DNA of 64,000 nucleotides. It comes from Lysobacterales bacterium PRO7 (GTDB taxonomy: Bacteria > Pseudomonadota > Gammaproteobacteria > Xanthomonadales > Rhodanobacteraceae). Positions 1 through 64,000 of this stretch are shown here, piece by piece. Numbering within the stretch: position 1 is the first letter of the stretch; every line of letters begins with the position of its first letter. Location: the NCBI GenBank assembly GCA_021404785.1, contig QWHH01000001.1, forward strand, positions 156,760-220,759, in the 5' to 3' direction. The position numbers and the translations under genes were made by a program. The notes under the pieces are model-generated. The model saw nothing but the letters and a program-made list of their open reading frames with translations. It did no database searches and was not told the DNA's origin.

Positions 1-1370
1 TCTCCAAGCGCGTGTCCGCACTGATCAAGGAAAGGTTTCCTGAAGTCGACACGACGCTGGCGATGATTGGGCGCGCCGAAAAGGGCGAGACCGCCGACGT
101 CAACTACATGGAGATCTACACGCCGCTCAAACCCAAGGCGCAATGGCGCAAAGGGCAAACGCTGAAAGGCATTGAGGAGGCCATGCAGAAGGATCTGGCC
201 GACGCGTTGCCGACGGCGGTTGTGAGCTATACCCAGCCGATCCAGATGCGCATCGAGGAGCTGATTTCCGGCGTACGCGCGACGTTGGCGCTGAAGATTT
301 ACGGCGACGATCTGGGCGAGCTGGATCGCTTAAGCGGTCGCATCAAGAATGTCCTGGCCGGGGTGCCTGGCGTGGCGGATCTCGCGCTGGAGGCGAACAT
401 CGGCAAGCCGCAGGTGCGCATCAAGGTCGATCGCGATGCAGTCGCGCGCTACGGCCTCAATGCGGACGATGTGCTGACTGTGGTTAAAAATGGCATCGGC
501 GGCGAGCCTGTCACGTCCTTGCTGGACGGCGTCAAGCGCTTCGACATCGCCGTGCGTCTGGATGACGCGGACAAGGGCTCGTTCGCTGCGATCGGACGCA
601 TACCGATCCGCACGCCGAGCGGCGCGATCGTGCGCCTGGCGCAGGTCGCACAGATCAGCGACGCCGAAGGCTATTCCTTCATCCGGCGCGAACAGCTGCA
701 GCGCTACGCCGTGATCCAGATGGACGTGCGCGGCCGCGATATCGACGGGTTCGTCAGGGATGCGAATGCGGCGCTCGCGCAGAAGATCAAGCTGCCGACC
801 GGCTACTACACCGAGTGGGGCGGCGCGTTCGAGAATCAGCAGCGTGCACTGAAACGCCTCTCGTTGATTGTGCCGGCGACGATCTTCTTCATCTTCGTAC
901 TGCTGTACACCGCATTCAATTCGGTCAAGTACGCGGCGCTGATCCTGGCCAACGTCCCGTTTGCGACGATCGGCGGCATAGTCGGCCTCGCAATCACAGG
1001 GCAATATCTCTCGGTACCGTCTGCCATCGGCTTCATCGCCGTATTCGGCGTGGCGATGTTGAACGGCATCGTGCTGGTGAGCTTTTTGAATGAACAGCGT
1101 GGCAAAGGTCTATCAGTGCGCGATGCGGTGCTCAGCGGCACGGCGCTGCGCATGCGCCCGGTGCTGATGACGGCGAGCGTGGCGATTCTCGGCCTCGTGC
1201 CGATGCTGCTGTCGAGCGGCGTCGGCGCTGAAACGCAGCGGCCGCTCGCAACCGTCGTCGTGGGTGGCCTGATTACTTCCACCTTGCTTACGCTGGTGCT
1301 GTTGCCGGTGCTTTACGATTGGATCGAACAGCGCGCGGCAAAACAACTATCCGATGAGGGGGCGCCATGA
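1..1370 (+). CDS. CusA/CzcA family heavy-metal efflux RND permease, 5'-truncated by the window edge
   Basis: Frame is open to the window start; RND motifs SYTQPIQMRIEELISG, GFIAVFGVAMLNGIVLV, RMRPVLMTA, GAETQRPLATVVVGG. Confidence 0.95.
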   Translation, partial: SKRVSALIKERFPEVDTTLAMIGRAEKGETADVNYMEIYTPLKPKAQWRKGQTLKGIEEAMQKDLADALPTAVVSYTQPIQMRIEELISGVRATLALKIYGDDLGELDRLSGRIKNVLAGVPGVADLALEANIGKPQVRIKVDRDAVARYGLNADDVLTVVKNGIGGEPVTSLLDGVKRFDIAVRLDDADKGSFAAIGRIPIRTPSGAIVRLAQVAQISDAEGYSFIRREQLQRYAVIQMDVRGRDIDGFVRDANAALAQKIKLPTGYYTEWGGAFENQQRALKRLSLIVPATIFFIFVLLYTAFNSVKYAALILANVPFATIGGIVGLAITGQYLSVPSAIGFIAVFGVAMLNGIVLVSFLNEQRGKGLSVRDAVLSGTALRMRPVLMTASVAILGLVPMLLSSGVGAETQRPLATVVVGGLITSTLLTLVLLPVLYDWIEQRAAKQLSDEGAP

Positions 1371-1693
1371 AAGAGGTCAAGGCTTACGTGCATCGCGGCC
1401 GCATTGCGGACATCGTGCAGGAGCTGGAGGCGGCAGGCTTCCGGCACCTGTCCGTCGTTGACGTCAAAGGTTTTCTGCGCGCGCTGAGCGATCTGGAACA
1501 GAACTATTCGATCGAACTCGGTGAACGCATTATCAATCAGGCGAAGCTCGAAGTGTTCTGTGAAGACGACCAAGTGGAGCGCGCGGTGCAAATCATCCGG
1601 CAATTCGGGCGCACCGGCCAGAACCTCGCCGGCTGGGTGTACGAAAGCACGGTGGACCACGTCTGGCCCATCGATCGCTCCTCGGGAACGTGA
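1367..1693 (+). CDS. P-II family protein (czcA-associated type)
   Basis: MKEVKAYVHRGRIADIVQELEAAG...KLEVFCEDDQVERAVQII; ATGA overlap with the RND gene. Confidence 0.85.
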   Translation: MKEVKAYVHRGRIADIVQELEAAGFRHLSVVDVKGFLRALSDLEQNYSIELGERIINQAKLEVFCEDDQVERAVQIIRQFGRTGQNLAGWVYESTVDHVWPIDRSSGT

Positions 1694-1773
1694 ATCACGC
1701 GCGGGCGCCGCGTGTGTGATGTCATAACACCGGCGCGACCGCGTATCCTCGGAGACTCCAGCGGAGAAAACAC

Positions 1774-2733
1774 ATGAGTGCGCATTCGCACGATCATGCT
1801 CACGAGGACCACGGCCATGACGATCACGGCCACGGCCACGGAGTCTCGCGTGATGCGGACAAACGCTATCTCGTGCTCGCGCTGTTGCTGCTGGCGGCCT
1901 TCATGGTGGTGGAAGTCGTCGTCGGAATTCTCGCCAAGTCGCTGGCCCTGATCTCCGATGCCGGCCACATGCTTACCGATGTCGGTTCCATCGGGCTGGC
2001 GCTCGTCGCCATGCATCTGGCGGCGCGGCCGGCCAGCGGCAGCTTCACGTATGGACTCAAGCGCGTGGAAATCCTGAGTGCGCAGGCAAACGGGCTGACG
2101 CTGGTGTTGCTGGCGGTATGGTTCGTGATTGAGGCCATTCTGCGCCTGATCCATCCGCCGGCCGTCGAAGGGTTTTTGGTCATGGTCATCGCGGTCATAG
2201 GCATTGCAGTCAACCTCGTTGCGGTCTGGGTGATGAGCAAGGCGAATCGGCAAAGCCTCAACGTCGAAGGCAGCTTCCAGCACATTTTGACGGATCTGTA
2301 CGCCTTCATCGCCACGGCGATCGCCGGCGCCATCATCTGGCGGACAGGCTGGAATCGCGTCGATTCGATCGCCGCACTCATCGTCGCCGGCCTGATGCTC
2401 AAGGCCGGCATTGAACTCGTGCGCGAGTCCGGCCGCATTTTTCTCGAAGCGGCACCGCGTGGACTCGATTCAGTCGCCGTCTCCGATGCGATCCGCGGCA
2501 TACCCTCGGTGACACGCCTGGATGAATTTCATTTGTGGGAAGTCACTTCCGGGATGCCGGCACTTTCAGCGCACGTGTACGTGGATCACACCGTCGACTG
2601 CCACGATGTTCGCCGGACTGTGGAGAGCATGCTGCACGAACGATTTTCGATAACCCACACGACCCTGCAGACGGACCACGCCGCCGCCGGTCAAGCAGCG
2701 GCGCCATGCGCGTTTGAATCTCACGGGCATTGA
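1774..2733 (+). CDS. czcD: Cation diffusion facilitator (CzcD/ZitB-like)
   Basis: His-rich N-terminus, SLALISDAGHMLTD, SFTYGLKRVEILSA, HLWEVT, HTTLQTD. Confidence 0.92.
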   Translation: MSAHSHDHAHEDHGHDDHGHGHGVSRDADKRYLVLALLLLAAFMVVEVVVGILAKSLALISDAGHMLTDVGSIGLALVAMHLAARPASGSFTYGLKRVEILSAQANGLTLVLLAVWFVIEAILRLIHPPAVEGFLVMVIAVIGIAVNLVAVWVMSKANRQSLNVEGSFQHILTDLYAFIATAIAGAIIWRTGWNRVDSIAALIVAGLMLKAGIELVRESGRIFLEAAPRGLDSVAVSDAIRGIPSVTRLDEFHLWEVTSGMPALSAHVYVDHTVDCHDVRRTVESMLHERFSITHTTLQTDHAAAGQAAAPCAFESHGH

Positions 2734-2810
2734 TCACGGTGATTCCCGTCTACCGGCGGCAAGCCCCGACATGACCGAAGTCTCGCGTCACGATTATTGC
2801 GGAGAACGAC

Positions 2811-3401
2811 ATGAGTTGTGACTGCGCACAGGCAACGGCGAAGACGGAAGCAGAACGCAAGACACTGCGAATTGCACTGTCGCTGAACACGACAATGTTC
2901 GTGGTCGGCATCACCGCCGGTTGGCTCGCGCAATCGACCGGCCTGATGGCTGATGCGCTCGACATGCTGACCGATGCGGTCGCTTATGCACTAGCTCTCA
3001 TGGCGATCTCGCGCGGGCCGGATTTCAAGAGGAATGCGGCGCGCTGGACTGGCGGTGTTCTGGTCCTGCTCGGCACAGGCATCGTTGCCGAAGTGGTGCG
3101 ACGATGGTTCCACGGCAGCGAACCGGTTGGCCTGGTGATGATGGCGTACTCCGCAGTGTCGTTCGGCGTGAACCTGTTCGTACTCACGCAACTCGCGAAA
3201 TACCGTCAGGGCCAAGTTCATATCAACGCAACCTACATATGCACGCGCGCCGACGTGATTGCCAATATCGGCGTGTTTGTGTCCGGCACTATCGTTACGC
3301 TCACCGGATTGCGCGTCGTGGATCTGGTCGCCGGATTCGCGATTGGCCTGTACGTCGTCAAGGAGGCCATCGAAATCCTACGTGAGGCGGCCGAGGAGTA
3401 G
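2811..3401 (+). CDS. Short CDF-family cation transporter (no cytosolic C-terminal domain)
   Basis: MSCDC N-terminus, STGLMADALDMLTDA, CTRADVIANIGV, six hydrophobic segments. Confidence 0.85.
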   Translation: MSCDCAQATAKTEAERKTLRIALSLNTTMFVVGITAGWLAQSTGLMADALDMLTDAVAYALALMAISRGPDFKRNAARWTGGVLVLLGTGIVAEVVRRWFHGSEPVGLVMMAYSAVSFGVNLFVLTQLAKYRQGQVHINATYICTRADVIANIGVFVSGTIVTLTGLRVVDLVAGFAIGLYVVKEAIEILREAAEE

Positions 3402-3409
3402 TGGTTTTG

Positions 3410-3457
3410 GTCGTGCTGCGCCTGTTCGAACCGAAGGAAGACGCAGCTCAGGAATAA
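3410..3457 (+). pseudogene. 3' remnant of a paralogue of the 75-aa gene at 19178-19405
   Basis: Reads VVLRLFEPKEDAAQE* versus VVLRLYEPKEDAPQE* at 19358-19405; followed by the same terminator. Confidence 0.85.
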
Positions 3458-3474
3458 CCCTGCGGTTTCCGGCA

Positions 3475-3503
3475 ACCGGCGCCCTCGCGGCGCCGGTTTT
3501 TTT
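3475..3503 (+). terminator. Rho-independent terminator, identical to 19425-19453
   Basis: ACCGGCGCC-CTCGC-GGCGCCGG-T7. Confidence 0.85.
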
Positions 3504-3691
3504 ATGGCAGCGAATTCAAGATCAAATGCAGTGAGGCGGTCTTGCTGTTTCCTTCACCGTATCACGGCGTTCTCGTCGTCAAGGGCTGCGCGCGCCATGC
3601 GCGCTTGCATTGTCTTCGACCCCTGACGACATGCGCTGCGCCGTGCTGACGCCGGTTCCGGGCAATTCCGCCTGAGCAACCGGAGGACATC

Positions 3692-4081
3692 ATGAAATCG
3701 CACGTTTCGCTGGAACAGAACGTCTGCGTGATTTGTGGCACCACATTCGATACCGGATCCATTCTTCTCGACAAACGCCTGCGCGCGAGCATGGAGCGCC
3801 ACACGACGACAGGTTGGGGCTTGTGCCCCGAACACCAGAAATTGTCCGATGACGGGTTTGTTGCTTTGGTCGAGTGCGATCCGCAGCGCAGCGGCTCGAC
3901 GTCAAATGCTGCTCGCATGAGGCCCGAACACGCGTATCGAACGGGCCGGCTGGCCCATCTCAAACGCGATGTGTGCACCAAGGTGTTCAACGTTGCGATT
4001 GCGGCCGACCAGTCGTGTGTATTCGTCGAACCCGGGGTCATCGAGCGGCTCCAGAAGATGGTTCAGCCAGCGTCGGCTTGA
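3692..4081 (+). CDS. Conserved ICE hypothetical protein with CxxC...CxxH putative zinc site
   Basis: RBS ggagg; VCVICG...WGLCPEH; resembles small proteins I recall from Tn4371-like backbones. Confidence 0.75.
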   Translation: MKSHVSLEQNVCVICGTTFDTGSILLDKRLRASMERHTTTGWGLCPEHQKLSDDGFVALVECDPQRSGSTSNAARMRPEHAYRTGRLAHLKRDVCTKVFNVAIAADQSCVFVEPGVIERLQKMVQPASA

Positions 4082-4398
4082 TGGCTCGGCCTTGTGCGCT
4101 GCATCCGTTCATCGCGGATGCGGCGCACTTTTTTTGCAAGTTATGGCGTGCTGGTGCACACCGAAAAGCGCAGATCAAGATCGCCGCTTCGTTCGGCTTT
4201 TCCGGTCAAGGGCCGCTCGGCCCCCGTGTCGTCGCTTCGCTCCAGCCCGCGCCAGGGCCTCGCTGCTCACTTCGTTCGCCTTCCTTGACCGCGCCTCGCT
4301 GCGCGGCTGTGGGCGGCCATGGCCGCGATGGGACATCGCGGCCGCATTCGGCCGAGATACCACGAAGGGCATAAGCCCACAACAACGGAGGAAAGGTA

Positions 4399-4803
4399 AT
4401 GAACGAAGTAATCGAAAGCGGCCCGTTCGCGGGCTTCGAGGTGGTTCACCGCTACACGCGCGCGCAGGCCATCGACGATGGCGTGCTGGTGGACGTGACG
4501 ACGCAGGCCAAGGGGTGCGGGTTTCGCATTCCGGTCGCCATGACCTCGGCGCTGTTCAACGACTGCTGGAAATGGGCGGAAGCCGTGGCGCAGGGCGATG
4601 AGGAACCGAGCGGCGAGCGTTTTGTGAATTGGGTGCTGCGTTTCGCATGCGAAACGATCCGGGCGTCCAAGCAGACCGGCACGGATCGGCTGCCGCTGAC
4701 GTTGAGCTATTTCGCGGGCTACCCCGTACAGGCGTTCGTCCACATCGGCCCCGGCGATACGAGAGAGCCAGTCGCAACGCTCATGTACCCCGGCGAAGAA
4801 TGA
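4399..4803 (+). CDS. DUF6573-like mobile-element protein
   Basis: RBS ggagga; motif HRYTRAQAIDDGVLVDVT; C-terminal GDTREPVATLMYPGE. Confidence 0.7.
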   Translation: MNEVIESGPFAGFEVVHRYTRAQAIDDGVLVDVTTQAKGCGFRIPVAMTSALFNDCWKWAEAVAQGDEEPSGERFVNWVLRFACETIRASKQTGTDRLPLTLSYFAGYPVQAFVHIGPGDTREPVATLMYPGEE

Positions 4804-4830
4804 ACCCACATATATATAAGGAGAAATCCC

Positions 4831-6681
4831 ATGAACATCAATATCGTTGGCACCATCCAGTCCATCCCCGTAGCTTCCCTCATCCTGTCGTCGCGCAATG
4901 CCCGCAAGACCGGAGGCCAGTCCGTCGAGGACTTGGCCGCTTCCATAGGCGCACAGGGACTGATCCAGAACCTCACCGTAACGCCGGCAGAGGGCAAGGA
5001 TAAGTTCGAGGTGGTGGCCGGTGGCCGTAGGTGGCGCGCATTGCGCCACCTCATCAAGACCAAAGCCTTGCCGAAGGATCACGAAGTTCCGTGCAAGATC
5101 GTCTGCGCCGAAGAAGCGGCGCAAATCAGTCTGGCTGAGAACATCATCCGGCAGGCCATGCACCCCGCCGACCAGTTCGAGGCGTTCAAGGCGCTGGTAG
5201 ACGATGGCATGCCCATCGAGGACGTGGCGGCCCGGTTTGGCGTGACCCCGCTGGTGGTGCAGCAACGGCTAAAACTGGCAAACGTCTCGCCGGTGTTGGT
5301 CGCCGAGTTCCGCGAGGGCGAAATCACCCTTGAGCAGATGATGGCGCTGGCGGTGACCGACGACCATGCGGCGCAGGAACGGGTGTGGGAAGCCGCCCCC
5401 AATGCTTGGCAGCGCACACCGAGCGAGTTGCGCGGGGCGTTGCTCGAATCCGACATCGACGCCAATCACGACCGGCGTGCGAAATACATCGGCATCGAAG
5501 CCTACGAGAAGGCGGGCGGCGTGGTGCGGCGCGATCTGTTCTCGGAAGCCGTGTATTTTGCCGATGCGGAATTGCTCAACCGGCTAGTGGACGAAAAGCT
5601 CCAGCGTGCGGCGGAGCGCGTGCGCCGGGAAGGATGGGGTTGGGTCGAATGCCGCACGCAATACGACTATGCCGAACTGCACCAATACGGACGGCTTGCG
5701 CCGACGCGGCGGGAGGCGACCAAGAAGGAGCAAGCCTTGCTCGACAAGCTGGACGAGCAGGAAGCCAAGTTGCAACAGGACGGCGAAGCGGAAGGCGCAA
5801 CGGACGAACGGCTTGAAGAAATCGGCGAAGCGCTCGATGCGCTTGCCGAGAAGCGCGAGGCCATCGAAGAAGCCCGACTCGTGGACGACCCACAGGCGCG
5901 CGCGAATGCCGGCGCGTTTGTGGTGCTCGACCATGACGGCAAGGTGCGGATCGAGCGCGGGCTTGTGCAGCGAAGCCAGAAAGCGCCAGGGCATGAGCCG
6001 CAGGAAGCGGCGGGCGAGGTGAAGAAAAAACCCAAGCCGGAATTTTCCGATGCGCTGACGCGCCGCTTGACCGCCGAACGCACGCTGGCGTTGCGGGCCG
6101 TGCTGGCGGCGCAGCCCGAACATGCGCTGACCGCTCTCGTTCATGCGCTGGTGCTGAAGGAGTTCTACAACGACAGGCACCCCGTGATCTGCATCACCGT
6201 CCGGGACGAATGCCATTTGCAGCGTTCGGGCATCGACGTGGACAAGACCAAGGCCGCGCAGGCGTTGCATGTCCTGCGCGCTGAATTGCAGGAAGCCTTG
6301 CCTGCGGATGATGCCGACCTGTGGAACTGGATCACCGCGCAGGATCAGGCGACGCAGTTGCGTTATCTCGCCTACTGCATCGTGCCGAGCGTGAATGCCA
6401 TGCAGGATCGCGCGACGGTGTCGCACACGACGTCGGCGCAGCCTGTTGAAGCCGTGCAGGCGCTCGCGGCCTTGCTCGGACTGGACATGGCCGACTGGTG
6501 GGAGGCGACGGCAGAAAACTTTTTTGGCTCGGTGTCGAAGGCCAAGCTCGCCGAAGCCGTGCGGGAAGTCAAAGGCGACTCGACCGCTGCGGCATTGGAC
6601 GGCATGAAGAAAGCCGGTGCCGTTACGGCGGCTGCTGCGGCGCTCGAAGGCACGCGCTGGTTGCCGACCCTGTTGCGTTGA
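4831..6681 (+). CDS. Long ParB/RepB/Spo0J-family protein (leading-region type)
   Basis: RBS aaggag; GLIQNLTV, AGGRRWRAL, SLAENIIRQAMHPADQFEAF; 616 aa. Confidence 0.92.
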   Translation: MNINIVGTIQSIPVASLILSSRNARKTGGQSVEDLAASIGAQGLIQNLTVTPAEGKDKFEVVAGGRRWRALRHLIKTKALPKDHEVPCKIVCAEEAAQISLAENIIRQAMHPADQFEAFKALVDDGMPIEDVAARFGVTPLVVQQRLKLANVSPVLVAEFREGEITLEQMMALAVTDDHAAQERVWEAAPNAWQRTPSELRGALLESDIDANHDRRAKYIGIEAYEKAGGVVRRDLFSEAVYFADAELLNRLVDEKLQRAAERVRREGWGWVECRTQYDYAELHQYGRLAPTRREATKKEQALLDKLDEQEAKLQQDGEAEGATDERLEEIGEALDALAEKREAIEEARLVDDPQARANAGAFVVLDHDGKVRIERGLVQRSQKAPGHEPQEAAGEVKKKPKPEFSDALTRRLTAERTLALRAVLAAQPEHALTALVHALVLKEFYNDRHPVICITVRDECHLQRSGIDVDKTKAAQALHVLRAELQEALPADDADLWNWITAQDQATQLRYLAYCIVPSVNAMQDRATVSHTTSAQPVEAVQALAALLGLDMADWWEATAENFFGSVSKAKLAEAVREVKGDSTAAALDGMKKAGAVTAAAAALEGTRWLPTLLR

Positions 6682-6694
6682 TGTTCCTCCGTTT

Positions 6695-6721
6695 GAGGGG
6701 CCGCAAGGCCCCTCTTTTTTT
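6695..6721 (+). terminator. Rho-independent terminator
   Basis: GAGGGGCC-GCAA-GGCCCCTC-T run directly after the ParB-like stop. Confidence 0.9.
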
Positions 6722-6812
6722 GGAATGGCAACTGAATAGTGTGCGCGCATCGCTCGGCACCGATGGGGCAACCGTGTTAAAAGTTGCGCCCCTTTCCGAT
6801 GGAGTGTGCAGG

Positions 6813-7082
6813 ATGGATAAGCGAAGTATTGCGTTGATCGCGGCGGCGGGTGGACTTGTTGTCGGAGTCGTCGGCTCCAGTGTGTTGCATCACGCGCAGG
6901 CGGCGGCTCCCGCGAACATGGTGTGCATGACGGACGATCCGGTGCAGGACGCGAAGGTGGATGCGATCGTCAAACAGCTGCACGCGCACGATAACGACAA
7001 GTACATACCGCAGAAGGTGTACCCGATCGGCGAGTTGCCAAAGCCGCCACCGCCCGCTCCAAAGAAAGATTCCGCGCAGTAA
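6813..7082 (+). CDS. Small exported or membrane-anchored hypothetical protein (89 aa)
   Basis: MDKRSIALIAAAGGLVVGVVGSSVLHHAQA signal-like N-terminus; Pro-rich tail. Confidence 0.6.
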   Translation: MDKRSIALIAAAGGLVVGVVGSSVLHHAQAAAPANMVCMTDDPVQDAKVDAIVKQLHAHDNDKYIPQKVYPIGELPKPPPPAPKKDSAQ

Positions 7083-7204
7083 GTGAGCAGGGCCAGCAAT
7101 CGTGTCGTGTGTGGCATCGCACACGACGGCGTTACCGGCAGGACGAGGCCGTCCTGCACCAAGGGGAGAATTGCATATCTCCCCTTGAACCCCATCGCAT
7201 CAAA

Positions 7205-7570
7205 TTATGCGCGACGCTTGGTTGGTCGAAGGTGCTGACACAATTTTTGTGCGACATCCATAACGACCAATCGATCCGCCTCATGCAGATCGCTTAGCGA
7301 CAACGAAAGGGCAAGTGCTTGGTCGTCTGCACGAACAGAGCTTGCCGTCAAAAGTTCCGCCAAGGGGACTCGCAGAATTTGGGCGAGTGCATCAAGGGTT
7401 TTGAGCGATGCTGCGGCTGTTCCGCGTTCATATCGAGAAATTGTTTCCGTGGCGACGCCGATTTTTTCGGCGAGGTCGGCCTGCGTCCAGCTTCGCTTGT
7501 TACGCAATACAGCGAGATTCTGTCCAAGCTGTTTCGCGAACGCTGACCACTTGCTATCCCGAGATGCCAT
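7205..7570 (-). CDS. XRE-family helix-turn-helix regulator
   Basis: LRNKRSWTQADLAEKIGVATETISRYERG...SLKTLDALAQIL; start placed at the internal ATG 7570. Confidence 0.9.
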   Translation of the reverse strand: MASRDSKWSAFAKQLGQNLAVLRNKRSWTQADLAEKIGVATETISRYERGTAAASLKTLDALAQILRVPLAELLTASSVRADDQALALSLSLSDLHEADRLVVMDVAQKLCQHLRPTKRRA

Positions 7571-8075
7571 AGCTGCTGTCCTGAAGGGCAACGGCCATCG
7601 TTGTGCAGCGGCATAGCGACGCACAGGATATAATTTGTTGATAGACAACATTTCATGTTGTATTGTGCGTTCGCTCGAATACTCGAGCACGTCACCCAGA
7701 AGCTAGCGAAACTCGTGTCTCACGGTTACAGCATTACTTTTGCCTGTATCCAACAGGATGCAGTGACATCGCCCGCACTCCGCGCTGGCAGCCATGCCGC
7801 TGCGAAAGCACTCTCGGCATTCGACGCGGTGATGATGCAGCGCTTGCAGCCGCTCGCCGCACGTCCGCGCAGTGAACTCGCCGGCGCCGATTATCTGGAT
7901 GCGAGCGTGCTGGACTACGCCTTGGCCAAGGCGCTGGAGGCCGCGTTTCCGGAAAGCGGTGGTGAGCCGCCGGCACCGCTGGCGCGCGAATCTTTTATAT
8001 TGTGCATTACTGATGTGAATTCCAGCTCAGTTGTCGGGGTTTCTCCAGTAAATGCCGAGCGTGTTGGATGATGGT

Positions 8076-8099
8076 GTACCTGTAAATATTTACAGGTAC
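8076..8099. promoter_or_regulatory. Perfect 24-bp palindrome, lux-box-like (also fits the CTGT-N8-ACAG LexA pattern)
   Basis: GTACCTGTAAATATTTACAGGTAC; core 8078-8097 matches the V. fischeri lux box ACCTGTAGGATCGTACAGGT at 14/20; candidate -10 TAATCT at 8119-8124. Confidence 0.75.
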
Positions 8100-8147
8100 G
8101 CTGATTCGAGGGAGTGGGTAATCTGAACCATCGTTGAGGGGAAACCA

Positions 8148-11100
8148 ATGTCGTTGCGAATCGGAGTGGACTCCGCGCGTCTTGCCGCGCGGGGAGGAGT
8201 CGGGAGCGCGTTTTGTCTGCTGTCTTTCATCGCCGGACTGTCGGTTCCGGCACCCGCCCACGCCAGCGTGCAGTTGCAAGGCTTCGGGGTCACGCCATCC
8301 GGCCCGGGAATCAAGCCTGCCGCCACCGGTGCCGGCACACCCGCGCCGGTTCCGGCGACGTGGAGCGAACCGTTGCCATCGGCCGACGTGTATTCCGATT
8401 CGGTCGGCGCGACACCAGCAACCTATCGGACAGATGAGAGCGGTGCAGCGACGTATTCCGTGCCAATCTACGTGCCGCCGGGCACGGCGGGCCTCGTACC
8501 TGCGTTGTCGCTGGTGTACAACAACCGCGGCGCGAACGGCCCGATGGGACCGGGTTGGAGCCTGGGCGGCCTGTCGGCGATTTCGCGTTGTAAGAAGGCC
8601 ACCGAGTACGGCGATGGCGCCGGGCCGTTTCCTTCGGTCAATTTCGATGGCGTCGCCGCCGATCAAGCGTATTGCCTCGATGGCGCACGCCTGCTCGACC
8701 TGAACAATGGCGCGGGTAATTGTCCGGCCGGCCAGTCCGGCGACACCGCCCACGCGTTCGGCCTGGAACTGGATCCCGCCACGCGCGTGTGCGGCTATGC
8801 CAAGACCGGCATCACCGGCTACGCCTATTGGCTGGCGCAGCCCAAGGACGGCAGTTACCGCGTGTACGGCACGGGCGGCAATTCGGCGCTGGTCCACAAC
8901 GATGGGCAAGGCAACCCTGACGCCACCCAGTATTTCTCGTGGGCACTGAATCGTATTGCCGATACGACCGGCAATACGGTCGAGTTCAGCTACACGCAGA
9001 ACGCCGCCACCGGCGAGATGGATGTTGCCGAAGTCGACTACACCGGCAAGATGGCAATAAGCGGCGTACTCGCGGCCAGCCCGACGTTCACGCGCACGCC
9101 CTACGCGAAGGTCGTGTTTTCGTACGCGACGCTGCCGGCTGCCAGCCAGCGCATCGACTACGTGTCGGGCATGAAGCTCGCGCTCACGCAGCAGCTGACG
9201 ACCATCACGGTCAGCGGCCCATCCAACATCAACGGTGACATTGGCACGTCGCAGGTCGCGCGCACGTATCACCTGCGCTACGGCACGCCGACCGGCAGCG
9301 GTCTTTCGGCGCTGACCTCTTTGCAGGAGTGCGTGCCAAACGGCGCGGGCGAGGTGTGCTATCCACGCACGCAATTCACGTGGGACAACGCCAGCGTCCA
9401 TGCGCCCGGTTTTCCCGGCACGCCGTCCACGCAAAGCTATAGCGGTCTGCAATACGCGATCGACTACAAGGTCGGCGATGTGGATGGCGATGGCAGACAA
9501 GATTTAGTGTGGGTCAAGGATCAAAGCTGCGACAGCACGGGTTCCGGTGCCACGCGTTTCCAGATTTATGTGTCGCGCGCCACCGGCACCGGCTTTGCCA
9601 CGGCGGTCGCGACCGGCGTGTACCTGTCGCGTCCGCCGCAGACCGGCCAAGTCGCGCTGCCGACGTGCGGCGCCGACTGGCGTTCTTATCACTTCGATTC
9701 GCTGTGGTACCTGTACGATTTTTCCGGCGACGGCCGCGATGACCTGCTCGCCGCCAACGGCACGGCGTGGAACGGCACGGCGTGGACGGACATGACGTGG
9801 AAGATTTATCCGGCCATCGCCTCAGGTACGGATTACACCTTCGATCACGCCAATCCGGTTGCAACCGGAATTCCGTCATGGCCGAGCGACGACGGCCTGT
9901 TCCTCGACGAAAACGCCGATGGCCTGCCGGATCTGATGGATTCGACGGCGCAGGGCATCATCACCTCGCACCTGTTGCAAAAGCAGCCATCTGGCGCCGC
10001 GCTCACGTTCAATTTTTCCGCGACCGCGACGCCCGTCGTGTTCACCACGCCGGTGTTTGGCGGCAGCACCTCGACACAGGAACTGGGCTTTTCCACCGGC
10101 GCGGGCCGCGACGTGCTCAATGCCGATCTCAATGGAGACGGCGCCGCCGACATGGTGTTGAAGGTGACGCAGGATACCTGCGGGACGGGCGGCATGGCTC
10201 CCAGCGCCCTGACCGCGCAACCCACGTTCAGTCCGTCCTCGATCCCGGCTTCGCCAACCTGCCATACGCGCTGGTACACCTTCCGCAACGACGGCATTCA
10301 GGCCGATGGCCTGCACATGACCTACGAGACCTTTATCGGCGACACGCTGACGGTGCCGGACGACGGCAGTTTCATCAATCTGGTCGATCTCAACGGCGAC
10401 GGCCAGACGGATCTCGTCTACACCAAACTGGTCAGCGGCAACTACACGTATTACTACCGCCTCAACGCCGGCAAGTCCGGCGACGCGGCCGCGACCGAGC
10501 GCTTCCTGCCGGAACAATCCACCGGCCTGACGCTTTCCACGAACTACGCCGAGCGCGTGCAGTTTCTCGATGTCAACGGCGATCACAAAATCGACCTGCT
10601 GTACTGGGATGGCGTCAGCGACCCCAGCGGCACCTATCCGCTCAAGGCGATGCTGTGGGGCACGACGGGTTTCGGCAGCGCAGTCGATGTCGGAAATTTC
10701 ACGCTCAACGCGATGAACCCGCTGTCGACGCAATCGTTCCTGATGGACGTCAACGGCGATGGTGGCCCGGATATGGTGACTTACGCCGGCGGCAGCCTGT
10801 CCGTGTTCGGCTACGGCCCGGCCTTCGGTGGCAACGATTTCGTCACGTCGGTCGTCAATGGCTTGGGTGCCTCGACCGGCATCACGTATTACCCACTGGC
10901 GTATACGTCCGGTTATGCGCGCGCCTACGACGGCCCGGGAAAGAGTTGGGGCCGCGGCTCGCCGGTGTTCGACGTGTTCTCGGCGATCTGGGTGGTACAC
11001 AGAGCATCGAGCAGTGCGCCGCTGGCGGGAGATTCCACTGCATTTCCGTCGTCGAGTGCCGTCGTTTATCGCTACTCGGGCGCGAAGATTCAGGCGGGAG

Positions 11101-14100
11101 GACGCGGCTTCCTCGGCTTCGCCACCGTACAAGCCGAGAACCAGCAGCCGACGCAGGATACGTCCAAGTACCTCGTCACGACCACCGAGTACCGGCAGGA
11201 TTTTCCGTACATCGGCCGGCCCGATCACACGGTGGCAGAACTCGAATCGACGCTGCAACCCGATCCGTGCGTGAGCTCGCCAGGTGATTCGTGCTTCGTG
11301 CACAACCCGCCGCCCTGCGGCAGCCACGGCGTCATCTGCAACATTGCGCAGAGCGCTTCGATCGGAGTCGGTGGTCAGGTGTTGAGCGACGCGCAAGACG
11401 ACTACACGAGTACGCCGGCGTTTGCACCCGGCACTGTGCAGCCGCTGATGCCGTACCTGTCCAGTTCCGTCGAACAGAAGTTTGACGTCGCGACGCCTGG
11501 GGCATCGAGCCACGAGATCACAAGTTCCTTCGGCGAAGACATCTACGGCAACGTCACAAGTTCCTCGGTGATCAGCAGCGAGTCCGGTGTTACCGACGAG
11601 TCCAAGACGACAACGAACATCTACGGCTGCACGGTGTCGCCGCCGACGAAGAACTGTTCGACGCTCAGTACCGAATGGCAGCGACTCGGTCGCTTGTCGC
11701 TCAGCACGGTCACGAGCAGCCGGCCCGGACAGACCAATAACCTGCGCCGCGCCAGTTTCGAGTACGACCCGACGACTCTACTGCGCATCGCCGACATTCA
11801 AGGGCCTTACGACTCGACCGACGAACCGATCGTCAACGTCCTCAAGACGATGAGTCTGCGAACGGACCTCATTCGCGATGCTGATGGCAACGTGATTGAG
11901 CAGGTGCAGTGCAGCACCTATCACTTCGCCAATCGCGCGGCCTGCACGGATTTGACCAATTTTCAGCAACGCCAGTGGCAATCCGATCCGACCAAGATTC
12001 AGCGCTACGCCAAGTGGAGCTATGAATCGTTGGGACGCTTCGAGCTGTACAAGCTTGCACCATTCTATTCAGCGAGTGCGGCGAATAACACGGACGAGAA
12101 CATCGCCGAGTACGTCGGCATCGCCTTGTCCGGCAGTTCGCCGATGCGGGCGTTTACGCCGCAGGCGATTCTTCCCGTCGTCGTCAACCGCGACGTGTTC
12201 GGCAATCCGGCGAACAAGGTATCCGCCGCCGGCGATCAGTGGTCGATGGTGTATGGCACATTGGGCCGTGCGTATTTTGCCGAAGACGTAACCACTGGCG
12301 GCTTCTCGCGCACGACGTACACGTGGTGCAAGGATGCAAACAGCACCGACATTCCCGCCGCGGCGCCTCGCGCCAACTGCCCGGTCGGTGGCGTCTATCG
12401 CGTAACGACCGACAGCACCGCCAGCAGCACGTATGCGGGCCAGAGCATCGCGCCGACGACGTGGGCGTACTTCGACGTGCTCGGACGCGAGATATTGCGC
12501 ACCAAGCGCATCTACCAGCAAAGTGCTACCAGTAAGTTTCACTGGTCGAGCGTGGCCACGACCTACGACAGCACGGGCCGTAACGCGACGGTGTCCACGC
12601 CGTATCTTTCCATCGACCCGACGACGACGCAGACCGGCGTGGCATCCAGCCGCGCGGGCACATTGCAGACCGGCGCCAGCGCGCCAGGCACCGCGACCGC
12701 GACCTACGATGCAGTGGATCGGGCCACTGATCAAAGCCATCCGGAAGAGGCGGCGAACACGCCCAGCGATTCGACGTGGAATTATTCGACGTTGACCACG
12801 ACCGCAACCAATCCGCGCGGCTACAAAACGCAGCAGGTCAAGAACGCGCGCGACGAAGTCATGCAGATCGCCGCGCCGTTCGGCCAGAGCAATGCGCTGA
12901 CCGTCTCCTATGGCCGCGATGCGGTGGGCAATCTGACCAGCATTTCGCGCACGCCGGCGGACGGTAGTTCGGCCGGCCATCTCATTCAGACCTCGATGAT
13001 CTACGATCGTCTGGGCCGCAAGACCGGCATGACCGATCCGGACAAGGGCGGCTGGACATACAGCTACAACGCACTTGGCGAACCCGTCCAACAAATCGAC
13101 GCGAAGGGCCAGACGCAGAACCAGTACCGCGATGCGCTGGGCCGGCTGTATCTGCGCACGGAGAACCGGAGTAACGGCAGTGGCGGCTTCACCTCGGAGC
13201 CGTCTGGCGCGTGGGAGTTCGACACGGCGTTGCGCAGCGACGGATCGACGATTCTGGGCGTAATCCACAGCGAGTCCAACGGCATTGGCGGCTTCACGCG
13301 CACCACGGAATACAACGACTATGGCCGCGTGGATCACTCGGTCACGCAGATGGACGGATACTCGTATACCGAGCGTCAGACTTGGGATCAGTTCGGTCGT
13401 CCGTTCCAGCACTTCGACCCGAGCACCACGGTATCCAACGCGGGCGAACTGACGATCTACTCGACCGACGGCTATCCGATCCAGACCCAGGAAGCCGCCG
13501 ACAGCGTAAACGGCGTTTACTACGACACGGTGATCGCCCTGTCCGAACGCGGTCAGGTGACGGACGAGATTTTCCACAACAACGCGGCATTGGAGAGTAC
13601 ACGCACGTTCGATCACGCCACCGGGCGCGCCTTGACCATCGACGCGGGCAGCGGCGCGCTGCAGAACTGGAGCTACGACTACGATAAACACAGCAATGTG
13701 CTGTATCGGCTGAACCACGCGACCGGCTACAACCTGCGCGAGGACTTCACCTACGACAATCTGGATCGGCTGCAAACCGTGAAGCTGACGGTCAACGGCG
13801 CGGTGCAGGGCACGGTGACGAGCGCCTACGATCAACTGGGCAATCCCACCAGCCGGGGCAGCCAAAGCTGGACGTATGCCACGCTGGAAACCGGCTGCAC
13901 CCAATATGCCGGGCCGCACGCGGCGAGCAAACTCGGCAGCTCCACGTACTGCTACGACGCGAACGGCAATCAGACCACGGCCAACTACGGCGGCGGACAA
14001 ACCCGCACGATCACGTACACCGGCTACGACTTGCCGGCGCAGATTGCGACGAACGGCTACCCGAGCAATGCCACGGAAAGTTTTGCCTATGCGCCGGATC

Positions 14101-15725
14101 GCGGCATGTTCAAGCGCGTGGAAGGCATCACCGGCGGCACGAACGACAATATCTTCTGCAACGGCTTTGACACCACTACGAACACCTGTCCGAACACCGC
14201 GAGCAGTGCCGCGACGACGTACTACGTGGGCAACGTCGAGGCGCGCATCAGCGGCAGCAGCACGACGACCAAGCGCTATATCGGCGGCTACCTCGTCGTC
14301 ACCACGACGAACACGAATCCGACGCCGGTCTACGCCTACCTGTTCCGCGATGCGCTCGGCTCCATCGACGTGATTGCCAACGAACTGGCGCAAATACAGC
14401 AGCGGCAGAGCTTCGACGTGTGGGGCAATCGCAGAGACGCGAGCGCCAGCGGCGGCTGGGGCTTGCTGCCCACGGCCACGGCGGCGAGCTTCGATACCAG
14501 TCGAACCTTCCAGGGCTACACCGGACACCAGCAACTCGATCCGGTAGGCCTAGTTCACATGAAGGGCCGCCTCTACGATCCCCAACTGGGCCGGTTTATC
14601 CAAGCCGACCCGATGACGGAACGCGATCCCACGCAGGGGCTGAATCGCTACAGCTATGTCCTCAACAACCCGATGAGCCTCACAGACCCGAGCGGGGATC
14701 TCAGTTTTCGGCAAATACTTGGCATCGCGATCGCTGTTGTGGCAGCTTACTTCGGACAATACGAACTTTCGCGCGATGCGCTGGCGTGGAGCTTTGGTGT
14801 ATCGGTGGCCGGCGGCTTCCTGTCCGCCTACGTGGCGACGGGAAGTCTGAAAGCGGGACTGTGGGGCGCGTTTGCGGCTGGAGTATTCTGGGGCATCGGC
14901 ACGGCATTTTCGGACGTGGCCGGAGGACCCATGCAAGACGGCTCGGCCATGACGATGCGCTACAGCACGGGCAGCTTCGCGGCGAAGATCGCCGCGCATG
15001 CGGCTGGCGGCGGCGTCATCAGCAGCCTTGAAGGCGGTAATTTTGGATCGGGATTTTTGGCTGCCGGCGCGACAGAAGTATTGTCGCCAGCAATCGAGAA
15101 AATGGACAATGTGCCAGGGCAAATCATGGCTGCGGCTATGGTTGGTGGCACCGTCTCGAAGATAAGCGGGGGTCGATTTGCCACAGGTGCCGAAACTGCA
15201 CTATTTCAAGAATTGTTCAATCACGTTGTTCACAGCGCGATGCAGGAGGCATTAGCCAAGAACTATAGCGAGGACAAGCCTTACTACCATAGATACGGCG
15301 GCGAGGGCGAAGGCGACTGGGCAGTTTGCGTGCGCAGCGACGCGTGGTGCACTCAGCCCAACGGCTATGCAGCGTTGATCAATGGCTTTGCCTACCCTGG
15401 GCAGGATCACCCTGTCGAAGACGGTAGCAGTGAGGAAGTCTGGTTCGCTGGAGTAAGCGCTGGTCACATTTATACTTTTACCGAACCGGATACGTACTCA
15501 ATTTTCAATTTGACTGCTCCCGACCATATTTTCTACAGCGGCTACGTCTGGCGAAGCGTGGTATGGGAGGGTGACACCCTATACTTGCGGACATATGGCG
15601 AAGGTAATGATTCAGGTTTCTTGAGTTGGTTCGGCAACATGGAGCTTTGGAAACCTGGGTTTAATCAATACAACTACCAGTTCCGTTATCAGATGATCCA
15701 GAACTGGCTGAAGGAGCAACCATGA
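8148..15725 (+). CDS. rhs: Giant RHS/YD-repeat polymorphic toxin: signal peptide, SpvB-like domain, FG-GAP/VCBS repeats, RHS core, C-terminal payload
   Basis: GAATYSVPIYVPPGTAGLVPALSLVY, repeated GDVDGDGRQD/DLNGDG motifs, YDRLGR/YDQLGN repeats, GYTGHQQLD, GRFIQADP, NNPMSLTDPSG; RBS gagggg. Confidence 0.95.
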   Translation: MSLRIGVDSARLAARGGVGSAFCLLSFIAGLSVPAPAHASVQLQGFGVTPSGPGIKPAATGAGTPAPVPATWSEPLPSADVYSDSVGATPATYRTDESGAATYSVPIYVPPGTAGLVPALSLVYNNRGANGPMGPGWSLGGLSAISRCKKATEYGDGAGPFPSVNFDGVAADQAYCLDGARLLDLNNGAGNCPAGQSGDTAHAFGLELDPATRVCGYAKTGITGYAYWLAQPKDGSYRVYGTGGNSALVHNDGQGNPDATQYFSWALNRIADTTGNTVEFSYTQNAATGEMDVAEVDYTGKMAISGVLAASPTFTRTPYAKVVFSYATLPAASQRIDYVSGMKLALTQQLTTITVSGPSNINGDIGTSQVARTYHLRYGTPTGSGLSALTSLQECVPNGAGEVCYPRTQFTWDNASVHAPGFPGTPSTQSYSGLQYAIDYKVGDVDGDGRQDLVWVKDQSCDSTGSGATRFQIYVSRATGTGFATAVATGVYLSRPPQTGQVALPTCGADWRSYHFDSLWYLYDFSGDGRDDLLAANGTAWNGTAWTDMTWKIYPAIASGTDYTFDHANPVATGIPSWPSDDGLFLDENADGLPDLMDSTAQGIITSHLLQKQPSGAALTFNFSATATPVVFTTPVFGGSTSTQELGFSTGAGRDVLNADLNGDGAADMVLKVTQDTCGTGGMAPSALTAQPTFSPSSIPASPTCHTRWYTFRNDGIQADGLHMTYETFIGDTLTVPDDGSFINLVDLNGDGQTDLVYTKLVSGNYTYYYRLNAGKSGDAAATERFLPEQSTGLTLSTNYAERVQFLDVNGDHKIDLLYWDGVSDPSGTYPLKAMLWGTTGFGSAVDVGNFTLNAMNPLSTQSFLMDVNGDGGPDMVTYAGGSLSVFGYGPAFGGNDFVTSVVNGLGASTGITYYPLAYTSGYARAYDGPGKSWGRGSPVFDVFSAIWVVHRASSSAPLAGDSTAFPSSSAVVYRYSGAKIQAGGRGFLGFATVQAENQQPTQDTSKYLVTTTEYRQDFPYIGRPDHTVAELESTLQPDPCVSSPGDSCFVHNPPPCGSHGVICNIAQSASIGVGGQVLSDAQDDYTSTPAFAPGTVQPLMPYLSSSVEQKFDVATPGASSHEITSSFGEDIYGNVTSSSVISSESGVTDESKTTTNIYGCTVSPPTKNCSTLSTEWQRLGRLSLSTVTSSRPGQTNNLRRASFEYDPTTLLRIADIQGPYDSTDEPIVNVLKTMSLRTDLIRDADGNVIEQVQCSTYHFANRAACTDLTNFQQRQWQSDPTKIQRYAKWSYESLGRFELYKLAPFYSASAANNTDENIAEYVGIALSGSSPMRAFTPQAILPVVVNRDVFGNPANKVSAAGDQWSMVYGTLGRAYFAEDVTTGGFSRTTYTWCKDANSTDIPAAAPRANCPVGGVYRVTTDSTASSTYAGQSIAPTTWAYFDVLGREILRTKRIYQQSATSKFHWSSVATTYDSTGRNATVSTPYLSIDPTTTQTGVASSRAGTLQTGASAPGTATATYDAVDRATDQSHPEEAANTPSDSTWNYSTLTTTATNPRGYKTQQVKNARDEVMQIAAPFGQSNALTVSYGRDAVGNLTSISRTPADGSSAGHLIQTSMIYDRLGRKTGMTDPDKGGWTYSYNALGEPVQQIDAKGQTQNQYRDALGRLYLRTENRSNGSGGFTSEPSGAWEFDTALRSDGSTILGVIHSESNGIGGFTRTTEYNDYGRVDHSVTQMDGYSYTERQTWDQFGRPFQHFDPSTTVSNAGELTIYSTDGYPIQTQEAADSVNGVYYDTVIALSERGQVTDEIFHNNAALESTRTFDHATGRALTIDAGSGALQNWSYDYDKHSNVLYRLNHATGYNLREDFTYDNLDRLQTVKLTVNGAVQGTVTSAYDQLGNPTSRGSQSWTYATLETGCTQYAGPHAASKLGSSTYCYDANGNQTTANYGGGQTRTITYTGYDLPAQIATNGYPSNATESFAYAPDRGMFKRVEGITGGTNDNIFCNGFDTTTNTCPNTASSAATTYYVGNVEARISGSSTTTKRYIGGYLVVTTTNTNPTPVYAYLFRDALGSIDVIANELAQIQQRQSFDVWGNRRDASASGGWGLLPTATAASFDTSRTFQGYTGHQQLDPVGLVHMKGRLYDPQLGRFIQADPMTERDPTQGLNRYSYVLNNPMSLTDPSGDLSFRQILGIAIAVVAAYFGQYELSRDALAWSFGVSVAGGFLSAYVATGSLKAGLWGAFAAGVFWGIGTAFSDVAGGPMQDGSAMTMRYSTGSFAAKIAAHAAGGGVISSLEGGNFGSGFLAAGATEVLSPAIEKMDNVPGQIMAAAMVGGTVSKISGGRFATGAETALFQELFNHVVHSAMQEALAKNYSEDKPYYHRYGGEGEGDWAVCVRSDAWCTQPNGYAALINGFAYPGQDHPVEDGSSEEVWFAGVSAGHIYTFTEPDTYSIFNLTAPDHIFYSGYVWRSVVWEGDTLYLRTYGEGNDSGFLSWFGNMELWKPGFNQYNYQFRYQMIQNWLKEQP

Positions 15726-16471
15726 TGCGCATCGTGATTGCAGTCTTGTTGAGCCTTGCTATGAGCAGTTGCAGCAGCAAATCGTTTAACCCGGTAGCTC
15801 GATTCGATATTCGAGCATCAGATGTCGATCAAGCGAAGGTGATCGAGACCATGAAGAAATTTGCTGGCCGGGAAGGTTTCAAAATCTTTGCGAGAGACGA
15901 TATGCCTAAGCAAGGCCGCTTCGTATCTCAGCTCGATCTTCGGCGTGCCGACGGTGTTGCCGTAAGTACAAGCAATTTCATGAAGGCTGACACGCTTCAA
16001 ACTTTCTTCTACGCAGAAAAGCCCGGTGCGGACTGGCAACCCGTGAAGGTCGCATTGCAGCGCGAAATTGCCGCCGCCCTGGGTGGTCGCGGGAAGATCG
16101 TGGAGGTTCCAGTTAAATCAGCGCCTGCCCGAAGCAGTCCATCTACTGTCCTTGCTACGTTTCGTTTCCGCATTACGGATGGTCAGCAGTCTTCCTTATC
16201 CGCGGCGCTCAAAGCATTCGCGAATGCGAACGGGTTCAAAATGCGAAATTTTCCAAACAAGACCGGAAATGGCTTCACGGCAGAAATGTCGCGACAGGGC
16301 TTGCAAGTGATCATCGCCGATCCACTTGAACCGGAGATATTTGACATTTGGGTTGACGAAAACGGCAACGAGGCAGTGTCGGCGACGACAATTGAAGCGC
16401 TCTCGCGTTCCCTGAAGAGCGCGCTTGCGCAAGTTCCCGGTTACGCGGAATTGCCCGACAGGAATCCATGA
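15722..16471 (+). CDS. Candidate cognate immunity lipoprotein with an internally duplicated domain
   Basis: ATGA overlap with the rhs stop; lipobox-like LAMSSC; reduced GC. Confidence 0.7.
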   Translation: MMRIVIAVLLSLAMSSCSSKSFNPVARFDIRASDVDQAKVIETMKKFAGREGFKIFARDDMPKQGRFVSQLDLRRADGVAVSTSNFMKADTLQTFFYAEKPGADWQPVKVALQREIAAALGGRGKIVEVPVKSAPARSSPSTVLATFRFRITDGQQSSLSAALKAFANANGFKMRNFPNKTGNGFTAEMSRQGLQVIIADPLEPEIFDIWVDENGNEAVSATTIEALSRSLKSALAQVPGYAELPDRNP

Positions 16472-16672
16472 CTACATTTAGCCCCGTTGAGCGAATCTGG
16501 CAAGCTGAAGGCCCGATGCTCGACCGCTCATGGCGCTCGATGCGGATAGGGATGGAAAGTACACACTGACCTACCATTTGGCGGACGTTGTTCTGGTGAG
16601 CTGAGTCCAAAAATGTATTCCAGCGCAGTTGGCCTCAGAATTGGCCTAAAAGCGGAACGAGCATGTGCGCAC

Positions 16673-17182
16673 ATGAAGACGTTACCAAGAGTATTTCTTA
16701 GTATTCTGTTCTCAACCTTGGTCGCGGCGTGCGCGAGCATCGAAGCGACCGGGCATTTATTCGACGGACAGGTCGAGCGACGCGAAGGCTATGGAACGCT
16801 CGTACTATATAGGCCGCCACTATTTGTCGGGAGTGCTTGGTTTCCAACGGTCCGAATAAACGGGACGCCCGTGGCCAAGTTGGTGAGCGGCGGTTACACG
16901 TCCATCGCACTGCCACCAGGCCGGTACCACATTTCAGGGAACGGTCAATTCGATGATCTGTACGAAGCAGATTTTGCGATAAAGACGGACAGTACGACGT
17001 TTGCCGAATTCCAGTTCGATTTGCAAGGCAATGGAGGGGTGACGCCCATCGCTGGTGCTTTTGTGCCATCCGTGGGCGTGCAGATCAAAAGCATTCGATG
17101 GGTCGTGACTGAAGGGCCTGACGTGGCGCCTCCGGGGTTGGCCGACTGTCGATATTTCGACCCAATTGTTCGGGCCTTGTAG
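16673..17182 (+). CDS. DUF2846-like lipoprotein
   Basis: Lipobox LVAAC; LVLYRPP..G...VRINGTPVAKLVSGGYTSIALPPGRYHI. Confidence 0.75.
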   Translation: MKTLPRVFLSILFSTLVAACASIEATGHLFDGQVERREGYGTLVLYRPPLFVGSAWFPTVRINGTPVAKLVSGGYTSIALPPGRYHISGNGQFDDLYEADFAIKTDSTTFAEFQFDLQGNGGVTPIAGAFVPSVGVQIKSIRWVVTEGPDVAPPGLADCRYFDPIVRAL

Positions 17183-17229
17183 TTCGCGCTGAAAAATCGC
17201 GACATCCGAGGAAAAGAGGGGAGAAGGCC

Positions 17230-17658
17230 GTGCGCGTGACTTCGAGACTCTGTGACGTTGTTGCGCTGGCCGCGCTATTGGCAGGCTGCAGTCCATGCCA
17301 CGATCTAAAGGACGGCCCCGGTCTGCTCGGCGGAGGTTTTAAGGACCAGGAGATTTCACCTGGCCTTTTTGGGATTCTCGTGAAATCCGACGCGGCACTA
17401 TGGACGAACCGCGACGCTGTACGCGCGACTTGGTCACGACGCGCACACGAATTGTGCGGCGGCGATTACGTCGAGCTCGCGTCACAGGAACTTGACGAGA
17501 CGCTCAAACCGATCAACAGCGAAGTGTTGCGCGACCACGTATCGAGCCGAATCGCTTTCGCTCTGTGTAAGTCATCGAAATTGTCACAACAGGAAGCGTT
17601 GGATGTCATCGAACGGCTTGGCATGCTCCCCCCACCGCCGCGCGCGGCACCGATGTAA
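17230..17658 (+). CDS. Hypothetical lipoprotein
   Basis: GTG start after gagaagg; lipobox LLAGC; WSRRAHELCGG. Confidence 0.7.
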   Translation: MRVTSRLCDVVALAALLAGCSPCHDLKDGPGLLGGGFKDQEISPGLFGILVKSDAALWTNRDAVRATWSRRAHELCGGDYVELASQELDETLKPINSEVLRDHVSSRIAFALCKSSKLSQQEALDVIERLGMLPPPPRAAPM

Positions 17659-17728
17659 CGTAGTTACGTGCCCGGAGTTACGGCCTCTGCGACGCAAAAA
17701 AGCCAGGTAACGAGCGTTCCACGCACGA

Positions 17729-18604
17729 TTGAAATATTCGACACGTGAAATATTCGACACGTCCCGGCTCCTTCGCCATGCTGCTGGAATCTGCTCATTT
17801 ATCCGTCTGAATGCTTTCACGTGCGGCCTTCTTGCTTGTCATTCTTCTCGAACAGACTTCGCCAAGGCAAAGAGCTTGGCGACAGATGCCGTGAACGCGG
17901 GTGATGTCATGGCGAATCAGCTCCTGGGGAGGATCTACCAGGAGGGTCTTGGGGTATCACCTGACGTGGATACGGCCTTTGTGTCTTTTCCCAAAGCCGC
18001 TGATGCTGGCGATCCCGTCGCTCAGTACGATGTAGCACGGGCCTATTATTTCGGCGAAGGTGTCTCCAAGAACATCGAACTAGCGTATCGCTTTGCGAGG
18101 AGCGCATATTGCGGGAAAGTAAAGCCATCCGCGCTGATTGTTTCGCGAGAATATTTTGACAACTCGGATTCTGCTGAGAGCGTTACCACCGGCATCCGGG
18201 TATTGGACGACTTGGCCGCAGACGGTGATGGAGACGCTTGCCTGGTCATTTCAGATATCTACCTGTCCTCGAAGTACAACCGGAAGGATCCAAGCAAGGC
18301 GATCATCTACCTAAGGTGTGCGGCGAAAGCTGGATTGGTTCGGGGTAAGTACTTGTATGGAGCAACATTGCTTCGGTATGGGAAAAGCCATGAAGATTTC
18401 AACGCCGCTGAGCAATATCTTACGGAAGCGGCGAATAGCGGCAGCGTGGATGCGGCGTTCGACCTGGGAGTTGCATACCAACGTGGTATAGAACTCCAGG
18501 GCGATGTCGAAAAAGCACGCCATTGGCTAGAGGTTGCTGTTGAGCGTGGTAATGTTGACGCGGCACAAATGTTGAAAACTATGAGCCCACACGCTGACCA
18601 ATGA
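17729..18604 (+). CDS. Sel1-like repeat protein; start uncertain, possibly frameshifted
   Basis: Repeats LGRIYQEGLGV, AADAGDPVAQYDVARAYYFGEGV, AANSGSVDAAFDLGVAYQRG. Confidence 0.85.
   Translation: MKYSTREIFDTSRLLRHAAGICSFIRLNAFTCGLLACHSSRTDFAKAKSLATDAVNAGDVMANQLLGRIYQEGLGVSPDVDTAFVSFPKAADAGDPVAQYDVARAYYFGEGVSKNIELAYRFARSAYCGKVKPSALIVSREYFDNSDSAESVTTGIRVLDDLAADGDGDACLVISDIYLSSKYNRKDPSKAIIYLRCAAKAGLVRGKYLYGATLLRYGKSHEDFNAAEQYLTEAANSGSVDAAFDLGVAYQRGIELQGDVEKARHWLEVAVERGNVDAAQMLKTMSPHADQ
17730..17761. repeat. Perfect 16-bp tandem duplication
   Basis: TGAAATATTCGACACG x2. Confidence 0.95.
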
Positions 18605-19177
18605 AATCAGCGCACAGTCCGGAATTCTGATTCGCGCCGGGTCGATGAAACTGCTTGACGAAGTACACAGATGGGTCGCCTTACGGGCCGCGCTCTCGGG
18701 CTGCGCCGCGAGTCGGTTCCCGTCTCGCCCAAGAGCCGGAGCAGTGCGTCCCACAATCGCGGCGACGTGAGGGCGTCGTCAAAATCGCCGCACTTCCCCT
18801 AAGTCATCCTTGAACTCGAATATCCACGGTGCAGCCCGCCTCGCCGGGCGCGCAGCGTAATTTCTTGCCATCCTCATTCGGAATGCGCTGCGAATTTTGC
18901 GCTATTGGCCGTTGCAACTCGCGGTAGCGCCTGCCTTGTGGCACGACGTTAGAGCTTGGTGGACGCCATCTTCTCCGCCGGGTTGAGCGGGTGCTTTAGG
19001 CGGGTGATCCTGGGCGGGGCGGCATCCGCTGCAAAAGCCACACGGCCCCGTGTAGTCGCTTCGCTCCGGCCCGCGCCAGGCCGTGTTGCGCTGCGCGCTC
19101 CCTTGCACCGCACGCCGTGAACCACGCCGAAGCTGATCCCCGCGCACCCGCGCAATCAACCCAACGGAGAAAACATC

Positions 19178-19405
19178 ATGGCCAAGAAACCCACCAAACC
19201 CGCTTCCGATGCCACGCGCTTGACGGCCTACACAGTCCGCGAGTTCGAGCACAACAACGAAACCAAGCGCGACTGGATGCGCATCGGCGTTGCCTTCCCG
19301 CACGAGGATGGCAAGGGATTCAATCTGACGCTGCACGCGGTTCCGGTCGACGGCAGTGTCGTGCTGCGCTTGTACGAGCCCAAGGAAGACGCACCGCAGG
19401 AATGA
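19178..19405 (+). CDS. Conserved small mobile-element protein (75 aa)
   Basis: RBS cggaga; WMRIGVAFPHEDGKGFNLTL motif. Confidence 0.8.
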   Translation: MAKKPTKPASDATRLTAYTVREFEHNNETKRDWMRIGVAFPHEDGKGFNLTLHAVPVDGSVVLRLYEPKEDAPQE

Positions 19406-19424
19406 TCCTGCGGGTTCAATGACG

Positions 19425-19453
19425 ACCGGCGCCCTCGCGGCGCCGGTTTTTTT
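19425..19453 (+). terminator. Rho-independent terminator, identical to 3475-3503
   Basis: ACCGGCGCC-CTCGC-GGCGCCGG-T7. Confidence 0.85.
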
Positions 19454-19872
19454 GTGGCCGCGATTCAAACGGCGCACTGGCGCGCGCCGACCGGCCAAGC
19501 TAAGCACTCCGTTGCCGGCGTGTTGCTCTCCGAGCGGCAATGCTTCCGGGCCCAGGCAGTTTCCGCGTTTTTCGAGTGCCGCGGAATCGGCAAATACCGC
19601 GCCGTCGTGTAGGAAATTCCTGACAGCGTCCAATTCACGGCAGCTTTCGCCAGACGCAATTCACTCGGGTTCGGCGAGGCGATGCGGCGATTCGCGTCTG
19701 GCCGGTTCGCCTCATCGCGTGGCGATTTTCACGACGGCCTCGGCGGTGTTTTCTGCCGCCAGCGTGGCGCTTGCGGCCTTTGCGCGGCAAGGGTCAAGAC
19801 GAGCGCTACGCGCCCTTGCCGCGCGACCGTGCGCGCTTTCCGTGGCGGCCCACACCGCCCACGGAGGCCATC

Positions 19873-20358
19873 ATGCAATACCAACTCGACACTGCCGGCA
19901 ATTACCTATTCGCAGGTCCGGTCGACGAATTCACGATCCTGCACGTCGCCGAACGCATTCGTGAAGCGCGCTTTCATCGCGAAACCGTCATGCGCGATCC
20001 GCGCACCACCCGCGAGTTCCTCGTCGCCAAGCTCGCGCATCTGCCGCACGAGGTGTTCGCCGTCATCTTCCTCGACAACCGGCACGCCGTGCTCGGCTTT
20101 GAGATCCTGTTTACGGGCACGCTCGATGGCGCATCGGTGCATCCGCGTGAAGTCGTGCGGCGCGTGCTGCATCACAACGCCGCCGCCGTGGTCCTCGCGC
20201 ACAACCACCCGTCGGGCTATCCCGAACCGAGCATGGCTGACCGGAACATCACCGGTCAGCTCAAGACAGTGCTTGGAAACATCGACACCCGCGTGCTCGA
20301 TCACATCATCGTCGGCGGCTGCCAGACGGTATCCTTCGCCGAAAGGGGACTGATCTAG
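19873..20358 (+). CDS. radC: RadC-like JAB-domain protein
   Basis: HEVFAVIFLD, GTLDGASVHPREVV, LAHNHPSG, VLDHIIVG; RBS ggagg. Confidence 0.95.
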   Translation: MQYQLDTAGNYLFAGPVDEFTILHVAERIREARFHRETVMRDPRTTREFLVAKLAHLPHEVFAVIFLDNRHAVLGFEILFTGTLDGASVHPREVVRRVLHHNAAAVVLAHNHPSGYPEPSMADRNITGQLKTVLGNIDTRVLDHIIVGGCQTVSFAERGLI

Positions 20359-20375
20359 GCCGCGCTGCATGGCGT

Positions 20376-20957
20376 CTAGCCGGCGGCGCGCTGCGCACGC
20401 GCCGCCATCGCCCGAATCCGCGCGCACCATACGTCGGCGGCCTCGCTGACGAGCGCGTGCAGCCCGCCGCCTTCGGTGCATGCGGTGTTGAGCACGGTGA
20501 GGCTGTGCAGCGGCATCGCAGGATCGCTGACGGTGGTTCGCACTTCGACACGGGTGACTTTGTGATGCGTGGCTTGACGCCGGCCGCCGACGGGAACGCC
20601 GATGCCGCCGACCATAACGATGACGCCTCTGCCGGGCGCCACTGTTTTCGTGGTCCGGTTCTCGAAGACGTCCACGGCGACGACATCGGCGGCGCGGACG
20701 CAATGGGAAGTGATGGCGCCGTTCACGCGCCAGAAGAAACAGAGCGTTCCACTGCCTTCGTCGATGGTAACCGCATCGCGAGCGCCGCTGCCGATACGGT
20801 GGTAGTCACAACGAAAATCCGGTAGACCCGCAATGGCCTTGCGCATTTGCGCGTGGCGCTTGTGGTCCGCGATCAAGCTGTAGACGAACGCGGCGACGGC
20901 GAGGCCGAGCGCGATCAGGATTAGGTCGATAAGGCCCACAAGTTCCTCCCGGTGCAT
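20376..20957 (-). CDS. Hypothetical protein with one N-terminal membrane anchor
   Basis: LIDLILIALGLAVAAFVYSLI followed by a beta-rich soluble region. Confidence 0.65.
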   Translation of the reverse strand: MHREELVGLIDLILIALGLAVAAFVYSLIADHKRHAQMRKAIAGLPDFRCDYHRIGSGARDAVTIDEGSGTLCFFWRVNGAITSHCVRAADVVAVDVFENRTTKTVAPGRGVIVMVGGIGVPVGGRRQATHHKVTRVEVRTTVSDPAMPLHSLTVLNTACTEGGGLHALVSEAADVWCARIRAMAARAQRAAG

Positions 20958-21069
20958 GACGGCAGCGCAAACCCAATCGTAATCGATGCAGGCCATCCGT
21001 CGGCTGAACCGGGTGTGATGGCAGTCACGCACCTTGGGCGAAGGTCTTTCCTCTGCGGCGATTTCGCGT

Positions 21070-21089
21070 TAGATAGTCTAATTTGTCTA
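21070..21089. promoter_or_regulatory. TAGAC-motif operator candidate upstream of repA
   Basis: TAGATAGTCTAATTTGTCTA; related sites at 22386, 46115 and 57100. Confidence 0.6.
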
Positions 21090-21108
21090 GTGCGTGTAAT
21101 CTTCGGGC

Positions 21109-22026
21109 ATGACCGACTCCGGAACCGGCGCGCTCAGCCGCCACGATGCGCGCTTCATCCGCGATGCCCTGTCCATTCAGGACGCCGATCCGCGCGATAC
21201 GCACAATCTCGGCTATACGGCGCGCATTCTCACCATCGCCACGCTCCCGCACCGCGCCCAGCCGGGGGACCATTTCGAGCGCACGAATGGGAATTACCGG
21301 CTGGTCGTGCAGGCGATGCCGGGCGCCGGCCTGCCGTTCGGCAGCTATCCACGTCTGTTGCTGGCGTGGCTTGCCACGGAAATCGTGCGCACGCGGCAGC
21401 GGGAGCTTGCCATCGGCGCCTCGATGGCGGACTTCCTGCGCCAGCTTGGCCTCGGGCGTAGCGGCGGGCGTGCGGCTCACGCGCGCAGTGCCGGCACGAT
21501 CCATCGGCTTAAATGCCAAATCATGAGCCTGTTCGGCTCGCGGCTCATCCTGCACAAGCAGTCCTCGCGCGAGCAGATCGAACTGCTGCAGATCGGCGAG
21601 AGGTTTGACTTCTGGACCGATCCCGCGAAACCCGGTGTGCTGCCCGGAACCTTGCGCGTCAGCGAACCCTTGTACGAGCATATCCTGCGCGCGCCCGTGC
21701 CCGTGGACCTGCGCGCCTTGCGCGCGCTGAAACGCTCGCCGCTGGCATTGGACGTGTATACCTGGCTTACGCACCGCAACTTCGTCCAGCAGAACGGCGG
21801 ACGCAAGCAAGCCATGGTTCCCTGGGGCGCCTTGCAGCGGCAGTTCGGTTCAGATTACCCACTCGACAGCCGCGGACGCGCCGACTTCAAGAAGGCGTTT
21901 CACAGTGCCTATCGGCGCGTGCAACTGGTTTATCCGAAAGCCAGTGTCCGCGACAACGGCGATTGCCTGACCCTGATCACGACCGCGCCGCACATTCGTA
22001 CCCATCGGTTGATCGGTACGCGCTGA
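21109..22026 (+). CDS. repA: Plasmid-type replication initiator (RepA_C family)
   Basis: GLPFGSYPRLLLAWLATE, SPLALDVYTWLTHR, WGALQRQFGSDY. Confidence 0.92.
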   Translation: MTDSGTGALSRHDARFIRDALSIQDADPRDTHNLGYTARILTIATLPHRAQPGDHFERTNGNYRLVVQAMPGAGLPFGSYPRLLLAWLATEIVRTRQRELAIGASMADFLRQLGLGRSGGRAAHARSAGTIHRLKCQIMSLFGSRLILHKQSSREQIELLQIGERFDFWTDPAKPGVLPGTLRVSEPLYEHILRAPVPVDLRALRALKRSPLALDVYTWLTHRNFVQQNGGRKQAMVPWGALQRQFGSDYPLDSRGRADFKKAFHSAYRRVQLVYPKASVRDNGDCLTLITTAPHIRTHRLIGTR

Positions 22027-22076
22027 CACCTGCCGCATTTGCATCGCGCCGGACACTCGGCGCGGGTACGTCGTGC

Positions 22077-22348
22077 CTGTGGATATGTGGATAAGTAGGG
22101 GTTTTCGACCGACTTATCCACGCCGCTTCGCTCCCAGGATTGCGCTGCTTGACTCCCAAGATTGCGCCGCTTCGCTCCCAAGAAAGTAGAAATATGCGCC
22201 GCTTCACTCCCAAAACTGCGCCGCTTGACTCCCAAGAAAGGCAATTACCTCGTTGATGCGCAAAGCAAAAAAGAGCGCCTGTATTACCTGTATTTCTTTC
22301 CTGTAGCTCCGGTATCTCCGGTAGTTGGCAACAAGGGTCTGTGGATAA
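22077..22348. repeat. Putative oriV: five ~20-bp iterons, DnaA boxes and 9-bp-spaced CCTGTA/CCGGTA repeats
   Basis: GCGCCGCTT(C/G)(G/A)CTCCCAAGA-like units at 22120, 22142, 22164, 22196, 22218; TGTGGATAA at 22086 and 22340, TTATCCACG at 22114. Confidence 0.88.
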
Positions 22349-22399
22349 AACGGCTAGAGCGGGGGGGCTTGCAAAATAGATCGCATAGTTGGTCTAATT

Positions 22400-22415
22400 G
22401 GTTTCACGTGAAACA
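22400..22415. promoter_or_regulatory. parS: parS site of the chromosomal consensus type
   Basis: GGTTTCACGTGAAACA, one mismatch to TGTTTCACGTGAAACA; about 420 bp upstream of parA. Confidence 0.8.
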
Positions 22416-22430
22416 CGCGGAGCGCAAACG

Positions 22431-22814
22431 ATGAAATGCTGGCTCGTGGGATTGGTGGCTTTCGTGAACACGGCAGGAGCCGTGCCGCTGTATCTGGAAC
22501 TGGACGGCGCGTACTACACCGTCGCGCCCGGCAGTACGGTCGAATACGAAGGCAGCGCCTGGGTTGCGCCACAAACCTCCATGATCGGCTGCAATCGCCG
22601 CAACAACCAGGTGCAGCAGTTCTCCGACTTCGATCTGTTCTACGGCCCCAATCTCGACGTCGTGTACTTGTCGGCAAGCACGTATTCGTGCGTCGGCGAT
22701 GCGGTGGATGAGGCGTGCGTGCTCGCCATGACGAGCACAACCGGCGACATCGTCTGCGGCGGCGCGGTTGCCGCACCCGATCCGATATTCGCGAACGGCT
22801 TCGAGAGCCGATAG
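22431..22814 (+). CDS. Small secreted protein with C-terminal DPIFANGFE motif
   Basis: Signal peptide MKCWLVGLVAFVNTAGA; ends PDPIFANGFESR. Confidence 0.8.
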   Translation: MKCWLVGLVAFVNTAGAVPLYLELDGAYYTVAPGSTVEYEGSAWVAPQTSMIGCNRRNNQVQQFSDFDLFYGPNLDVVYLSASTYSCVGDAVDEACVLAMTSTTGDIVCGGAVAAPDPIFANGFESR

Positions 22815-22835
22815 GCCCCCGCCGAAGGATTACCC

Positions 22836-23606
22836 ATGACCCGTATCATCGCCTGCGCCAACCTCAAAGGCGGCGAGGGCAAGACGACCATCGCGCGGCA
22901 CTTGGCCTATCACGCGGCATCGCGCGGATTGAAGACATTGGCGGTCGATCTCGATCCGCAGGGCAATCTGACCGATTCCCTCATGCCCGAGGGCGAAGGG
23001 ACGTACACGCAATCTTCCGGTTTGTTCGAGTCCGGTTTTTCGCATGCGAAATTGCACCTGGCCGAATCCGACCGGAACCTCTCGCTGCTACCGGCCGACG
23101 CGCGACTGGATACGCTGGCCGAAATACCCGGCAGCCGCAGCGCGTTCGTGCAACGCGTGCGCGCGAACCTGCGCGCCATCGCGGATTTCGATGTGATTGT
23201 GGTCGATACGCCGACCAATGCGCCGATCTGCTACTTGGCGGGGTTGGCCGCGGCCGATGGTGCCGTCTCGCCGGTGCAGATGGATGTGTATGGCATATCC
23301 GGCGCGGTGCGCCTGACCCAGGCGATCCAGCGCGTGCGCGCGCACTACAACCCGCGCCTGATCCACATCGGTTTTGTGGTGAATCGCTTCAACAGTCGCG
23401 CGGCCTCGCATGCGCAACTGCTAGAGCAGTTCCGGGCCAAGCGCTTGCGCCTGCTCTCCACCGTGTTGCGCGAGCGCGTGGCCGTGCAGGATGCGCTGGG
23501 CCGGCGCATGCCGGTGTGGCGCGGCCCGCGCGGGCGGGTGAACACCCGCGCCGCGCGCGAGATGCGCGCGCTGTGCGCGGAAGTCTTGGCCGGAGTCGGG
23601 CTGTGA
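22836..23606 (+). CDS. parA: ParA family ATPase
   Basis: NLKGGEGKTT Walker A variant, DLDPQGNLT, IVVDTP. Confidence 0.95.
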   Translation: MTRIIACANLKGGEGKTTIARHLAYHAASRGLKTLAVDLDPQGNLTDSLMPEGEGTYTQSSGLFESGFSHAKLHLAESDRNLSLLPADARLDTLAEIPGSRSAFVQRVRANLRAIADFDVIVVDTPTNAPICYLAGLAAADGAVSPVQMDVYGISGAVRLTQAIQRVRAHYNPRLIHIGFVVNRFNSRAASHAQLLEQFRAKRLRLLSTVLRERVAVQDALGRRMPVWRGPRGRVNTRAAREMRALCAEVLAGVGL

Positions 23607-23647
23607 GTGCGCGCGCGACTGCGACAGCGCAGACCAAGGACTTGCGG

Positions 23648-24580
23648 ATGAGCGAGCTGGATCGACTGTCCGACATCGACCGACAGGAGCTGGTACTGGA
23701 ATTGCCGCTCGATGCGATCCAGCCCGATCCGAATCAGCCGCGTCGGACGTTCGATGAGACGAGCCTGCTGGAGCTGGCCGACAGTTTGCGCCGGCTGGGC
23801 CAGATTCATCCGGTCGAGGTGCGCGAGGTCGAGGGAAGTTATGTATTGATCGACGGCGAGCGCCGCTGGCGCGCGGCCAAGCTGGCCGAGCTTTCCGCGC
23901 TGCGCGCGCTGATTCGTTTCGCGCCGGATACGCCGGACGAAGTCCGCGACCGGCAGTTTGCGGCGAACTTCCACCGTGATGCGATGGCGCTCATCGACCA
24001 GGCACGCTATCTGCAAGCACGCATCGAAAGTCTTGGATCGGCGGCAGCGGTGAGTCAGGCCATTGGCCTGAGCACCCCGCGCATCCTGAATATCGTCAAG
24101 ACCTTGCGCGCCGAAGGCGCCGCCGCGGAACTGCGCGATGCCGGCATCACGAAAGACGCCGACACCATTGGCGCCGTGGTCGAGGTGCAAAAGCGCGATC
24201 CTGCCGCCGCCCAAGCCCTGGTCGCGGCTGCGCGCGAATCGGGCAAGCTCACGCGCCGCCAGGCACAAGATGCCGCGCGCGCGGTCAAGGGCAAGTCGTC
24301 GCGTGCGTCCGCGCAATCGCAGGCGCGGGAGGACACGCCATCCGGCCGCCGCACGGCGTCCGCCGAACCGCATCTGGTGGTGCGGCTTGCCTGCGAGGGT
24401 ACGCCGACCGAGCGCGCGCACTGGAACAAGCTCTCGCGCGAGCACGGTCGCGCGTGCCTGTCGCTTGTCGCGACGACCGCGCGCCCCGGAAGTGTGCTGG
24501 TCGAGTTCGGCGCGCACAGCGAACCGTTCCGTGCTGACGGTTTGCGCATTCTCGATACCGTGTTTGAGACCGCGCCATGA
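23648..24580 (+). CDS. parB: ParB family partition protein
   Basis: IQPDPNQPRRTF, LIDGERRWRAA; RBS aagga. Confidence 0.92.
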   Translation: MSELDRLSDIDRQELVLELPLDAIQPDPNQPRRTFDETSLLELADSLRRLGQIHPVEVREVEGSYVLIDGERRWRAAKLAELSALRALIRFAPDTPDEVRDRQFAANFHRDAMALIDQARYLQARIESLGSAAAVSQAIGLSTPRILNIVKTLRAEGAAAELRDAGITKDADTIGAVVEVQKRDPAAAQALVAAARESGKLTRRQAQDAARAVKGKSSRASAQSQAREDTPSGRRTASAEPHLVVRLACEGTPTERAHWNKLSREHGRACLSLVATTARPGSVLVEFGAHSEPFRADGLRILDTVFETAP

Positions 24581-25059
24581 AGAGCGACGCCGAAGATACC
24601 CCGCAAGAGGCCGATGCGCTGCGACTGACCGAAGTGCACCTGATGTACCGCAGCAACCGGCGCTACCGGTTGCTGTTCGGTACGCCGTTCGACGTCGTTG
24701 CGATGGACCAGCCGCACCCGCCCAGCGCACGTATTGCGTTCTTCAAACCGGGCGAACGCTTCGGTCTGGCGCTGTGGGAAGCCAACGACTTCGGCACCAT
24801 CCGCTGGCGCGTATTGGTGTGCCGCGCCTTGCATGCCGGACAGACGGGTACTCGCGTGCCGCAGGTGCGCCCCGGCGCGCATGTGTTGCTCGATATTGCA
24901 GGCGCCACGCGCGCCAAGGCAACGCTGCAATGGCTGTCCTCTTACGTTTCCTCCGGCGCCGTCATCGCGCTATCGGATACGGTGTTCATCGAGGCCGAAT
25001 TCCGTATCGCGAACACGCCGCTGTCGCGCTTGAAAGCCTACACGCGGGAGCCGTTATGA
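24577..25059 (+). CDS. DUF2840-like ICE protein
   Basis: LALWEANDFGTIRWRVLVCRA, PQVRPGAHVLL; position between par and traF. Confidence 0.75.
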   Translation: MKSDAEDTPQEADALRLTEVHLMYRSNRRYRLLFGTPFDVVAMDQPHPPSARIAFFKPGERFGLALWEANDFGTIRWRVLVCRALHAGQTGTRVPQVRPGAHVLLDIAGATRAKATLQWLSSYVSSGAVIALSDTVFIEAEFRIANTPLSRLKAYTREPL

Positions 25060-25586
25060 CGGCCCATCAATACATTCGCCTGCTGCGCTTGCTGGCGCTG
25101 GCCGGTGCGCTCGTCGTGCTTGCTTACGGTGCCGGCGCGTTGATTCGTCTGTCCGACCATGCGCTGTATGTGAACGACTCGCCGAGCATGCCGCGCGGGC
25201 TGTACTGGATACACCTGGGAGTGCTGCCATCCGAGCGCGGCGAGGTCGTCGTCTTTCGTCCGACACTGGCCTTCGCACACCTTATCTATGAGCGCGGTTG
25301 GCTGCCTCACGATATGCCGCTGATCAAATCCGTGGGCGGCGTGGCCGGCGACATTTATTGCACCATCGACGGACATTTTGTTGTCGATGGCGAGGACGCA
25401 GGCCCGATCTTCGACCGCGATGCGCAAGGCGCAGTGGTGCCGCAGATGGCGGGCTGTCATCGCGTTGCGCGCGGGACCTTCTTGCCGGTGTCCTCGTACA
25501 TCGCGCGCAGCTTCGATGGCCGTTACATGGGCGCCGTGCCGGCAGCCAATGTCATCGGCACCGGCGTCCCACTGCTGACCTTCTGA
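25056..25586 (+). CDS. traF: Conjugative pilin-processing S26 peptidase
   Basis: VNDSPSMPRGLY, LIKSVGG, RSFDGRYMG. Confidence 0.92.
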   Translation: MTAHQYIRLLRLLALAGALVVLAYGAGALIRLSDHALYVNDSPSMPRGLYWIHLGVLPSERGEVVVFRPTLAFAHLIYERGWLPHDMPLIKSVGGVAGDIYCTIDGHFVVDGEDAGPIFDRDAQGAVVPQMAGCHRVARGTFLPVSSYIARSFDGRYMGAVPAANVIGTGVPLLTF

Positions 25587-25587
25587 T

Positions 25588-26070
25588 ATGCCGCTCGCGA
25601 ACTTCTATGCGGCCTGCGGGCCGTGGGTGCATCCGGACACGATTGCCGCCGTCGCCGCGGTCGAAAGCGGCTCCCGTCCGTGGACGATCGGTACCTCGCA
25701 CGGCGCGTTTTACGCGACGAGCGAAGGAGAGGCGGCAGCATATCTCGCGCAGGCCCTGCGTACCGAATCGAGCGTCGACATCGGCCTGATGCAGATCAAC
25801 TCGCAGTGGATCGCGCGCCTGCAAATTGCGCCCGAAGCGCTGCTCGATCCGTGCATCAATGTGCGCGTGGGCGCGGCAATTCTTGCGGCCGATTTTGTCG
25901 CTGCTGCGCGTCCCGGCCGGGCACCGTTGCAGACCCTGATCGCGGCCTTGGCCGTGTACCACAGCGGATCGGAAAGCGCCGGCATTGCATACGCGCGGCA
26001 GATGCTCGAAGCGGCCATGGCATCGGCCAATCCCACGAGCAATCCGATGAAAAAATCGGGGGCAAGATAA
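25588..26070 (+). CDS. Lytic transglycosylase (VirB1-like)
   Basis: AAVESG catalytic Glu, DIGLMQINSQW, LLDPCINVRVGA, AVYHSG. Confidence 0.9.
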   Translation: MPLANFYAACGPWVHPDTIAAVAAVESGSRPWTIGTSHGAFYATSEGEAAAYLAQALRTESSVDIGLMQINSQWIARLQIAPEALLDPCINVRVGAAILAADFVAAARPGRAPLQTLIAALAVYHSGSESAGIAYARQMLEAAMASANPTSNPMKKSGAR

Positions 26071-26077
26071 AAGTGTG

Positions 26078-26193
26078 TGTACATGAGCCCTCGCAAACCC
26101 AATGGCAGCAAGGCTTTTTGATGTACATGCCATGCGCGGCATGTACATCGGACGCCGCAAACCGCGCCGCTATGCGAGTTTGCGATGTACATC
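26078..26193. other. Candidate oriT
   Basis: Intergenic region upstream of the relaxase; 12-bp perfect inverted repeat 26120-26131/26138-26149 and four TGTACAT copies. Confidence 0.6.
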
Positions 26194-26218
26194 CCCCGAG
26201 ACATGGCGTCAGGACGCC

Positions 26219-28255
26219 ATGAGCACGAAGCCGCCCGACGAGCCGACTGACCGGGTGCATCCACGATTCTCGCGCACGCGCGAATCGCGCCAGCCACGTT
26301 TGCTTGCCCGTGTCCGGCTCGGGCCAAAGTCGGCGCTCGCCGCCTCCATCCGCTTGGCAGGGCGGGGTACAGCGAGCCGTGCAGGCCGCGGTGCCGGCGT
26401 GCGCTTTGCCGGCCGGCATGCGCAGCGCGTCGTCATCAAGGCGCGCATCGTGCCGATGCGTGGCAAGTCGCCGGCCGATGCCGTGCGCCGGCATCTGGCG
26501 TACCTGTCACGCGATGGCGCGGACCGGCAGGGCGGACCGGGCAGGGTATTTGGCACCGACGGGGAACTGGATCGCGAGCAGATCGACGCCTTCGCAGAGC
26601 GCGGTTTGGAATGCCGCCACCAGTTCCGCTTCATCGTCTCGCCCGAACGCGGTGGCGAACTCGACCTGGAACGCTTCACGCGCGACCTCATGCGCCGCAT
26701 GCAGCACGATGTCGGCTCGCGCCTGGACTACGTTGCCTGTGCGCATCACGACACCGACCAGCCGCACGTGCACATCCTCGTGAACGGACGCGACGTGCGT
26801 GGCGGCGACCTCGTGGTTAGCCGCGACTACATCGGCAACGGCTTGCGCCAGCGTGCGATGGAGCTCGCCACCAACGAACTCGGCTTTCGGACGGACCTCG
26901 ACGTATTTCAAAGCTTGGCCCGCGACATTCGGACCGACCGCTACACGGCGCTGGACCGGCGCTTGCAGATGCTGCACGAGCGCGATGGGTTTATCGACTT
27001 GCGCACCGTGCCGACGGCGCCACGTGCTGTCGTGCAACGCCGGCTGTATCTGGGCCGTCTGTCGCACTTGGAAAAGATAGGTCTCGCACAACAGGACCGG
27101 CGCGGGGTGTGGCGCCTGCATCCGCAGGCGATCGAGCGGTTGCGCGGTCATACCCAGCACCGCGCTGTCCAGCAGCAGGCCGAACGGCATCTTGAACCCG
27201 GCGATCGCGGTGCGCCGCTCACGGTCATCGACAAGGCAAAACTCGCGCTACCTGTAACGGGCCGCGTGCTCGGCCGTGGCCTCGCCAACGAGCTGACCGG
27301 CACCGACTACATCATCGTGTCGGGCATCGACGGCAAGACCTATTACGCGGCGCTGTCCACGCACTCCGAACGTCACTTGGAGGCTCCCGTGCGGCGCGGC
27401 GACATCGTGAGTCTGCACCGCGAAGTGTCGCGGCCGACCGGTCAGGCGGATCGCAACATCGTCGCGCTCGCCGCTCGATACGATGGCGTTTACGACTCGC
27501 AGCGCCACACAAATGAAATCCGCGATCGGCGCTTGCCCTATGACGCGACCCCGGAACGCTTTGTCGCCGCGCATGTGGCGCGTCTGGAGGCGCTCGCAAG
27601 CCGCGGCCTCGTCGCGCGCGAATTCGAAGGCCGTTACCGGGTTCCGCCGGACCTGATCGCGCGGTTGGATACGGATCCTGCGCCGGCTCGCGACGATGCG
27701 TTCGTGAAAGTGCAGCGCATCACCGACGAGTCCTTGAGACGCCAGTCGAGCGCGCGGGCTTACACCTGGCTGGACGAGCAACTGGTCGCCGGCACGGCGC
27801 AATCGCTGCGGCAGGCCGGCGCGCGCAACAGCTTCCAGAACGAGCTTCTCGAAGCCCTCGACAAGCGCGTGCGCCAGCTTGTGCCGCTTGGGCTCGCTAC
27901 CTTTGAGGGCGAGGGCGTGAGGCTCGATCCGCAGTTGCGCGACACGCTCGGCGAACTCGAACGCCGAACGCTCGTTGCGCGGCTCAGCAAGCAGTACGGC
28001 ACCTTCGTGGAACTGGAGCAGACTGGTGACTTCGCGGGCCGCGTTGCCGCCATCGAATCGCTGCACGGAAAGCCGCATGCCGCTGTCGCGAGCGCCGCTC
28101 ACTTTACCCTCGTACCTGCCGAACGCGGCCTGCAAAAGCTCATCGGCCAGGACGTCGCGCTGAACCTGTCGCGCAACCGCGACCTGGACCATGCGCCACA
28201 GGTGCGGTTTCGGGCGCTCGATGCGCCGGATTTGTCTTTCGGACTTTCACGATGA
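26219..28255 (+). CDS. VirD2-like MOBP relaxase with DUF3363-type C-terminal region
   Basis: RVVIKARIV, HLAYLSRDG, HQFRFIVSPE, HHDTDQPHVHILVNG (HUH). Confidence 0.95.
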   Translation: MSTKPPDEPTDRVHPRFSRTRESRQPRLLARVRLGPKSALAASIRLAGRGTASRAGRGAGVRFAGRHAQRVVIKARIVPMRGKSPADAVRRHLAYLSRDGADRQGGPGRVFGTDGELDREQIDAFAERGLECRHQFRFIVSPERGGELDLERFTRDLMRRMQHDVGSRLDYVACAHHDTDQPHVHILVNGRDVRGGDLVVSRDYIGNGLRQRAMELATNELGFRTDLDVFQSLARDIRTDRYTALDRRLQMLHERDGFIDLRTVPTAPRAVVQRRLYLGRLSHLEKIGLAQQDRRGVWRLHPQAIERLRGHTQHRAVQQQAERHLEPGDRGAPLTVIDKAKLALPVTGRVLGRGLANELTGTDYIIVSGIDGKTYYAALSTHSERHLEAPVRRGDIVSLHREVSRPTGQADRNIVALAARYDGVYDSQRHTNEIRDRRLPYDATPERFVAAHVARLEALASRGLVAREFEGRYRVPPDLIARLDTDPAPARDDAFVKVQRITDESLRRQSSARAYTWLDEQLVAGTAQSLRQAGARNSFQNELLEALDKRVRQLVPLGLATFEGEGVRLDPQLRDTLGELERRTLVARLSKQYGTFVELEQTGDFAGRVAAIESLHGKPHAAVASAAHFTLVPAERGLQKLIGQDVALNLSRNRDLDHAPQVRFRALDAPDLSFGLSR

Positions 28256-30270
28256 CCACGAAATCCCGTCCGCGCACACCCGGCGGTTTGGTTCTCGCGC
28301 CGCTTGCCATCGTATCCATCGCCATTGTGATCGGTTGCTGGCTGGCTACCGAATACGTCGCCGAAGGCTTCGCCGACCAGCCGCAGCTTGGGGCGCCGCT
28401 GCTGTGGATCGGCGGACATGCGATCTATCCGCCGTTCGATTATTTCGTCTGGCTCAATCGCTGGAATGCGTATGCGCCACATCGCTTCGACATCGCGCTG
28501 TTCTGGCTGTACGGCGCCGTACTCGGCGGGATTCTCGCCGCCATCGTGTTCAACGTCTGGCGCGCGCGCGGCAGTCGCATTGCCACTACCTACGGTTCGG
28601 CGCGATGGGCCGACCAGGACGACATTGCACGCAGCGGGCTGATCGGCCGTGGTGGTGTCGTCCTTGGCCGCACGGCTGCCGACGAGTATGTGACTCACGA
28701 TGGCCCCGAGCATGTCGAGGTCACCGCTCCCAGCCGTTCCGGCAAGGGCGTGGGCATTGTCGTTCCGACCTTGTTGACCTGGCCGGGCTCCGTGATCGTC
28801 AACGACATCAAGGGCGAGAACTGGACGCTCACGGCCGGCCATCGCCGGCGCTTCGGTTACGTGCTCGCCTTCAATCCGTCGAGCCGGCAGACCTGCCGCT
28901 TCAATCCGCTGATGGAGATCCGCGCAGGGGATTTTGAAGTGCGCGATGCGCAAAACATCTGCGACATGATCGTGGACCCGGAAGGCAAGGGCAAACCCGA
29001 TCACTGGAGCCGCGAAGCCGATGCCTGGCTGCTCGCCGTTATCCTGCACGTACTCTATGCGGAACCGGACAAGACGCTCGGCGGCATTGCGCGATTCCTG
29101 AACGACCCAGATCGAACGATCCAGGATTGCCTGCTCGCCATGCTCTCGACACCGCATCGCGATGGCAGGCCGCATCCAGTCGTCGCCATCGGTGCGCGCG
29201 CCATGTTGAACAAGAGCGCGAACGAGCGCAGCGGCGTGCATTCCACCGCGCGCTCATTCTTCAGCCTGTACCTTGATCCCGTCGTCGCATCCGCCGTTAG
29301 CGAGAGCGACTTTCGCATCGCGGACCTGATGCAAGCCGAGCACCCCGTAAGCTTGTATCTGATCTCGCCGCCCAGCGACAAGGCGCGGCTGCGGCCATTG
29401 TTTCGGTTGCTGCTGAACCAGTTCTGCCGGCGCCTGACCGAAGAACTGCATCCGCCGGCCAACCGGCATCGCCTGCTGCTGTTGCTGGACGAGTTTCCCT
29501 CACTCGGCAGGCTCGACTTCTTCGAAGACGCGCTGGGGTTCGTCGCCGGCTACGGCTTGAAGTGCCTCATGATCAATCAGAGCACGAACCAGATCGTCAA
29601 ATACTACGGTCAAAACAACACCGTCATGGACGGCGCGCATGTGCACGTCTACTTCGCGCCGAACACGGAGGAGACGGCGCGAAAAATATCCGACCTGCTC
29701 GGCACGAAGACGCAAGTACACACGCAGGAGAATTTCGCCGGGCACCGGCTTGCGCCCTGGCTCGGGCACGTCATGGTCTCGCGCCAGCAGACGGCACGTG
29801 CCTTGCTGACGCCGGGGGAGGTGCGCGAGCTGCCGCCCTCGGACGAGATCGTGATCGTCGCGGGCTTGCCACCGATCCGCGCGAAGAAGCTGCGCTTCCA
29901 TGCCGATAGGCGTTTCAAGAATGCGGTGCCGCCGACGGATGCGCAAGGCCGGCTGACCGATCCGGCGCATCCGCGCAATCCGCCGACCAATTTGGCGGCG
30001 CGACCGTATCCCTATGGCCCGCCCGTGCCGAAAGTGATGTGGAGCGTTTCGCATGCGAAATCGGTCGTGCCCGCTCCGGATGAAGCGCTGGACGAGCTCG
30101 ATCGGGAACACGGTGCCGATAGCGATCTGCCGGAGCCGGATTTGGCAAACACACAAACGCAGGAGCCGGAATCCGGCACTGACGATACCGATGCCGCTCG
30201 ACGCGCGTATGGCCTCGAACAAGACAAGCGCAGATCGCACACCGATCCGGACCCGGGGTGGAATCTATGA
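28252..30270 (+). CDS. traG: Type IV coupling protein TraG/VirD4
   Basis: TYGSARWA, APSRSGKGVGIVVPTLL, LLLDEFPSLGRL. Confidence 0.96.
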   Translation: MTTKSRPRTPGGLVLAPLAIVSIAIVIGCWLATEYVAEGFADQPQLGAPLLWIGGHAIYPPFDYFVWLNRWNAYAPHRFDIALFWLYGAVLGGILAAIVFNVWRARGSRIATTYGSARWADQDDIARSGLIGRGGVVLGRTAADEYVTHDGPEHVEVTAPSRSGKGVGIVVPTLLTWPGSVIVNDIKGENWTLTAGHRRRFGYVLAFNPSSRQTCRFNPLMEIRAGDFEVRDAQNICDMIVDPEGKGKPDHWSREADAWLLAVILHVLYAEPDKTLGGIARFLNDPDRTIQDCLLAMLSTPHRDGRPHPVVAIGARAMLNKSANERSGVHSTARSFFSLYLDPVVASAVSESDFRIADLMQAEHPVSLYLISPPSDKARLRPLFRLLLNQFCRRLTEELHPPANRHRLLLLLDEFPSLGRLDFFEDALGFVAGYGLKCLMINQSTNQIVKYYGQNNTVMDGAHVHVYFAPNTEETARKISDLLGTKTQVHTQENFAGHRLAPWLGHVMVSRQQTARALLTPGEVRELPPSDEIVIVAGLPPIRAKKLRFHADRRFKNAVPPTDAQGRLTDPAHPRNPPTNLAARPYPYGPPVPKVMWSVSHAKSVVPAPDEALDELDREHGADSDLPEPDLANTQTQEPESGTDDTDAARRAYGLEQDKRRSHTDPDPGWNL

Positions 30271-30710
30271 GCGGCAACTTGCCGGCCGAGCATGTGCACA
30301 TGCGCCTGACGGCATCGCTCAAACGTGCCGCGGCACGCGAGGCGGCGGAGCGGCATATCACGTTTCGCGGTGTCGTCGAAGCGGCGTTGCGGGATCGCTA
30401 CGATCCGGAGCGGGCTTACACCGACCGGCAGCTCGTGATCCGGGAACTCAAAACACTGCGCCGAGAAATCGCCAATGTGTCCACAGGCAATACCGTGCTG
30501 TTCGAGGCGTTGGTGTTGCTGGTGAAAAACCTATTTTCCTCGCTCACCCCGCCGACCGCGGAGGGGCGGCTGGCGGGCGTTGCGTTCTATGCGCGGTTCA
30601 TCGAGGCCGTCACGGGTGCCATCGAACGCAATGAAACGGTGATGGCGCAGGTGCTGGCGCTGTCCGTCGTCAATTACGACAACCCATCAGAAGGATCGAA
30701 CGAACCATGA
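30267..30710 (+). CDS. CopG-like ribbon-helix-helix protein
   Basis: HVHMRLTASLKRAAAREAAERHITFRGVVEAAL; usual position between traG and trbB. Confidence 0.7.
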   Translation: MSGNLPAEHVHMRLTASLKRAAAREAAERHITFRGVVEAALRDRYDPERAYTDRQLVIRELKTLRREIANVSTGNTVLFEALVLLVKNLFSSLTPPTAEGRLAGVAFYARFIEAVTGAIERNETVMAQVLALSVVNYDNPSEGSNEP

Positions 30711-31714
30711 CCGACACGACGCAAGATCGCCTGATCGAGATGATGACCACCGCGATGGGTGTCGCCGTGGGCGACCTGCTGCACGATCCGGCGGTCGAGG
30801 AACTGCGCGCCAATCCGGACGGCAAGCTATGGTTTGTGCGCGAGGGCGCGCGGCATAACACCGGAAAAACTTTGAGCGACGTTGCGCGCCGCCAACTTAT
30901 CCATATCGTCGCCCACGCCGTGGGTGTCACGGTCGATGAGGACAACCCGAGTTTTCCTGCGGAACTGCCCGAATCCGGTTATCGCTTCCACGCCATCGTG
31001 CCGCCGCAAAGCCCGGACGGCCCAACCTTTGTTATCCGCAAGAAACCAATCAAGGTGTACTCGCTCGACGATTATGTGGCGGCCGGGATCATGACGGCCG
31101 AGCAAGCGGCGTTCATTCGACAGGCGATCGCGGATCGCCAGAACATCCTTGTCGGCGGCGGCACCGGATCGGGCAAGACCACGCTGACCAATGCGATCCT
31201 GAAAGAAATCGGCCTCATCGCCGGACGCGTGTTGACCGTGGAGGATACGCTGGAGCTACAAGTCGAAGCCGATGAGGTGGTGCGCCAGCGCACGGTGCGC
31301 AACGGCGATGCCGTGCGCCGCACGATGCAGGATGTGGTGCGCGACATGCTGCGCTTATCCCCGGATCGCATCATCGTCGGCGAAGTGCGCGGACCCGAAG
31401 CGATGGATCTAATCCAGGGTTGGAACACGGGGCATCCGGGCGGCGTCGCCACAATCCATTGCAACTCCGCACCCGATGCTCTGGAGCGGCTGGAGGACTT
31501 GTTGATCCAGGGTGGTTACACACCCGTGCCGCGGCAGATTGCCAAGGCGATCAATATCATCGTGTTCATCGGGCCGGTCACTGTCGATACGCCACATGGG
31601 GTTCATGTGCTGCGTCGTGTGCGCGACATCGTGCGTGTGACCGGCATTAATACCTCGCAGGCCGGCGCTGAGTACGCTTTCGAGCGGCCGTTTTCTGGAG
31701 TATCGAAATCATAA
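30707..31714 (+). CDS. trbB: P-type conjugative ATPase TrbB (VirB11)
   Basis: GGTGSGKTT, LRLSPDRIIVGEVRG, WNTGHPGGVATIH. Confidence 0.96.
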   Translation: MTDTTQDRLIEMMTTAMGVAVGDLLHDPAVEELRANPDGKLWFVREGARHNTGKTLSDVARRQLIHIVAHAVGVTVDEDNPSFPAELPESGYRFHAIVPPQSPDGPTFVIRKKPIKVYSLDDYVAAGIMTAEQAAFIRQAIADRQNILVGGGTGSGKTTLTNAILKEIGLIAGRVLTVEDTLELQVEADEVVRQRTVRNGDAVRRTMQDVVRDMLRLSPDRIIVGEVRGPEAMDLIQGWNTGHPGGVATIHCNSAPDALERLEDLLIQGGYTPVPRQIAKAINIIVFIGPVTVDTPHGVHVLRRVRDIVRVTGINTSQAGAEYAFERPFSGVSKS

Positions 31715-31932
31715 GATGGCAACAGCCACAACGCAGTCGTTCATGGGGATCCTCTGCCCGCGTAGAAGGCTAGGTCTCCACCAAACCCATGTCATTTTAC
31801 TTTGCAACATCGTCGATTTCAGGGTGTAATCGGACTTGACGCCGAGCAATCACGCAGCGAATTCGCGGACTTTTTTGGAGTATGAAAGCAACGCCTCGAC
31901 GCGCAGGTCTACTGGGCGTAGAGTAACCTGGC

Positions 31933-32253
31933 ATGAAACGCATCGCACTCCAGTTGCTGCTTTCCCTCGCCCTGATTCTTCAGGGCGTGAGTGCGTTCGG
32001 CCTGACGCCTGCGCAGCACGCGTGTTGCTGTCACGGCGGCCACGTTACGCATGCGCACTGCCAGCATGGTCACGGCACGCCATGCAAATCGAATTGCGCG
32101 CAGCACTGCATCGGATGCGCAACAGCGGCCTTTGTCGCCATGCCGACGTTAGTCACGATTGCACCGGCCGTATCCGTGGCCGCGCCATCCCTCGCGCGCG
32201 CATCGGCGCAAACGCGCGACGATCTGCCGCCAACCCGACCTCCGATCATTTGA
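31933..32253 (+). CDS. copL: CopL-like His/Cys-rich metal-binding regulatory protein
   Basis: HACCCHGGH...CAQHCIGC...DDLPPTRPPI; directly upstream of copA as in xanthomonad copLAB. Confidence 0.75.
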   Translation: MKRIALQLLLSLALILQGVSAFGLTPAQHACCCHGGHVTHAHCQHGHGTPCKSNCAQHCIGCATAAFVAMPTLVTIAPAVSVAAPSLARASAQTRDDLPPTRPPII

Positions 32254-32312
32254 CTCCCTTCGCGTTGTAACACCGCGCGGTCGCGCGGTGCGCGTGTTTG
32301 CGGGAGATCATC

Positions 32313-34103
32313 ATGTCATCGAATGTATTTTCAGGGTTCGCGTGTGGAATCGATAACCCCGCGCGCAGGCGATTTGTACAAGGTGTGACGCTTGGTGGAG
32401 TCGCCATGCTCGGCGGTTTCGTCAAGCCGGCGTGGGCGCTGACGGAAAGCGCATCGTCGAGCGTGCTGTCCGGAACCGACTTCGCGCTGGAGATCGGCGA
32501 GACGCCGGTCAACTTCACCGGCGCTGCGCGCACGGCGACCACGGTCAACGGCTTGCTGCCCGGGCCGACGTTACGCTGGCGTGAAGGCACCACAGTCACG
32601 CTGCGTGTGACCAACCGTCTGCGCGTGCCGACCTCGATCCACTGGCACGGCATCATCCTGCCGGCGAACATGGACGGCGTGCCGGGCTTGAGTTTTCCCG
32701 GCATCGCGCCGGGTGAAACCTTCACCTACCGTTTTCCGGTGAGGCAGAGCGGCACCTACTGGTACCACAGCCATTCCGGATTTCAGGAACAAACCGGCCT
32801 GTACGGCGCGCTGGTGATCGATCCGGCGACACCCGATCCGATCCGCGCCGAACGCGAGTATGTGGTCATGCTCAACGATTGGACGGACGAGGACCCGTCC
32901 GCGGTCTTCGCGCACCTGAAAAAGTTGAGCGATTACTACAACCGCGGCGAGCCGACCGCCCGCGATTTTCTAGCCGACGTTTCACGCGTGGGACTCAAGC
33001 AGGCGTTGGCGTCGCGCAAGATGTGGAACGAAATGCGCATGAGCCCGCGCGATCTGGTCGATGTTACCGGTGCGACCTACACGTACCTGATGAATGGACA
33101 TGCGCCGGCAGGAAATTGGACAGGCTTATTCAAACCCGGCGAGCGCGTGCGCCTGCGTTTCATCAATAGTTCGTCCAACAGTTTTTTCGACGTACGCATT
33201 CCAGGATTGAAACTGCGCGTCGTCGCCGCCGACGGGCAGAACGTGGAGCCGGTTGAGGTGGACGAATTCCGCATTGCCGTAGCGGAAACCTACGATGTGA
33301 TCGTTGCGCCGCAAGAAGATCGCGCTTACGCGATCTTCGCGCAGTCGATGAGCCGCGACGGTTACGCGCGCGGCACACTGGCAACGCGCACGGGGACACA
33401 AGTGCAAGTGCCCGCACTCGATCCGCTGCCGACCTTGTCGATGCTCGACATGATGGGCGCGATGGCGCAAGGCGGTGCGCATTCCATGCACGGTATGGAT
33501 CATGGCTCGATGTCTGGCATGGATCACGGCTCGATGTCCGGCATGGACATGGCCGGCATGGCGATGGCTGTGATGCCGAAGGTGCGCCACGCGCGCAGTG
33601 AATACGACAACCCGAACGTCGACATGCATGTGGACACGCCACGTATCAATCTGGACGACCCCGGCATCGGACTGCGTGACAACGGCCGCCGCGTGCTGAC
33701 TTACGCCGATCTGCACACGCTCGGTGGCTCGTTGTATCCGCAAACTCCGGTGACGCGCGAAATCGAACTGCACCTGACCGGCAATATGCACCGCTTTGTC
33801 TGGGGATTCGACGGCCTGAAGTTCTCGCAAGCCAAGCCGCTGCATTTCCGCCATGGCGAACATGTGCGGCTGGTCCTGGTCAACGACACCATGATGACGC
33901 ATCCGATCCATCTGCACGGCATGTGGAGCGAACTTGAATCGCCGGATCAGGAATTTCAGGTGCGCAAGCACACCATCAGCGTGCAGCCGGCGCAGCGCGT
34001 GACCTACCGCGTGATGGCCGATGCGCTCGGGCGCTGGGCCTACCATTGCCATCTGCTGTACCACATGGAAGCGGGCATGTTCCGCGAGGTGGTGGTGTCA
34101 TGA
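32313..34103 (+). CDS. copA: Multicopper oxidase CopA
   Basis: Tat RR signal; HWHG, WYHSH, HPIHLHG, HCHLLYHMEAGM; Met-rich insert. Confidence 0.97.
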   Translation: MSSNVFSGFACGIDNPARRRFVQGVTLGGVAMLGGFVKPAWALTESASSSVLSGTDFALEIGETPVNFTGAARTATTVNGLLPGPTLRWREGTTVTLRVTNRLRVPTSIHWHGIILPANMDGVPGLSFPGIAPGETFTYRFPVRQSGTYWYHSHSGFQEQTGLYGALVIDPATPDPIRAEREYVVMLNDWTDEDPSAVFAHLKKLSDYYNRGEPTARDFLADVSRVGLKQALASRKMWNEMRMSPRDLVDVTGATYTYLMNGHAPAGNWTGLFKPGERVRLRFINSSSNSFFDVRIPGLKLRVVAADGQNVEPVEVDEFRIAVAETYDVIVAPQEDRAYAIFAQSMSRDGYARGTLATRTGTQVQVPALDPLPTLSMLDMMGAMAQGGAHSMHGMDHGSMSGMDHGSMSGMDMAGMAMAVMPKVRHARSEYDNPNVDMHVDTPRINLDDPGIGLRDNGRRVLTYADLHTLGGSLYPQTPVTREIELHLTGNMHRFVWGFDGLKFSQAKPLHFRHGEHVRLVLVNDTMMTHPIHLHGMWSELESPDQEFQVRKHTISVQPAQRVTYRVMADALGRWAYHCHLLYHMEAGMFREVVVS

Positions 34104-35284
34104 GGACAACGACATTTTTGCTTGCGGGATTGTGCGCAGCGTTCGTCGCAGCGCCAGCATTCGCACAGGATTCGATGCGGGGCATGGATATGTCGCAGAT
34201 GCACGATCAGGCAAAGAAACCCGCCAAACCGGCCACGAAGAAGAAGTCACACACGGCGCAGAAGACGCAAACGCAAGAGCCGAAACCGGACGCGCATTCG
34301 ATGCCGGACATGGATATGTCTTCGATGCCGGGCATGGCGATGCCGCCGCCGCAACAGCAGGCACCGACCGGACCGCACACGCAACACACGGGCGCAATGC
34401 CCGGCATGGACATGTCACCCAAGCAACGCGAGCGGATGCAACCGCCGCCGAACCTGACCGGTGCGATACAACGCCTCGACGTTGGTTCACAGATTGGCGT
34501 CCGGCCCGTGGAACGCGGTTTGAATCTCGAAAGCATGCAAATGGACATGCAGGGCATGCAGATGCAGGGCGGCAAGGCACCCGCCGATGCGCGCAGTCCG
34601 GATTATTCCGATGGCGCCGGTCACGGGGACATGACCGGCATGGACATGCGCGACGACGCGCCGCTCGGCATGTTGTTGTTCGATCGTCTGGAGTATTTCG
34701 ACGGCCGCGATGTCAACGGTGCGGCACTGGAGGCGCAGGCCTGGTATGGCAACGACGCCAACAAGCTGTGGCTGAAAGCCGAAGGCGAGCGCAGCGACGG
34801 ACGCCTGCAGGAATTGCGCAGCGAAGCACTTTGGGCTCACCCGATCGGCATCTACTGGAATACGCAGCTCGGCATTCGGCACGACTTCGGCGTTGGTCCG
34901 GATCGAACCTGGGCCGCGTTCGGTGTGCAGGGCCTCGCGCCATACTGGTTCGATGTTGATGCCGCGCTGTATGTGGGCGAGTCGGGACGCACGGCGTTGC
35001 GCTTCGAGTCCGAATACGAATTGTTGCTGACCCAGCGTCTGATCCTGCAGCCGCGCGTCGAGATCAATTTCTATGGCCGCGACGATCCGCGGCGCGACAT
35101 CGGCTCGGGCTTGTCCGATGCCGAACTCGGACTGCGTCTGCGTTACGAATTCACCCGCCAGTTCGCGCCCTACGTCGGCGTGGAAGCCGCGCGCAAGTTC
35201 GGCAAGACCGCGGATTTCGCCCGCAGTGCCGGCGAATCCGCATTCGATCCGCGCTTGGTCGCTGGGTTTCGCATCTGGTTCTGA
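34100..35284 (+). CDS. copB: Copper resistance outer-membrane protein CopB
   Basis: Met-rich N-terminus, GVQGLAPYWFDVDA, LRLRYEFTRQFAPYVG, terminal WF. Confidence 0.95.
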   Translation: MRTTTFLLAGLCAAFVAAPAFAQDSMRGMDMSQMHDQAKKPAKPATKKKSHTAQKTQTQEPKPDAHSMPDMDMSSMPGMAMPPPQQQAPTGPHTQHTGAMPGMDMSPKQRERMQPPPNLTGAIQRLDVGSQIGVRPVERGLNLESMQMDMQGMQMQGGKAPADARSPDYSDGAGHGDMTGMDMRDDAPLGMLLFDRLEYFDGRDVNGAALEAQAWYGNDANKLWLKAEGERSDGRLQELRSEALWAHPIGIYWNTQLGIRHDFGVGPDRTWAAFGVQGLAPYWFDVDAALYVGESGRTALRFESEYELLLTQRLILQPRVEINFYGRDDPRRDIGSGLSDAELGLRLRYEFTRQFAPYVGVEAARKFGKTADFARSAGESAFDPRLVAGFRIWF

Positions 35285-35299
35285 CACGAGGAGAGCAAC

Positions 35300-35860
35300 A
35301 TGAAAAAGCGTACCGAATACCTTGCCGTCGTCGTCGTCGTTCTCATCGCTATCTGTGCGGGTTTGGGCATCTTCGCCTGGTCCGGTCTGTACAACATCGG
35401 CGCGGACGATCCGCACTGGAGTGTGACGTTTCGCATCATGCAGAGCGTGCGCGACCGCTCCATCCACGTGCGCTCGGAGAACATCAAGGTGCCGAATCTC
35501 GACGATCCGCAACTAATCCTCAAAGGCGCGGGTCAGTATGCGGCAATGTGCACCGGTTGCCATCTTGCGCCGGGCATGGCGACTTCCGAAATCCGCCCCG
35601 GTCTGTATCCGCAACCGCCCGTGCTTTGGCAGACGCGGGTCGATCCGCAGGACGCCTTCTGGGTGATCAAGCACGGCATCAAGATGAGTGCGATGCCGGC
35701 CTGGGGCGGGAGCCACGACGATGACACGATCTGGAGCATGGTCGCGTTCCTGCAAAAGCTTCCCGGCATGACACCCGAACAATACAAGGCGATCGTCGCC
35801 AAAGCACCGCCAGACGAGGACATGAAGATGGACATGGATCATGCGCATGCACACGAGTAG
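35300..35860 (+). CDS. c-type cytochrome
   Basis: CTGCH heme motif; FWVIKHGIKMSAMPAWG. Confidence 0.9.
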   Translation: MKKRTEYLAVVVVVLIAICAGLGIFAWSGLYNIGADDPHWSVTFRIMQSVRDRSIHVRSENIKVPNLDDPQLILKGAGQYAAMCTGCHLAPGMATSEIRPGLYPQPPVLWQTRVDPQDAFWVIKHGIKMSAMPAWGGSHDDDTIWSMVAFLQKLPGMTPEQYKAIVAKAPPDEDMKMDMDHAHAHE

Positions 35861-37139
35861 GCGACTCCTGCGTGCGAGCGGGTGCGCGCTGCTCGCGCTG
35901 TGCTGCGACGCGGCGTTCGCACAATCGTTGCACGAAGCCGATGCGATGCCGCCCCTGAGTCTTGCGGCTGCAGTCCAGCTTGCTGCCGCGCAAGCGCCGC
36001 AGGTGCAGGCGCAAATCTTGCGCGCGCAGGCGGCTCACGACGATGCGATCAGAGCCGGTCGTCTGCCCGATCCTAAACTCGTTGTCGGCATCGACAATCT
36101 CACTGCGACCGGGCCACTGGCCTTCGATGCCGCGGCCGATGACATGACCATGCGCACGCTCGGCGTGATGCAGGAGATTCCTGCACGCGCCAAACGCCGA
36201 GCCGAGAGCGCGGTTGCCAGCGCGGACGTGCGTGTGGCCGATGCCGACGCGGCCGGCATGCGTCTGACGGCTGAGCGTGCTGCGGCGCAGGCCTGGGTGG
36301 CGCTGTGGTCCGCGCAGCGCGAACACGATTTGCTCGCGGACCTGCGCACCCAATCCGGACTCGCGGCAGCGGCCGCCAAGGCGCGATTGTCCGGCGGCAC
36401 CGGCAGCGCCACGGATGCGCTGGCCGCACGCGCAGATGCGGTCGAACTCGACAACCGCATCGACGGCGCCGAAGCCGACATAGCGATGGCACGCGCTGCG
36501 CTCGCGCGCTGGGTCGGCGATCGCGCCGAGGGCGATCTCGCGCAAGCGCCGGATTTCGCGGCGTTGCCGGTGCCGCCCGCGCAGTTGCAGGGCGACGTCG
36601 ACCGGCAAGGGCCTTTGCTCGGCTGGAGCGCGCGCGAAGATCGCGCGCAGGCGCGGATCGACCTGGCCCGGGCCGGCAAGCGTCCGGACTGGAGCGTGAG
36701 CTTGAATTACGGCGAGCGCATCGGTCGCCCCGACATGATCAGCGTCATGGTTGGTTTCAGTCTGCCGTTGTTCCCTGGCAATCGTCAGGATCGCGACATC
36801 AGCGCGCGTTACGCGGAACGCGATGCCGTGCTGGCCGAGCACGAGGACGCACGCCGCGCCCAGCGCGAGGGGGTGGCCGCCGCTCTTGCCGCATGGCAGG
36901 GAGAGGACAAGCAGGTGCGGCGTTATCGCAACGAGTTGTTGCCACTGGCGCAAGACCGTTCGCGCACTGCGCTGGCGGCGTATCGCGGCGGCGCCTCGCT
37001 GCAACCCTGGCTGGACGCGCGCCGCGACGAGATCGACGCGCGCATCGCTTATGCGCAGGCGCTGGATGCCTGGGGCAAGGCCTGGGCTGCGCTGGCTTAT
37101 CTGATTCCCGATTCCGGTTCCGCGCAGGAGATGCCGTAA
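35841..37139 (+). CDS. TolC-family outer membrane efflux protein (CusC-like)
   Basis: Signal peptide, GRLPDPKL, helical repeats; precedes MFP and RND genes. Confidence 0.88.
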   Translation: MRMHTSRRLLRASGCALLALCCDAAFAQSLHEADAMPPLSLAAAVQLAAAQAPQVQAQILRAQAAHDDAIRAGRLPDPKLVVGIDNLTATGPLAFDAAADDMTMRTLGVMQEIPARAKRRAESAVASADVRVADADAAGMRLTAERAAAQAWVALWSAQREHDLLADLRTQSGLAAAAAKARLSGGTGSATDALAARADAVELDNRIDGAEADIAMARAALARWVGDRAEGDLAQAPDFAALPVPPAQLQGDVDRQGPLLGWSAREDRAQARIDLARAGKRPDWSVSLNYGERIGRPDMISVMVGFSLPLFPGNRQDRDISARYAERDAVLAEHEDARRAQREGVAAALAAWQGEDKQVRRYRNELLPLAQDRSRTALAAYRGGASLQPWLDARRDEIDARIAYAQALDAWGKAWAALAYLIPDSGSAQEMP

Positions 37140-38494
37140 TGAAACGTTTATCGTTGGTCCTGGGCACGGCGTGCGCGCTGATTGCCGCCGGTTTCATCGG
37201 TTACCTCATTGCGATGCGGTCAATGCCGATGGCAACCGGCGCCGCCGCTGCGCCAGCGCAGCCGTCCGGAGAGAAAATTCTGTACTGGTACGACCCGATG
37301 CGGCCCGATGAACATTTCGACAAACCCGGCAAGTCGCCCTTCATGGACATGCTGTTGCTGCCCAAGTACGCGGAAGAAGGCGGTGGTGCGAATCGAAACG
37401 TCGTGCGCATCGATCCGGCAGTCGAGCAGAACCTCGGCATGCGCAACGCAGTGGTCAAGGTCGGGGCGCCACCCGACACGTTGAACGTGCCGGGCACGGT
37501 CGCATGGAATCAGCAACTGGCGGTCACGGTCAGCGCGCGCACCAATATCACGCTCGAAAAGCTCTACGTGCGCGCGCCGTTCACCCCGGTGAAATCCGGT
37601 CAGCCACTGGCGGAAATCCTCGCACCGCAATGGAGCGCCGCGGCAGCGGAGTACTTTGCGCTCGGCAATGCGCAGTCCGCCGATGCGCGTGCCTTGCGCA
37701 ATGCGGCACGCGAGCGGCTGCATGCGTTGGGCATGGACGACGCGACCATCCGTGGGCTACGTGCCGGCAGCCGCACGATCGCCTTGCGCGCACCGATCGA
37801 TGGCGTGGTCAGCGAGTTGAACGCGCGCGAAGGCCAGCAAGTCGGCGAGGGCATGCCGATCATGAGCATCAACGGCCTCGACAAGGTCTGGGTCGAGGCC
37901 GCGATTCCGCAAGCGCAAAGCGGCGGCGTGCGCGCGGGCACGCCGATCGCCGCGACGGTCAGCGCACTGCCGGGCGAAACCTTCCACGGCGAAGTGGAAG
38001 CCCTGTTGCCCGACGTGGATGCGGCGACCCGCACCCAGCGCGCGCGCATCGTACTGGAGAACACGAAACACGAGCTCGCGCCCGGCATGTTCGCCGACCT
38101 GCGCATCGCGGGCGCGCCGGGTGCTGCGCATCCGCTCGTTCCCGATGAAGCCATCATCGCCGATAGCAACGATACGCGCGTGATCGAAGCTCTGGGCGAT
38201 GGGCGCTACAGGCCGGTACGCGTGCGCACCGGTCGCTCGTCCGGCGGCATGACCGAAGTCCTCGCCGGCCTGCATGGCGGCGAGCGCATCGTGACATCGG
38301 GGCAATTCCTGATCGATTCGGAAGCGAGCCTGTCGGGCATCTTGCAACGAATGGGCGCCGGCCACCAAGGCACGGACAAGGACGAAACCTCGCCCGCACC
38401 ACCTCTCCCGCAGGAGAAGGGGAGCAATGCGATGCCCGGCATGAACATGCCGACGCCTGCATCGACATCGAACGTTGGCGGAGATCGGCCATGA
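37139..38494 (+). CDS. cusB: RND periplasmic adaptor (CusB-like)
   Basis: LYWYDPM...GKSPFMDM, LRAPIDGVV, GQFLIDSEASL. Confidence 0.92.
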   Translation: MKRLSLVLGTACALIAAGFIGYLIAMRSMPMATGAAAAPAQPSGEKILYWYDPMRPDEHFDKPGKSPFMDMLLLPKYAEEGGGANRNVVRIDPAVEQNLGMRNAVVKVGAPPDTLNVPGTVAWNQQLAVTVSARTNITLEKLYVRAPFTPVKSGQPLAEILAPQWSAAAAEYFALGNAQSADARALRNAARERLHALGMDDATIRGLRAGSRTIALRAPIDGVVSELNAREGQQVGEGMPIMSINGLDKVWVEAAIPQAQSGGVRAGTPIAATVSALPGETFHGEVEALLPDVDAATRTQRARIVLENTKHELAPGMFADLRIAGAPGAAHPLVPDEAIIADSNDTRVIEALGDGRYRPVRVRTGRSSGGMTEVLAGLHGGERIVTSGQFLIDSEASLSGILQRMGAGHQGTDKDETSPAPPLPQEKGSNAMPGMNMPTPASTSNVGGDRP

Positions 38495-41400
38495 TCACGC
38501 GATTGATCCGCTGGTCGATCGCCAATCGCGGCATGGTATTGCTGGCAGCACTGACGCTGGCCATTGCCGGCATGCTCTCGCTGCTGCGCATCCCGCTCGA
38601 TGCGCTGCCGGACTTGTCCGATACCCAGGTGATCGTGCGCACCGCATGGCCGGGGCAGTCGCCGCAACTGGTGGAAGATCAGGTGACCTATCCGCTGGCC
38701 ACCACGATGCTGTCGGTGCCGGGGGCGACCGCGGTGCGCGGCTATTCGTTCTTCGGCGATTCCTTCGTCTACATCTTGTTCGCCGACGGCACCGATCCGT
38801 ACTGGGCGCGTTCGCGTGTGCTCGAATACCTGAGCCAGGCGCGCGACAAATTGCCGTCGAATGTCAGTCCGGCGCTCGGCCCCGATGCGACCGGCGCCGG
38901 CTGGGTCTACGAATACGCACTCATCGATCGCAGCGGCAAGCACGACCTTGGCCAGTTGACCGCGCTGCAGGACTGGTTCCTGCGCTATCGCCTGAAGACC
39001 GTGCCGAACGTGGCAGAAGTCGCGACGGTCGGCGGCATGGTGCAGGCATGGCAGGTGGTGCTCGATCCGCAGGCGCTGGCGGCGCGCGGGTTGACCGTGG
39101 CGCAGGTCGAAGACGCGATCAAGCAAGCCAACGGCGCCAGCGGCGGTTCGGTGATCGAACAGGGCGAAGCCGAGCTGATGATCTCCAGCGAGGGCTATCT
39201 ACAATCGCACGAGGATTTTGCGCGCGTGCCGGTCGCGACCAGCAAGGACGGCACACCGGTGCTGCTGCGCGATATCGCGACGATTCAGCGCGGCCCGACC
39301 TTCCGCCGCGGCATCGCGGAGCTGGACGGACAAGGCGAGATAGTCGGCGGCCTCGTGATCATGCGCTATGGCAAGAACGCGCTGGCGACGATCGAGGCGG
39401 TCAAGGCGCGACAGGCCGAATTGCAGAAGAGCCTGCCGGCTGGCGTGCAGATCGTGCCGACCTACGACCGCTCGCAACTAATCCATGCCGCAGTCCAGAC
39501 CCTAGGCCAACGACTGATCGAGGAGTTTATTATCGTTGCGCTGGTGTGCGCGCTGTTTCTGTGGCATCTGCGTTCCTCGCTGGTCGCGGTGGTCACGTTG
39601 CCATTGGGCGTGCTGGCCGCGTTCATCGTGATGGACCTGCAGGGCGTCTCTGCCAACCTGATGTCGTTGGGCGGCATCGCCATCGCGATCGGCGCGATGG
39701 TGGATGCCGCGGTGGTGATGATCGAGAACACCCACAAGCACCTGGAAGTTTGGCGCGAGGCGCACCCGGATCGGGACGAACCGGATGCGCGCGAGCGCTG
39801 GAAGCTGGTCGGCGATGCTGTGGGCGAAGTTGGTCCGGCGCTGTTTGTCAGCCTGCTGGTGATCACGCTCTCCTTCGTGCCCGTGTTCGCGCTACAGGCA
39901 CAGGAAGGTCGGCTGTTTAAGCCGCTCGCCTTCACCAAGACCTATTCGATGGCCGCCGCCGCCGGGTTGTCGATCACGCTGATCCCGGTGCTGATGGGCT
40001 ATCTGGTGCGCGGACGGATCCGTCCCGAACATGCCAATCCAGTCAACCGGTTGCTGATCGCGGCCTATCGGCCGCTGATCGCCTGGGTATTGCGCGTGCC
40101 GCGCATGATGCTGGTCGTTGCCGCGATCGTGCTGGTCTCCGCATTGCTGCCGCTGTCGCGGCTCGGCAGCGAGTTCATGCCACCGCTGGACGAAGGCACA
40201 TTGTTGTACATGCCGACCGCGCTGCCGGGCTTGTCCGCCGGCAAGGCCGCGCAATTGCTGCAACTCACCGACCGCATGCTGAAGACGGTGCCGGAAGTCG
40301 CCCACATCTTCGGCGTGGCTGGGCGCGCCGAAACCGCCACCGACAACGCACCGCTGGAAATGTTCGACACCACGATCACGTTCAAGCCGAAGAGTGAGTG
40401 GCGTCCGGGCATGACCATGGAGAAGCTGAAAGCGGAACTCGACCACGCGGTGCAGGTGCCGGGTCTGACCAACCTGTTCGTGTTTCCGATCCGCAGCCGC
40501 ACCGAAATGCTGCTCACGGGGGTCAAGACGCCGATCGGGATCAAGGTGATGGGGCCGGACCTCGCTGAATTGCAACGCATCGCGCAGCAGATCGAAGGCG
40601 TCGCCAAGACCGTTCCCGGCGTCGCTTCCGCGATCGCCGAACGCAGTGCCGGCGGCCGCTATGTGCAGGTGCGCGTCCGGCGCGATGCCGCCGCGCGTTA
40701 CGGCCTGAGCCAGCAGGATGTGCAAGCGTTGATCGACACCGTGGTGGGCGGTGATCCGATCGGCCAGACGGTGCAGGGGCTGGAACGGTTTCCGATCGTG
40801 TTGCGTTATCCGCGCAGCGAGCGCGACTCGTTGGCGGCGTTGCAGGCTTTGCCGATCCTCGCGCCCGGCGGCGCGCAGGTGACCCTGGGTCAGGTCGCGG
40901 ATGTGGCCGTCACCAATGGCCCTCCGATGATCGCCAGCGAGGACGGGGTGCCGGCCACTTACGTTTATGTCGATACAGGCAGTAGTGATCTTGGAGGCGT
41001 GGTGATGGCACTCAAGCAGGCGGTCGCGCAACAGGTGAAACTGCCTTCCGGCTACACGCTGGCTTGGGCCGGACAGTTCGAATATCTGCAACACGCGAAG
41101 GATCGTCTGGAACTGGTGGTGCCCGCGACGATCGCGATCGTGTTTCTGCTGATCTACCTCGTCTTCCGCGACGCCGCGCAGGCCGGGATCATCCTGCTGA
41201 CCGTACCGTTGGGGCTTGTCGGCGGTCTCTGGTTGACGTGGTTGCTCGGCTACGCGGTGTCGGTCGCGGTGGTGATCGGCTTTATCGCGTTGGCGGGTCT
41301 CACCGCGGAATTCGGCGTGGTGATGGTGCTGTACCTGCGTCACGCTTGGCAGCGCCGGATCGAGGCCGGCGAATTGTCGCATGCGGCATTGGACGATGCG

Positions 41401-41634
41401 ATTCACGAGGGTGCCGTGCTGCGTGTGCGTCCGATCGCGATGACGGTAGCCGTGGTCGTCGCGGGCCTGCTGCCCATCATGGTTGGCGGTGGTGCGGGTT
41501 CGGAACTGGTGCGGCGCATCGCGGCGCCGATGATCGGCGGCATGATTACCGCGCCGTTGCTGTCGATGCTGGTGATTCCGGCGGCGTTCCGGTTGCTCGA
41601 ACGCCACCGGATGCGCCTCCGCGCAAAGACTTGA
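38491..41634 (+). CDS. cusA: Cu/Ag efflux RND permease CusA/SilA
   Basis: DALPDLSDTQVIVRT, GPDATG, IGAMVDAAVVMIEN, RIAAPMIGGM. Confidence 0.96.
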   Translation: MITRLIRWSIANRGMVLLAALTLAIAGMLSLLRIPLDALPDLSDTQVIVRTAWPGQSPQLVEDQVTYPLATTMLSVPGATAVRGYSFFGDSFVYILFADGTDPYWARSRVLEYLSQARDKLPSNVSPALGPDATGAGWVYEYALIDRSGKHDLGQLTALQDWFLRYRLKTVPNVAEVATVGGMVQAWQVVLDPQALAARGLTVAQVEDAIKQANGASGGSVIEQGEAELMISSEGYLQSHEDFARVPVATSKDGTPVLLRDIATIQRGPTFRRGIAELDGQGEIVGGLVIMRYGKNALATIEAVKARQAELQKSLPAGVQIVPTYDRSQLIHAAVQTLGQRLIEEFIIVALVCALFLWHLRSSLVAVVTLPLGVLAAFIVMDLQGVSANLMSLGGIAIAIGAMVDAAVVMIENTHKHLEVWREAHPDRDEPDARERWKLVGDAVGEVGPALFVSLLVITLSFVPVFALQAQEGRLFKPLAFTKTYSMAAAAGLSITLIPVLMGYLVRGRIRPEHANPVNRLLIAAYRPLIAWVLRVPRMMLVVAAIVLVSALLPLSRLGSEFMPPLDEGTLLYMPTALPGLSAGKAAQLLQLTDRMLKTVPEVAHIFGVAGRAETATDNAPLEMFDTTITFKPKSEWRPGMTMEKLKAELDHAVQVPGLTNLFVFPIRSRTEMLLTGVKTPIGIKVMGPDLAELQRIAQQIEGVAKTVPGVASAIAERSAGGRYVQVRVRRDAAARYGLSQQDVQALIDTVVGGDPIGQTVQGLERFPIVLRYPRSERDSLAALQALPILAPGGAQVTLGQVADVAVTNGPPMIASEDGVPATYVYVDTGSSDLGGVVMALKQAVAQQVKLPSGYTLAWAGQFEYLQHAKDRLELVVPATIAIVFLLIYLVFRDAAQAGIILLTVPLGLVGGLWLTWLLGYAVSVAVVIGFIALAGLTAEFGVVMVLYLRHAWQRRIEAGELSHAALDDAIHEGAVLRVRPIAMTVAVVVAGLLPIMVGGGAGSELVRRIAAPMIGGMITAPLLSMLVIPAAFRLLERHRMRLRAKT

Positions 41635-41662
41635 CTCTGGATCATGCTCCAAGGTTTAGGAT
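41631..41662 (+). promoter_or_regulatory. MerR-type promoter/operator
   Basis: TTGACT-20 bp-TAGGAT with dyad ACTCTGGA...TCCAAGGT resembling the ZntR/CueR operator. Confidence 0.75.
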
Positions 41663-41669
41663 GGCGTTC

Positions 41670-42098
41670 ATGGATACGATAAACGCTTCCCACATGACTA
41701 TCGGCGCCGCCGCGCGCCGCGCCGGCGTCGGCATCGACACCATCCGCTACTGCGAGCGCGAGGGCCTGCTGCCGCTACCACGGCGGCGGCTGTCCGGCTA
41801 TCGCGACTACGACGCCGGTGTGATCGAGCGCCTGCATTTTATCCGCCGCGCCAAGGGGCTCGGCTTCACGCTCGGCGAAATCCGCGAGCTTTTGACACTG
41901 TCGTCAGATCGCGAACGCGGCGTGCGCGGCGTCAAGCAGCGCGCCGAGAAACGACTGACCGAGGTCGAAGGTCGCATCGACGAACTCAAGCGCGTGCGGC
42001 GCGGGCTGAAATTTTTGATCGACGCCTGTCCGGGACATGGTGCATTGGAACATTGTCCGATCCTGCGTACGCTCGGCAACGAGGAGAGCAACTTATGA
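41670..42098 (+). CDS. MerR-family heavy-metal-responsive regulator (CueR-like); start at 41670 or 41694
   Basis: [39 protein letters not shown]-terminal [10 protein letters not shown]. Confidence 0.92.
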
Positions 42099-44344
42099 CT
42101 ATGCACAACCATCACGACGCGCCTGCGCATGCAGGACAAGATTCCCACGCCGCGTATGGCGAGCATGGCGCGCACGCTTGCTGCGCGCATTCGTCCACGC
42201 CGGCCACGGGTGCCGCACCGGATCCGTCTGGCACGATCTACACCTGTCCGATGCATCCGCAGATCCGCCAGGTCGGCCCAGGGCACTGCCCGATCTGCGG
42301 CATGGCGCTGGAGCCCGTGTTGCCGACCACGGACGAGGACGACAGCGACCTGCGCGCATTGTCGCGGCGTTTCTTCATCTGTCTCGCACTGACACTGCCG
42401 GTGTTCGCTGTCGCGATGGGCCCGCATCTATTCGGCTGGCATCTGTCGTCGCGGTGGGATCGCATCACGGCGTGGTCGGAGGCGTTGCTCGCAACGGTCG
42501 TCGTGTTGTGGGGTGGCGCCGCGTTCTTTGCACGCGGCTGGCGTTCGCTCAAACCCTGGTCGCCGAACATGTACACGCTGATCGCGCTCGGTACCGGCGT
42601 CGCGTGGTTGTACAGCGCGATCGCGTTTGCCGTGCCCGGTGTTTTCCCGGCTGCATTCCGCGACGCGCACGGCGATGTTGCTGTGTACTTCGAGGCGGCG
42701 GCGGTGATCGTCACCCTGGTACTGCTCGGCGATTTCCTCGAACTGCGCGCGCGCCGCCGCACTGGCGCGGCGTTGAAAGCGCTGCTCGGCCTCGCGCCGA
42801 AAACTGCGCGTCGCATTGAACCCGACGGCAACGAGCACGACGTGCCGCTGGCCGAGGCGCACGTCGGCGACGTGTTGCGAGTGCGCCCCGGCGAGAAGGT
42901 GCCGACCGATGGCGTGGTGCTGGAAGGCACAAGCTATATCGACGAATCCATGCTCACCGGCGAGCCGATGCCTGTGGAGAAGAGCATCGGCGACAAGTTG
43001 GCCGGGGGCACCATCAATCAAGAGGGTGCGCTGACGATGCGCGCGGAAAGGGTCGGCGGCGAAACCTTGCTGGCGCAAATCGTCGCGCTGGTCGCGCAGG
43101 CGCAGCGCTCGAAGGCGCCGTTACAGCGTGTTGCGGATCGCGTCGCCGCATGGTTCGTGCCGGCAGTGGTTGCGGTCGCTGCGCTGGCGTTTGTCGCGTG
43201 GGCGGCGTTCGGCCCCGATCCGACGTTTGCGCATGCGCTGATCGCGGCGGTGTCGGTGCTGATCATCGCCTGTCCGTGTGCGCTCGGTCTTGCGACGCCG
43301 ATTTCGATCATGGTGGCGACCGCGCGTGGCGCGCAGGCTGGCGTGCTGTTTCGCGACGCGACGGCGATCGAAGCATTGCGCGACATCGACACGCTGGTTG
43401 TCGACAAGACCGGCACGCTGACCGAAGGCCGTCCCGCATTGAAAACCGTGCACGCGCTCGGCGGCTTTGATGAAACCCGCGCGCTCGCGCTGGCCGCCGC
43501 GCTGGAGAAGCCGAGCGAGCATCCATTGGCACGCGCCATCGTTGCCGGCGCACAGGTGCGCGGCATAGCGATTCCCGCGGTCGGCGATTTCCAGTCGTTG
43601 ACCGGTCGTGGCGTACGCGGACGTGTCGATGGCCACGACGTTGCGCTCGGCAACGCGAAGCTGATGGACGAGGTTGGCGCTGGCGTCGATTCCGCTGCAC
43701 GCGAACATGCGGATGCGTTGCGCGGCGACGGCGCCACCGCGATGTTCGTCGCAGTGGATGGAGTCCTCGCTGCGCTGATCGCGGTGGCCGATCGCATCAA
43801 GCCGAGCACGCCCGGGGCGATTCGCGGTTTGCACGCGGCCGGATTGCACATCGTCATGCTGACGGGCGACAACGCCACCACAGCGCAAGCGGTGGCGCGC
43901 GAGCTCGGCATCGACGAAGTGCGCGCCGATGTTTCGCCGGCGGACAAGGCCGCCGCCGTAGTGCAACTCAAGCGCGAGGGCCGGCGTGTGGCGATGGCGG
44001 GCGATGGCGTCAACGATGCGCCCGCGCTCGCCGCCGCCGACGTCGGTATCGCGATGGGCAGCGGCACGGATGTGGCGATGGAAAGCGCACAGGTGACATT
44101 AGTGAAGGGCGAACTGACTGCGATCCTGCGCGCGCGTGCGCTGTCGCAGGCGACGGTGCGCAACATTCGTGAGAACCTGTTCTTCGCCTTCGTCTACAAC
44201 GCGATCGGCGTTCCAATCGCGGCGGGTGTGTTGTATCCGGCGTTCGGTATTGTGTTGTCGCCAATGATCGCGGCGTTGGCGATGAGCCTGTCGTCGGTGT
44301 CGGTGGTGACGAATGCGCTGCGGTTGCGCAAGGCCGGGGTGTGA
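42095..44344 (+). CDS. P1B-1 Cu(+)-transporting P-type ATPase
   Basis: YTCPMHP...[27 protein letters not shown] and MxxSS motifs. Confidence 0.96.
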
Positions 44345-44419
44345 TCGCCGCGGAGCGGATGTTGGTTTCCGCAAACGTGGGTGCATGCGTTTGTTAACGT
44401 TGAAATGTAGTGCCGCAAC

Positions 44420-45478
44420 TCAGGCGTGCCGGTGCTGGTGATGGACGTCTGGGTAATGCGGATGGCTGTGCGTGATCGGTTCGTGGGTGTGTGGATGCGT
44501 ATGCGGCTCGCGTCCGTCCCAGTCGAAGTCGTGCACATGCTGATGATGCAAATCGTGTACGTGGCGATGGGTATGGGTGATCGCCTCGTGGGTGTGCAGG
44601 TGCTCGTGGCGCTCGATCAAATGCAGCCACACGCCGCCTCCCATCAGCACCGCTGCCAGCCAGAACAGCGGCGAGGCGTGCTCGCCGAAAGCAAGGGTCG
44701 CGATCGCTGCGCCCACGAATGGAGCCGTCGAAAAATACGCGCCGGTGCGCGCGGAACCCAATCCGCGCAAGGCGAGTACGAACAGCACGAGGCTGACGCC
44801 GTAGCCGAATAACCCGAGCATCATCGCCTCGCCAACCACGAAAGCCGCAGGTAGATGCGCTCCGAGCGACAACGCGATCGCGGTATTCGTAGTACCGGCC
44901 ACGACCCCTTTGAGTCCGGCCAGAAACAGCGCGTCCGAAGCCGAGACCTTGCGGGTGAAATTGTTGTCCAGCGCCCAGCACAGGCAGGCGCCGGTTATCA
45001 GCACCGCGCCCCAGCCCAGACCCGCACCTTTAGATGAGCTGGGCCACGCGAGGAGTACGGCACCCGCTACAATCAGCGCCATACCCAGCATGACACGGCG
45101 ATCCGCGTTTTCGCGGAAGACCACCCATGCCAGCAGCGCGGTCAGCACCGCTTCCAGATTCAGCAAAAGCGAAGCTGCTGCCGCCGACGTCGTCGTGAGT
45201 CCAAGCATTAGCGCCAGCGGACCGAGCACCCCGCCGAAGCTGATCGCGAGCAGCAGCCAGAGCCACTCGCGCCCGGACATGGACGGGGTGTGCCAGCCGC
45301 GATCGCGTATCAGTCTGATCAACCCGAGTCCGATGCCACTCCCGAGGTAAAGCAATCCCGCAAGCAGGACCGGGTGCAAATCGTGCAAGAGTTGTTTTGC
45401 AAGAGGGGTGCTGGCGCCGAACAGCAGCGCCGCGACAAGCGCTGCCGCTACAGCCGGTGAGAAAGCCACGCGAGTCAT
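44420..45478 (-). CDS. DMT/EamA transporter with His-rich C-terminal tail
   Basis: About 10 TM segments, CWALDNN, tail HEHLHTHEAITHTHRHVHDLHHQHVH. Confidence 0.9.
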   Translation of the reverse strand: MTRVAFSPAVAAALVAALLFGASTPLAKQLLHDLHPVLLAGLLYLGSGIGLGLIRLIRDRGWHTPSMSGREWLWLLLAISFGGVLGPLALMLGLTTTSAAAASLLLNLEAVLTALLAWVVFRENADRRVMLGMALIVAGAVLLAWPSSSKGAGLGWGAVLITGACLCWALDNNFTRKVSASDALFLAGLKGVVAGTTNTAIALSLGAHLPAAFVVGEAMMLGLFGYGVSLVLFVLALRGLGSARTGAYFSTAPFVGAAIATLAFGEHASPLFWLAAVLMGGGVWLHLIERHEHLHTHEAITHTHRHVHDLHHQHVHDFDWDGREPHTHPHTHEPITHSHPHYPDVHHQHRHA

Positions 45479-45525
45479 GCGCCAAGCCTACCCGCTTTCC
45501 GGCGTCAGCGAGAAATCTCCGTGTG

Positions 45526-45984
45526 TCACTTGAGCAATGCTCCCAAGTTCTCCATTGTTTCCTCTATGTCGGACAGCCGTTGGGTTAGCCAATAGCAATC
45601 CGGATGATCGAGCGGTAGTTCATCGCGCCTTTTCGTCAGTATCGCGTATTTCATCTTCAGCCGGTCGACCTCGCGTTGAGTCCGTTCGGACCATGCGTTG
45701 TGCTCTCGGGCGGCACGCGCTACGAAGGCGGACGCAACGAGATTTCCACCAATTGCAGCAATGCTCACATCGATGGGTCTGCTCATTCCAGGCAGTGCGT
45801 AAGCGTAAAGCACTGTCGCGATGAACATGAACACGAGTCCGAGAATGAGAAGCGCCGTCGGATATTTGTGCAGCCAGCGTCGGGCACAAAATTCGTACGC
45901 GAACACAACGACAAATAAGCAAACAAGTGTTGTGGCCAAGTAGATAAGATGGGTTAAAGCTGGGGCAGTCGCTGGTTGTTCCAT
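45526..45984 (-). CDS. Hypothetical membrane protein (about 3 TM plus helical tail)
   Basis: RBS-like ggag upstream; hydrophobic segments; reduced GC. Confidence 0.65.
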   Translation of the reverse strand: MEQPATAPALTHLIYLATTLVCLFVVVFAYEFCARRWLHKYPTALLILGLVFMFIATVLYAYALPGMSRPIDVSIAAIGGNLVASAFVARAAREHNAWSERTQREVDRLKMKYAILTKRRDELPLDHPDCYWLTQRLSDIEETMENLGALLK

Positions 45985-46114
45985 GACAATCTCCGTTGCG
46001 GGAATTTTGGTGGGTGTCGCGAATATTTTTACGCACTTTGTTCGCCCCGAGTTTTTTGCGTCAAGTCCACTGAAGTCCCGTATCTACTCGTATCGTTCTG
46101 ATCGACGATCGCAT

Positions 46115-46134
46115 TAGACAAAATAGATAGTCTA
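46115..46134. promoter_or_regulatory. TAGAC-motif operator candidate upstream of trbC
   Basis: TAGACAAAATAGATAGTCTA; shares TAGATAGTCTA with the repA site. Confidence 0.6.
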
Positions 46135-46183
46135 TGTGTAGATTCCCGCCGCCGCTGCTTCGCGGTGCGCCGTCGAGGAATCC

Positions 46184-46495
46184 ATGCACAACCGCCGTCG
46201 TCTTGCCGCTGTCGTCGTCCTGACTGTCCTGCTGTTGCCAGTCCTTGCGCATGCTTCCGGTTCCGGCATGCCCTGGGAGTCCTGGCTGCAGAAAGTGCTC
46301 GATTCGATTTCCGGTCCCGTCGCCAAGATCGTCGGCGCAATCGCGATCATTCTGGCGGGCCTGGGTATGGCATCGGGCGAGGGCGGGCGGGGCGCGCGCA
46401 AGTGGATCGAGCTGGCCTTCGGATTGTCGATCGCGTTCACCGCGGTGAGCTTTTTCCTGAGCTTCTTCGGCTTTGCCGGCGGCGTGGCGTTTTAA
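46184..46495 (+). CDS. trbC: Pilin TrbC/VirB2
   Basis: AHASGSGMPWESWLQKVLDSISGPVAK. Confidence 0.93.
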   Translation: MHNRRRLAAVVVLTVLLLPVLAHASGSGMPWESWLQKVLDSISGPVAKIVGAIAIILAGLGMASGEGGRGARKWIELAFGLSIAFTAVSFFLSFFGFAGGVAF

Positions 46496-46499
46496 GACC

Positions 46500-46766
46500 A
46501 TGCAGAGTGCCGATCACGTACCGGGATTCGAGATTCCGGTTCACCGCAGCCTGACCGAACGCATCCTCGTTGCCGGTGTGCCGCGCGAGGCGGCGCTGCT
46601 CAATGCGACCTTCACCGCTGCGTTCGTGTTCGGCTTGCAGTGTTGGTATGCACTCCCAATCGGTTTCGGCCTGCATTGGCTGGCGATTCGTCTGACCCGG
46701 CGCGACGACCGTTTCTTCGACGTGCTGCGGCGCAATTTGCGCTTTGGCGTGTTCTACCGCGCCTGA
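46500..46766 (+). CDS. trbD: TrbD/VirB3
   Basis: PVHRSLTERILVAGVPRE...DDRFFDVLRR. Confidence 0.9.
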   Translation: MQSADHVPGFEIPVHRSLTERILVAGVPREAALLNATFTAAFVFGLQCWYALPIGFGLHWLAIRLTRRDDRFFDVLRRNLRFGVFYRA

Positions 46767-46788
46767 TATTTCGCATGCGAAATCCCCC

Positions 46789-49395
46789 ATGACTCTGATC
46801 TCGTATCTGTTGCCCGTCTTTTCCGGCCTGACCGGTTCGATGGCCTTCGGCCTCGCCGGCTGGCTGGGCGTGGAAACCATTCGCCTGAACCGCTCGCGCC
46901 GGGGGCAGGCGCCGGCGACGCTCGCCGACCTCGTGAAGTGGGCTGCGATTGTTTCGCCCGGCGTGGTGCTGAACAAGAACGGCAGTTTTCAGACCACATT
47001 CGCCTATCGCGGCCCGGACCTCGACAGTTCCACCGAGTCGGAACTCGTCGCCACCTGCGCGCGGCTGAACAATATCGTGCGGCGGCTCGGCGCTGGCTGG
47101 GCACTGTACGTGGATGCTGTGCGCCGCGAGACGACCGCGTACCCGCACTCGCATTTTCCCGATCCAATCAGTGCATTCATCGACGAGGAGCGCCGTGCGG
47201 CGTTCGAGAGCGGAGAGCACTTCGAGAGTGCGTACTACTGCACGTTAATCTGGCTGCCGCCGCCGCTGATCGAAGCGGCAACGGAGGCGCTGTTTTTCGA
47301 CGACGATACGGAGCCGGATGGACACTCGCGTCGCGAGGCCGGCGTCAGGCGCGCCGATCGTGCCGCGGCCGAATTCCTCGCCGCGTTCATCGGCGAGCGC
47401 AACCGCCTGATCGCGCAGTTCGCCGGCATCTTTCCGAGTGTCGTGCCGCTGGACGATGCACAGACGCTTTCCTATTTGCACTCGACGATCTCGACCAAAG
47501 TCCACCCGGTCGCGGTTCCCGACGTGCCCGATTGTCTGGATGCGCTGCTGATCGACGAACCGCTAACAGGTGGCGGCAAGCCCAAGCTCGGGAAGAATTA
47601 CATCGGCGTCCTGTCGATCAAGTCGTTTCCGAACGAAAGCTACCCCGGCATCCTCGACGCACTCAATCGCCTGGGCTTCGTCTATCGCTGGGTCACGCGC
47701 TTTGTGTGCCTGGATAAACCCGAGGCGGAACGCCAGATCGACGCGTTCAAGCGCAAATGGTTCGCCAAGCGCAAGAACCTCTCCACTCTGATCAAGGAAG
47801 TCCTCGCCAACCAGCAAAGCGCCTTGGAAGACTCCGACGCCATCAATCGGGCCCAGGATGCCGATGCGGCGCGGCAGGAACTGTCCGCCGATGCGGTGCG
47901 CTATGGCTATTTCACGCAAGTCCTCGTCGTGTTCGATCCCGACTATGAAGTGCTGGAGAAAAAGCTCCTGCTGCTCGAACGCGAAATCAATGGCCGTGGC
48001 TTTGTAGTGGCCAACGAACTCACGAACCTCAATGCACTGGATGCCTGGTTTGGCAGCGTTCCCGGCAACTGCAACCACAATGTCCGCCGTCCGCTGGTCA
48101 ATACGCTCAACCTCACCCACATGATGCCGGTGTCGGCGGTGTGGGCGGGACCGCGCACCTGTCCGAACGATCTGATGCCGGTTCATTCGCCGCCACTGCT
48201 GACTGCGGTCACCGGCGGCACGACCCCGTTCCGGTTCACGAACTTCGTCGGCGACGTCGGCCATACCCTGGTGCTCGGCCCCACCGGCTCCGGCAAGAGT
48301 GTCCTGCTCAATCTCATGGAAGTGCAATTCCTGCGCTATCCGAACGCACAGGTCTATATCTTCGACAAGGGCGGCAGCTCGCGCATTACCACCCACGGCA
48401 TCGGCGGCACGTTCTACGACCTGGGTGCTGAACATGGCCTCGCCTTCCAGCCTCTCGCTGACATTCATTTGGGAACAGAGCGCACTTGGGCGAGCGAGTG
48501 GCTGCTCGACATGCTCGCCGCCGAGAACGTCGCGGTCACGACGGCAACCAAGAAAGCGTTATGGGAAGGACTGTGTACGCTGGCCGAAAGCCCACGACCG
48601 CAGCGCACGCTCACGGGCTTGTCGATCCTGGTGCAGGACAACGAGATCAAGCGCGCCCTGCACCCGTACACCATCCAGGGCGCGCATGGCGCACTGCTCG
48701 ATTCCAAATCGGATTCCTTGAGTCTCGGACATTGGATCGCGTTCGAGATGGAAGAACTGATGAGCACCAAGGGCGTGGTCATGCCCGTGCTCGCCTACTT
48801 GTTCCATCGGCTGGAACAGCGCTTCGCCGCCAGCGCACCAACCTTGCTGGTGCTGGACGAGGCGTGGCTGTTTCTCGATCACCCCGCGTTCGCCGCGAAG
48901 ATCCGCGAATGGTTGAAGGTGCTGCGCAAGAAGAACGTATCCGTGGTGTTCGCCACGCAATCGCTCGCGGACGTGGATGCTTCGCCGATCGTCGCGACGA
49001 TCAAGGAAGCTTGCCTGACCAAGATTTATCTGCCGAACGCGAATGCGCTGAATGACGACATCGCGGCGATCTACGCCAAGTTCGGCCTGAACGACCGTCA
49101 GCTTCGCATTCTGCAACACGCACGGCCGCGCCGCGACTATTACCTGACCTCCCCGGATGGCAATCGCCTGTTCGACTTGGGGTTAGGGCCGCTCGCGCTC
49201 GCCTACTGCGGTGCGACCAGCGCCGAGTTGCAGGCAATTGCGAAGACGATCCAGCGCGAGCATCCGCACGACTTCAACGCACGCTATCTGGCCGCACGCG
49301 CGAATGAATCGGCGCCCGACCGGCGCCTGATCGTCGAATGGGCGATCGCGGCGCTGCGCGAACGCCAGATTGCCGAACCCTCACACGTCCACTAG
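46789..49395 (+). CDS. trbE: Conjugative ATPase TrbE/VirB4
   Basis: VGHTLVLGPTGSGKS, VLDEAW, IREWLKVLRKKN. Confidence 0.96.
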   Translation: MTLISYLLPVFSGLTGSMAFGLAGWLGVETIRLNRSRRGQAPATLADLVKWAAIVSPGVVLNKNGSFQTTFAYRGPDLDSSTESELVATCARLNNIVRRLGAGWALYVDAVRRETTAYPHSHFPDPISAFIDEERRAAFESGEHFESAYYCTLIWLPPPLIEAATEALFFDDDTEPDGHSRREAGVRRADRAAAEFLAAFIGERNRLIAQFAGIFPSVVPLDDAQTLSYLHSTISTKVHPVAVPDVPDCLDALLIDEPLTGGGKPKLGKNYIGVLSIKSFPNESYPGILDALNRLGFVYRWVTRFVCLDKPEAERQIDAFKRKWFAKRKNLSTLIKEVLANQQSALEDSDAINRAQDADAARQELSADAVRYGYFTQVLVVFDPDYEVLEKKLLLLEREINGRGFVVANELTNLNALDAWFGSVPGNCNHNVRRPLVNTLNLTHMMPVSAVWAGPRTCPNDLMPVHSPPLLTAVTGGTTPFRFTNFVGDVGHTLVLGPTGSGKSVLLNLMEVQFLRYPNAQVYIFDKGGSSRITTHGIGGTFYDLGAEHGLAFQPLADIHLGTERTWASEWLLDMLAAENVAVTTATKKALWEGLCTLAESPRPQRTLTGLSILVQDNEIKRALHPYTIQGAHGALLDSKSDSLSLGHWIAFEMEELMSTKGVVMPVLAYLFHRLEQRFAASAPTLLVLDEAWLFLDHPAFAAKIREWLKVLRKKNVSVVFATQSLADVDASPIVATIKEACLTKIYLPNANALNDDIAAIYAKFGLNDRQLRILQHARPRRDYYLTSPDGNRLFDLGLGPLALAYCGATSAELQAIAKTIQREHPHDFNARYLAARANESAPDRRLIVEWAIAALRERQIAEPSHVH

Positions 49396-49404
49396 GAGAG
49401 TCCC

Positions 49405-50148
49405 ATGCTTGCACGCCACCGCGTGACTGCGGCCATCGTTGCCGCGCTGATTCTTGTTAGCCCAATCCACGAGGCGCACGCGCAGTTTGCCGTGATCGAC
49501 GTGGCGAACCTCATGCAGAACTACCTGAACGGCGCCCAGGAAATCCTGACCGCGGCGCGCACGTTGCAATCGAACATCAATGAAGCGCAGATGATCGCCA
49601 ATCAGCTGCAGAACCTCAAAAACCTGCCGCAGCAGATCATCGACTCCTATGTATCGCGCTTCCAGCACATCCTGTCCGACATCCAGAACCTGACCCAGCT
49701 CGTCGGCAATTACGACACGCTCTCGCAAACCTTTGCCGCGCGCTACCCGAACCTGCGCAACGGCACCGTCGAACCCTCGCAAATCTTCGCGTTGCAGGCG
49801 CAGTGGGGCGACCAGCAGCGCCAGAACCTGCTGCAAGCCATGCAGCAAGGCGCCGGGGTACTGAAGGATTTGCAGGCCGCGGTCGGCGATACCCAGTTCA
49901 TGGCTTCGAGCAGTCAAGGCGCGGCTGGCGCATTACAGGCGATTCAGGCCGGCAACCAGCTCACGCTGCGCGTCAACGACGACCTGCAGCGCCTCAACGC
50001 GCAGGTCGCGACCTTCAACGGCGTGGTGCTGGAAAAGATGGCCCGAGAACAGGCCGAAGACGATGCGGCCGAAGCCATGCGCAAGCAGTTGCACGCTCAC
50101 GACGCCGATCCTTATCAGCCTGCGCCCGCGCGCGATCCGCGCTACTGA
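49405..50148 (+). CDS. trbJ: TrbJ/VirB5
   Basis: Signal peptide AHAQFAVIDVANL, SQGAAGALQAIQAGNQL. Confidence 0.9.
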   Translation: MLARHRVTAAIVAALILVSPIHEAHAQFAVIDVANLMQNYLNGAQEILTAARTLQSNINEAQMIANQLQNLKNLPQQIIDSYVSRFQHILSDIQNLTQLVGNYDTLSQTFAARYPNLRNGTVEPSQIFALQAQWGDQQRQNLLQAMQQGAGVLKDLQAAVGDTQFMASSSQGAAGALQAIQAGNQLTLRVNDDLQRLNAQVATFNGVVLEKMAREQAEDDAAEAMRKQLHAHDADPYQPAPARDPRY

Positions 50149-50181
50149 GCCATCCGTCTACAACACGCTTCGAGTCTATCC

Positions 50182-51765
50182 ATGACCCCCGATACCGGCA
50201 TTCTCACGCATCTGTTGAGCGCTTTTCTCACCGTGTTCGACGGCGGTTGGGGTGCACTGCGCCCATCCGCCATGTCCTTGTTCGGCATCCTCGTCGGCAT
50301 CGAGCTGACCCTGTCCGGCCTGTGGTGGGCCATGAGCGGGGAGGATGCGGTCAAGGGCCTGATCCAGAAGATCTTGCTGATCGGCATTTTCTTCTTCTTC
50401 ATCCAGCAGTGGCAGATGCTGGCGACGACGACAATGCAGTCCTTTGCTCGTGCGGGCGCCACGGCTGGCAATGCCTCCGCCGCGCCGGGCAGCATCGACC
50501 TGTCCGATCCATCGGCGATCGTGGAAATGGGCTTTGCGGCCATTCAACCATTGAGCAACAAGGTCGATGCGCTGACCTCCGGTTCCTGGTCCACGCTGAA
50601 GAACCTGGGGCTGCTCATGCAGATCGGCCTAGCCATGATCGGGATTCTGTTCTCGTTCTTTCTGCTCGGCATCCAGTGTTTTCTCGTCTACATCGAGTTC
50701 TACATCGTCGCGATCCTGTCGCTCATCCTGTTGCCGTTCGGCGTATTCCGGCACACCGCCTTCATGGCCGAGAAGGCGTTCGGCGCGGTGATCGCGCACG
50801 GCATCAAGCTCATGGTGTTGGCGTTCATCATCGCGATCGCGCAACCGGTGTTGCAGCAGATCACGGTGCCGGTGGATTTTTCCATGCGCGATGCGTGGTG
50901 CACCTTGCTTGCCGCGATGACGATTTGTTTTCTGTCGTGGCATGCGCCGGGCATAGCGGCGGGCCTGCTCGCCGGGTCGCCGACGCTTAGTGCCGGACAT
51001 GCGGCCAGTACCGCATTTAACACGGGCAGGGCCGTCGCGTTCGGTAGTGCCGGCGTTGCCTCGCTTGGTCGTTCGGCGGCGAGCGGGGCCGGCGCAACCG
51101 TGCAAGCCGCCTCGGCGCTCAAAACCGGAGCCGGTGTCGGCGCAGCAAATGCTGCGCAGGCCGGCGCCGGACCGATAGGCCAGGCGATGGGCGCCGCTGG
51201 CGGTGCCGCGAAGGCGGTGAACCCATTCGCCAATGTGGCCGCACGCATGCGCAAGCGCGTTGCCGAAGGTGAAGTTCAAGGCTTTGCCGCGCATGACATC
51301 GGGACGCAGGACGCTGAGTCCGCGCCATCAAACTCCCGTTCCCCCGCAGCGGACGGCGGCGCCGTCCCCTCCCGGCCATCCCCCACGCCGTCCGCTGCGT
51401 CTTCTTCCGCTTCGCCATCGGCCAGCGCAGATAACGCGCCGCGCGCCAGTGGAACGAAATTGGCGGCCGCCGCAGCGGTGACAACACATCGTCCTGTCAG
51501 CAATACGCCGATGGATGGCAAACCCGGTACACCGCCTGCAGCGGCGCAGGCGCTTGATGCCGCGCGGATCGCGCCGGGCCAGCGCCGGCTCGACGATGCG
51601 CGGGATGCCGGTTCAAACGAGAGCATTCATCTAGCTACCACGCGCGACGCTGCGACCGATCCGGTCATGCGAGCGGCCAAGGCCGCTCGACCGGATGAAA
51701 CGCCGCCATCCGGCGAACCGCAATTGAAGGTGGCCGAGCCGCCTTCGCCAAAATCGGAGGATTGA
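50182..51765 (+). CDS. trbL: TrbL/VirB6 with long Ala/Pro/Ser-rich C-terminus
   Basis: IEFYIVAILSLILLPFGV, PGIAAGLLAGSPTL. Confidence 0.92.
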   Translation: MTPDTGILTHLLSAFLTVFDGGWGALRPSAMSLFGILVGIELTLSGLWWAMSGEDAVKGLIQKILLIGIFFFFIQQWQMLATTTMQSFARAGATAGNASAAPGSIDLSDPSAIVEMGFAAIQPLSNKVDALTSGSWSTLKNLGLLMQIGLAMIGILFSFFLLGIQCFLVYIEFYIVAILSLILLPFGVFRHTAFMAEKAFGAVIAHGIKLMVLAFIIAIAQPVLQQITVPVDFSMRDAWCTLLAAMTICFLSWHAPGIAAGLLAGSPTLSAGHAASTAFNTGRAVAFGSAGVASLGRSAASGAGATVQAASALKTGAGVGAANAAQAGAGPIGQAMGAAGGAAKAVNPFANVAARMRKRVAEGEVQGFAAHDIGTQDAESAPSNSRSPAADGGAVPSRPSPTPSAASSSASPSASADNAPRASGTKLAAAAAVTTHRPVSNTPMDGKPGTPPAAAQALDAARIAPGQRRLDDARDAGSNESIHLATTRDAATDPVMRAAKAARPDETPPSGEPQLKVAEPPSPKSED

Positions 51766-51768
51766 AGG

Positions 51769-52488
51769 ATGTCGCTTGCCGATGAACTGTTGCACGAGAC
51801 CATGGGCCGCAAGCCTGATGTCGCGCCGGTCACGCCTTACAGCGCCGCGCAGCGCCAATGGGACGATCGCTTGGGTACTGCGGCGACGCATGCGGCGCAC
51901 TGGCGGCTGGGATTCTTCGCATTGTTGTTTGCCGTGTTGTCCCTTGCCGGCGGCATCGTCTATGCGATGACGCGCTCGCTCGTGGAACCGGTCGTGATCA
52001 CGGTCGACAAGTCGAGTGGAGAAACGCGCGTACTCGGCAAAGCCTCGGCACAAGCCTATGTGCCGCAGCAGGCCGAGGTCGCGTATTTCCTCGGGCACCT
52101 GGTGCGCCTGGTGCGCACGGTTCCGCTCGATGCGGTGCTCGTGCGTAAACAGTGGGACGAGGCTTATCGTTTCCTGCGCCAATCGGCGGCGATCAAGCTT
52201 AATGCCTGGGCGCGCGCGCCGGACAGTCCCTTGACCCGCGTCGGCCAGGAAACCGTCACGCTGCAACTGCAAAGCGTGTTGCCGATCGCCGCCGATACCT
52301 ACGAGTTGCGCTGGTCGCAATCGACCTATGGACGCGACGGCGCTCCGAAGGAGTCGGCGACCTGGACCGCGACCTTCACCGTCGAGTTTCAGACGCCGGC
52401 GACGGAAGAGGCCATCGCCGTCAATCCGCTTGGCATCTACGTAACCGATTTTGCCTGGCACCGGGATCTCGCACCCGCGTCCCACTGA
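51769..52488 (+). CDS. trbF: TrbF/VirB8
   Basis: AQRQWDDRLG, NPLGIYVTDFAW. Confidence 0.92.
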   Translation: MSLADELLHETMGRKPDVAPVTPYSAAQRQWDDRLGTAATHAAHWRLGFFALLFAVLSLAGGIVYAMTRSLVEPVVITVDKSSGETRVLGKASAQAYVPQQAEVAYFLGHLVRLVRTVPLDAVLVRKQWDEAYRFLRQSAAIKLNAWARAPDSPLTRVGQETVTLQLQSVLPIAADTYELRWSQSTYGRDGAPKESATWTATFTVEFQTPATEEAIAVNPLGIYVTDFAWHRDLAPASH

Positions 52489-52529
52489 TCCGACTTCCGT
52501 TTCATTCCCGCACTTATATAAGGAGTGTT

Positions 52530-53582
52530 ATGCGCATTGTTTTCTCTGTTCTGCTGTCATTGAGTCTCGTCGCTGCAGCCCACGCGGCAGATAACGGGCC
52601 AATCGTGCCCTCGATCCGCGAGGTGCTGCCGACCTTGCCGACCGTGACGGTCAATCCCGCACCGCCGATTTCCCTTGCGGCACCCGCGCCACAGGCAAAA
52701 GATGCGCCGCCGCCGTGGTCGGTATCTTGGCTGCCGGCGGATCTGGCGCCTGTTTCGCATGCGAAATCCCCCCGCGAGATCGCCGCCGACCGGGCATACG
52801 AGGAGTGGCAGGATGTTTTCGATACGAAGCAGCGCGCGCGCGTAGCCGAGTATGTCGGCCGGGCGACCGTGCATCCGACGAATGCGCGCAGCGCGGGCAG
52901 CGCGACCGTCTACGGTTATCGCGACGGAGCAATCTATCTCGTTTACGCAGGACTCGACCGGCTGACCGACATCGAACTGGAACCCGGCGAAACCCTCACC
53001 GCCGATCCGGTCGCCGGCGATACCGAAGGCTGGATCAAGGCGCAGTTCACCAGCGGCAGCGGAGCGAGCACGCGCACGCATATCGTGATCAAGCCGCGCG
53101 ACGAGGGTATCGAGACGAACCTGATCGTGCCCACGACCAAACGCGTGTACGAACTCGATCTGCGCGCGAAACCGGACTGGTACATGCCCGCCGTGCGCTG
53201 GTTCTATCCGGATGAGGAGCTGGCGGTTGCTGCCCGGCAGCGCGCCGATGCACAGGCGACTGCGCAAAACACCCAAGCACTCGCCGTATCGCCGGAACAT
53301 TTGAACTTCCGCTACAAGATTCGCGGGCGTGATGTGCCGTGGAAGCCGTCCCAGGTTTTCGACGACGGCACGAAGGTGTATCTGGAAATGCCCTCTGGCA
53401 TGACGACTAGTGATGCACCAGCCCTGTTTGTGATGGAGGACGGCAAGCCACTGCTGGTCAATTACCGGATCAAGCAGCGCCTCTACATCGTCGACCGATT
53501 GTTTGCCGACGCCCAGCTTCGAGTCGGCGACCGGCAGGTCGAGATCGAACGCTGCACGGCGCACACCTGGTTCTGTCATTGA
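52530..53582 (+). CDS. trbG: TrbG/VirB9
   Basis: LTDIELEPGE, TNLIVPTTKRVY, WKPSQVFDDGTKVY. Confidence 0.93.
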   Translation: MRIVFSVLLSLSLVAAAHAADNGPIVPSIREVLPTLPTVTVNPAPPISLAAPAPQAKDAPPPWSVSWLPADLAPVSHAKSPREIAADRAYEEWQDVFDTKQRARVAEYVGRATVHPTNARSAGSATVYGYRDGAIYLVYAGLDRLTDIELEPGETLTADPVAGDTEGWIKAQFTSGSGASTRTHIVIKPRDEGIETNLIVPTTKRVYELDLRAKPDWYMPAVRWFYPDEELAVAARQRADAQATAQNTQALAVSPEHLNFRYKIRGRDVPWKPSQVFDDGTKVYLEMPSGMTTSDAPALFVMEDGKPLLVNYRIKQRLYIVDRLFADAQLRVGDRQVEIERCTAHTWFCH

Positions 53583-53591
53583 GGAGCCGTC

Positions 53592-54809
53592 ATGAGTACG
53601 AACGAGCACGGCTACGTGCCGCCCGAGAGCGCGCCACCCATCGACCTGCGCGCGCCCGATCCACGCGTCAAGCGCCTGAATCGCGCGGCGATCATGGTCG
53701 TCGTGGCCGGCTTTGCGATCTTGATCGCGTTTGCGCTGGCGGCTGCCTTGCGCCCGCCTGTGGCGAAACCGACGCAGGAGAAAGCCAACACCTCATCGGT
53801 GTTGCCCTCGGACGCCTTGAACGATTTGCCGGACGACTATGCTGCAGCGGCGCGCGAGCGCCGCGACGTCCCGAAACTCGGCGCGCCGATTGCGGGCGAG
53901 TTCGGGGTGGCGCAGCTCGACGTGCGCAACGAAGCGGCGGCACGCACGGGCGAAGCACAAGATCCAATCGCCAAGGCGCTGGTCGATATGGAGCTGGCGC
54001 GCATGAAGCGCCGCGCGGCGGCGCGCGATGCCAAGCCGCAGTTCGGCGACACCAGCATGGCGGCAACGGTCACAGCGTTAGGACGCACACCGACCAGTGT
54101 GCCCGTGATGCCGGGCGATTCCACAAAACCTTCCGCGCGCGATGCGGACAACCGGCAGGACGACAAAAAAGCGTTCGCGACGAAGCGCCGTGTGGCCGAT
54201 CCGTATCTCGACCAGGCCGTGTTGATACCGGCCGACACGGTGTATGTCGGCGCTGGCACAATAATTCCGGCGGTGCTGCTGACCGGTATCGACAGCGATC
54301 TTCCCGGCATGATCACGGCGCAAGTGGCCGAAACGGTTTACGACACCGTAAGCGGCGCACACGTGTTGATACCGCAAGGCTCGACTCTGATCGGCGAATA
54401 CGATAGCCGTGTTACCTACGGCCAGGCGCGTGTGCTGTTCGTGTGGACACGCATCCGTTTTCCGAATGGCAGCAGCGTCAGTCTCGAAGGCATGCCCGGC
54501 ACGGACCTGTCCGGTTACGCCGGTGCGCAGGATCGCGTGGACAACCACTGGTGGAAGCTCGCTCAGGGCGTCGTGCTCGGCTCCCTGCTCGGCGCTGCCG
54601 CACAGCAGTCCTACGGCGGCGGTATCAGCGCAAGCAACCCGTCGCTCGGACAACTTGCTGCGGCCGGCGCCGCGCAGAACATCAATAGTGCGGGGCAAGT
54701 CATCGTGCAGAAAGATTTGCAGGTGCAGCCCACCCTCGTCATCCGGCCCGGCCAGCGCGTGGCCGTATTCGTGACCCGTGATATCGAATTGCCGTCGTAC
54801 CGAGGCTGA
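53592..54809 (+). CDS. trbI: TrbI/VirB10
   Basis: AGTIIPAVLLTGIDSDLPG, QPTLVIRPG. Confidence 0.95.
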   Translation: MSTNEHGYVPPESAPPIDLRAPDPRVKRLNRAAIMVVVAGFAILIAFALAAALRPPVAKPTQEKANTSSVLPSDALNDLPDDYAAAARERRDVPKLGAPIAGEFGVAQLDVRNEAAARTGEAQDPIAKALVDMELARMKRRAAARDAKPQFGDTSMAATVTALGRTPTSVPVMPGDSTKPSARDADNRQDDKKAFATKRRVADPYLDQAVLIPADTVYVGAGTIIPAVLLTGIDSDLPGMITAQVAETVYDTVSGAHVLIPQGSTLIGEYDSRVTYGQARVLFVWTRIRFPNGSSVSLEGMPGTDLSGYAGAQDRVDNHWWKLAQGVVLGSLLGAAAQQSYGGGISASNPSLGQLAAAGAAQNINSAGQVIVQKDLQVQPTLVIRPGQRVAVFVTRDIELPSYRG

Positions 54810-54813
54810 ACCC

Positions 54814-55098
54814 ATGTCCCGATCCCACACATTGCCGGCGATCCCGGTCAAACATGCCATTGCGCGCAAGGTCCTGAATCTGTCCGCACCGCTGGAGGCG
54901 AGGCTGCGCGCGTATATCGCCTACTACAGCGAGCAGCAGGGCTTGCAGCCGAAGCAGGTTCCATCCGAATCCGACACGATCATCGCGCTCATCGAAAATT
55001 TCCTGGCCCGCGATGTGGGATTCAACCGCTATCTGCGCAACAAGACGACAGCAACCAAGTCGGCGACGAAGAAGGAAGCCGGCGGCGTATCTGCATGA
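54814..55098 (+). CDS. DUF2274-like protein
   Basis: Position after trbI; LRAYIAYY...FLARDVGF pattern. Confidence 0.65.
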   Translation: MSRSHTLPAIPVKHAIARKVLNLSAPLEARLRAYIAYYSEQQGLQPKQVPSESDTIIALIENFLARDVGFNRYLRNKTTATKSATKKEAGGVSA

Positions 55099-55563
55099 GG
55101 GCGATTTGCGTACGCATCAAGACGTCAGCCGGGCAGGGCGTAATGCAACCCGCGCTGAATGCCGACCCTAGCAGATTGGCTAGGTACACAAGCGGCCAGT
55201 GCTCCGGAGAGAATTGGCGCATCGCAACGAACCGTCGATGGACTCGCATGCCCACCTATCGCCGCGCCACCCGTATTGCAGCACTCGAAACTCTGATCGC
55301 TCATTTTCCCAACCCGTCCCTGACGGCGCGGGGCATGGAGCACCGCTATGGTTGCGCGATCGTGCGCGAACTGCCGCGACAGTTGCGCCGGGTGCGCGAG
55401 GAACTCGCGCTGGAGCTGCGCCGACTCAAATCGACCAACAAGACCAAGCGTGCAATATGAGCATCACTTGCCTATTGCCGTCCATCGGGATACAAAGCGG
55501 ACTCGGGACGGCGCGGGAGAACCGCGCGCCACCCGGTTCATTCGATTTCCGGGAGACAGGGCC

Positions 55564-55794
55564 GTGGAACACCCCGCAACACGCAGCCGCAAGAAATTGC
55601 AGAAGGTGTACGCGCTCATGGGCCAGAAGACCCGCGCGCGCATCAAGCTCATCGCGGGATTCAAGGGCATGCAGTTTTTCGACCTACTCGACACGATCTG
55701 CACCGATTACATTCGCGGCTGGGAAAAGGCCAATAAGATCGATCTCGACAAGCTGCGAGACGTCGAAACCAAGCGCACCGCCAAGCGCCGCTGA
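55564..55794 (+). CDS. Small hypothetical protein, possible ribbon-helix-helix
   Basis: GTG start after gggag; KVYALMGQKTRARIKLIAGFKGMQFFDLLD. Confidence 0.55.
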   Translation: MEHPATRSRKKLQKVYALMGQKTRARIKLIAGFKGMQFFDLLDTICTDYIRGWEKANKIDLDKLRDVETKRTAKRR

Positions 55795-55801
55795 GTTCCG
55801 C

Positions 55802-56533
55802 TTATACCGGGCTGATCAGTCCGAGGCGCATCGCCTTGGCGATCGCGAGCGTACGGCCGCGTGCGTCGAGTTTGGTTGCGGCGTTAGCCAAGTGGAAGTT
55901 GACCGTGGCGACGCTGATCGAGAGCAATTGACCGATCTCCCAGCTCGACTTGCCCTTGGCCGCCCAGCTCAGGCAGTCGCGTTCGCGCCCGGTAAGCTTT
56001 GGAACCTCGGTTGTGGCGTTGCGTTCCGGAAGCAGGATCGACGGCGCCACGCTGTGCAGGTACGCCGCAAAAAGCTGCGTGTACGGTTCCACCCGGCGCT
56101 GCTCGATGGTCGACATCGGCTGATCGCGCGAGAAGGACACGATCGCATAATCGAATGCGCCGGTGCGATCGAAGATCGGCGCGGTCACGCCCGAACGGGC
56201 GCCGACATCCCACCGCTGGCCCATGACAGACCTTTCCATCCGGTCCATGCGCTTATCGAACGGCTGCGGGCGGTGCAGATCCCACGCCAGGGCGCGGCGT
56301 ACGCGGCCGACGGCATTGATCAGCGGATCGTAGCCGCGATGCCAGCGTTGCTGCTTGTAGCTATCAACCACGCCGGGCGGGTAGTTCGTCAGTGCGGTGT
56401 CTGGGCCGGCCAAGCCATAGATCCAAATCGAAAATCCGTATAGATCGCAGAAGCGCTCGGCAGCGGCGCGTAGATCATCGACGCTGCCACAGGCTATGAC
56501 CGCATTGAGCAAATCCAAGTCGAATCCCAACAT
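55802..56533 (-). CDS. luxR: LuxR-family regulator with autoinducer-binding domain (LuxR solo; no luxI in the window)
   Basis: NYP...Y...DP...W...G ligand domain; LTGRERDCLSWAAKGKSSWEIGQLLSISVATVNFHL HTH. Confidence 0.93.
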   Translation of the reverse strand: MLGFDLDLLNAVIACGSVDDLRAAAERFCDLYGFSIWIYGLAGPDTALTNYPPGVVDSYKQQRWHRGYDPLINAVGRVRRALAWDLHRPQPFDKRMDRMERSVMGQRWDVGARSGVTAPIFDRTGAFDYAIVSFSRDQPMSTIEQRRVEPYTQLFAAYLHSVAPSILLPERNATTEVPKLTGRERDCLSWAAKGKSSWEIGQLLSISVATVNFHLANAATKLDARGRTLAIAKAMRLGLISPV

Positions 56534-56558
56534 CGCTACGATCCCTCGAAATACCGCT

Positions 56559-57071
56559 ATGGCACAACCAACAACCTGTTCGCCCCTGGATACCGTACTT
56601 GGCCAGTCCCTCGCAGCGATAGCGCGGGCCGACTGCGAAAACAAATGCTCAGTCGATCACCTGACCGCCGTGCTGGCACGGATTGCGCGGTATTACCGAT
56701 CGTGTACCGGCGTTCTCGCGCAATGTGTCGTCGAACAGGGTGCGCCACAGGTCGAAATCGAAGGTCGCCCGATTCCGTGCGCGCGCTTGCTCGTTCAGTG
56801 TGCGCGTCGCGACTTCATTACCTCGCGTCCCTTAACCCTCATCTACGTGCCGACCTGGATCGATCGGATCACACTTCGAATCGATTATGGCGACGCGATT
56901 CGCGAAGCCGCTGACTTCATCCAATGGGCGCCCGCGCGCAACGCCTGGTGCGTTTCCGGCACCAGCGACGAGTTGCACGGCGACAGTCACGCGCACTTCC
57001 TGCGCCGCGCCTTGTACGAGGCGGGGCTGTTCCGTGCGCAGACGATGACGCTGGAACCTCTGCGCGGGTGA
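56559..57071 (+). CDS. Hypothetical protein divergent from luxR
   Basis: About 170-aa ORF, no recognised family; start uncertain. Confidence 0.55.
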   Translation: MAQPTTCSPLDTVLGQSLAAIARADCENKCSVDHLTAVLARIARYYRSCTGVLAQCVVEQGAPQVEIEGRPIPCARLLVQCARRDFITSRPLTLIYVPTWIDRITLRIDYGDAIREAADFIQWAPARNAWCVSGTSDELHGDSHAHFLRRALYEAGLFRAQTMTLEPLRG

Positions 57072-57099
57072 AGTCGGGCATCGAAAATTTGTCCTCGCA

Positions 57100-57115
57100 T
57101 AGACCAACTAGACCA
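57100..57115. promoter_or_regulatory. TAGAC-motif operator candidate upstream of alpA
   Basis: TAGACCAACTAGACCA; TAGACCAACTA also at 22386-22396 on the minus strand. Confidence 0.55.
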
Positions 57116-57168
57116 CAACGTACCGCGGCACCCGAATTATGGCCGCGGACTACAGGAGCCAACTGAGA

Positions 57169-57408
57169 ATGAATTCGCAAAACGAGATACAGACGCTGCC
57201 GCAGGTGTGGATGCTGCGTCTGCCCGAGGTGATGAAAAGAACGGCGCTCAGCCGCAGCCAGATCTACCGGCTGATCGACTTTGGAGAATTTCCGAAGCAG
57301 GTCCCGCTATGTGAGCGAGCTGTCGGCTGGATAGAGGAAGAAATTGATCTATGGCTGAAGAGCCGCATCGAGCACTCCCGCAATCCGCAGCCCGCGTCGA
57401 AATGCTGA
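57169..57408 (+). CDS. alpA: AlpA-family regulator / putative recombination directionality factor
   Basis: MLRLPEVMKRTALSRSQIYRLIDFGEFPKQVPLCERAVGW; next to the att site. Confidence 0.92.
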   Translation: MNSQNEIQTLPQVWMLRLPEVMKRTALSRSQIYRLIDFGEFPKQVPLCERAVGWIEEEIDLWLKSRIEHSRNPQPASKC

Positions 57409-57550
57409 CGAGTGTCTTGTGCTGTTCAACGCGATTTGTTGCGCTTTGCAGACTCTGCCCTGCCCTGATTGCGGTCGCTGGGGTAAAAAGTGGGGTATTC
57501 GCGGATGGCGAGGTATCTAACCATATCCAAAACAGGACGTTGTAGCCTGC

Positions 57551-57574
57551 GTTCGAATCCTAGTCTCCCAGCCA
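57551..57574 (+). other. Attachment site: displaced 3' end of a tRNA, probably tRNA-Gln
   Basis: GTTCGAATCCTAGTCTCCCAGCCA = T-loop, 3' T-stem, acceptor strand, A72, G73, CCA; the matching 5' half is absent. Confidence 0.85.
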
Positions 57575-57576
57575 GA

Positions 57577-57612
57577 AAAACAAACGGCCCCTTTTTGGGG
57601 CCGTTTGTTTTT
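57577..57612 (+). terminator. Rho-independent terminator of the original tRNA locus
   Basis: AAAACAAACGGCCCC-TTTTT-GGGGCCGTTTGTTTT perfect 15-bp stem. Confidence 0.9.
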
Positions 57613-57756
57613 CGTTGCCGCACTTTCCGCCCGGCTTGCAAACACGTCCGTCTGTCAGTTTCGCGGTGGGCGTGATTTTGGATTGTGCGCTTAATCACGC
57701 ACGCCGCGCCGCAGTATGGCTACCCTGAACACGTCGCATTTTGCGTGGAGCGGATC

Positions 57757-58281
57757 ATGTTCAAATTCACAGCGCTGCGGCAGGCGGTGAAGGAAATCGA
57801 TGCGCCCGGGATTCCGCCATCATGGAATTTGCCGGTGCAATACGACGCCACGCTTGTGCCGGGCCTGGTTGCCGAACACGATGAACTGGATGCGCGCTTT
57901 GCCGCGATGTCCGGCAGCTTGGCGCGCGACCCGGCGATCGCCGAGTTCGCCGTGCGTGATTGCGCCGAACGCCTGCACCGCCTGCGCCACACCGAGGCCT
58001 TGCAGTTGTATCCGGTCATTGCGCATGCGCTGTCCGGCGATCCGATCCAGCGCCGCCTGTTCTGGCAATCACGTCTGGTCATGTTGGGGCTGGCGCGGCG
58101 CGCGCTGCGCCGTTTCGAGGATCTCGAGCGCGCCGTGCAAACCGGAAACGGCATTGCCGCTGCTGCCGGTTACGTCGTCGCGGGCATGGCCGAATACCGT
58201 CGCCGCAATGAAACCACGATGTATCCGATGTACGAAAGGATCGGGCGGCGCGGCGTCGCCCGCAAGCCGCACGTCGCTTGA
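57757..58281 (+). CDS. Hypothetical protein, possibly a degenerate hemerythrin-like four-helix bundle
   Basis: LVAEHDEL...RHTEALQLYP...NETTMYP pattern. Confidence 0.6.
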   Translation: MFKFTALRQAVKEIDAPGIPPSWNLPVQYDATLVPGLVAEHDELDARFAAMSGSLARDPAIAEFAVRDCAERLHRLRHTEALQLYPVIAHALSGDPIQRRLFWQSRLVMLGLARRALRRFEDLERAVQTGNGIAAAAGYVVAGMAEYRRRNETTMYPMYERIGRRGVARKPHVA

Positions 58282-58299
58282 GCGGCGGACGCGGCTCGC

Positions 58300-60012
58300 T
58301 CAATCAAAACCGTTCGCGAAGATCGTGTCGACGCTCATCTCCACGACGTATCCGCTGGTGCCGCCGTCGACATCCAGGCGCCAGCCGGAATAGTAGGTTT
58401 CGTTCGCATCGCTTTGCGTGGTCCAGTCGAGTGCGCTTAGGGTGGCGTTCGCCGGCGCGAGTACGCGGATCAGCATAGGGCCGGCCCGCGCGGTCTTGCC
58501 ACTGATGACAGGTTGCACCGGCGTATTGACCTGAAACGTCGCCGTGGTTCCGCTGCCGAGCGCGAATGCATCGCTGACCGTCAGCTTGTGTCCGCCGAAA
58601 TCGATCGTGCGCTGCCACGAAGTCAGCGCAGCGCTGCCGTTGTAAGCGGGCGTGAGATTCGCCACCGCATGCACCGCGCCGCCCGCGCCCGGCGTCACGG
58701 TCATCGTCGATGTCGTGCCTTCGCGCTGCGGCACGATAACCCCGGACTTTTCGAAGCGCACGACATTGTTGGTGTCGGTGCCCTGCTGGATGCCGCTGTG
58801 CGTCCAGATGTTCTCGGTTACCGCGAGCCAGTCGTCCTCGAACAGCGTGAATGCGCCCTGATCCTGGTGCGCATGACTTTGCACATACGGCCCGGCGCTG
58901 AAGTTCAGCCACATCGCCTTGGTGTCCCAACCGGTGCGCGAAAACAGCTGCCCCGTTCCCGATGCGTAATAAGTCAACGACGCGGGCGGTGCACCGGCAT
59001 CACCTGCCGGCAGCAGGTTGTGCCGATAGTTGAAGCTGCTTTGCATGTCCTGGTCGGAAATCGAATGCAGCCACCACGATGCGTTTTCGCGCGCCGTCGC
59101 ATTGTTCGTCAGATAGCGGGCTTCGAGCATCAGGTGCCGGTGGTAGTCGTAGATCACCGGCTCGGACACGCGCGCCTGATCACCGATCGCGGCGACGCGG
59201 TCGAGCGTTGGCACGGTGGCATGAATCCACCATTGGATGCTGTCGGTCAGGTGTGCATTGGCATTGGCGAGGTCGCCACCCATCGCGTCGTGCCACACGC
59301 GATACAACGTGAACAGCTCGCGGTGCGACAAACCGTAGGCGGTGCCTTCCTGGCTGCCGCCGCCGGGGATACTAGCCGTGTAGGCCATTTGTTCCGGCCA
59401 ACGCGTGTTGGTCAGGTAATTAAGGCACGTCACGCCGGTCACGCAGGGCGAACTGTTCGAGGCCAGGCCCCAGTACATCGACGCACGCAGGAAGCTGTAG
59501 TGATAGTTGTTGGCCGGATCGTCCACGCCCCAGCCGCTCCACGGAAACGCATTGCCGCCCCATTGCGCCTGACCGGCATGCCATACGTTCCAGACCGCTT
59601 GTTCGGCATAGGCCGCCCAGCGTGTGCGTTGGCTGCCCGATACATGATCCGCGCACCAGTCGTAAGTCAGCGCGAGATCCTCGATCATCGGACCGACTTC
59701 CAGATACGAATCGCCGGAAATATCCGGACGGCCACCACCGGCGATGGCGGTTTCAGCAGCGGATACCTGCGCCTCGACCGTGTTCACCGCCAGCGTGGCG
59801 TATTGCGGCTGTCCGGTGAGCTTGTACATGTACGCCGCATCGGCGGCGGAAAAACCGTAGTCCGGATTGCCAGCGACGGCCTTGTCCACGAAACTCTTGA
59901 AGCGGGTGAACTCGGCCGAGTTCTGATTGACGTAGGACAAGTCGATATCGATCGCGGCCCGGGCCGGGAGACTCGCCAACAGCCAAATCAGCAGCCAGAG
60001 TTTTCCTGTCAT
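58300..60012 (-). CDS. Secreted protein with heparinase II/III-like C-terminal region and DTIFANGFD tail
   Basis: Signal peptide ending PARA; HAHQDQGAFTLF motif; FSRTGWD. Confidence 0.75.
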   Translation of the reverse strand: MTGKLWLLIWLLASLPARAAIDIDLSYVNQNSAEFTRFKSFVDKAVAGNPDYGFSAADAAYMYKLTGQPQYATLAVNTVEAQVSAAETAIAGGGRPDISGDSYLEVGPMIEDLALTYDWCADHVSGSQRTRWAAYAEQAVWNVWHAGQAQWGGNAFPWSGWGVDDPANNYHYSFLRASMYWGLASNSSPCVTGVTCLNYLTNTRWPEQMAYTASIPGGGSQEGTAYGLSHRELFTLYRVWHDAMGGDLANANAHLTDSIQWWIHATVPTLDRVAAIGDQARVSEPVIYDYHRHLMLEARYLTNNATARENASWWLHSISDQDMQSSFNYRHNLLPAGDAGAPPASLTYYASGTGQLFSRTGWDTKAMWLNFSAGPYVQSHAHQDQGAFTLFEDDWLAVTENIWTHSGIQQGTDTNNVVRFEKSGVIVPQREGTTSTMTVTPGAGGAVHAVANLTPAYNGSAALTSWQRTIDFGGHKLTVSDAFALGSGTTATFQVNTPVQPVISGKTARAGPMLIRVLAPANATLSALDWTTQSDANETYYSGWRLDVDGGTSGYVVEMSVDTIFANGFD

Positions 60013-60090
60013 GGCCTTCTCGCGTCCCGGAAATGTTCACAGCCTAGACGAGTCAACGCCAGTTGGCCGTGAATTGCGACACGCTTGGTG

Positions 60091-60468
60091 CTAGAAGGCG
60101 TCGATATCACCCAGCGCGTGAATCAGCCGTCGCGCGCGCTTGTCCGGTTTTGTCGGCGGCTTGATGTAGCCGGTTGCGTTCAAGCGTCGTTGCTCGGCTG
60201 CTTGCGCGCGCGCTGCGCGGCTTGTTTCCGTCTCGCGATAACAGGACTGGGCGACGACCGCAGAACCGCGTTGCGCCAACAGCACCAGTACATCGACCTC
60301 GAATTGTTCCTCGCCACGCGCGATGCGCAGGCGATCGCCGACATGCAGTAATTTCGATGCTTTGCCCGCGCCATCGTGGATGCGGATCTTGCCACTCTCG
60401 ATCGCCTGCTTGGCCAGCACGCGCGTCTTGAAAAACCGCGCGGCCCACAGCCACACGTCAAGGCGCAC
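60091..60468 (-). CDS. hslR: Ribosome-associated heat shock protein Hsp15 (S4 domain)
   Basis: RLDVWLWAARFFKTR, KPDKRARR. Confidence 0.93.
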   Translation of the reverse strand: MRLDVWLWAARFFKTRVLAKQAIESGKIRIHDGAGKASKLLHVGDRLRIARGEEQFEVDVLVLLAQRGSAVVAQSCYRETETSRAARAQAAEQRRLNATGYIKPPTKPDKRARRLIHALGDIDAF

Positions 60469-60508
60469 GCTGCCGGTTTGTTGTGCGATGGGGTTAATCA
60501 GAAATTTT

Positions 60509-61312
60509 TCACCCGCACTTGCTGTAGCCGCAATTCAGGCAAGTCGCGCAGCCGTCCATGATGATGACGGCGCTGGTGTTGCACTTGTGGCACTGGGTGG
60601 CGCCGGGCGGGAAGGTGCCGGCAGATTCCAATGTGGATGCAGTGTGCGTGTTCTCGTCGGCGACGGATGCAGCGCCGATCATGGCGCCGCCCATCTCGCC
60701 GGCGGTGCTTATTTCAGACTTTTTTTTTGTGCGGCCTTCGTAGGCAGCGCGCTTCTCGGCGATCAGCTTGCGCTGTTCGGGGCCGAGTTCCGGATCGTGC
60801 AGCAGGCCGATCATCTTCAGGTGCTGCTCGACGATCGCGCCGAGCTCGGCCACGATCGAAGGCATGTACACACCGCCGGCCTTGAAGTAGCCGCCGCGCG
60901 GATCGAACACGGCTTTCAATTCTTCGACAATGAAGGTGACGTCGCCGCCCTTGCGGAACACCGCGCTCATGATGCGGGTCAGCGCCACGATCCACTGGAA
61001 ATGGTCCATGTTCTTCGAGTTGATGAAGATCTCGAAGGGCCGGCGCAGTTCGTATTCGGTGCCCTGGTTGAGCACGATGTCGTTGATCGTCACGTACATC
61101 GCGTGTTCGACCAGTGGCGAGCGAATCTTGTAGGTCGCGCCGATCAGCACTTCCGGACGCTCGACCTTCTCGTGCATCTGGATGACTTCGGCGCCGGGCG
61201 AGCGTGCCACCTCGATGGCGTCGACGGGATCGGGACCGACGGTCGCAGCCTTGGCGTCATCGGGTTTGGCGACGCTGTAGCCCTTGATCTTGCGTGAAAT
61301 CTTGATGGTCAT
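60509..61312 (-). CDS. nrdJb: Class II ribonucleotide reductase subunit NrdJb
   Basis: RPFEIFINSK, ALTRIMSAVFRKGG, C-terminal CHKC...CATCLNCGYSKCG. Confidence 0.9.
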   Translation of the reverse strand: MTIKISRKIKGYSVAKPDDAKAATVGPDPVDAIEVARSPGAEVIQMHEKVERPEVLIGATYKIRSPLVEHAMYVTINDIVLNQGTEYELRRPFEIFINSKNMDHFQWIVALTRIMSAVFRKGGDVTFIVEELKAVFDPRGGYFKAGGVYMPSIVAELGAIVEQHLKMIGLLHDPELGPEQRKLIAEKRAAYEGRTKKKSEISTAGEMGGAMIGAASVADENTHTASTLESAGTFPPGATQCHKCNTSAVIIMDGCATCLNCGYSKCG

Positions 61313-61371
61313 GGCAGATGCTTGGGTAGGGAAAACGGGCGGAACCGTGGTTGCGGCTCCGCCGCGGGGGA

Positions 61372-61857
61372 TCATTTTTTCTTGGCTTTCTTTTTCGCAC
61401 CGGCGGTTTTTTCCGCCTTGGACTTGCGCTTCATGTCCATCGAATGCGCGCGCTTGTAGGTCTGGATGTCCTTGAAGTGGCCCTTGGCATCGCGCACCGC
61501 GTACAGCTTCTTGCCCTTGCTGCTGTACAGCGTCGTGCGCTGGCCTTTTTTCTTCGCGGCCTTTTTTGCGGTTTTCTTCTTCGCGGCTTTCTTCGCGCTC
61601 TTTTTCGCCGCTTTGCGGGCATTGGCCACGGCCTTTTTCACGGCTTTCTTCGCCGCGCCCGCGCGCTTGGCGGCCGTCTTCTTCACCGTGGCGGCGCGTT
61701 TGGCGACGGCCTTGCTCACTTCCTCCGCCTTTGCGGCAACTGCGGTCCTGACCTCGGCGACTTTCTCGGCCATGGCCTGACCCATTTCCTGTGCCTTCTC
61801 GACGACCGCATCCACCGGACCGGACGGGTTGTCGCCCCAGCTGTGTTCGCTTTGCAT
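61372..61857 (-). CDS. Histone H1-like Lys/Ala-rich protein with a distinct C-terminal segment
   Basis: KKAAKK repeats followed by RTTLYSSKGKKLYAVRDAKGHFKDIQTYKRAH. Confidence 0.8.
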   Translation of the reverse strand: MQSEHSWGDNPSGPVDAVVEKAQEMGQAMAEKVAEVRTAVAAKAEEVSKAVAKRAATVKKTAAKRAGAAKKAVKKAVANARKAAKKSAKKAAKKKTAKKAAKKKGQRTTLYSSKGKKLYAVRDAKGHFKDIQTYKRAHSMDMKRKSKAEKTAGAKKKAKKK

Positions 61858-61964
61858 GGTTTCTCCGACTCGTTTGCGTTAGTGCCGATTCCGGTTCTGT
61901 GCGCCATGAATCGTCAGGCGCGCCAGAACACCCCGTGAGCCTTCGCCAAGTTCAATGCGATACC

Positions 61965-64000
61965 CTAGAACTTGCCGTAGTAGCCTTCCTTCAAGGCATC
62001 GAAAAGATTGGCGGCGGTATGTGTTTCGCCGTCGTATTCGATCTCGTCGTTGCCCTTGGCTTCCACTACGGTACCGTCATCCAGCTCGAAACGGTAGAGG
62101 GTGTTTTCCAGATCCGCTTCCTTGACCAGCACGCCCTGGAAGGCGGCCGGGTTGAAGCGGAACGTGGTGCAGCCCTTCAGCCCTTGCTTGTGCGCGTAGC
62201 GGTAGATGTCCTTGAAGTCCGCGTACGGATAGTCGGTGGGTACGTTCGCGGTCTTGGAAATCGATGAATCCACCCACTTTTGCGCGGCAGCCTGGATATC
62301 GACATGCTCCTTCGGCGAGATGTCGTCGGCAGCAACGAAATAATCCGGCAGTTTCTGCTCGGCAATTTCCGAAAACGGCATGGCGTCGGCATTGATCAGC
62401 TCGCGGTAGGCGAGCAGTTCGTAGCTGTAGACCTCGACTTTTTCCTTGGATTTCTTGCCCTCGCGGATCACGTTGCGGCTGTAGTGATGGGCGAACGACG
62501 GCTCGATGCCGTTGCTGGCGTTGTTCGCCAGCGACAGCGAAATCGTGCCGGTCGGCGCGATCGACGAATGGTGCGTGAAGCGCGCGCCGGTTTGCGCCAG
62601 GTCCTCGACAAGTTCCGGCGCGACTTCCGCCACGCGCTGCATGTAGCGCGAATACTTCGCGTGCAGCAGGCGGCCGGGGATCTTGTCGCCGGCCGTGTAG
62701 CCGTCGGCGGCCATTTCCGGACGTTGCCGCAACATCTGCGCGCTGACCGTGAATTCCTCGGTCATGATGGGAGCAGGGCCCTTTTCCTGGGCCAGCGACA
62801 GCGCGACTTCCCAGCCGGCCACGGCCATGTCGCGCGCGACGGCTTCGGTGAATTCGCAGGACTCGGCGCTGCCGTACTTCATCTTCAGCATGGCGAGCGT
62901 GGAGCCCAGGCCGAGGAAGCCCATGCCGTGGCGGCGCTTGCGCGTGATCTCGTCGCGCTGCTGCGCCAGCGGCAGGCCGTTGATCTCGACCACGTTGTCG
63001 AGCATGCGCGTGAACACGCGCACGACTTCCTTGTATTCGTCCCAGTCGAAGCGCGCCTTCGGTCCGAACGGATCGCGCACGAACGTGGTCAGGTTCACCG
63101 AGCCGAGCAGGCACGAGCCGTACGGCGGCAGTGGCTGCTCGCCGCAGGGATTGGTCGCGCGGATGTTCTCGCACCACCAGTTGTTGTTCATCTCGTTGAC
63201 GCGGTCGATGAGGATGAATCCGGGCTCGGCGTAGTCGTACGTCGAGCTCATGATCATGTCCCACAGGTGCTTGGCATGAACGTGGCCATAAACCTTGCAG
63301 GCGACCATGCCGTCTTCGCGCGTCACGTAGTTCTTGTGCGTGGGCCAATCGCGCCAGACCACGCTATTGCCGTCGTCCAGGTCGTTTTCGTCGCGTTCCT
63401 TGATGTTGATCGGGAACACCAGCGGCCAGTCGGCATCGTTCTCGACCGCTTCCATGAAGCCGTCGGTGATGAGCAGGGAAAGGTTGAATTGGCGCAGGCG
63501 CCCGTTTTCGCGCTTGGCGCGGATGAAATCCTTCACGTCCGGATGCGACACGTCGAACGTGCCCATCTGCGCGCCGCGGCGCCCGCCCGCCGAGGACACG
63601 GTGAAGCACATCTTGTCGTAGATATCCATGAACGACATCGGGCCGGACGTGTAGGCGCCGGCGCCGGCGACGAACGCGCCGCGCGGGCGCAAGGTCGAGA
63701 ATTCGTAGCCGATGCCGCAGCCGGCCTTCAGCGTCAGGCCGGCCTCGTGGACTTTCTCGAGGATGCCATCCATCGAGTCCTCGATCGTGCCCGACACCGT
63801 GCAGTTGATCGTGGACGTGGCCGGCTTGTGCTCGAGCGCGCCGGCATTGGAGGTGATGCGTCCGGCCGGGATCGCGCCACGGCGCAGCGCCCACAGAAAG
63901 CGTTCATACCAGTATTTCTGCTTTTCCGTGGTGACTTCGGCCTCGGCCAGCGCCTTGGCGACACGCTGGTAGGTGTGATCGATGTCGGCATCAACGGGCT
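61965..64000 (-). CDS. nrdJa: Adenosylcobalamin-dependent ribonucleotide reductase NrdJa, 5'-truncated by the window edge
   Basis: IPAGRITSNAG, INCTVSG, ATNPCGEQPL, SSIAPTGTIS, SSISKTAN; frame open to the window end. Confidence 0.96.
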   Translation of the reverse strand, partial: PVDADIDHTYQRVAKALAEAEVTTEKQKYWYERFLWALRRGAIPAGRITSNAGALEHKPATSTINCTVSGTIEDSMDGILEKVHEAGLTLKAGCGIGYEFSTLRPRGAFVAGAGAYTSGPMSFMDIYDKMCFTVSSAGGRRGAQMGTFDVSHPDVKDFIRAKRENGRLRQFNLSLLITDGFMEAVENDADWPLVFPINIKERDENDLDDGNSVVWRDWPTHKNYVTREDGMVACKVYGHVHAKHLWDMIMSSTYDYAEPGFILIDRVNEMNNNWWCENIRATNPCGEQPLPPYGSCLLGSVNLTTFVRDPFGPKARFDWDEYKEVVRVFTRMLDNVVEINGLPLAQQRDEITRKRRHGMGFLGLGSTLAMLKMKYGSAESCEFTEAVARDMAVAGWEVALSLAQEKGPAPIMTEEFTVSAQMLRQRPEMAADGYTAGDKIPGRLLHAKYSRYMQRVAEVAPELVEDLAQTGARFTHHSSIAPTGTISLSLANNASNGIEPSFAHHYSRNVIREGKKSKEKVEVYSYELLAYRELINADAMPFSEIAEQKLPDYFVAADDISPKEHVDIQAAAQKWVDSSISKTANVPTDYPYADFKDIYRYAHKQGLKGCTTFRFNPAAFQGVLVKEADLENTLYRFELDDGTVVEAKGNDEIEYDGETHTAANLFDALKEGYYGKF

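Follow-up and report, generated by a model that had tools for sequence, protein, structure and literature searches.

A perfect 24-bp palindrome, GTACCTGTAAATATTTACAGGTAC, at positions 8076-8099 (assigned to neither strand) of the window, by which we mean the entire stretch of 64,000 nucleotides analyzed here, is very probably a lux-type operator, at which a dimeric activator of the LuxR superfamily with a GerE helix-turn-helix would bind in the class II position. Its presumed target is the rhs gene that follows it (8148-15725, plus strand), which encodes a giant exported polymorphic toxin of 2525 aa with SpvB, FG-GAP, TcdB_midN and RHS-repeat domains according to Pfam. This reading is based on the site itself, its membership in a defined class of boxes, its conservation and the geometry of the promoter; from these features we infer binding, activation and the kind of protein that might be responsible for them.

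The palindrome and the rhs promoter

The palindrome is built from two 12-nt arms that abut without a spacer, exactly in the sequence and at the coordinates given by the original prediction, and it occupies the gap that separates a small ORF from the 2525-aa SpvB/TcB/RHS gene. It encloses a 20-bp lux-type core (8078-8097) and a CTGT-N8-ACAG core (8080-8095). Its dyad, ACCTGTAAATATTTACAGGT, has the CTG-N10-CAG arms of about 20 bp found in lux-type boxes, here in perfect form and extending to 24 bp. Such sites are rare: within the 64-kb window CTGT-N8-ACAG and the exact ACCTGT-N8-ACAGGT each occur a single time, in both cases as this palindrome, and perfect palindromes with arms of at least 12 nt number seven in the 2.8-Mb genome versus none or one in shuffled sequences. 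A site of the CRP/FNR type was set aside on our own reading by eye, as the TGTAA-N4-TTACA of the palindrome fits neither TGTGA-N6-TCACA nor TTGAT-N4-ATCAA in half-site spacing and sequence.

A candidate -10 hexamer, TAATCT (8119-8124, plus strand), is found 21 nt past the 20-bp box, and the GTACGC at 8096-8101, 17 bp upstream of this hexamer, is not usable as a -35 element. The ribosome-binding site of rhs, GAGGGGA (8136-8142, plus strand), is part of the invariant block TGTTGAGGGG and lies 5 nt ahead of the ATG at 8148; at the other end of the gene, an ORF at 15722-16471 overlaps the rhs stop codon. We envisage that a predicted GerE-type activator dimer would occupy the class II box of this promoter, which has a candidate -10 (TAATCT) and lacks a -35, and that RNA polymerase recruited in this manner would start transcription of the rhs toxin gene together with the genes that follow it in the same orientation. 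In a cell lacking the activator, the promoter should be weak, and rhs would receive only read-through from an XRE-controlled promoter further upstream.

The small ORF (7655-8071, plus strand; 138 aa, no Pfam family), which public assemblies annotate as a gene, ends 5 bp before the palindrome, and its homologues (56-71% identity) are positioned upstream of rhs in every case. Divergent from it, on the minus strand, an XRE-family regulator of the HTH_3 type is encoded (7205-7570; 121 aa as called in public assemblies), and the intergenic region between the two contains a sigma-70-like promoter candidate, TTGATA-17-TATTGT (7638-7666, plus strand), recognized from its consensus match alone. Read-through from the promoter of the small ORF into rhs may also occur.

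Conservation of the box at rhs homologues of other ICEs had been proposed as a check, and it was found. The rhs homologues of other ICE copies share 86-91% identity and differ in the C-terminal and immunity region. An alignment of five distinct versions of the rhs promoter shows that CCTGT-N8-ACAGG, the ribosome-binding site and the ATG are kept and that the flanks have diverged; the arms CCTGT and ACAGG(T) are invariant in all five, as expected of a lux-type box. In one version, A>C in one half of the site is matched symmetrically by T>G in the other half, and the dyad stays intact. The -10 element reads TAATCT, TAGATT or TAAATT (TAnnnT) at a spacing of 21-22 nt. The box is absent at an rhs homologue of 55% identity from another Rhodanobacteraceae MAG (L060), and the link between box and rhs is consequently limited to the present ICE lineage; it is likewise absent at the weak rhs paralogues of genus genomes (L005-L008).

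Kinship with the luxI operators of the genus

The host genus appears to be Rudaea (Rhodanobacteraceae), whose members provide an independent reference for this type of site. Rudaea relatives possess luxR-rsaM(DUF4902)-luxI clusters, with LuxI found in 11 of them, and each cluster carries a box of the form GTA(A/C)CTGT(C/A)A-N4-T(T/G)ACAG(T/G)TAC upstream of luxI, which is followed after 21 nt by T(T/C)CAAT. Using a weight matrix trained solely on the 11 luxI-promoter boxes of these other genus genomes, we scored the ICE site at 35.1 bits, within the range of the training set itself (30.6-40.0 bits). It is the top match in the 2.8-Mb genome; the second-best match reaches 22.6 bits, and the maxima of five shuffles fall between 13 and 22 bits, which puts the site well outside what chance would produce. 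The box in the window is thus near-consensus for the class, the outer GTA...TAC included. Moreover, the predicted -10 of rhs stands at the same 21 nt from its box as in the luxI promoters of the genus, and it is kept across the five variants.

These comparisons bear out two parts of the original prediction, namely the interpretation of the palindrome as a lux box, for which the 35.1-bit match and the architecture and -10 spacing common to the luxI-promoter boxes of the relatives speak, and the placement of the candidate -10 with its predicted class II activator-site geometry, which agrees with the box-to-(-10) spacing of those luxI promoters and with the footprint left by five diverged rhs promoters. 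Judged by DNA sequence, the assignment of the palindrome to a genuine class of boxes for LuxR-family activators is strongly supported. Across 55 genus genomes, boxes of this class are numerous only in those that have a cluster-type LuxR (1-10 boxes, on average about six, versus a background of about 0-3). In a Pfam scan of the genes beside the other boxes in cluster genomes, most were unannotated, one encoded a histidine kinase and one a TonB receptor; toxin genes were not among them. The rhs box belongs to the operator class of the chromosomal luxR-rsaM-luxI systems of the genus, and the present genome possesses no such system.

The original prediction had offered induction by DNA damage as an alternative, in which the palindrome would serve as a LexA box and the toxin would be produced in the manner of a colicin. 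Its core does match CTGT-N8-ACAG, and in two other families of the order such boxes are present upstream of lexA genes. However, the 99.5%-complete genome yields no match to the LexA DNA-binding domain (PF01726), to Peptidase_S24 (PF00717) or to TIGR00498 in a search that recovers LexA in 41 of the 61 genomes examined, the present one (G000) among those searched. The region upstream of recA is devoid of a box of this kind, the lexA operators of the genus follow different motifs, either TACGTACA-TT-TGTACGTA or TTAGTA...TACTAA types (TACGTACATTTGTACGTA or TTAGTAGTAATATTACTAA), and two LexA-positive, LuxR-negative genomes (G027, G030) lack boxes of the present class. With LexA missing from the genome and the LexA operators of the genus being other motifs, there is practically no chance that the palindrome is an SOS box, and we reject this alternative. 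Another possibility is that the palindrome acts primarily at the level of RNA, as a 3'-terminal hairpin of the small-ORF transcript that would serve as a stabilizer, a processing site or a partial insulator. The predicted fold is strong (-33 kcal/mol, z = -4.7), and the symmetric substitution as well as two A>G substitutions seen among the variants (A-T>C-G, A-T>G-T) would preserve pairing on the plus strand too. Yet the arms are invariant in sequence instead of covarying, Rfam holds no matching RNA family, and a scan of positions 7100-8400 detects no intrinsic terminator; the apex of the hairpin is AT-rich and what follows it, GCTGATTCG, contains no U-tract, on which grounds a terminator is rejected. 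A hairpin also leaves the 35-bit match to luxI operators and the conserved -10 at luxI-type spacing unexplained, and we consider an RNA-level primary role highly improbable.

The palindrome could further be an operator for a regulator of the rhs module itself, either the neighboring XRE repressor or a 616-aa ParB-like protein. Both DNA-binding proteins are encoded no more than 3.3 kb upstream, and palindromes are typical of XRE and ParB/KorB sites. Against the XRE repressor stands the observation that its gene is replaced by one or two non-homologous XRE genes in ICE variants that keep the box, which disfavors it as the cognate regulator; furthermore, its own divergent promoter region carries an inverted repeat different from the palindrome. 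Nothing ties ParB-like proteins to the motif, which occurs chromosome-wide in LuxR-cluster genomes lacking the rhs module. A role for either protein is very improbable, and an activator of the LuxR superfamily remains our preferred reading.

Candidate proteins for the lux-type box

Cluster-type LuxR proteins, which we infer to be the native readers of this box class, are missing from the present genome, and two other proteins are candidates to take their place: a LuxR solo carried by the ICE and a chromosomal receiver-GerE response regulator. Among the GerE domains of this genome, these two are closest to the DNA-binding domains of the cluster LuxRs (53-68 bits), and no other GerE domain surpasses them for any cluster-LuxR query.

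The solo (55802-56533, minus strand; 243 aa) combines an Autoind_bind with a GerE domain according to a domain search. It had been named as the only LuxR protein in the window, and it turns out to be the sole Autoind_bind protein of the whole genome. No LuxI-type synthase was detected in the genome by a search that was positive in 11 genus relatives; the protein thus has the domains of an AHL-type LuxR solo and neither a linked nor a genomic LuxI, and any AHL signal would be foreign, in agreement with the proposal that the ICE does not make the signal itself. If the solo reads the box, the ICE would turn on its own toxin upon a signal produced outside the cell. The gene is a conserved component of the ICE backbone: at least 21 contigs carry a 97%-identical copy where the trb operon ends. 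Look-ups of identical proteins revealed that solo, rhs and box reside together on a second ICE variant besides that of the window, a single 76-kb contig (ERZ794925 NODE_193) with the solo and an rhs gene behind a variant box. The recognition helix of the solo is LasR/RhlR-like, and five of the six pocket residues that correspond to W57, Y61, D70, P71, W85 and G113 of TraR are kept. The sixth position, that of W57, is Val and varies between V, L, I, W and F across the solo clade, which makes the ligand uncertain. The solo shares just 26-32% identity with the cluster LuxRs, and there is no box near its gene or elsewhere on the ICE that could serve as an autoregulatory or second site. In three genus genomes with solo-clade LuxRs only (G076 with four copies, G061 and G072), whose recognition helices are nearly the same, the box class does not accompany these proteins: CTGTNA-N4-TNACAG boxes number zero, CCTGT-N8-ACAGG sites number 0, 1 and 0 (background), and no box lies near the solo-clade genes of these three genomes or of G022. 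The original proposal of the solo as the reader is favored by its travelling with rhs on two ICE variants; it is not established in view of these box-free genomes and of a rival that is an equal or better candidate. We regard binding by the solo as possible but rather doubtful.

This rival is the response regulator of 332 aa encoded at G000:C11:69844-70842, through which the ICE toxin promoter would be plugged into a phosphorelay of the host and not into AHL sensing. The only other high-scoring box of the genome, at G000:C11:70993-71016, is located 155 bp past the stop codon of its gene, upstream of a gene for a collagen-repeat protein. In 7 of 12 genomes, and in four gene arrangements, the orthologous gene has a box scoring at least 18 bits no further than about 1.2 kb away, and the orthologues occur in exactly the clade that lacks LuxR and keeps the box (G065, G018, G014, G015, G009 and G077). 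A MAFFT alignment gives the DNA-binding domain of the regulator 44-50% identity with the cluster-LuxR domains; by tblastn the values are 48-56%, a tie with the solo. The CTGTA.../...TACAG half-sites typical of the regulator's clade recur in four of the five box variants of the ICE. On the other hand, genomes that have this regulator alone contain about one box each, a count that equals the background and gives no enrichment; five orthologue loci have no box nearby, the proximity may be left over from an ancestral LuxR regulon, and the regulator gene is not on the ICE. As a candidate reader, the regulator is equally good as or better than the solo, and we view its binding to the box as quite possible, if well short of probable.

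The box might alternatively be read only in other Rudaea hosts of the ICE that possess a cluster-type LuxR/LuxI pair, in which case it would be an orphan in the present cell and rhs would depend on read-through or basal transcription. The close association of the box class with cluster-type LuxR across the genus, the near-consensus sequence of the window's box out to the outer GTA...TAC, and the L061-type variant with its cluster-typical CTGTCA...TGACAG half-sites are in keeping with this. However, no host with both the ICE and the cluster was encountered, none of the 60 relatives searched carrying the rhs module, and in this LuxI-less species the element recurs stably across several samples with the same promoter sequence; this explanation is unlikely. 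A broader scheme, which we advance tentatively, would have the lux-box regulon of the LuxR/LuxI-less Rudaea clade taken over by the receiver-GerE phosphorelay regulator. The ICE toxin promoter would then be a portable socket for whichever LuxR-superfamily activator the host provides, serving AHL quorum sensing in some hosts and a two-component signal here, possibly with the ICE's own solo as a fallback.

Relation to known regulatory systems

In Vibrio fischeri, the lux box is the LuxR operator at the luxI promoter, a 20-bp dyad with ACCTGTA...TACAGGT arms. The rhs box shares the 20-bp dyad and these arms; its center would fall about 42-44 bp before the predicted start, with a candidate -10 and no -35, and a GerE-type helix-turn-helix dimer is the expected reader. 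It differs in the central 6 bp, in that its target is a toxin gene of a mobile element and not a synthase gene or lux operon, and in that the cell hosting the ICE, with two candidate readers, lacks a cognate LuxI. The genus relatives have exactly the gene order of LuxR-RsaM-LuxI modules of the Burkholderia CepIR/BraIR/TofIR type, with DUF4902/RsaM between luxR and luxI; the ICE site belongs to the same box class as theirs and has the same -10 spacing, whereas in the present genome the module was either lost or never present, and the site is on a promoter of ICE cargo.

TraR-type regulators of mobile elements work through tra boxes at tra/trb and excision promoters. LuxR-family regulators of this kind are found on Ti plasmids (TraR) and on ICEMlSym R7A (TraR; PMC5882170). 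As in those elements, the LuxR-type gene of the present ICE, a conjugative element, sits beside the trb genes for the mating pore; unlike them, the ICE has its box on a cargo toxin gene only and none on the backbone, and its solo has no partner synthase and carries Val at the W57 pocket position.

Interbacterial toxins are known to be governed by quorum sensing, among them the CDI system of Burkholderia thailandensis and T6SS/Rhs effectors under CviR- or LasR-type control. The rhs toxin would resemble these as an antagonistic polymorphic toxin made conditional on a LuxR-type activator. In contrast to T6SS and CDI effectors, its product is a TcB/TcC-like fusion with a Sec signal encoded on an ICE, and its promoter draws on an operator class whose regulon is missing from the host. 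If the box works in this way, a conjugative element would keep its polymorphic toxin unexpressed as long as no LuxR-type activator is available, and interbacterial killing would be tied to cell density, to the signals of neighbors or to a phosphorelay of the host. The choice between the solo and the host response regulator matters for understanding how mobile elements connect their cargo to the regulation of the host; a portable socket, if true, would imply that a mobile toxin piggybacks on an operator class of its host and that a quorum-sensing regulon has been rewired to a non-AHL input.

In the literature that we searched, we came across no study of quorum sensing in Rudaea and none describing a lux box associated with an rhs gene, and as far as this literature shows, the quorum-sensing operator and approximate regulon size are defined here for Rudaea (Rhodanobacteraceae) for the first time. 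Finally, the rhs box has in common with the LexA boxes of colicin genes a CTGT-N8-ACAG core upstream of a toxin gene, but it precedes the -10 instead of covering it. Because the host is without LexA and the genus uses other LexA operators, a CTGT-N8-ACAG site should not automatically be taken for an SOS box.

Architecture of the rhs promoter region

The perfect palindrome originally predicted upstream of rhs, the giant polymorphic toxin gene of the ICE, was found exactly at its proposed place: GTACCTGTAAATATTTACAGGTAC occupies positions 8076–8099 and consists of two 12-nt arms without a spacer. It begins 5 bp behind the stop codon of a small ORF (138 aa; 7655–8071), and 48 bp separate its end from the ATG (8148) of rhs, a 2525-aa ORF whose product comprises SpvB, FG-GAP, TcdB_midN and RHS-repeat domains. 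The palindrome is the only CTGT-N8-ACAG match and the only exact ACCTGT-N8-ACAGGT match in the window; in the entire 2.81-Mb genome (G000), just seven perfect palindromes with arms of at least 12 nt exist, this one included, versus 0–1 in shuffled sequences. Direct reading likewise confirmed the proposed -10 hexamer candidate TAATCT (8119–8124) and the poor -35 GTACGC (8096–8101), and it placed a ribosome-binding site, GAGGGGA, at 8136–8142. Because 21 nt separate the box from TAATCT, the box centre comes to lie near -43 relative to the predicted transcription start, in line with the original prediction. The luxI promoters of the genus, apparently Rudaea, are built in the same manner, with a 20-bp box followed after exactly 21 nt by a conserved T(T/C)CAAT hexamer. 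About -43 is the position from which LuxR-type activators, such as V. fischeri LuxR, act at class II promoters.

Look-ups with the rhs N-terminus and with small-ORF homologues yielded four promoter versions beyond that of the window. The -10 TAATCT that accompanies GTACCTGTAAATATTTACAGGTAC in the window is also present in the L076 version (box GCACCTGTAACTATTTACAGGTAT) and in the L061 type, found on many contigs (box CGGCCTGTCATTTTTGACAGGTGC); the L111 version combines TATCCTGTAGTTATTTACAGGTAT with TAGATT, and the L110 version, located on a contig labelled Casimicrobiaceae, combines TACCCTGTAGACCTTTACAGGTGT with TAAATT. Alignment of all five versions left CCTGT, ACAGGT, the T-A...T of the -10, TGTTGAGGGG and the ATG as invariant islands, with divergent sequence between and upstream of them. 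Compared with the window, the box of the L061 type carries a symmetric A>C/T>G pair that keeps the dyad and shifts it toward the genus consensus half-site. No box is present at an rhs homologue with 55% identity from another Rhodanobacteraceae MAG.

In the promoter variants, non-homologous XRE genes replace the neighbouring XRE gene, and the C-terminal and immunity region of rhs is likewise exchanged, as one would expect for a polymorphic toxin; this swapping at both ends of rhs is cassette-like. The unrelated replacements span 7198–7773 and 15212–18786 in the window versus 7068–7627 and 15059–16868 in L061, and outside these regions the module is 86–91% identical between the ICE variants. We consider it very improbable that the palindrome serves an XRE or ParB-like protein encoded in the module as its operator, and a role as an RNA hairpin is highly improbable as well. 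In a predicted RNA fold, GAUGAUGG (8067–8074) pairs with CCAUCGUU (8129–8136), so that a larger stem encloses box and -10; this pairing is not kept in the L061-type variant.

A class of lux-type boxes in the genus

By its sequence, the palindrome belongs to the lux-box class and is predicted to work like its members. Besides it, G000 contains a single CTGT-N8-ACAG match with an AT centre (C11:70997), and following this site brought us to loci of the genus at which a canonical LuxR is encoded together with a DUF4902/RsaM protein and LuxI. Examples of such luxR-rsaM(DUF4902)-luxI clusters in Rudaea-like genomes, which have 3–10 boxes each, are L024/L033 (G017), L027/L028 (G025) and L034 (G026); no description of Rudaea quorum sensing was found in the literature searched. 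Autoind_bind proteins are encoded by 15 of 54 genus genomes, and LuxI by 11. All luxR-rsaM-luxI loci carry a GTA(A/C)CTGT(C/A)A-N4-T(T/G)ACAG(T/G)TAC box upstream of luxI, and several possess a second box directly 3' of luxR. The luxI-upstream boxes and the ICE site share an identical 24-bp architecture, the outer GTA...TAC included. Scored with a weight matrix trained on the 11 genus luxI-promoter boxes alone, the ICE site reaches 35.1 bits and thereby falls within the training range (30.6–40.0); the runners-up in the whole of G000 are the C11 site (22.6 bits) and a third site (12.8 bits), and the maxima of five shuffles were 13–22 bits.

The pattern CTGTNA-N4-TNACAG occurs 10, 6, 6, 5, 8, 7, 10, 1, 8, 4, 3 and 7 times in the twelve genomes with a LuxR of the cluster type and mostly not at all in the remaining genus genomes (reversed-pattern background, 0–4), counts that are not independent across genomes sharing kinship and that include many incomplete MAGs, bins of a kind that often miss mobile elements. 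Exceptions are G029 (four boxes; 60% complete) and G019, a 96% complete and fragmented assembly with nine lux-class boxes and no detected Autoind_bind protein, in which the luxR locus is missing from the assembly or a different reader is at work. Judged from these sequence data, this class of box represents the genus's own quorum-sensing operator.

The alternative contained in the original prediction, a LexA/SOS box, fails. G000, 99.5% complete, yielded nothing with the models for the LexA DNA-binding domain, Peptidase_S24 or NCBIfam lexA, and the search with the DNA-binding domain was positive in 41 of 61 genomes, G000 being among those searched. The recA gene is present in G000, and its upstream region lacks a box of this kind. 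In ten genus genomes with lexA (L100–L109), a GTAC-type box, TACGTACA-TT-TGTACGTA, forms the operator ahead of the start codon in six cases and the xanthomonad-type TTAGTAGTAATATTACTAA in one; in none of them is it CTGT-N8-ACAG. Two near-complete genomes with LexA and without LuxR (G027, G030) contain zero boxes of the lux class. The probability that the palindrome is a LexA box is, consequently, vanishingly small. LexA is patchily distributed across the genus (22 of 36 genomes sampled).

Candidate readers of the box

The window (G000:C16:156760–220759, within a genome of 19 contigs and 63% GC) harbours a conjugative element equipped with RepA, ParB and trb genes; the names given to close homologues suggest that the genome belongs to Rudaea (Rhodanobacteraceae). 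Its only LuxR, as had been stated, is the ICE solo at 55802–56533 on the minus strand; it possesses Autoind_bind and GerE domains and is the sole Autoind_bind protein of G000. No LuxI-type synthase was found in G000, and we judge this search sound because synthases were detected in 11 genus relatives. Solo copies with 97% identity are embedded in the gene order TrbI, DUF2274, two small genes, LuxR, a 170-aa gene and AlpA on at least 21 public contigs; since these share the order and have at least two different flanks past AlpA, the solo belongs to the ICE backbone and is located close to one end of it. Its nearest solved relatives are RhlR, CviR, QscR, LasR, SdiA and TraR, and its clade is a separate group of solos at 45–59% identity. 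In its pocket, Val takes the place of TraR W57, and Y61, D70, P71, W85 and G113 are retained; across the clade the W57 position is V/L/I/W/F and the other five residues are kept, so that the ligand of the clade may perhaps be other than a standard AHL.

The original prediction cast the ICE solo as the reader of the box. In its favour, besides the solved relatives just named, the cell has no other AHL-type LuxR, and the solo accompanies rhs and box in two ICE variants; a 76-kb contig (ERZ794925 NODE_193) carries an L061-type rhs together with the 97%-identical solo. This co-travel stands, but several findings speak against the assignment as reader: the solo shares just 26–32% identity with the cluster LuxRs and falls into a separate clade, no further box lies near it or elsewhere on the ICE, and the W57 position of its pocket is altered. 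Moreover, three genus genomes whose LuxRs are solely of the solo clade (G076 with four copies, G061 and G072), with recognition helices near-identical to that of the ICE solo, have no strict-pattern boxes and 0, 1 and 0 matches to the ICE-invariant-arm pattern, which equals background. That the ICE solo reads the box seems unlikely to us. It is possible, if still doubtful, that a host regulator with a receiver and a GerE domain (332 aa) does so. It is encoded with a collagen gene outside the window (G000:C11:69844–73851; L003:3845–7852), and the only other lux-type box in G000, ACTGTAATTTTTTACAGT at C11:70997, lies 155 bp past its stop codon and upstream of the gene for a 902-aa collagen-triple-helix-repeat protein. 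This box is retained before collagen-gene orthologues in G065, G015, G014 and G026 and is degenerate in G018; several relatives keep it without a detected LuxR.

Another 11 genomes of the genus, mostly from the small-genome clade of G000, where no LuxR was detected, encode orthologues of the receiver-GerE regulator. At 7 of the 12 loci, the regulator gene has a site scoring 18 bits or more within a distance of about 1.2 kb; the arrangements are of four kinds, among them regulator, box and GAF histidine kinase (G069) and regulator, hydrolase, box and next gene (G009, G077); as each genome has only one to a few sites, such linkage goes far beyond what chance would give (estimate ~1e-9, shared ancestry allowed for). 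Searches of G000 with the DNA-binding domains from six cluster LuxRs always ranked the regulator and the ICE solo as the best two matches (53–68 bits), with practically equal scores for most queries; neither was outscored by any other GerE domain of G000. By count alone, however, boxes are not enriched in genomes with the regulator only, and the evidence for it is therefore positional. Quite unlikely, in our view, is that the site is an orphan here, read only by a cluster-type LuxR in other hosts. These three readers, all weighed within the operator model set out below, are not mutually exclusive.

Taken as a whole, the palindrome is probably the operator of a GerE-type activator. A dimer of such an activator would bind the dyad at about -43 and recruit RNA polymerase to a promoter with a -10 and without a -35, and the polymerase would then drive rhs and the genes behind it; read-through from an XRE-controlled promoter candidate (7638–7666) might provide a second input. 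Antagonistic toxins under quorum-sensing control are known, as is the carriage of LuxR genes by conjugative elements; the literature searched contained no report of a lux-type box at an RHS toxin that is borne by an ICE, resembles TcB/TcC and has a Sec signal. It is conceivable, yet doubtful rather than probable, that a phosphorelay regulator has taken over a lux-box regulon and that a mobile toxin promoter exploits this rewiring.

Two further perfect palindromes of the window, at 4639–4656 inside the rhs module's DUF6573 gene and at 46768–46783 at the start of a TrbE-like gene, both contain TTTCGCATGCGAAA and may be recognized in common by an ICE regulator or targeted by a methylase/restriction system.

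Follow-up and report, generated by a model that had tools for sequence, protein, structure and literature searches.

Layout of the rhs locus

The stretch of DNA analysed here (the window, 64,000 nucleotides from Lysobacterales bacterium PRO7) carries a large rhs gene that lies among the backbone genes of an ICE, with a ParB-like gene upstream and the genes for RepA, a relaxase and TraG downstream. This setting agrees with the assignment to an ICE made in an earlier note on this DNA, whereas the attribution to its 'leading' region is conjectural. The features of the locus are as follows.

7205..7690, minus strand: XRE-family HTH regulator, divergent, upstream of rhs (PF01381, 1.8e-16)
8148..15725, plus strand: rhs gene, encoding P0001, a TcdB/TcaC-class RHS polymorphic toxin of 2525 aa (ORF, translation, Pfam and NCBIfam domains)
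8148..8264, plus strand: putative Sec-type signal peptide, aa 1-39, cut after AHA (sequence reading)
8436..8591, plus strand: SpvB-like N-terminal domain, best stretch aa 97-148 (PF03534, 1.4e-14)
9471..10601, plus strand: FG-GAP/integrin-like beta-propeller, aa 442-818 (PF01839 FG-GAP, 4.5e-9; PF13517 FG-GAP_3, 9.9e-13)
10725..11186, plus strand: TcdB_toxin_midN region, aa 860-1013 (PF12256, 4.4e-9)
11187..14480, plus strand: RHS/YD-repeat shell, aa 1014-2111, boundaries approximate (PF05593 RHS_repeat, 4.6e-8, e.g., aa 1619-1656)
14481..14696, plus strand: RHS-associated core with the autoproteolysis motifs YDPQLGRF...ADP...PMSLTDPSG, aa 2112-2183 (TIGR03696, 1.9e-18)
14697..15203, plus strand: Gly/Ala-rich hydrophobic helical pre-toxin module, aa 2184-2352 (homologue comparison, identity profile)
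15204..15722, plus strand: exchangeable toxin tip of an unnamed family, aa 2353-2525 (homologue clusters, AF2, Foldseek, conserved residues)
15722..16471, plus strand: probable cognate immunity lipoprotein P0002, 249 aa (lipobox LAMSSC; start overlapping the rhs stop, ATGA)
16613..18604, plus strand: three co-oriented exported genes, for a DUF2846-like lipoprotein, a 142-aa lipoprotein and a Sel1-repeat protein (Pfam, N-termini)

P0001 is the only protein of its kind in the genome, a search of which returned itself as the sole match. As read by eye, its leader consists of a basic n-region and the hydrophobic segment VGSAFCLLSFIAGLSV (16 residues), followed by AHA/S, and full-length homologues of P0001 begin with comparable leaders. 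The Sec-like leader described in the earlier note is thereby borne out as a putative signal peptide. Matches to Pfam and NCBIfam profiles confirm that SpvB and FG-GAP regions are fused to an RHS shell in a BC-type cocoon, and a TEN_YD-shell domain is present in homologues of P0001. The PMSLTDPSG motif starts at aa 2175 (nt 14670), exactly as had been claimed, and leaves a payload of 342 aa behind it. The residues of the autoproteolysis motif in the RHS core are nearly invariant across 34 family members, and we infer from the sequence that the payload is cleaved at this aspartyl autoproteolysis site.

This architecture is not an unusual one: a signal peptide, an SpvB domain, an integrin-like propeller and RHS repeats together define the polymorphic toxins of the TcdB/TcaC class (Zhang, de Souza, Anantharaman, Iyer, Aravind 2012, PMC3482391), and P0001 is a member of this published class. 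The variable tip, the adjacent immunity gene and the orphan cassette that characterize the class are all seen here as well. The kind of system is already known; it is the tip family and the immunity family that are unnamed, and P0001 further differs from the class by a 170-aa Gly/Ala-rich helical module within its payload.

HTH_3/HTH_31 genes are also found just upstream of related RHS genes in two other loci (L003 and L032). Homologues of the three exported genes at 16613..18604 were present beside none of the related RHS loci. A conserved partner gene of the RHS family was likewise considered and rejected, since none was found beside four sister loci, where only XRE-type regulators recur.

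The two parts of the payload

Comparison of P0001 with its relatives reveals abrupt changes in sequence identity within the payload. P0014 is 89-96% identical to P0001 over the shell and 17% identical over the tip, while the values for P0003 are 40-57% over the shell and 66-79% over the tip. The breakpoints of identity are located at DPSG and near aa 2353, where FQELFNHVVH begins (nt 15204); YYHRYGGE and RTYGEG follow at aa 2379 and aa 2481, respectively. The lower GC content over the C-terminal domain reported in the earlier note was found again, with a drop from about 0.62 to 0.48-0.53 across positions 15200-16000. At the sequence level it is evident that recombination exchanges the tip (about 170 aa) jointly with the gene that follows it.

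The Gly/Ala-rich region between the two breakpoints recurs in some 30 sister proteins, each about 2,500 aa long, irrespective of the tip that they carry. The DUF637/PT637 profile (PF04830) matches it with an E-value of 4.6e-4 and 20.4 bits, below the cut-off of 26.6 and over the last 56 profile positions only; weak matches to this profile were found in three tip homologues, too. In the AF2 model the module is all-helical (pLDDT 80.3); payload residues 4-25, 29-48 and 51-76 form TM-like helices, three in all, and hydropathy peaks at 1.5-1.65. A Foldseek search of the PDB with the module gave nothing significant (best E 0.6). The very weak matches returned by this search were membrane proteins only. 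In other proteins, the tip follows DPxG with one short hydrophobic helix or none in between. Judged by these comparisons, the Gly/Ala-rich region is a conserved, tip-independent module of the family and no part of the unique payload. The division of the payload into two parts, as proposed earlier, stands, while the inclusion of this region in the unique payload does not.

Searches of Pfam, NCBIfam and the PDB sequences with the tip yielded no match, in keeping with its earlier description as unrecognised. A profile built from 54 tip sequences did not match any PDB sequence either, and neither the tip nor the immunity protein could be assigned to a family with the Pfam, NCBIfam and PHROGs models, which were applied to both of them, to the whole payload and to homologues. 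The tip is not confined to this gene; it belongs to a recurrent family with 182 cluster representatives. In every mapped locus it forms the very C-terminal end of its protein, which is an RHS protein in most cases and a CdiA-type (PT-VENN) protein in one; Rhs proteins of 1300-1650 aa carry it as well. A tip-like domain at the N-terminus of a VWA-TPR protein represents a non-toxin context and counts against a toxin reading. A homologue search by shared words retrieved one protein with the tip alone and six with the tip profile, a search for related loci with the single tip found only the MAG locus of P0003, and tblastn of the tip against plasmid and phage collections gave no match. One of the sister RHS proteins possesses a lysozyme tip. 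We also compared the tip, at the level of descriptions, with the periplasmic toxins PT4 and PT6 (Nachmias et al., 10.1101/2021.10.19.465003); that it corresponds to either is unlikely in view of the enterobacterial host range of PT4 and the lack of plasmid matches.

The downstream gene and the site of action

Homologues of P0002 are encoded directly after the same tip in L003 (53% identity), L005 (30%) and L034 (88%), and none were found in the other 400 searched genomes of the order. The L034 locus is a displaced orphan cassette: a fragment of the tip and the immunity gene have been retained there, the module has not, and the RHS gene in front of them ends in another tip. An internal duplication in P0002 was considered and found to be unsupported (E 0.75). 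At all 22 loci inspected, the gene after the tip codes for an envelope protein: a lipoprotein or signal-peptide protein in nine of them and a protein with 2-5 TM segments in 13, seven of these belonging to one family. Exported proteins are encoded downstream of sister RHS proteins with other tips as well. Since an envelope-protein gene follows the tip in 22/22 loci, the envelope of rival bacteria is its most likely target, and the strictness of this pairing points to a periplasmic or membrane target. From these gene arrangements, P0001 and P0002 very probably constitute a polymorphic antibacterial toxin and its cognate immunity protein, in line with the earlier view of the overlapping gene as a likely antidote, and we have good confidence in a periplasmic or envelope site of action.

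Immunity proteins of two kinds are familiar from toxins of the colicin M type, which are countered by either anchored periplasmic or integral-membrane proteins (PMC5277000). The lipid II-cleaving colicin M family, a periplasm-acting domain of polymorphic toxins (PMC5277000, PMC5821083), thus displays the same immunity dichotomy as the tip; it differs from the tip in its fold as predicted and has no sequence similarity to it, so that the analogy is one of function only. The Colicin_M model of Pfam matched neither the payload nor the tip nor any of 65 homologues, and ColM structures are absent from the top fold matches. Toxins that attack lipid head groups have been reported to be paired, in every case, with a TM protein or a lipoprotein for immunity (PMC12419801).

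An RNase of the T1/U2 type with a target in the cytoplasm is difficult to reconcile with downstream proteins that are exported or membrane-embedded in 22/22 loci. A phmmer search did align tip residues ~6-80 with RNase U2, and the YYHRY of the tip, a YxHxY-like motif, recalls the active-site region of the T1 family. However, the U2 match is weak and its E-value (0.47) not significant, the 54-sequence profile finds nothing in the PDB, and no RNase appears among the fold-search matches. We regard this reading as extremely improbable and have rejected it.

The killing activity might alternatively reside in the Gly/Ala-rich helical module, acting as a pore or ionophore in the inner membrane of the target, with the C-terminal domain targeting or regulating it. 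The three TM-like helices of the AF2 model and the hydropathy of the module would suit such a role, and its sole, very weak fold matches point in the same direction. Pore-forming colicins are typically paired with small polytopic membrane immunity proteins, candidates for which are present in 13 of the 22 tip loci. Yet the module is kept in sisters with unrelated tips and downstream genes, including the one with the lysozyme tip; because it is conserved whatever the tip and the downstream gene, immunity tracks the tip and not the module. Two further points speak against a pore: elsewhere the tip is preceded by at most one short hydrophobic helix behind DPxG, and the orphan cassette in L034 dispenses with the module. 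We consider activity of the module improbable and attribute the presumed toxicity to the tip in what follows.

Delivery and predicted fold of the tip

The lack of a TcA or T6SS partner noted earlier for the window extends to the whole genome, which is 99.5% complete: TssC, Hcp and PAAR have no match in it, P0001 itself contains no PAAR domain, and the TcA models VRP1 (PF03538) and TcA_TcB_BD (PF18276), neither of which matched any control genome, are unmatched. P0001 has the RHS cocoon, the C-terminal autoproteolysis and the toxin-immunity pairing in common with T6SS Rhs effectors such as RhsA of P. protegens and Rhs1 of Photorhabdus (PMC8636562). Unlike these, it lacks a PAAR/prePAAR domain, is encoded by a genome without a T6SS, and carries its hydrophobic helices in the payload instead of at the N-terminus. 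The genome does possess a type II secretion system, but a type II secretin may not be able to pass a folded cocoon of this size (about 270 kDa). A device for entry through the outer membrane was not found. To our knowledge, the mechanisms of export and entry have never been shown for the TcdB/TcaC class. The 'self-contained' character that the earlier note gave to the toxin is conjectural as far as delivery is concerned.

The Tc BC cocoons of Photorhabdus (TcdB2-TccC3) and Yersinia entomophaga (YenB-YenC) possess the same set of domains, present in a single chain here, and share with P0001 the DPxG autoproteolysis site and a payload of <40 kDa (PMC7861908). P0001 might on these grounds be read as an insecticidal or otherwise eukaryote-directed BC subunit of the Tc type, with a TcA partner that was lost or is encoded at some other site: SpvB, TcdB_toxin_midN and the RHS core are arranged as in TcB-TcC, natural B-C fusions exist (PMC7861908), and TcC HVRs are typically 201-400 aa long, a range that includes the payload. 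We judge this to be very improbable and have rejected it, given the unmatched TcA models, the translationally coupled immunity gene together with the orphan tip-immunity cassette, and the presence of the tip in ordinary Rhs proteins and in a PT-VENN protein of the CdiA type. Its putative Sec leader, its immunity gene and the bacterial envelope as its presumed target further set P0001 apart, and it falls outside the Tc system. We know of no Sec leader in classical TcB.

The earlier note had proposed a fold search with the sequence behind DPSG, and this returned matches for the tip and nothing significant for the Gly-rich module. The AF2 model of the tip (pLDDT 79.5, pTM 0.76) was built from an alignment of only 8 sequences, which is shallow because the homologue searches had given only one and six proteins. 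Its top 50 Foldseek matches in the PDB are without exception START/Bet v1 helix-grip proteins (probability 0.85-1.0, TM 0.30-0.64, rmsd 4-18 Angstrom); viral structures provided no match. The agreement with START folds is moderate by TM-score (0.35-0.64) and its rmsd is high, which weakens the case for this fold. SRPBCC-type models of Pfam and NCBIfam matched neither the tip nor its homologues, and no sequence profile ties the tip to START. In the model, three neighbouring strands carry the conserved residues N102/T104, G113/V115/R117 and T130/G132/G134 at every other position, so that these would line one face of the sheet. A conserved pair of cysteines, C42 and C49 (tip numbering), is compatible with a disulfide.

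A START-like helix-grip tip has been reported in Cystatin-type polymorphic toxins (Burroughs and Aravind 2025, PMC12419801). As far as the descriptions can be compared, the helix-grip tip and the envelope-located immunity resemble what we predict here, with a Cystatin-like domain as the carrier there and an RHS protein in our case.

The same residues could also be taken as those of a periplasmic cell-wall hydrolase, either a Cys-His amidase/peptidase or another peptidoglycan enzyme. C49 is nearly invariant and located at the N-terminus of a predicted helix (residues 51-61), H108 and N102 are invariant, and the immunity proteins are exported, as they are with T6SS amidase effectors. The sister RHS protein with the lysozyme tip, moreover, means that the RHS family does deliver wall enzymes. 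Against this stand the fold matches, none of the best 50 being papain- or NlpC-P60-like and all of them helix-grip, as well as the Pfam scans, in which neither the tip nor 65 homologues matched a peptidase or amidase model. Another conserved Cys lies at a distance of seven residues, which suggests a disulfide instead, and polytopic membrane immunity proteins would be unusual for such enzymes. We therefore consider a wall hydrolase unlikely.

Taken together, P0001 is probably an envelope-acting antibacterial toxin of the TcdB/TcaC class that is paired with a lipoprotein for immunity and is carried by a conjugative element. It would be exported via Sec, after which the closed cocoon would fold round the cleaved payload; type II secretion, vesicles and lysis are each possible routes of exit from the producer cell. 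At a neighbouring Gram-negative cell the payload would be set free, and the tip would be active in the periplasm or on the outer face of the inner membrane. Within the envelope of the producer, the lipoprotein encoded at 15722-16471 would neutralise it. As a START-like helix-grip domain, the tip could bind or cleave a membrane lipid or a lipid-linked wall precursor, with an effect analogous to that of colicin M. This lipid-directed mechanism is a guess that we derive from the model and put forward tentatively; a point against it is the weak toxicity to be expected of a stoichiometric lipid binder, and we are aware of no fitting catalytic precedent for the conserved H/N/T/H/R set of the tip. 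If confirmed, a lipid-directed helix-grip toxin would give the START fold an enzymatic role that is new.

A more far-reaching and rather unlikely version of this scheme holds that this Rhodanobacteraceae-type RHS family delivers toxins into the periplasm of other bacteria without a T6SS or TcA. The encapsulated Gly/Ala-zipper helices would serve for entry: on insertion into the target envelope they would take the tip through the outer membrane, and the tip, as a catalytic START-like enzyme, would destroy a lipid-linked wall precursor or an envelope lipid. Were this true, such a tip would be a toxin activity new for the fold.

As a compact, ICE-borne RHS example in a genome without T6SS and TcA, P0001 narrows the range of delivery routes that come into consideration. 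Since the toxin-immunity pair sits on the ICE, cells that lose the element would be penalised, and the ICE may use the pair to enforce its own maintenance.

Architecture and genomic setting of the rhs gene

The earlier note had described the reading frame at 8148-15725 on the plus strand as a signal-peptide-bearing RHS toxin. This gene is real: its ATG lies seven codons past an upstream stop, and translation yields a protein of 2525 aa (P0001) in which Pfam/NCBIfam models match the following domains.

aa 97-148: SpvB (E 1.4e-14)
aa 442-818: FG-GAP / FG-GAP_3 (E 4.5e-9 / 9.9e-13)
aa 860-1013: TcdB_toxin_midN (E 4.4e-9)
RHS_repeat, e.g., aa 1619-1656 (E 4.6e-8)
aa 2112-2183: Rhs-associated core TIGR03696 (E 1.9e-18)

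The proposed Sec-like leader is likewise recognizable, with a basic n-region, a hydrophobic core of 16 residues, and AHA/S, and similar leaders are present on full-length homologues. The motif PMSLTDPSG begins where it had been placed (aa 2175; nt 14670) and leaves a payload of 342 aa. Within the final 500 nt of rhs, the GC content falls from about 0.62 to about 0.48-0.53, and it is also low across the following genes. Between YD repeats, P0001 carries the sequence DNIFCNGFD (14145-14171; aa ~2000) with a second flanking Cys; the family consensus at this position is D.IFC.GF.

A Pfam scan of the neighboring genes places rhs among those of a conjugative element.

4831-6681: ParB-like gene, upstream of rhs
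7205-7690, minus strand: divergent XRE regulator, upstream of rhs
21109-22026: RepA, downstream of rhs
downstream of rhs: ParB-domain gene and TraF-like S26 peptidase
26102-28255: relaxase, downstream of rhs
28252-30270: TraG coupling protein, downstream of rhs
downstream of rhs: VirB11-like ATPase

The block comprising the ParB-like, XRE, rhs, and lipoprotein genes is flanked by the copies of an imperfect direct repeat (approximately 3410-3519 and 19358-19468; about 100-110 nt, 86% identity, GC-rich terminator hairpin included), which a repeat search at seed 14 missed but which is clear in a pairwise alignment. The bracketed block may represent an insertion or a recombination scar inside the ICE. 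Since genomes of the same genus hold just patchy and distant relatives of the first 1000 aa of P0001 (44% identity or less), its sequence fits a horizontal acquisition of rhs. Genes for XRE/HTH_3-type regulators recur just 5' of RHS genes of this family (L003:7028-7336, L032:6208-6510, and L032:7346-7636 at two other loci; 7205-7690 in the window), which hints at a common transcriptional control.

The absence of a visible delivery partner, noted before for the window, extends to the genome (2.81 Mb, 19 contigs, 99.5% complete), in which TssC, Hcp, and PAAR found no match. A rival explanation regards P0001 as a Tc-type insect toxin; VRP1 and TcA_TcB_BD found no match in the same genome, neither TcA search having had a positive control. 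A missing delivery partner is a known feature of the TcdB/TcaC class, and no conserved neighboring gene besides the XRE-type regulators was found at four sister RHS loci. The genome encodes GspL and three secretins; type II export of P0001 is possible, yet questionable for a folded cocoon of ~270 kDa.

A mosaic payload

Searches with the payload retrieved about 30 proteins of ~2,200-2,650 aa with the identical SpvB/FG-GAP/RHS build, among them representatives from Dokdonella, Rhodanobacteraceae, Tahibacter, and Sulfuricaulis. They align only with its first 50-59%, the Gly/Ala-rich module (aa 2184-2352), and end in tips different from that of P0001, in one case a phage-lysozyme domain and in another DUF4329. 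The sole match across 99% of the payload is P0003, from a Rhodanobacteraceae MAG. A comparison by segment of P0003 and of P0014, another relative, makes explicit at the sequence level that the payload is a mosaic of two modules with separate histories.

Segment identities to P0001
P0014: shell 89-96%; Gly-rich module 71% / 61%; tip 17%
P0003: shell 40-57%; Gly-rich module 64% / 50%; tip 66-79%

An AF..LFN motif close to aa 2353 marks the junction. Across the family, payloads are of constant length (~340-370 aa), inside the size range of TcC hypervariable regions (PMC7861908).

The Gly/Ala-rich module matches DUF637, listed as PT637 among the pre-toxin domains of T5SS toxins (PMC3482391), below the Pfam cut-off (E 4.6e-4; 20.4 bits against 26.6). 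AF2 modeled it from 34 sequences as all-helical (pLDDT 80.3, pTM 0.54), three long hydrophobic helices being followed by four or five amphipathic ones; Foldseek found no significant match in the PDB (best E 0.6). Such Gly-zipper helices could, as a rival explanation has it, make a pore. Because the module is kept across the family whatever the tip or downstream gene, we read it from these comparisons as a trafficking or pre-toxin module and not as the toxin. Among the other loci with a P0001-type tip, the long module is present in three and partly present in one; in seven (L008, L009, L010, L012, L013, L015, and L016), a single hydrophobic helix of ~20 residues straight after DPxG replaces the 170-aa module, and the remaining loci have no hydrophobic segment there. 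A hydrophobic pre-segment is thus common but not obligatory.

The tip family and its predicted fold

The tip (aa 2353-2525), which the earlier note had not recognized, matches no Pfam, NCBIfam, or PHROGs family, neither by itself nor through 65 and 54 homologues scanned one by one, and a profile of 54 sequences found no match among PDB sequences. When 1.84 billion cluster representatives were searched exhaustively with HMMER, 182 matched at E <= 1e-3 (36 at <= 1e-10); these proteins are ~60 to >3000 aa long, and the match is mostly close to the C-terminal end. Of 400 further genomes sampled from the same order, 22 carry the tip (17 of 99 genera, the window's own counted), and it is the extreme C-terminus of every carrier there. 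Nine of ten large carriers scanned are RHS proteins; the tenth has PT-VENN (CdiA-type). Conserved positions, in tip numbering (residue 1 = aa 2353), are listed below.

motif: Y-H29-x-Y
cysteine pair: C42, C49
invariant: N102, H108, G113
other conserved positions: P65, T104, R117, G132, G134, N145

The AF2 model of the tip, built on an eight-sequence alignment (pLDDT 79.5, pTM 0.76), runs through a helix, a hairpin, a helix, five long antiparallel strands, and two C-terminal helices. All of the top 50 Foldseek matches in the PDB are helix-grip proteins of the Bet v1/START type (PYR/PYL receptors, MLP, PR-10, AHSA1-like), with E from ~1e-3, probability 0.85-1.0, and a best TM of 0.64 (rmsd 4.0; 3q63). 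Their uniformity supports a helix-grip assignment, which stays provisional given that the TM-scores are moderate and the alignment is shallow. In the model, conserved residues alternate on three adjacent strands (102/104, 113/115/117, and 130/132/134), as would be expected if this face of the sheet were functional and lined a cavity. Speculatively, and with rather modest expectations, we propose that the target of this domain is a membrane lipid or lipid-linked precursor, which it would bind or cleave; in a rival explanation, the tip is a wall hydrolase of the Cys-His type. P0134, a VWA and TPR protein of 608 aa, also has a tip-like domain (E 1.9e-5), at its N-terminus; this non-polymorphic-toxin context might be a clue to the fold's ancestral role.

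Candidate immunity proteins and site of action

The gene for the candidate immunity protein P0002 (15722-16471, plus strand) begins within the rhs stop codon (ATGA), and its product has a lipoprotein-type leader (…LSLAMSSC). At three independent loci, a homologue of its first 133-136 residues is encoded directly 3' of the same tip; the search of the 400 further genomes of the order did not find this lipoprotein.

L003: 53% identity, 151-aa lipoprotein
L005: 30% identity, lipoprotein behind an orphan Rhs C-terminal cassette
L034: 88% identity to P0002 aa 1-133, single-domain lipoprotein

The third locus is on a 60-kb ENA metagenome contig. There (L034:735-9647), a sister RHS of 2522 aa has a tip unlike that of P0001, and behind it come, in order, a 3' fragment of the P0001 tip (94% aa identity) and the lipoprotein gene; by its sequence, this arrangement is a classic displaced 'orphan' cassette. 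Taken together, the sequence comparisons establish P0001 as an RHS polymorphic toxin of the TcdB/TcaC class whose tip is modular and recombines, accompanied by a lipoprotein gene that co-varies with it. This architecture is already in print (PMC3482391); new here are a tip family and an immunity family, both without a name, and the conserved encapsulated hydrophobic module.

At the 22 tip loci from genomes, the ORF immediately 3' of the tip encodes a lipoprotein or signal-peptide protein in nine cases and a small protein predicted to have 2-5 TM helices in 13; seven of these 13 are detectably related to each other, and none belongs to a Pfam family. Lipoprotein or signal-peptide ORFs also follow sister RHS genes with other tips. 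Since all putative antidotes are envelope-located, two Cys residues are conserved as a pair in the tip, and a lysozyme tip is found on a sister protein, the tip most likely acts in the periplasm or on the outer face of the inner membrane; a rival explanation takes it for an RNase. The lipoprotein and TM candidates resemble the immunity proteins to colicin M-type lipid II hydrolases, which are anchored periplasmic or integral membrane proteins (PMC5277000). They also resemble those to lipid-head-group toxins of polymorphic systems, which 'are all TM or lipoproteins'; the same paper mentions a START-like helix-grip tip among these toxins (PMC12419801). We suggest that P0001 would be exported via Sec, form a cocoon with autoproteolysis at DPSG, and be released from the producer; the tip would act on the envelope of Gram-negative neighbors, and P0002 would neutralize it in the producer.

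P0002 has an extra C-terminal region of ~113 aa (aa 137-249; 16130-16468) that is missing in the L003 and L034 homologues and does not significantly resemble the first domain (E 0.75). In one Rhodanobacteraceae MAG, 252-aa lipoproteins (L003:15922-16680 and L033:16204-16962; 78% identical) are encoded by the second gene downstream of two RHS genes with different tips and may be a family accessory, not a tip-specific immunity protein.

What the first reader, a model, noticed from the sequence alone, without database searches (positions are those of the whole stretch)
21070..21089. 9-bp-periodic TAGAC motif at the main ICE backbone promoters: candidate master-regulator regulon
Seen: upstream of repA TAGATAGTCTAATTTGTCTA (21070-21089); upstream of the 22431-parAB-tra-trbB run TAGTTGGTCTAATTGGTTTC (22386-22405, reverse complement GAAACCAAT-TAGACCAAC-TA); upstream of trbC TAGACAAAA-TAGATAGTCTA (46115-46134); upstream of alpA TAGACCAAC-TAGACCA (57100-57115); a weaker TAGACAAC (7642-7649) upstream of the XRE gene. 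The repA and trbC sites share TAGATAGTCTA exactly, and the par and alpA sites share TAGACCAACTA exactly. These AT-rich words are unlikely by chance in such GC-rich DNA. Inference: one regulator co-controls replication, partition, transfer and excision. The XRE protein (possible autoregulation), AlpA or an RHH protein are candidates. A partial resemblance to the xanthomonad LexA site (TTAG-N6-TACTA, as I recall it) should be excluded.
Basis: partly seen in the sequence, partly recalled or inferred. Interest (0 to 1): 0.75.

Follow-up and report, generated by a model that had tools for sequence, protein, structure and literature searches.

The report
Shared operator at ICE backbone promoters
A short DNA word (TAGAC, repeated every 9 bases) marks the promoters for replication, partition, mating-pore and excision genes of a 66.6-kb conjugative element, and most likely is the docking site of a small, undescribed ribbon-helix-helix protein that the element encodes to keep these genes under one control.

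Summary
All quoted strings sit at the stated coordinates. TAGAC/GTCTA is the most enriched 5-mer in the four 100-bp upstream regions (7 seen, 0.14 expected). A matrix built only from sites in related elements ranks the four window sites among the top five of the 2.81-Mb genome.

The sites are kept at the same promoters in three related elements. A fourth relative, in the same genome as one of them, carries a different 9-bp unit (AAATACCAT) at those positions. So this is an operator that changes together with an element-encoded regulator.

The best candidate is not XRE, which is cargo on the other strand and absent from relatives. It is not AlpA, which is replaced in one relative that keeps the sites. 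It is not LexA. It is a 76-aa protein at 55564-55794 with ribbon-helix-helix signals (SvtR E=9e-4, ParG E=0.016) and no Pfam family. Its two sequence clades match the two operator classes.

At PtrbC (TAGACA-18-TAGATT) the units cover the -35, spacer and -10, which suggests repression. Binding itself is untested.

The weak XRE-side site is unrelated. The "second repeat" at par belongs to a parS-like palindrome.

This is a new variant of a known kind: a plasmid-style global repressor regulon.

The parts
21063..21091 (-). Operator at the repA promoter. On the minus strand it reads TAGACAAAT TAGACTATC TAACGCGAA. It contains the palindrome TTAGA-TAG-TCTAA and ends 20 nt before the repA ATG.
   Evidence: top genome-wide score, 24.4. 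Orthologous sites in R, A, L008 and L010.
22379..22405 (-). Operator at the promoter of the 22431-parA-parB-...-traG-trbB run. On the minus strand it reads (GAAACCAAT) TAGACCAAC TATGCGATC. The first unit overlaps the parS-like palindrome GTTTCACGTGAAAC.
   Evidence: score 20.5. The same 24 bases, TAGTTGGTCTAATTGGTTTCACGTG, are in relative A; R has TAGACAATCTAAATGATCCACGTGG.
46115..46144 (+). Operator overlapping PtrbC: TAGACAAAA TAGATAGTC TATGTGTAG ATT. The -35 is TAGACA, the spacer is 18 nt and the -10 is TAGATT.
   Evidence: (promoter scan). TAGATTCC is conserved in W, A, B and L106; R has TAGGATTCC.
55431..55448 (+). Degenerate two-unit site TCGACCAAC AAGACCAAG, about 115 nt upstream of the RHH-like gene and inside the 3' end of the preceding gene.
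   Evidence: rank 7 genome-wide. The orthologous position has TAGACCAAA TAGACGATT in R, TCGACCAAT AAGACCACG in A, and AAATACCAC in B.
57100..57117 (+). Operator upstream of alpA, the last gene of the element: TAGACCAAC TAGACCACA, 21 nt before the ATG at 57139.
   Evidence: score 24.2. Relative A has TAGACCAAC TATACATAT TAGACCACT before a non-homologous small gene in the same position.
55564..55794 (+). Candidate regulator 'RHH2', 76 aa with a GTG start. The predicted strand is LQKVYALM, followed by two helices and basic N- and C-terminal tails.
55248..55460 (+). 70-aa conserved partner gene (ALExLLAHFPNP motif), always directly upstream of RHH2. No sign of a DNA-binding fold.
55167..55192 (+). 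Conserved promoter-like element CCTAG-N9-CTAGGTACACAAG upstream of the p70-RHH2 pair. In relatives an operator unit sits just 5' of it; the window has only a degenerate GCCGACC there.
30258..30710 (+). CopG-like RHH1 (150 aa) between traG and trbB. This is a rival candidate.
   Evidence: No Pfam or PDB sequence match.
21109..22026 (+). repA (RepA_C), a controlled gene.
22431..31714 (+). Controlled run: exported 127-aa protein, ParA, ParB, DUF2840, SLT, relaxase (DUF3363), TraG, RHH1, TrbB.
46184..55098 (+). Controlled run: trbC-D-E-J-L-F-G-I and DUF2274.
57139..57408 (+). alpA (Phage_AlpA), the likely excisionase and a controlled gene.
57551..57574 (+). attR: a 24-bp repeat of the tRNA-Gln 3' end. 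This is the right end of the element. attL is at C16:147757, outside the window.

Best explanation
The TAGAC units are the operator of a regulator encoded by the element itself. The consensus is TAGAC[C/A]A[A/T]N. Each site has two or three units in 9-bp phase, in direct or inverted orientation, and often forms TAGA-N3-TCTA.

The element is a 66.6-kb Tn4371-like integrative conjugative element (ICE) inserted in tRNA-Gln. The operator sits on or just before the core promoters of:
- repA;
- the par-relaxase-traG-trbB run;
- the trbC-trbI run;
- the regulator's own region;
- alpA.

The most likely binder is a 76-aa ribbon-helix-helix-like protein (RHH2, 55564-55794). I infer that one dimer binds each unit and that neighbouring dimers bind cooperatively, as in omega, ParG or MetJ. 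At PtrbC the units cover the -35, the spacer and the -10, so I infer repression. Under this reading RHH2 holds replication, partition, transfer and excision off together until an unknown signal relieves it.

Shown here: the sites exist, they are strongly enriched, they are conserved at orthologous promoters, and they are swapped as a set for another 9-bp unit in elements whose RHH2 belongs to the other clade.

Inferred: that RHH2 is the binder, that it represses, and the stoichiometry.
For: Enrichment:
-.
- A matrix from relatives only puts 5 of the top 7 genome hits in 2.4% of the genome. My own binomial arithmetic gives about 1.5e-7.

Conservation in elements R, A and L106, whose RepA is about 65% identical:
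- The regexes hit only the orthologous promoters and nothing else in 60 kb each.
- trbC-up alignments are.

Class switch:
- Element B lies in the same contig as A. Its backbone proteins are the closest to the window for six of the nine backbone proteins compared (ParA 84%, TraG 85%, TrbB 86%, TrbI 82%).
- B has no TAGAC site. It has ATGGTAAAT/AAATACCAT units at repA-up, par-up, trbC-up and RHH2-up.
- Six further elements with clade-II RHH2 (L108, L112, L114-L117) also carry 9-bp-phased A[A/G]NTACC[A/G][C/T] units. An example is AGATACCGC AAATACCGC ACATACCAT.
- RHH2 is the one protein compared for which B is the outlier: 35, 30 and 36 of 66 residues identical to W, R and A, against 42-50 among W, R and A. 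Its strand is RRVYVHI instead of LQKVY.LM.

Fold of RHH2:
- The profile matches SvtR (2kel, E=9e-4) and ParG (1p94, E=0.016), with the strand aligned.
- There are weak Pfam ParG and RHH_10 hits.
- The Foldseek list is dominated by RHH proteins at rmsd below 1 A over 34-41 columns.

Promoter overlap: TAGACA-18-TAGATT at trbC.

Candidates removed:
- LuxR is absent from L106, which has TAGAC sites.
- AlpA is absent from A.
Against:
- The match between protein clade and operator class rests on a single split, clade I against clade II, so it counts as one evolutionary event.
- Within clade II, two different strand types (RRVYVHV and RRTVNSYVY) go with the same TACC operator, so strand residues alone do not explain specificity.
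- The AlphaFold monomer model draws the putative strand as a helix.
- Foldseek E-values are all above 1, and the Pfam hits are below threshold.
- The 70-aa partner protein also shows class-specific residues (FPNP against FPNV).
- No sigma-70 consensus promoter was found at repA or par. That is also what an activator-dependent promoter would look like.
Confidence: 0.55

Rival explanations
1. The units are a real operator, but the binder is the CopG-like RHH1 (30258-30710) encoded between traG and trbB.
For: It has a clear strand-helix-helix N-terminus, HVHMRLTASLKRAAAREAAERHITFRGVVEAAL. It is conserved in all four elements. It sits inside one of the controlled runs.
Against: Its predicted DNA-facing strand residues are H,H,R,T in W and H,H,R,S in B, which has the other operator class, but I,N,R,S in R, which has the same class as W. 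Its identity to W is 70.9% in B and 59% in R, so it follows the backbone and not the operator. It has no PDB or Pfam sequence match.
Confidence: 0.12
2. The units are a real operator bound by another protein of the conserved right-end module (the 70-aa partner, or the roughly 170-aa orfX), alone or in a complex with RHH2.
For: Both genes are always next to RHH2. The 70-aa protein has class-specific residues.
Against: Neither shows any sign of a DNA-binding fold (and for orfX).
Confidence: 0.12
3. RHH2 or another factor binds the units but activates rather than represses. In this reading the element is off by default because its promoters are weak.
For: No consensus promoter was found at repA or par. 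In L106 and B the units lie at about -45 to -30, where class II activators bind.
Against: In W, R and A the units also fill the spacer and reach the -10 of PtrbC. PtrbC is a reasonable sigma-70 promoter on its own, with 9 of 12 matches. RHH regulators of plasmid backbones are, from general knowledge, nearly all repressors.
Confidence: 0.1
4. The words are promoter elements themselves (a TAGACA-type -35, a TCTAAT-type -10) shared by descent, with no dedicated regulator.
For: TAGACA serves as the -35 at PtrbC. TGGTCTAAT resembles an extended -10 at par.
Against: TCTAAT lacks the essential A at position 2. The units occur in both orientations relative to the genes. B replaces them by a different word at the same promoters while keeping the TAGATT -10. 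The 9-bp phase is kept with two or three units.
Confidence: 0.06
5. A host factor (LexA or another), XRE, AlpA or LuxR binds the sites.
For: There is a superficial TTAG...TA resemblance at one site. AlpA and LuxR are DNA-binding proteins encoded nearby.
Against: The xanthomonad LexA pattern is absent from the element. A and B share one host genome but have different units. XRE is absent from relatives. AlpA is absent from A. LuxR is absent from L106.
Confidence: 0.04

Closest known systems
Omega (ω) repressor of inc18 plasmids such as pSM19035 (from general knowledge)
   Same: It is a small RHH dimer that binds arrays of short units in direct or inverted orientation. It co-represses promoters for copy-number control, partition and stability, so one protein ties the backbone functions together.
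   Different: Omega's units are 7-bp heptads (WATCACW) in arrays of 7-10, and omega also acts as the centromere-binding partner of the ParA-like delta protein. Here the units are 9 bp, with only two or three per site. The element has its own ParB-type protein, transfer and excision promoters are included, and there is no detectable sequence relationship.
ParG of plasmid TP228 (PDB 1p94)
   Same: It is the best named sequence-profile relative after SvtR (E=0.016; Pfam ParG at E 0.011 in 4 of 16 members). It is an RHH protein with a flexible basic N-terminal tail that binds repeated boxes in either orientation and autoregulates.
   Different: The similarity is below family thresholds. ParG is paired with ParF and builds a centromere complex. 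RHH2 is not next to parA, and its sites are at promoters spread across the element.
KorA/KorB/TrbA global regulation of IncP-1 plasmids (from general knowledge)
   Same: Operators are repeated at replication, partition and trb promoters of a P-type conjugation backbone, giving coordinate repression.
   Different: KorA is a helix-turn-helix protein and KorB a ParB protein. Their operators are 12-13-bp palindromes, and they are plasmid rather than ICE regulators.
TraR (LysR-type) control of canonical Tn4371-family ICEs (PMC11448139)
   Same: The backbone is of the same kind. A regulator gene lies downstream of the mating-pore genes, with multiple sites proposed at xis, traG and oriT.
   Different: TraR is an activator with T-N11-A sites such as CGTTTTGATGGAGACGCAAAACG. 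This element has a LuxR-type gene in that position and the unrelated TAGAC units.

Membership tests
Ribbon-helix-helix (MetJ/Arc) superfamily, for RHH2 | An N-terminal strand followed by two helices within about 45 residues, detectable by sequence or structure comparison | tested here: inconclusive
   The profile against the PDB gives SvtR E=9e-4 and ParG E=0.016, with strand and helices aligned. Foldseek top hits are mostly RHH proteins at rmsd 0.6-0.9 A over 34-41 columns, but with E above 1. The monomer model draws the strand as a helix.
Ribbon-helix-helix (MetJ/Arc) superfamily, for RHH2 | An obligate dimer whose paired strands enter the major groove | not testable with these tools
   Only single-chain prediction is offered.
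Pfam ParG (PF09274) and RHH_10 (PF23807) | A score above the curated threshold | tested here: not met
   Best E is 0.011 (ParG, 4 of 16 members) and 0.026 (RHH_10, 2 of 16). The window protein itself has no hit.
Tn4371-family ICE | Backbone of RepA, ParA, ParB, VirD2-type relaxase, TraG, trbBCDEJLFGI and a tyrosine integrase at one end | tested here: met
   Pfam results. The integrase is at C16:148007-149245, and attL/attR lie at tRNA-Gln.
Tn4371-family ICE | A LysR-type traR downstream of the mating-pore genes in reverse orientation (PMC11448139) | tested here: not met
   The gene in that place and orientation (55802-56644, minus strand) is LuxR-type, with Autoind_bind and GerE domains.
Xanthomonad LexA box | TTAG-N6-TACTA | tested here: not met
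   There is one match in the genome (C4:175785) and none in the element.
Operator of an element-encoded regulator (general kind) | Enriched at the element's promoters compared with the host genome | tested here: met
Operator of an element-encoded regulator (general kind) | Conserved at orthologous promoters in relatives, and changing together with a cognate protein | tested here: met
   The change is one clade split only.
Operator of an element-encoded regulator (general kind) | Direct protein-DNA binding and an effect on transcription | not testable with these tools
   This needs EMSA or footprinting and reporter assays.

The most novel reading that the evidence does not exclude
RHH2 and its 9-bp units form an immunity-like specificity system for this ICE clade. 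Related elements that share a host (A and B, in one contig) have diverged into two orthogonal repressor/operator classes, TAGAC and TACC. Each resident element would then control only itself, as heteroimmune prophages do. An incoming element of the same class would be silenced on entry.
Probability: 0.25. Interest if true: 0.7.

Novelty: new variant of a known kind. Interest (0 to 1): 0.55.

Why it matters
Little is known about how Tn4371-like elements are switched on. These elements spread metal-resistance and degradation genes in soil and plant-associated proteobacteria. The only studied case uses a LysR activator.

This analysis gives a concrete, testable wiring diagram for a sister clade. 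It has one small protein, five operator sites with base-level coordinates, and a natural specificity swap (TAGAC against TACC) that can serve as a built-in control. It also assigns a likely function to a protein family that has no Pfam model, about 70 clusters in 5.8 billion proteins and about eight small 50%-identity representatives in 1.84 billion. It further suggests that co-resident ICEs avoid cross-talk through divergent operators.

Tried and rejected
- XRE as regulator. The HTH_3 gene is on the minus strand (7205-7570). It lies in the RHS cargo module, has no homologue in R, A or B, and has its own TGTTG/CAACA palindromes.
- AlpA and LuxR as binders. Both are rejected by presence/absence in relatives.
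- LexA is rejected.
- Reading TCTAAT as a -10. It is rejected because position 2 is C and R has TCTAAA.
- A divergent promoter toward 20376-21032 (minus strand). That ORF is an insertion absent from relatives.
- 19682-20353 is the wrong frame. The real gene is radC, in frame 19771-20358.
- A single-protein genome-contig scan gave only two loci, and a 400-genome class sample gave 4 hits.
- G401:C3 was fetched in error.
- A text search for the motif words found nothing relevant.
- Earlier-findings searches by words and by sequence were empty.
- Contigs for clade-II proteins did not reach trbC-up, so for those elements only the right-end sites could be read.

Full report
**What the window holds.** The window is G000:C16:156760-220759. 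Most of it is one integrative conjugative element (ICE).
- A 24-bp repeat, GTTCGAATCCTAGTCTCCCAGCCA, is the 3' end of tRNA-Gln at C16:147757. It recurs at window 57551-57574. The element is therefore about 66.6 kb, starts 9 kb before the window, and ends just after alpA.
- A tyrosine integrase lies at C16:148007-149245.
- The backbone is Tn4371-like:
  - RepA_C (21109-22026);
  - an origin with DnaA boxes and CGCCGCTTCACTCCCAA iterons;
  - an exported 127-aa protein, ParA, ParB, DUF2840, SLT, a DUF3363 relaxase, TraG, a CopG-like protein and TrbB (22431-31714);
  - copper/RND cargo;
  - trbC to trbI and DUF2274 (46184-55098);
  - two small genes, a LuxR-type gene on the minus strand, a roughly 170-aa gene and alpA.

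- TAGAC/GTCTA is rare: 993 occurrences in 2.81 Mb.
- Only two same-strand pairs in the genome are 9 bp apart, and both are in the element.
- TAGNNNGTCTA has seven genome hits, four of which are the claimed sites.
- GTCTA/TAGAC is the most enriched of all 512 5-mers in the four 100-bp upstream regions: 7 against 0.136 expected, in 4 of 4 regions.
- As a test that does not use the window's own sites, I built an 18-mer matrix from sites in relatives only and scanned the whole genome. Ranks 1, 2, 4 and 5 are the repA, alpA, trbC and par sites. Rank 7 is a degenerate pair at 55431-55448.
- The one outsider is C2:224954 (rank 3).

**Two corrections.**
- The weak "XRE" site is unrelated. The HTH_3 protein is encoded on the minus strand (7205-7570). 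The word lies between TGTTG/CAACA palindromes, and the whole module is missing from relatives.

**Relatives.** RepA searches gave a Rudaea genome (element R) and a gammaproteobacterial MAG that carries two related elements, A and B, in one contig. Eighty metagenome loci came from a further scan.
- Synteny with the window is complete for the backbone.
- All four elements have a cargo gap between trbB and trbC, so trbC has its own promoter in each.
- Regular expressions for the phased units hit only promoter regions in W, R and A, and hit nothing in B.
- In R and A the sites lie upstream of repA, upstream of the par run, upstream of trbC and in the right-end module. A has a further one at 28195, in a gap between the SLT gene and the relaxase gene.
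- In A a three-unit site also precedes a small gene that stands where alpA stands in the window but is not homologous to it. By eye it resembles PrtN-type excision proteins.
- A further element, L106, has ATAGACCAAT TAGACAAAC at trbC-up.
- Read in one orientation, the sites line up as two or three 9-bp units. The pattern is TAGAC[C/A]A[A/T]N, then TAGA[C/T]N[A/G/T]TC, then TA[T/A]... This often creates the palindrome TAGA-N3-TCTA.
- Within an element the sites resemble each other more than they resemble orthologous sites elsewhere. TAGATAGTCTA occurs twice in W. TAGATTGTCTA occurs twice in R.

**The class switch.** For six of the nine backbone proteins compared, element B is the closest to the window (ParA 84%, TraG 85%, TrbB 86%, TrbI 82%). 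Yet at the same promoters it carries ATGGTAAAT ATGGTATTT (par), TGGTAAATACCA (repA), ATGGTATTTACA (trbC) and AAATACCAC (right end).
- The trbC -10, TAGATTCC, is kept in W, A, B and L106 (R has TAGGATTCC), so the promoter is the same and only the operator word has changed.
- Because A and B live in the same genome, a host factor cannot explain the difference.

**Which protein binds?** I aligned every small conserved protein across W, R, A and B.
- The CopG-like RHH1 follows the backbone. B is 71% identical to W and R is 59%. Its predicted DNA-facing strand residues are the same in W and B.
- The 76-aa product of 55564-55794 (GTG start, confirmed by gene calls on homologues beginning MEHPA) behaves the other way. 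W, R and A share KLQKVY.LM, while B has RRVYVHI. B is the outlier over the first 66 residues: 30-36 identical against 42-50.
- This family is tiny and unnamed. It has about 70 clusters among 5.8 billion proteins and no Pfam domain. An exhaustive profile search of 1.84 billion proteins gave 24 representatives at 50% identity, about eight of them small proteins of the family.
- It splits into a clade with LQKVY/LDKVY strands and a clade with RRVYVH or RR[T/M]VNSYVY strands.
- For six more clade-II elements I could read the right-end regions. All carry 9-bp-phased A[A/G]NTACC[A/G][C/T] units and none carries TAGAC. Examples are AAGTACCAT AAACACCGT AAATGCGGT and AGATACCGC AAATACCGC ACATACCAT.
- Clade-I elements have TAGACCAAC-type units at the equivalent spot, just 5' of a conserved CCTAG-N9-CTAG.T.C.CAA element.
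- LuxR is absent from L106 and AlpA from A, so neither is the binder.

**Fold.**
- A profile of the family matches two solved RHH proteins: SvtR (E=9e-4) and ParG (E=0.016). QKVYVLM aligns to the DNA-reading strand.
- Some members give weak Pfam ParG and RHH_10 hits.
- The AlphaFold monomer (pLDDT 83.7) superposes on RHH domains at below 1 A over 34-41 columns, but with non-significant Foldseek E-values, and it models the strand as a helix.
- I therefore call the protein RHH-like, not proven.
- The 70-aa gene always found upstream of it shows no DNA-binding signal.

**Mechanism.**
- At trbC the tool finds TAGACA-18-TAGATT.
- In W, R and A the units occupy the -35, the spacer and the start of the -10. 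In L106 and B they cover the -35 and the bases just upstream.
- At repA, par and alpA the sites end 20-26 nt before the start codons.
- This fits occlusion of RNA polymerase by cooperative RHH dimers, one per unit. Plasmid RHH repressors that accept direct and inverted units work this way (general knowledge of omega, ParG and MetJ).
- The absence of consensus promoters at repA and par keeps an activator model alive.
- Because alpA is the last gene before attR, its promoter could also read into int after excision, as reported for a Tn4371-family element (PMC11448139). That is inference only.

**Limits.**
- The protein/operator match is one phylogenetic split.
- Two strand types share the TACC operator, so the recognition code is not understood.

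**Comparison with what is known.** The logic is that of global backbone repressors of plasmids such as omega of inc18 or KorA/KorB of IncP-1. The canonical Tn4371 family instead uses a LysR activator with T-N11-A sites (PMC11448139). Here a LuxR-type gene sits in that place. I found no description of the TAGAC units or of this protein family.

**Verdict.** This is a genuine operator set that is conserved and changes together with its likely regulator.

Noticed in passing
window 57551-57574 and C16:147757-147780: A 24-bp direct repeat at the 3' end of tRNA-Gln defines attL and attR. The element is about 66.6 kb, alpA is its last gene, and ORF 57685-58281 lies outside it.
   Followed up: yes
window 7205-7661: The XRE (HTH_3) gene is on the minus strand (ATG at 7570). 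The divergent region holds a perfect TATAAT (7629-7634) and the repeats TGTTG-N5-CAACA-N7-TGTTG (7635-7661), probably its own operators. ORF 7655-8071 has no family hit.
   Followed up: partly
G401:C1:1-60000 and 270001-350000 (loci L099-L105): Two related elements lie in one MAG contig and have different operator classes (TAGAC against TACC), different RHH2 clades and different genes at the right end. A has a small gene that by eye looks PrtN/excisionase-like. B has another small gene followed by a second tyrosine integrase.
   Followed up: partly
window 22080-22345: The origin lies downstream of repA. It has DnaA boxes (TGTGGATAA/TTATCCACG), five CGCCGCTT[C/G]ACTCCCAA iterons and CCTGTA repeats. 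The layout is the same in R and A.
   Followed up: partly
C16:152140-152175 (element, left of the window): A GTCTA pair with 15-bp spacing (TTGTCTATAGCGTAATAGTCTAACAC) lies after the first DUF736 copy and before the metal-efflux cargo. It is out of 9-bp phase, and it is unclear whether it belongs to the regulon.
   Followed up: no
C2:224954: This is the only strong matrix hit outside the element: TAGAGTATCTATACAAAA (score 22.1), in an intergenic stretch after a gene end. It could be chance or a host target.
   Followed up: no
window 20376-21068: A minus-strand 218-aa ORF lies between radC (19771-20358) and repA. It is absent from R, where radC directly abuts the repA operator, so it is an insertion just beside the operator.
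   Followed up: partly
window 31714-46184, and the same gap in R, A and B: The trbB-trbC junction is a cargo hot spot in all four elements, with gaps from 1.2 kb (R) to 14.5 kb (window). That is why trbC carries its own operator-bearing promoter.
   Followed up: partly
C11 near 71000: TACTGTAATTTTTTACAGTA is an E. coli-type SOS box (CTGT-N8-ACAG).
   Followed up: no
loci L017, L019, L022, L083; L046, L051, L061, L079, L080: More distant RepA_C elements (about 40% identity) carry their own short repeated words just upstream of repA, for example CTATATAAC-like repeats and TGCATA repeats. Element-specific operators at repA may be general in this replicon family.
   Followed up: no
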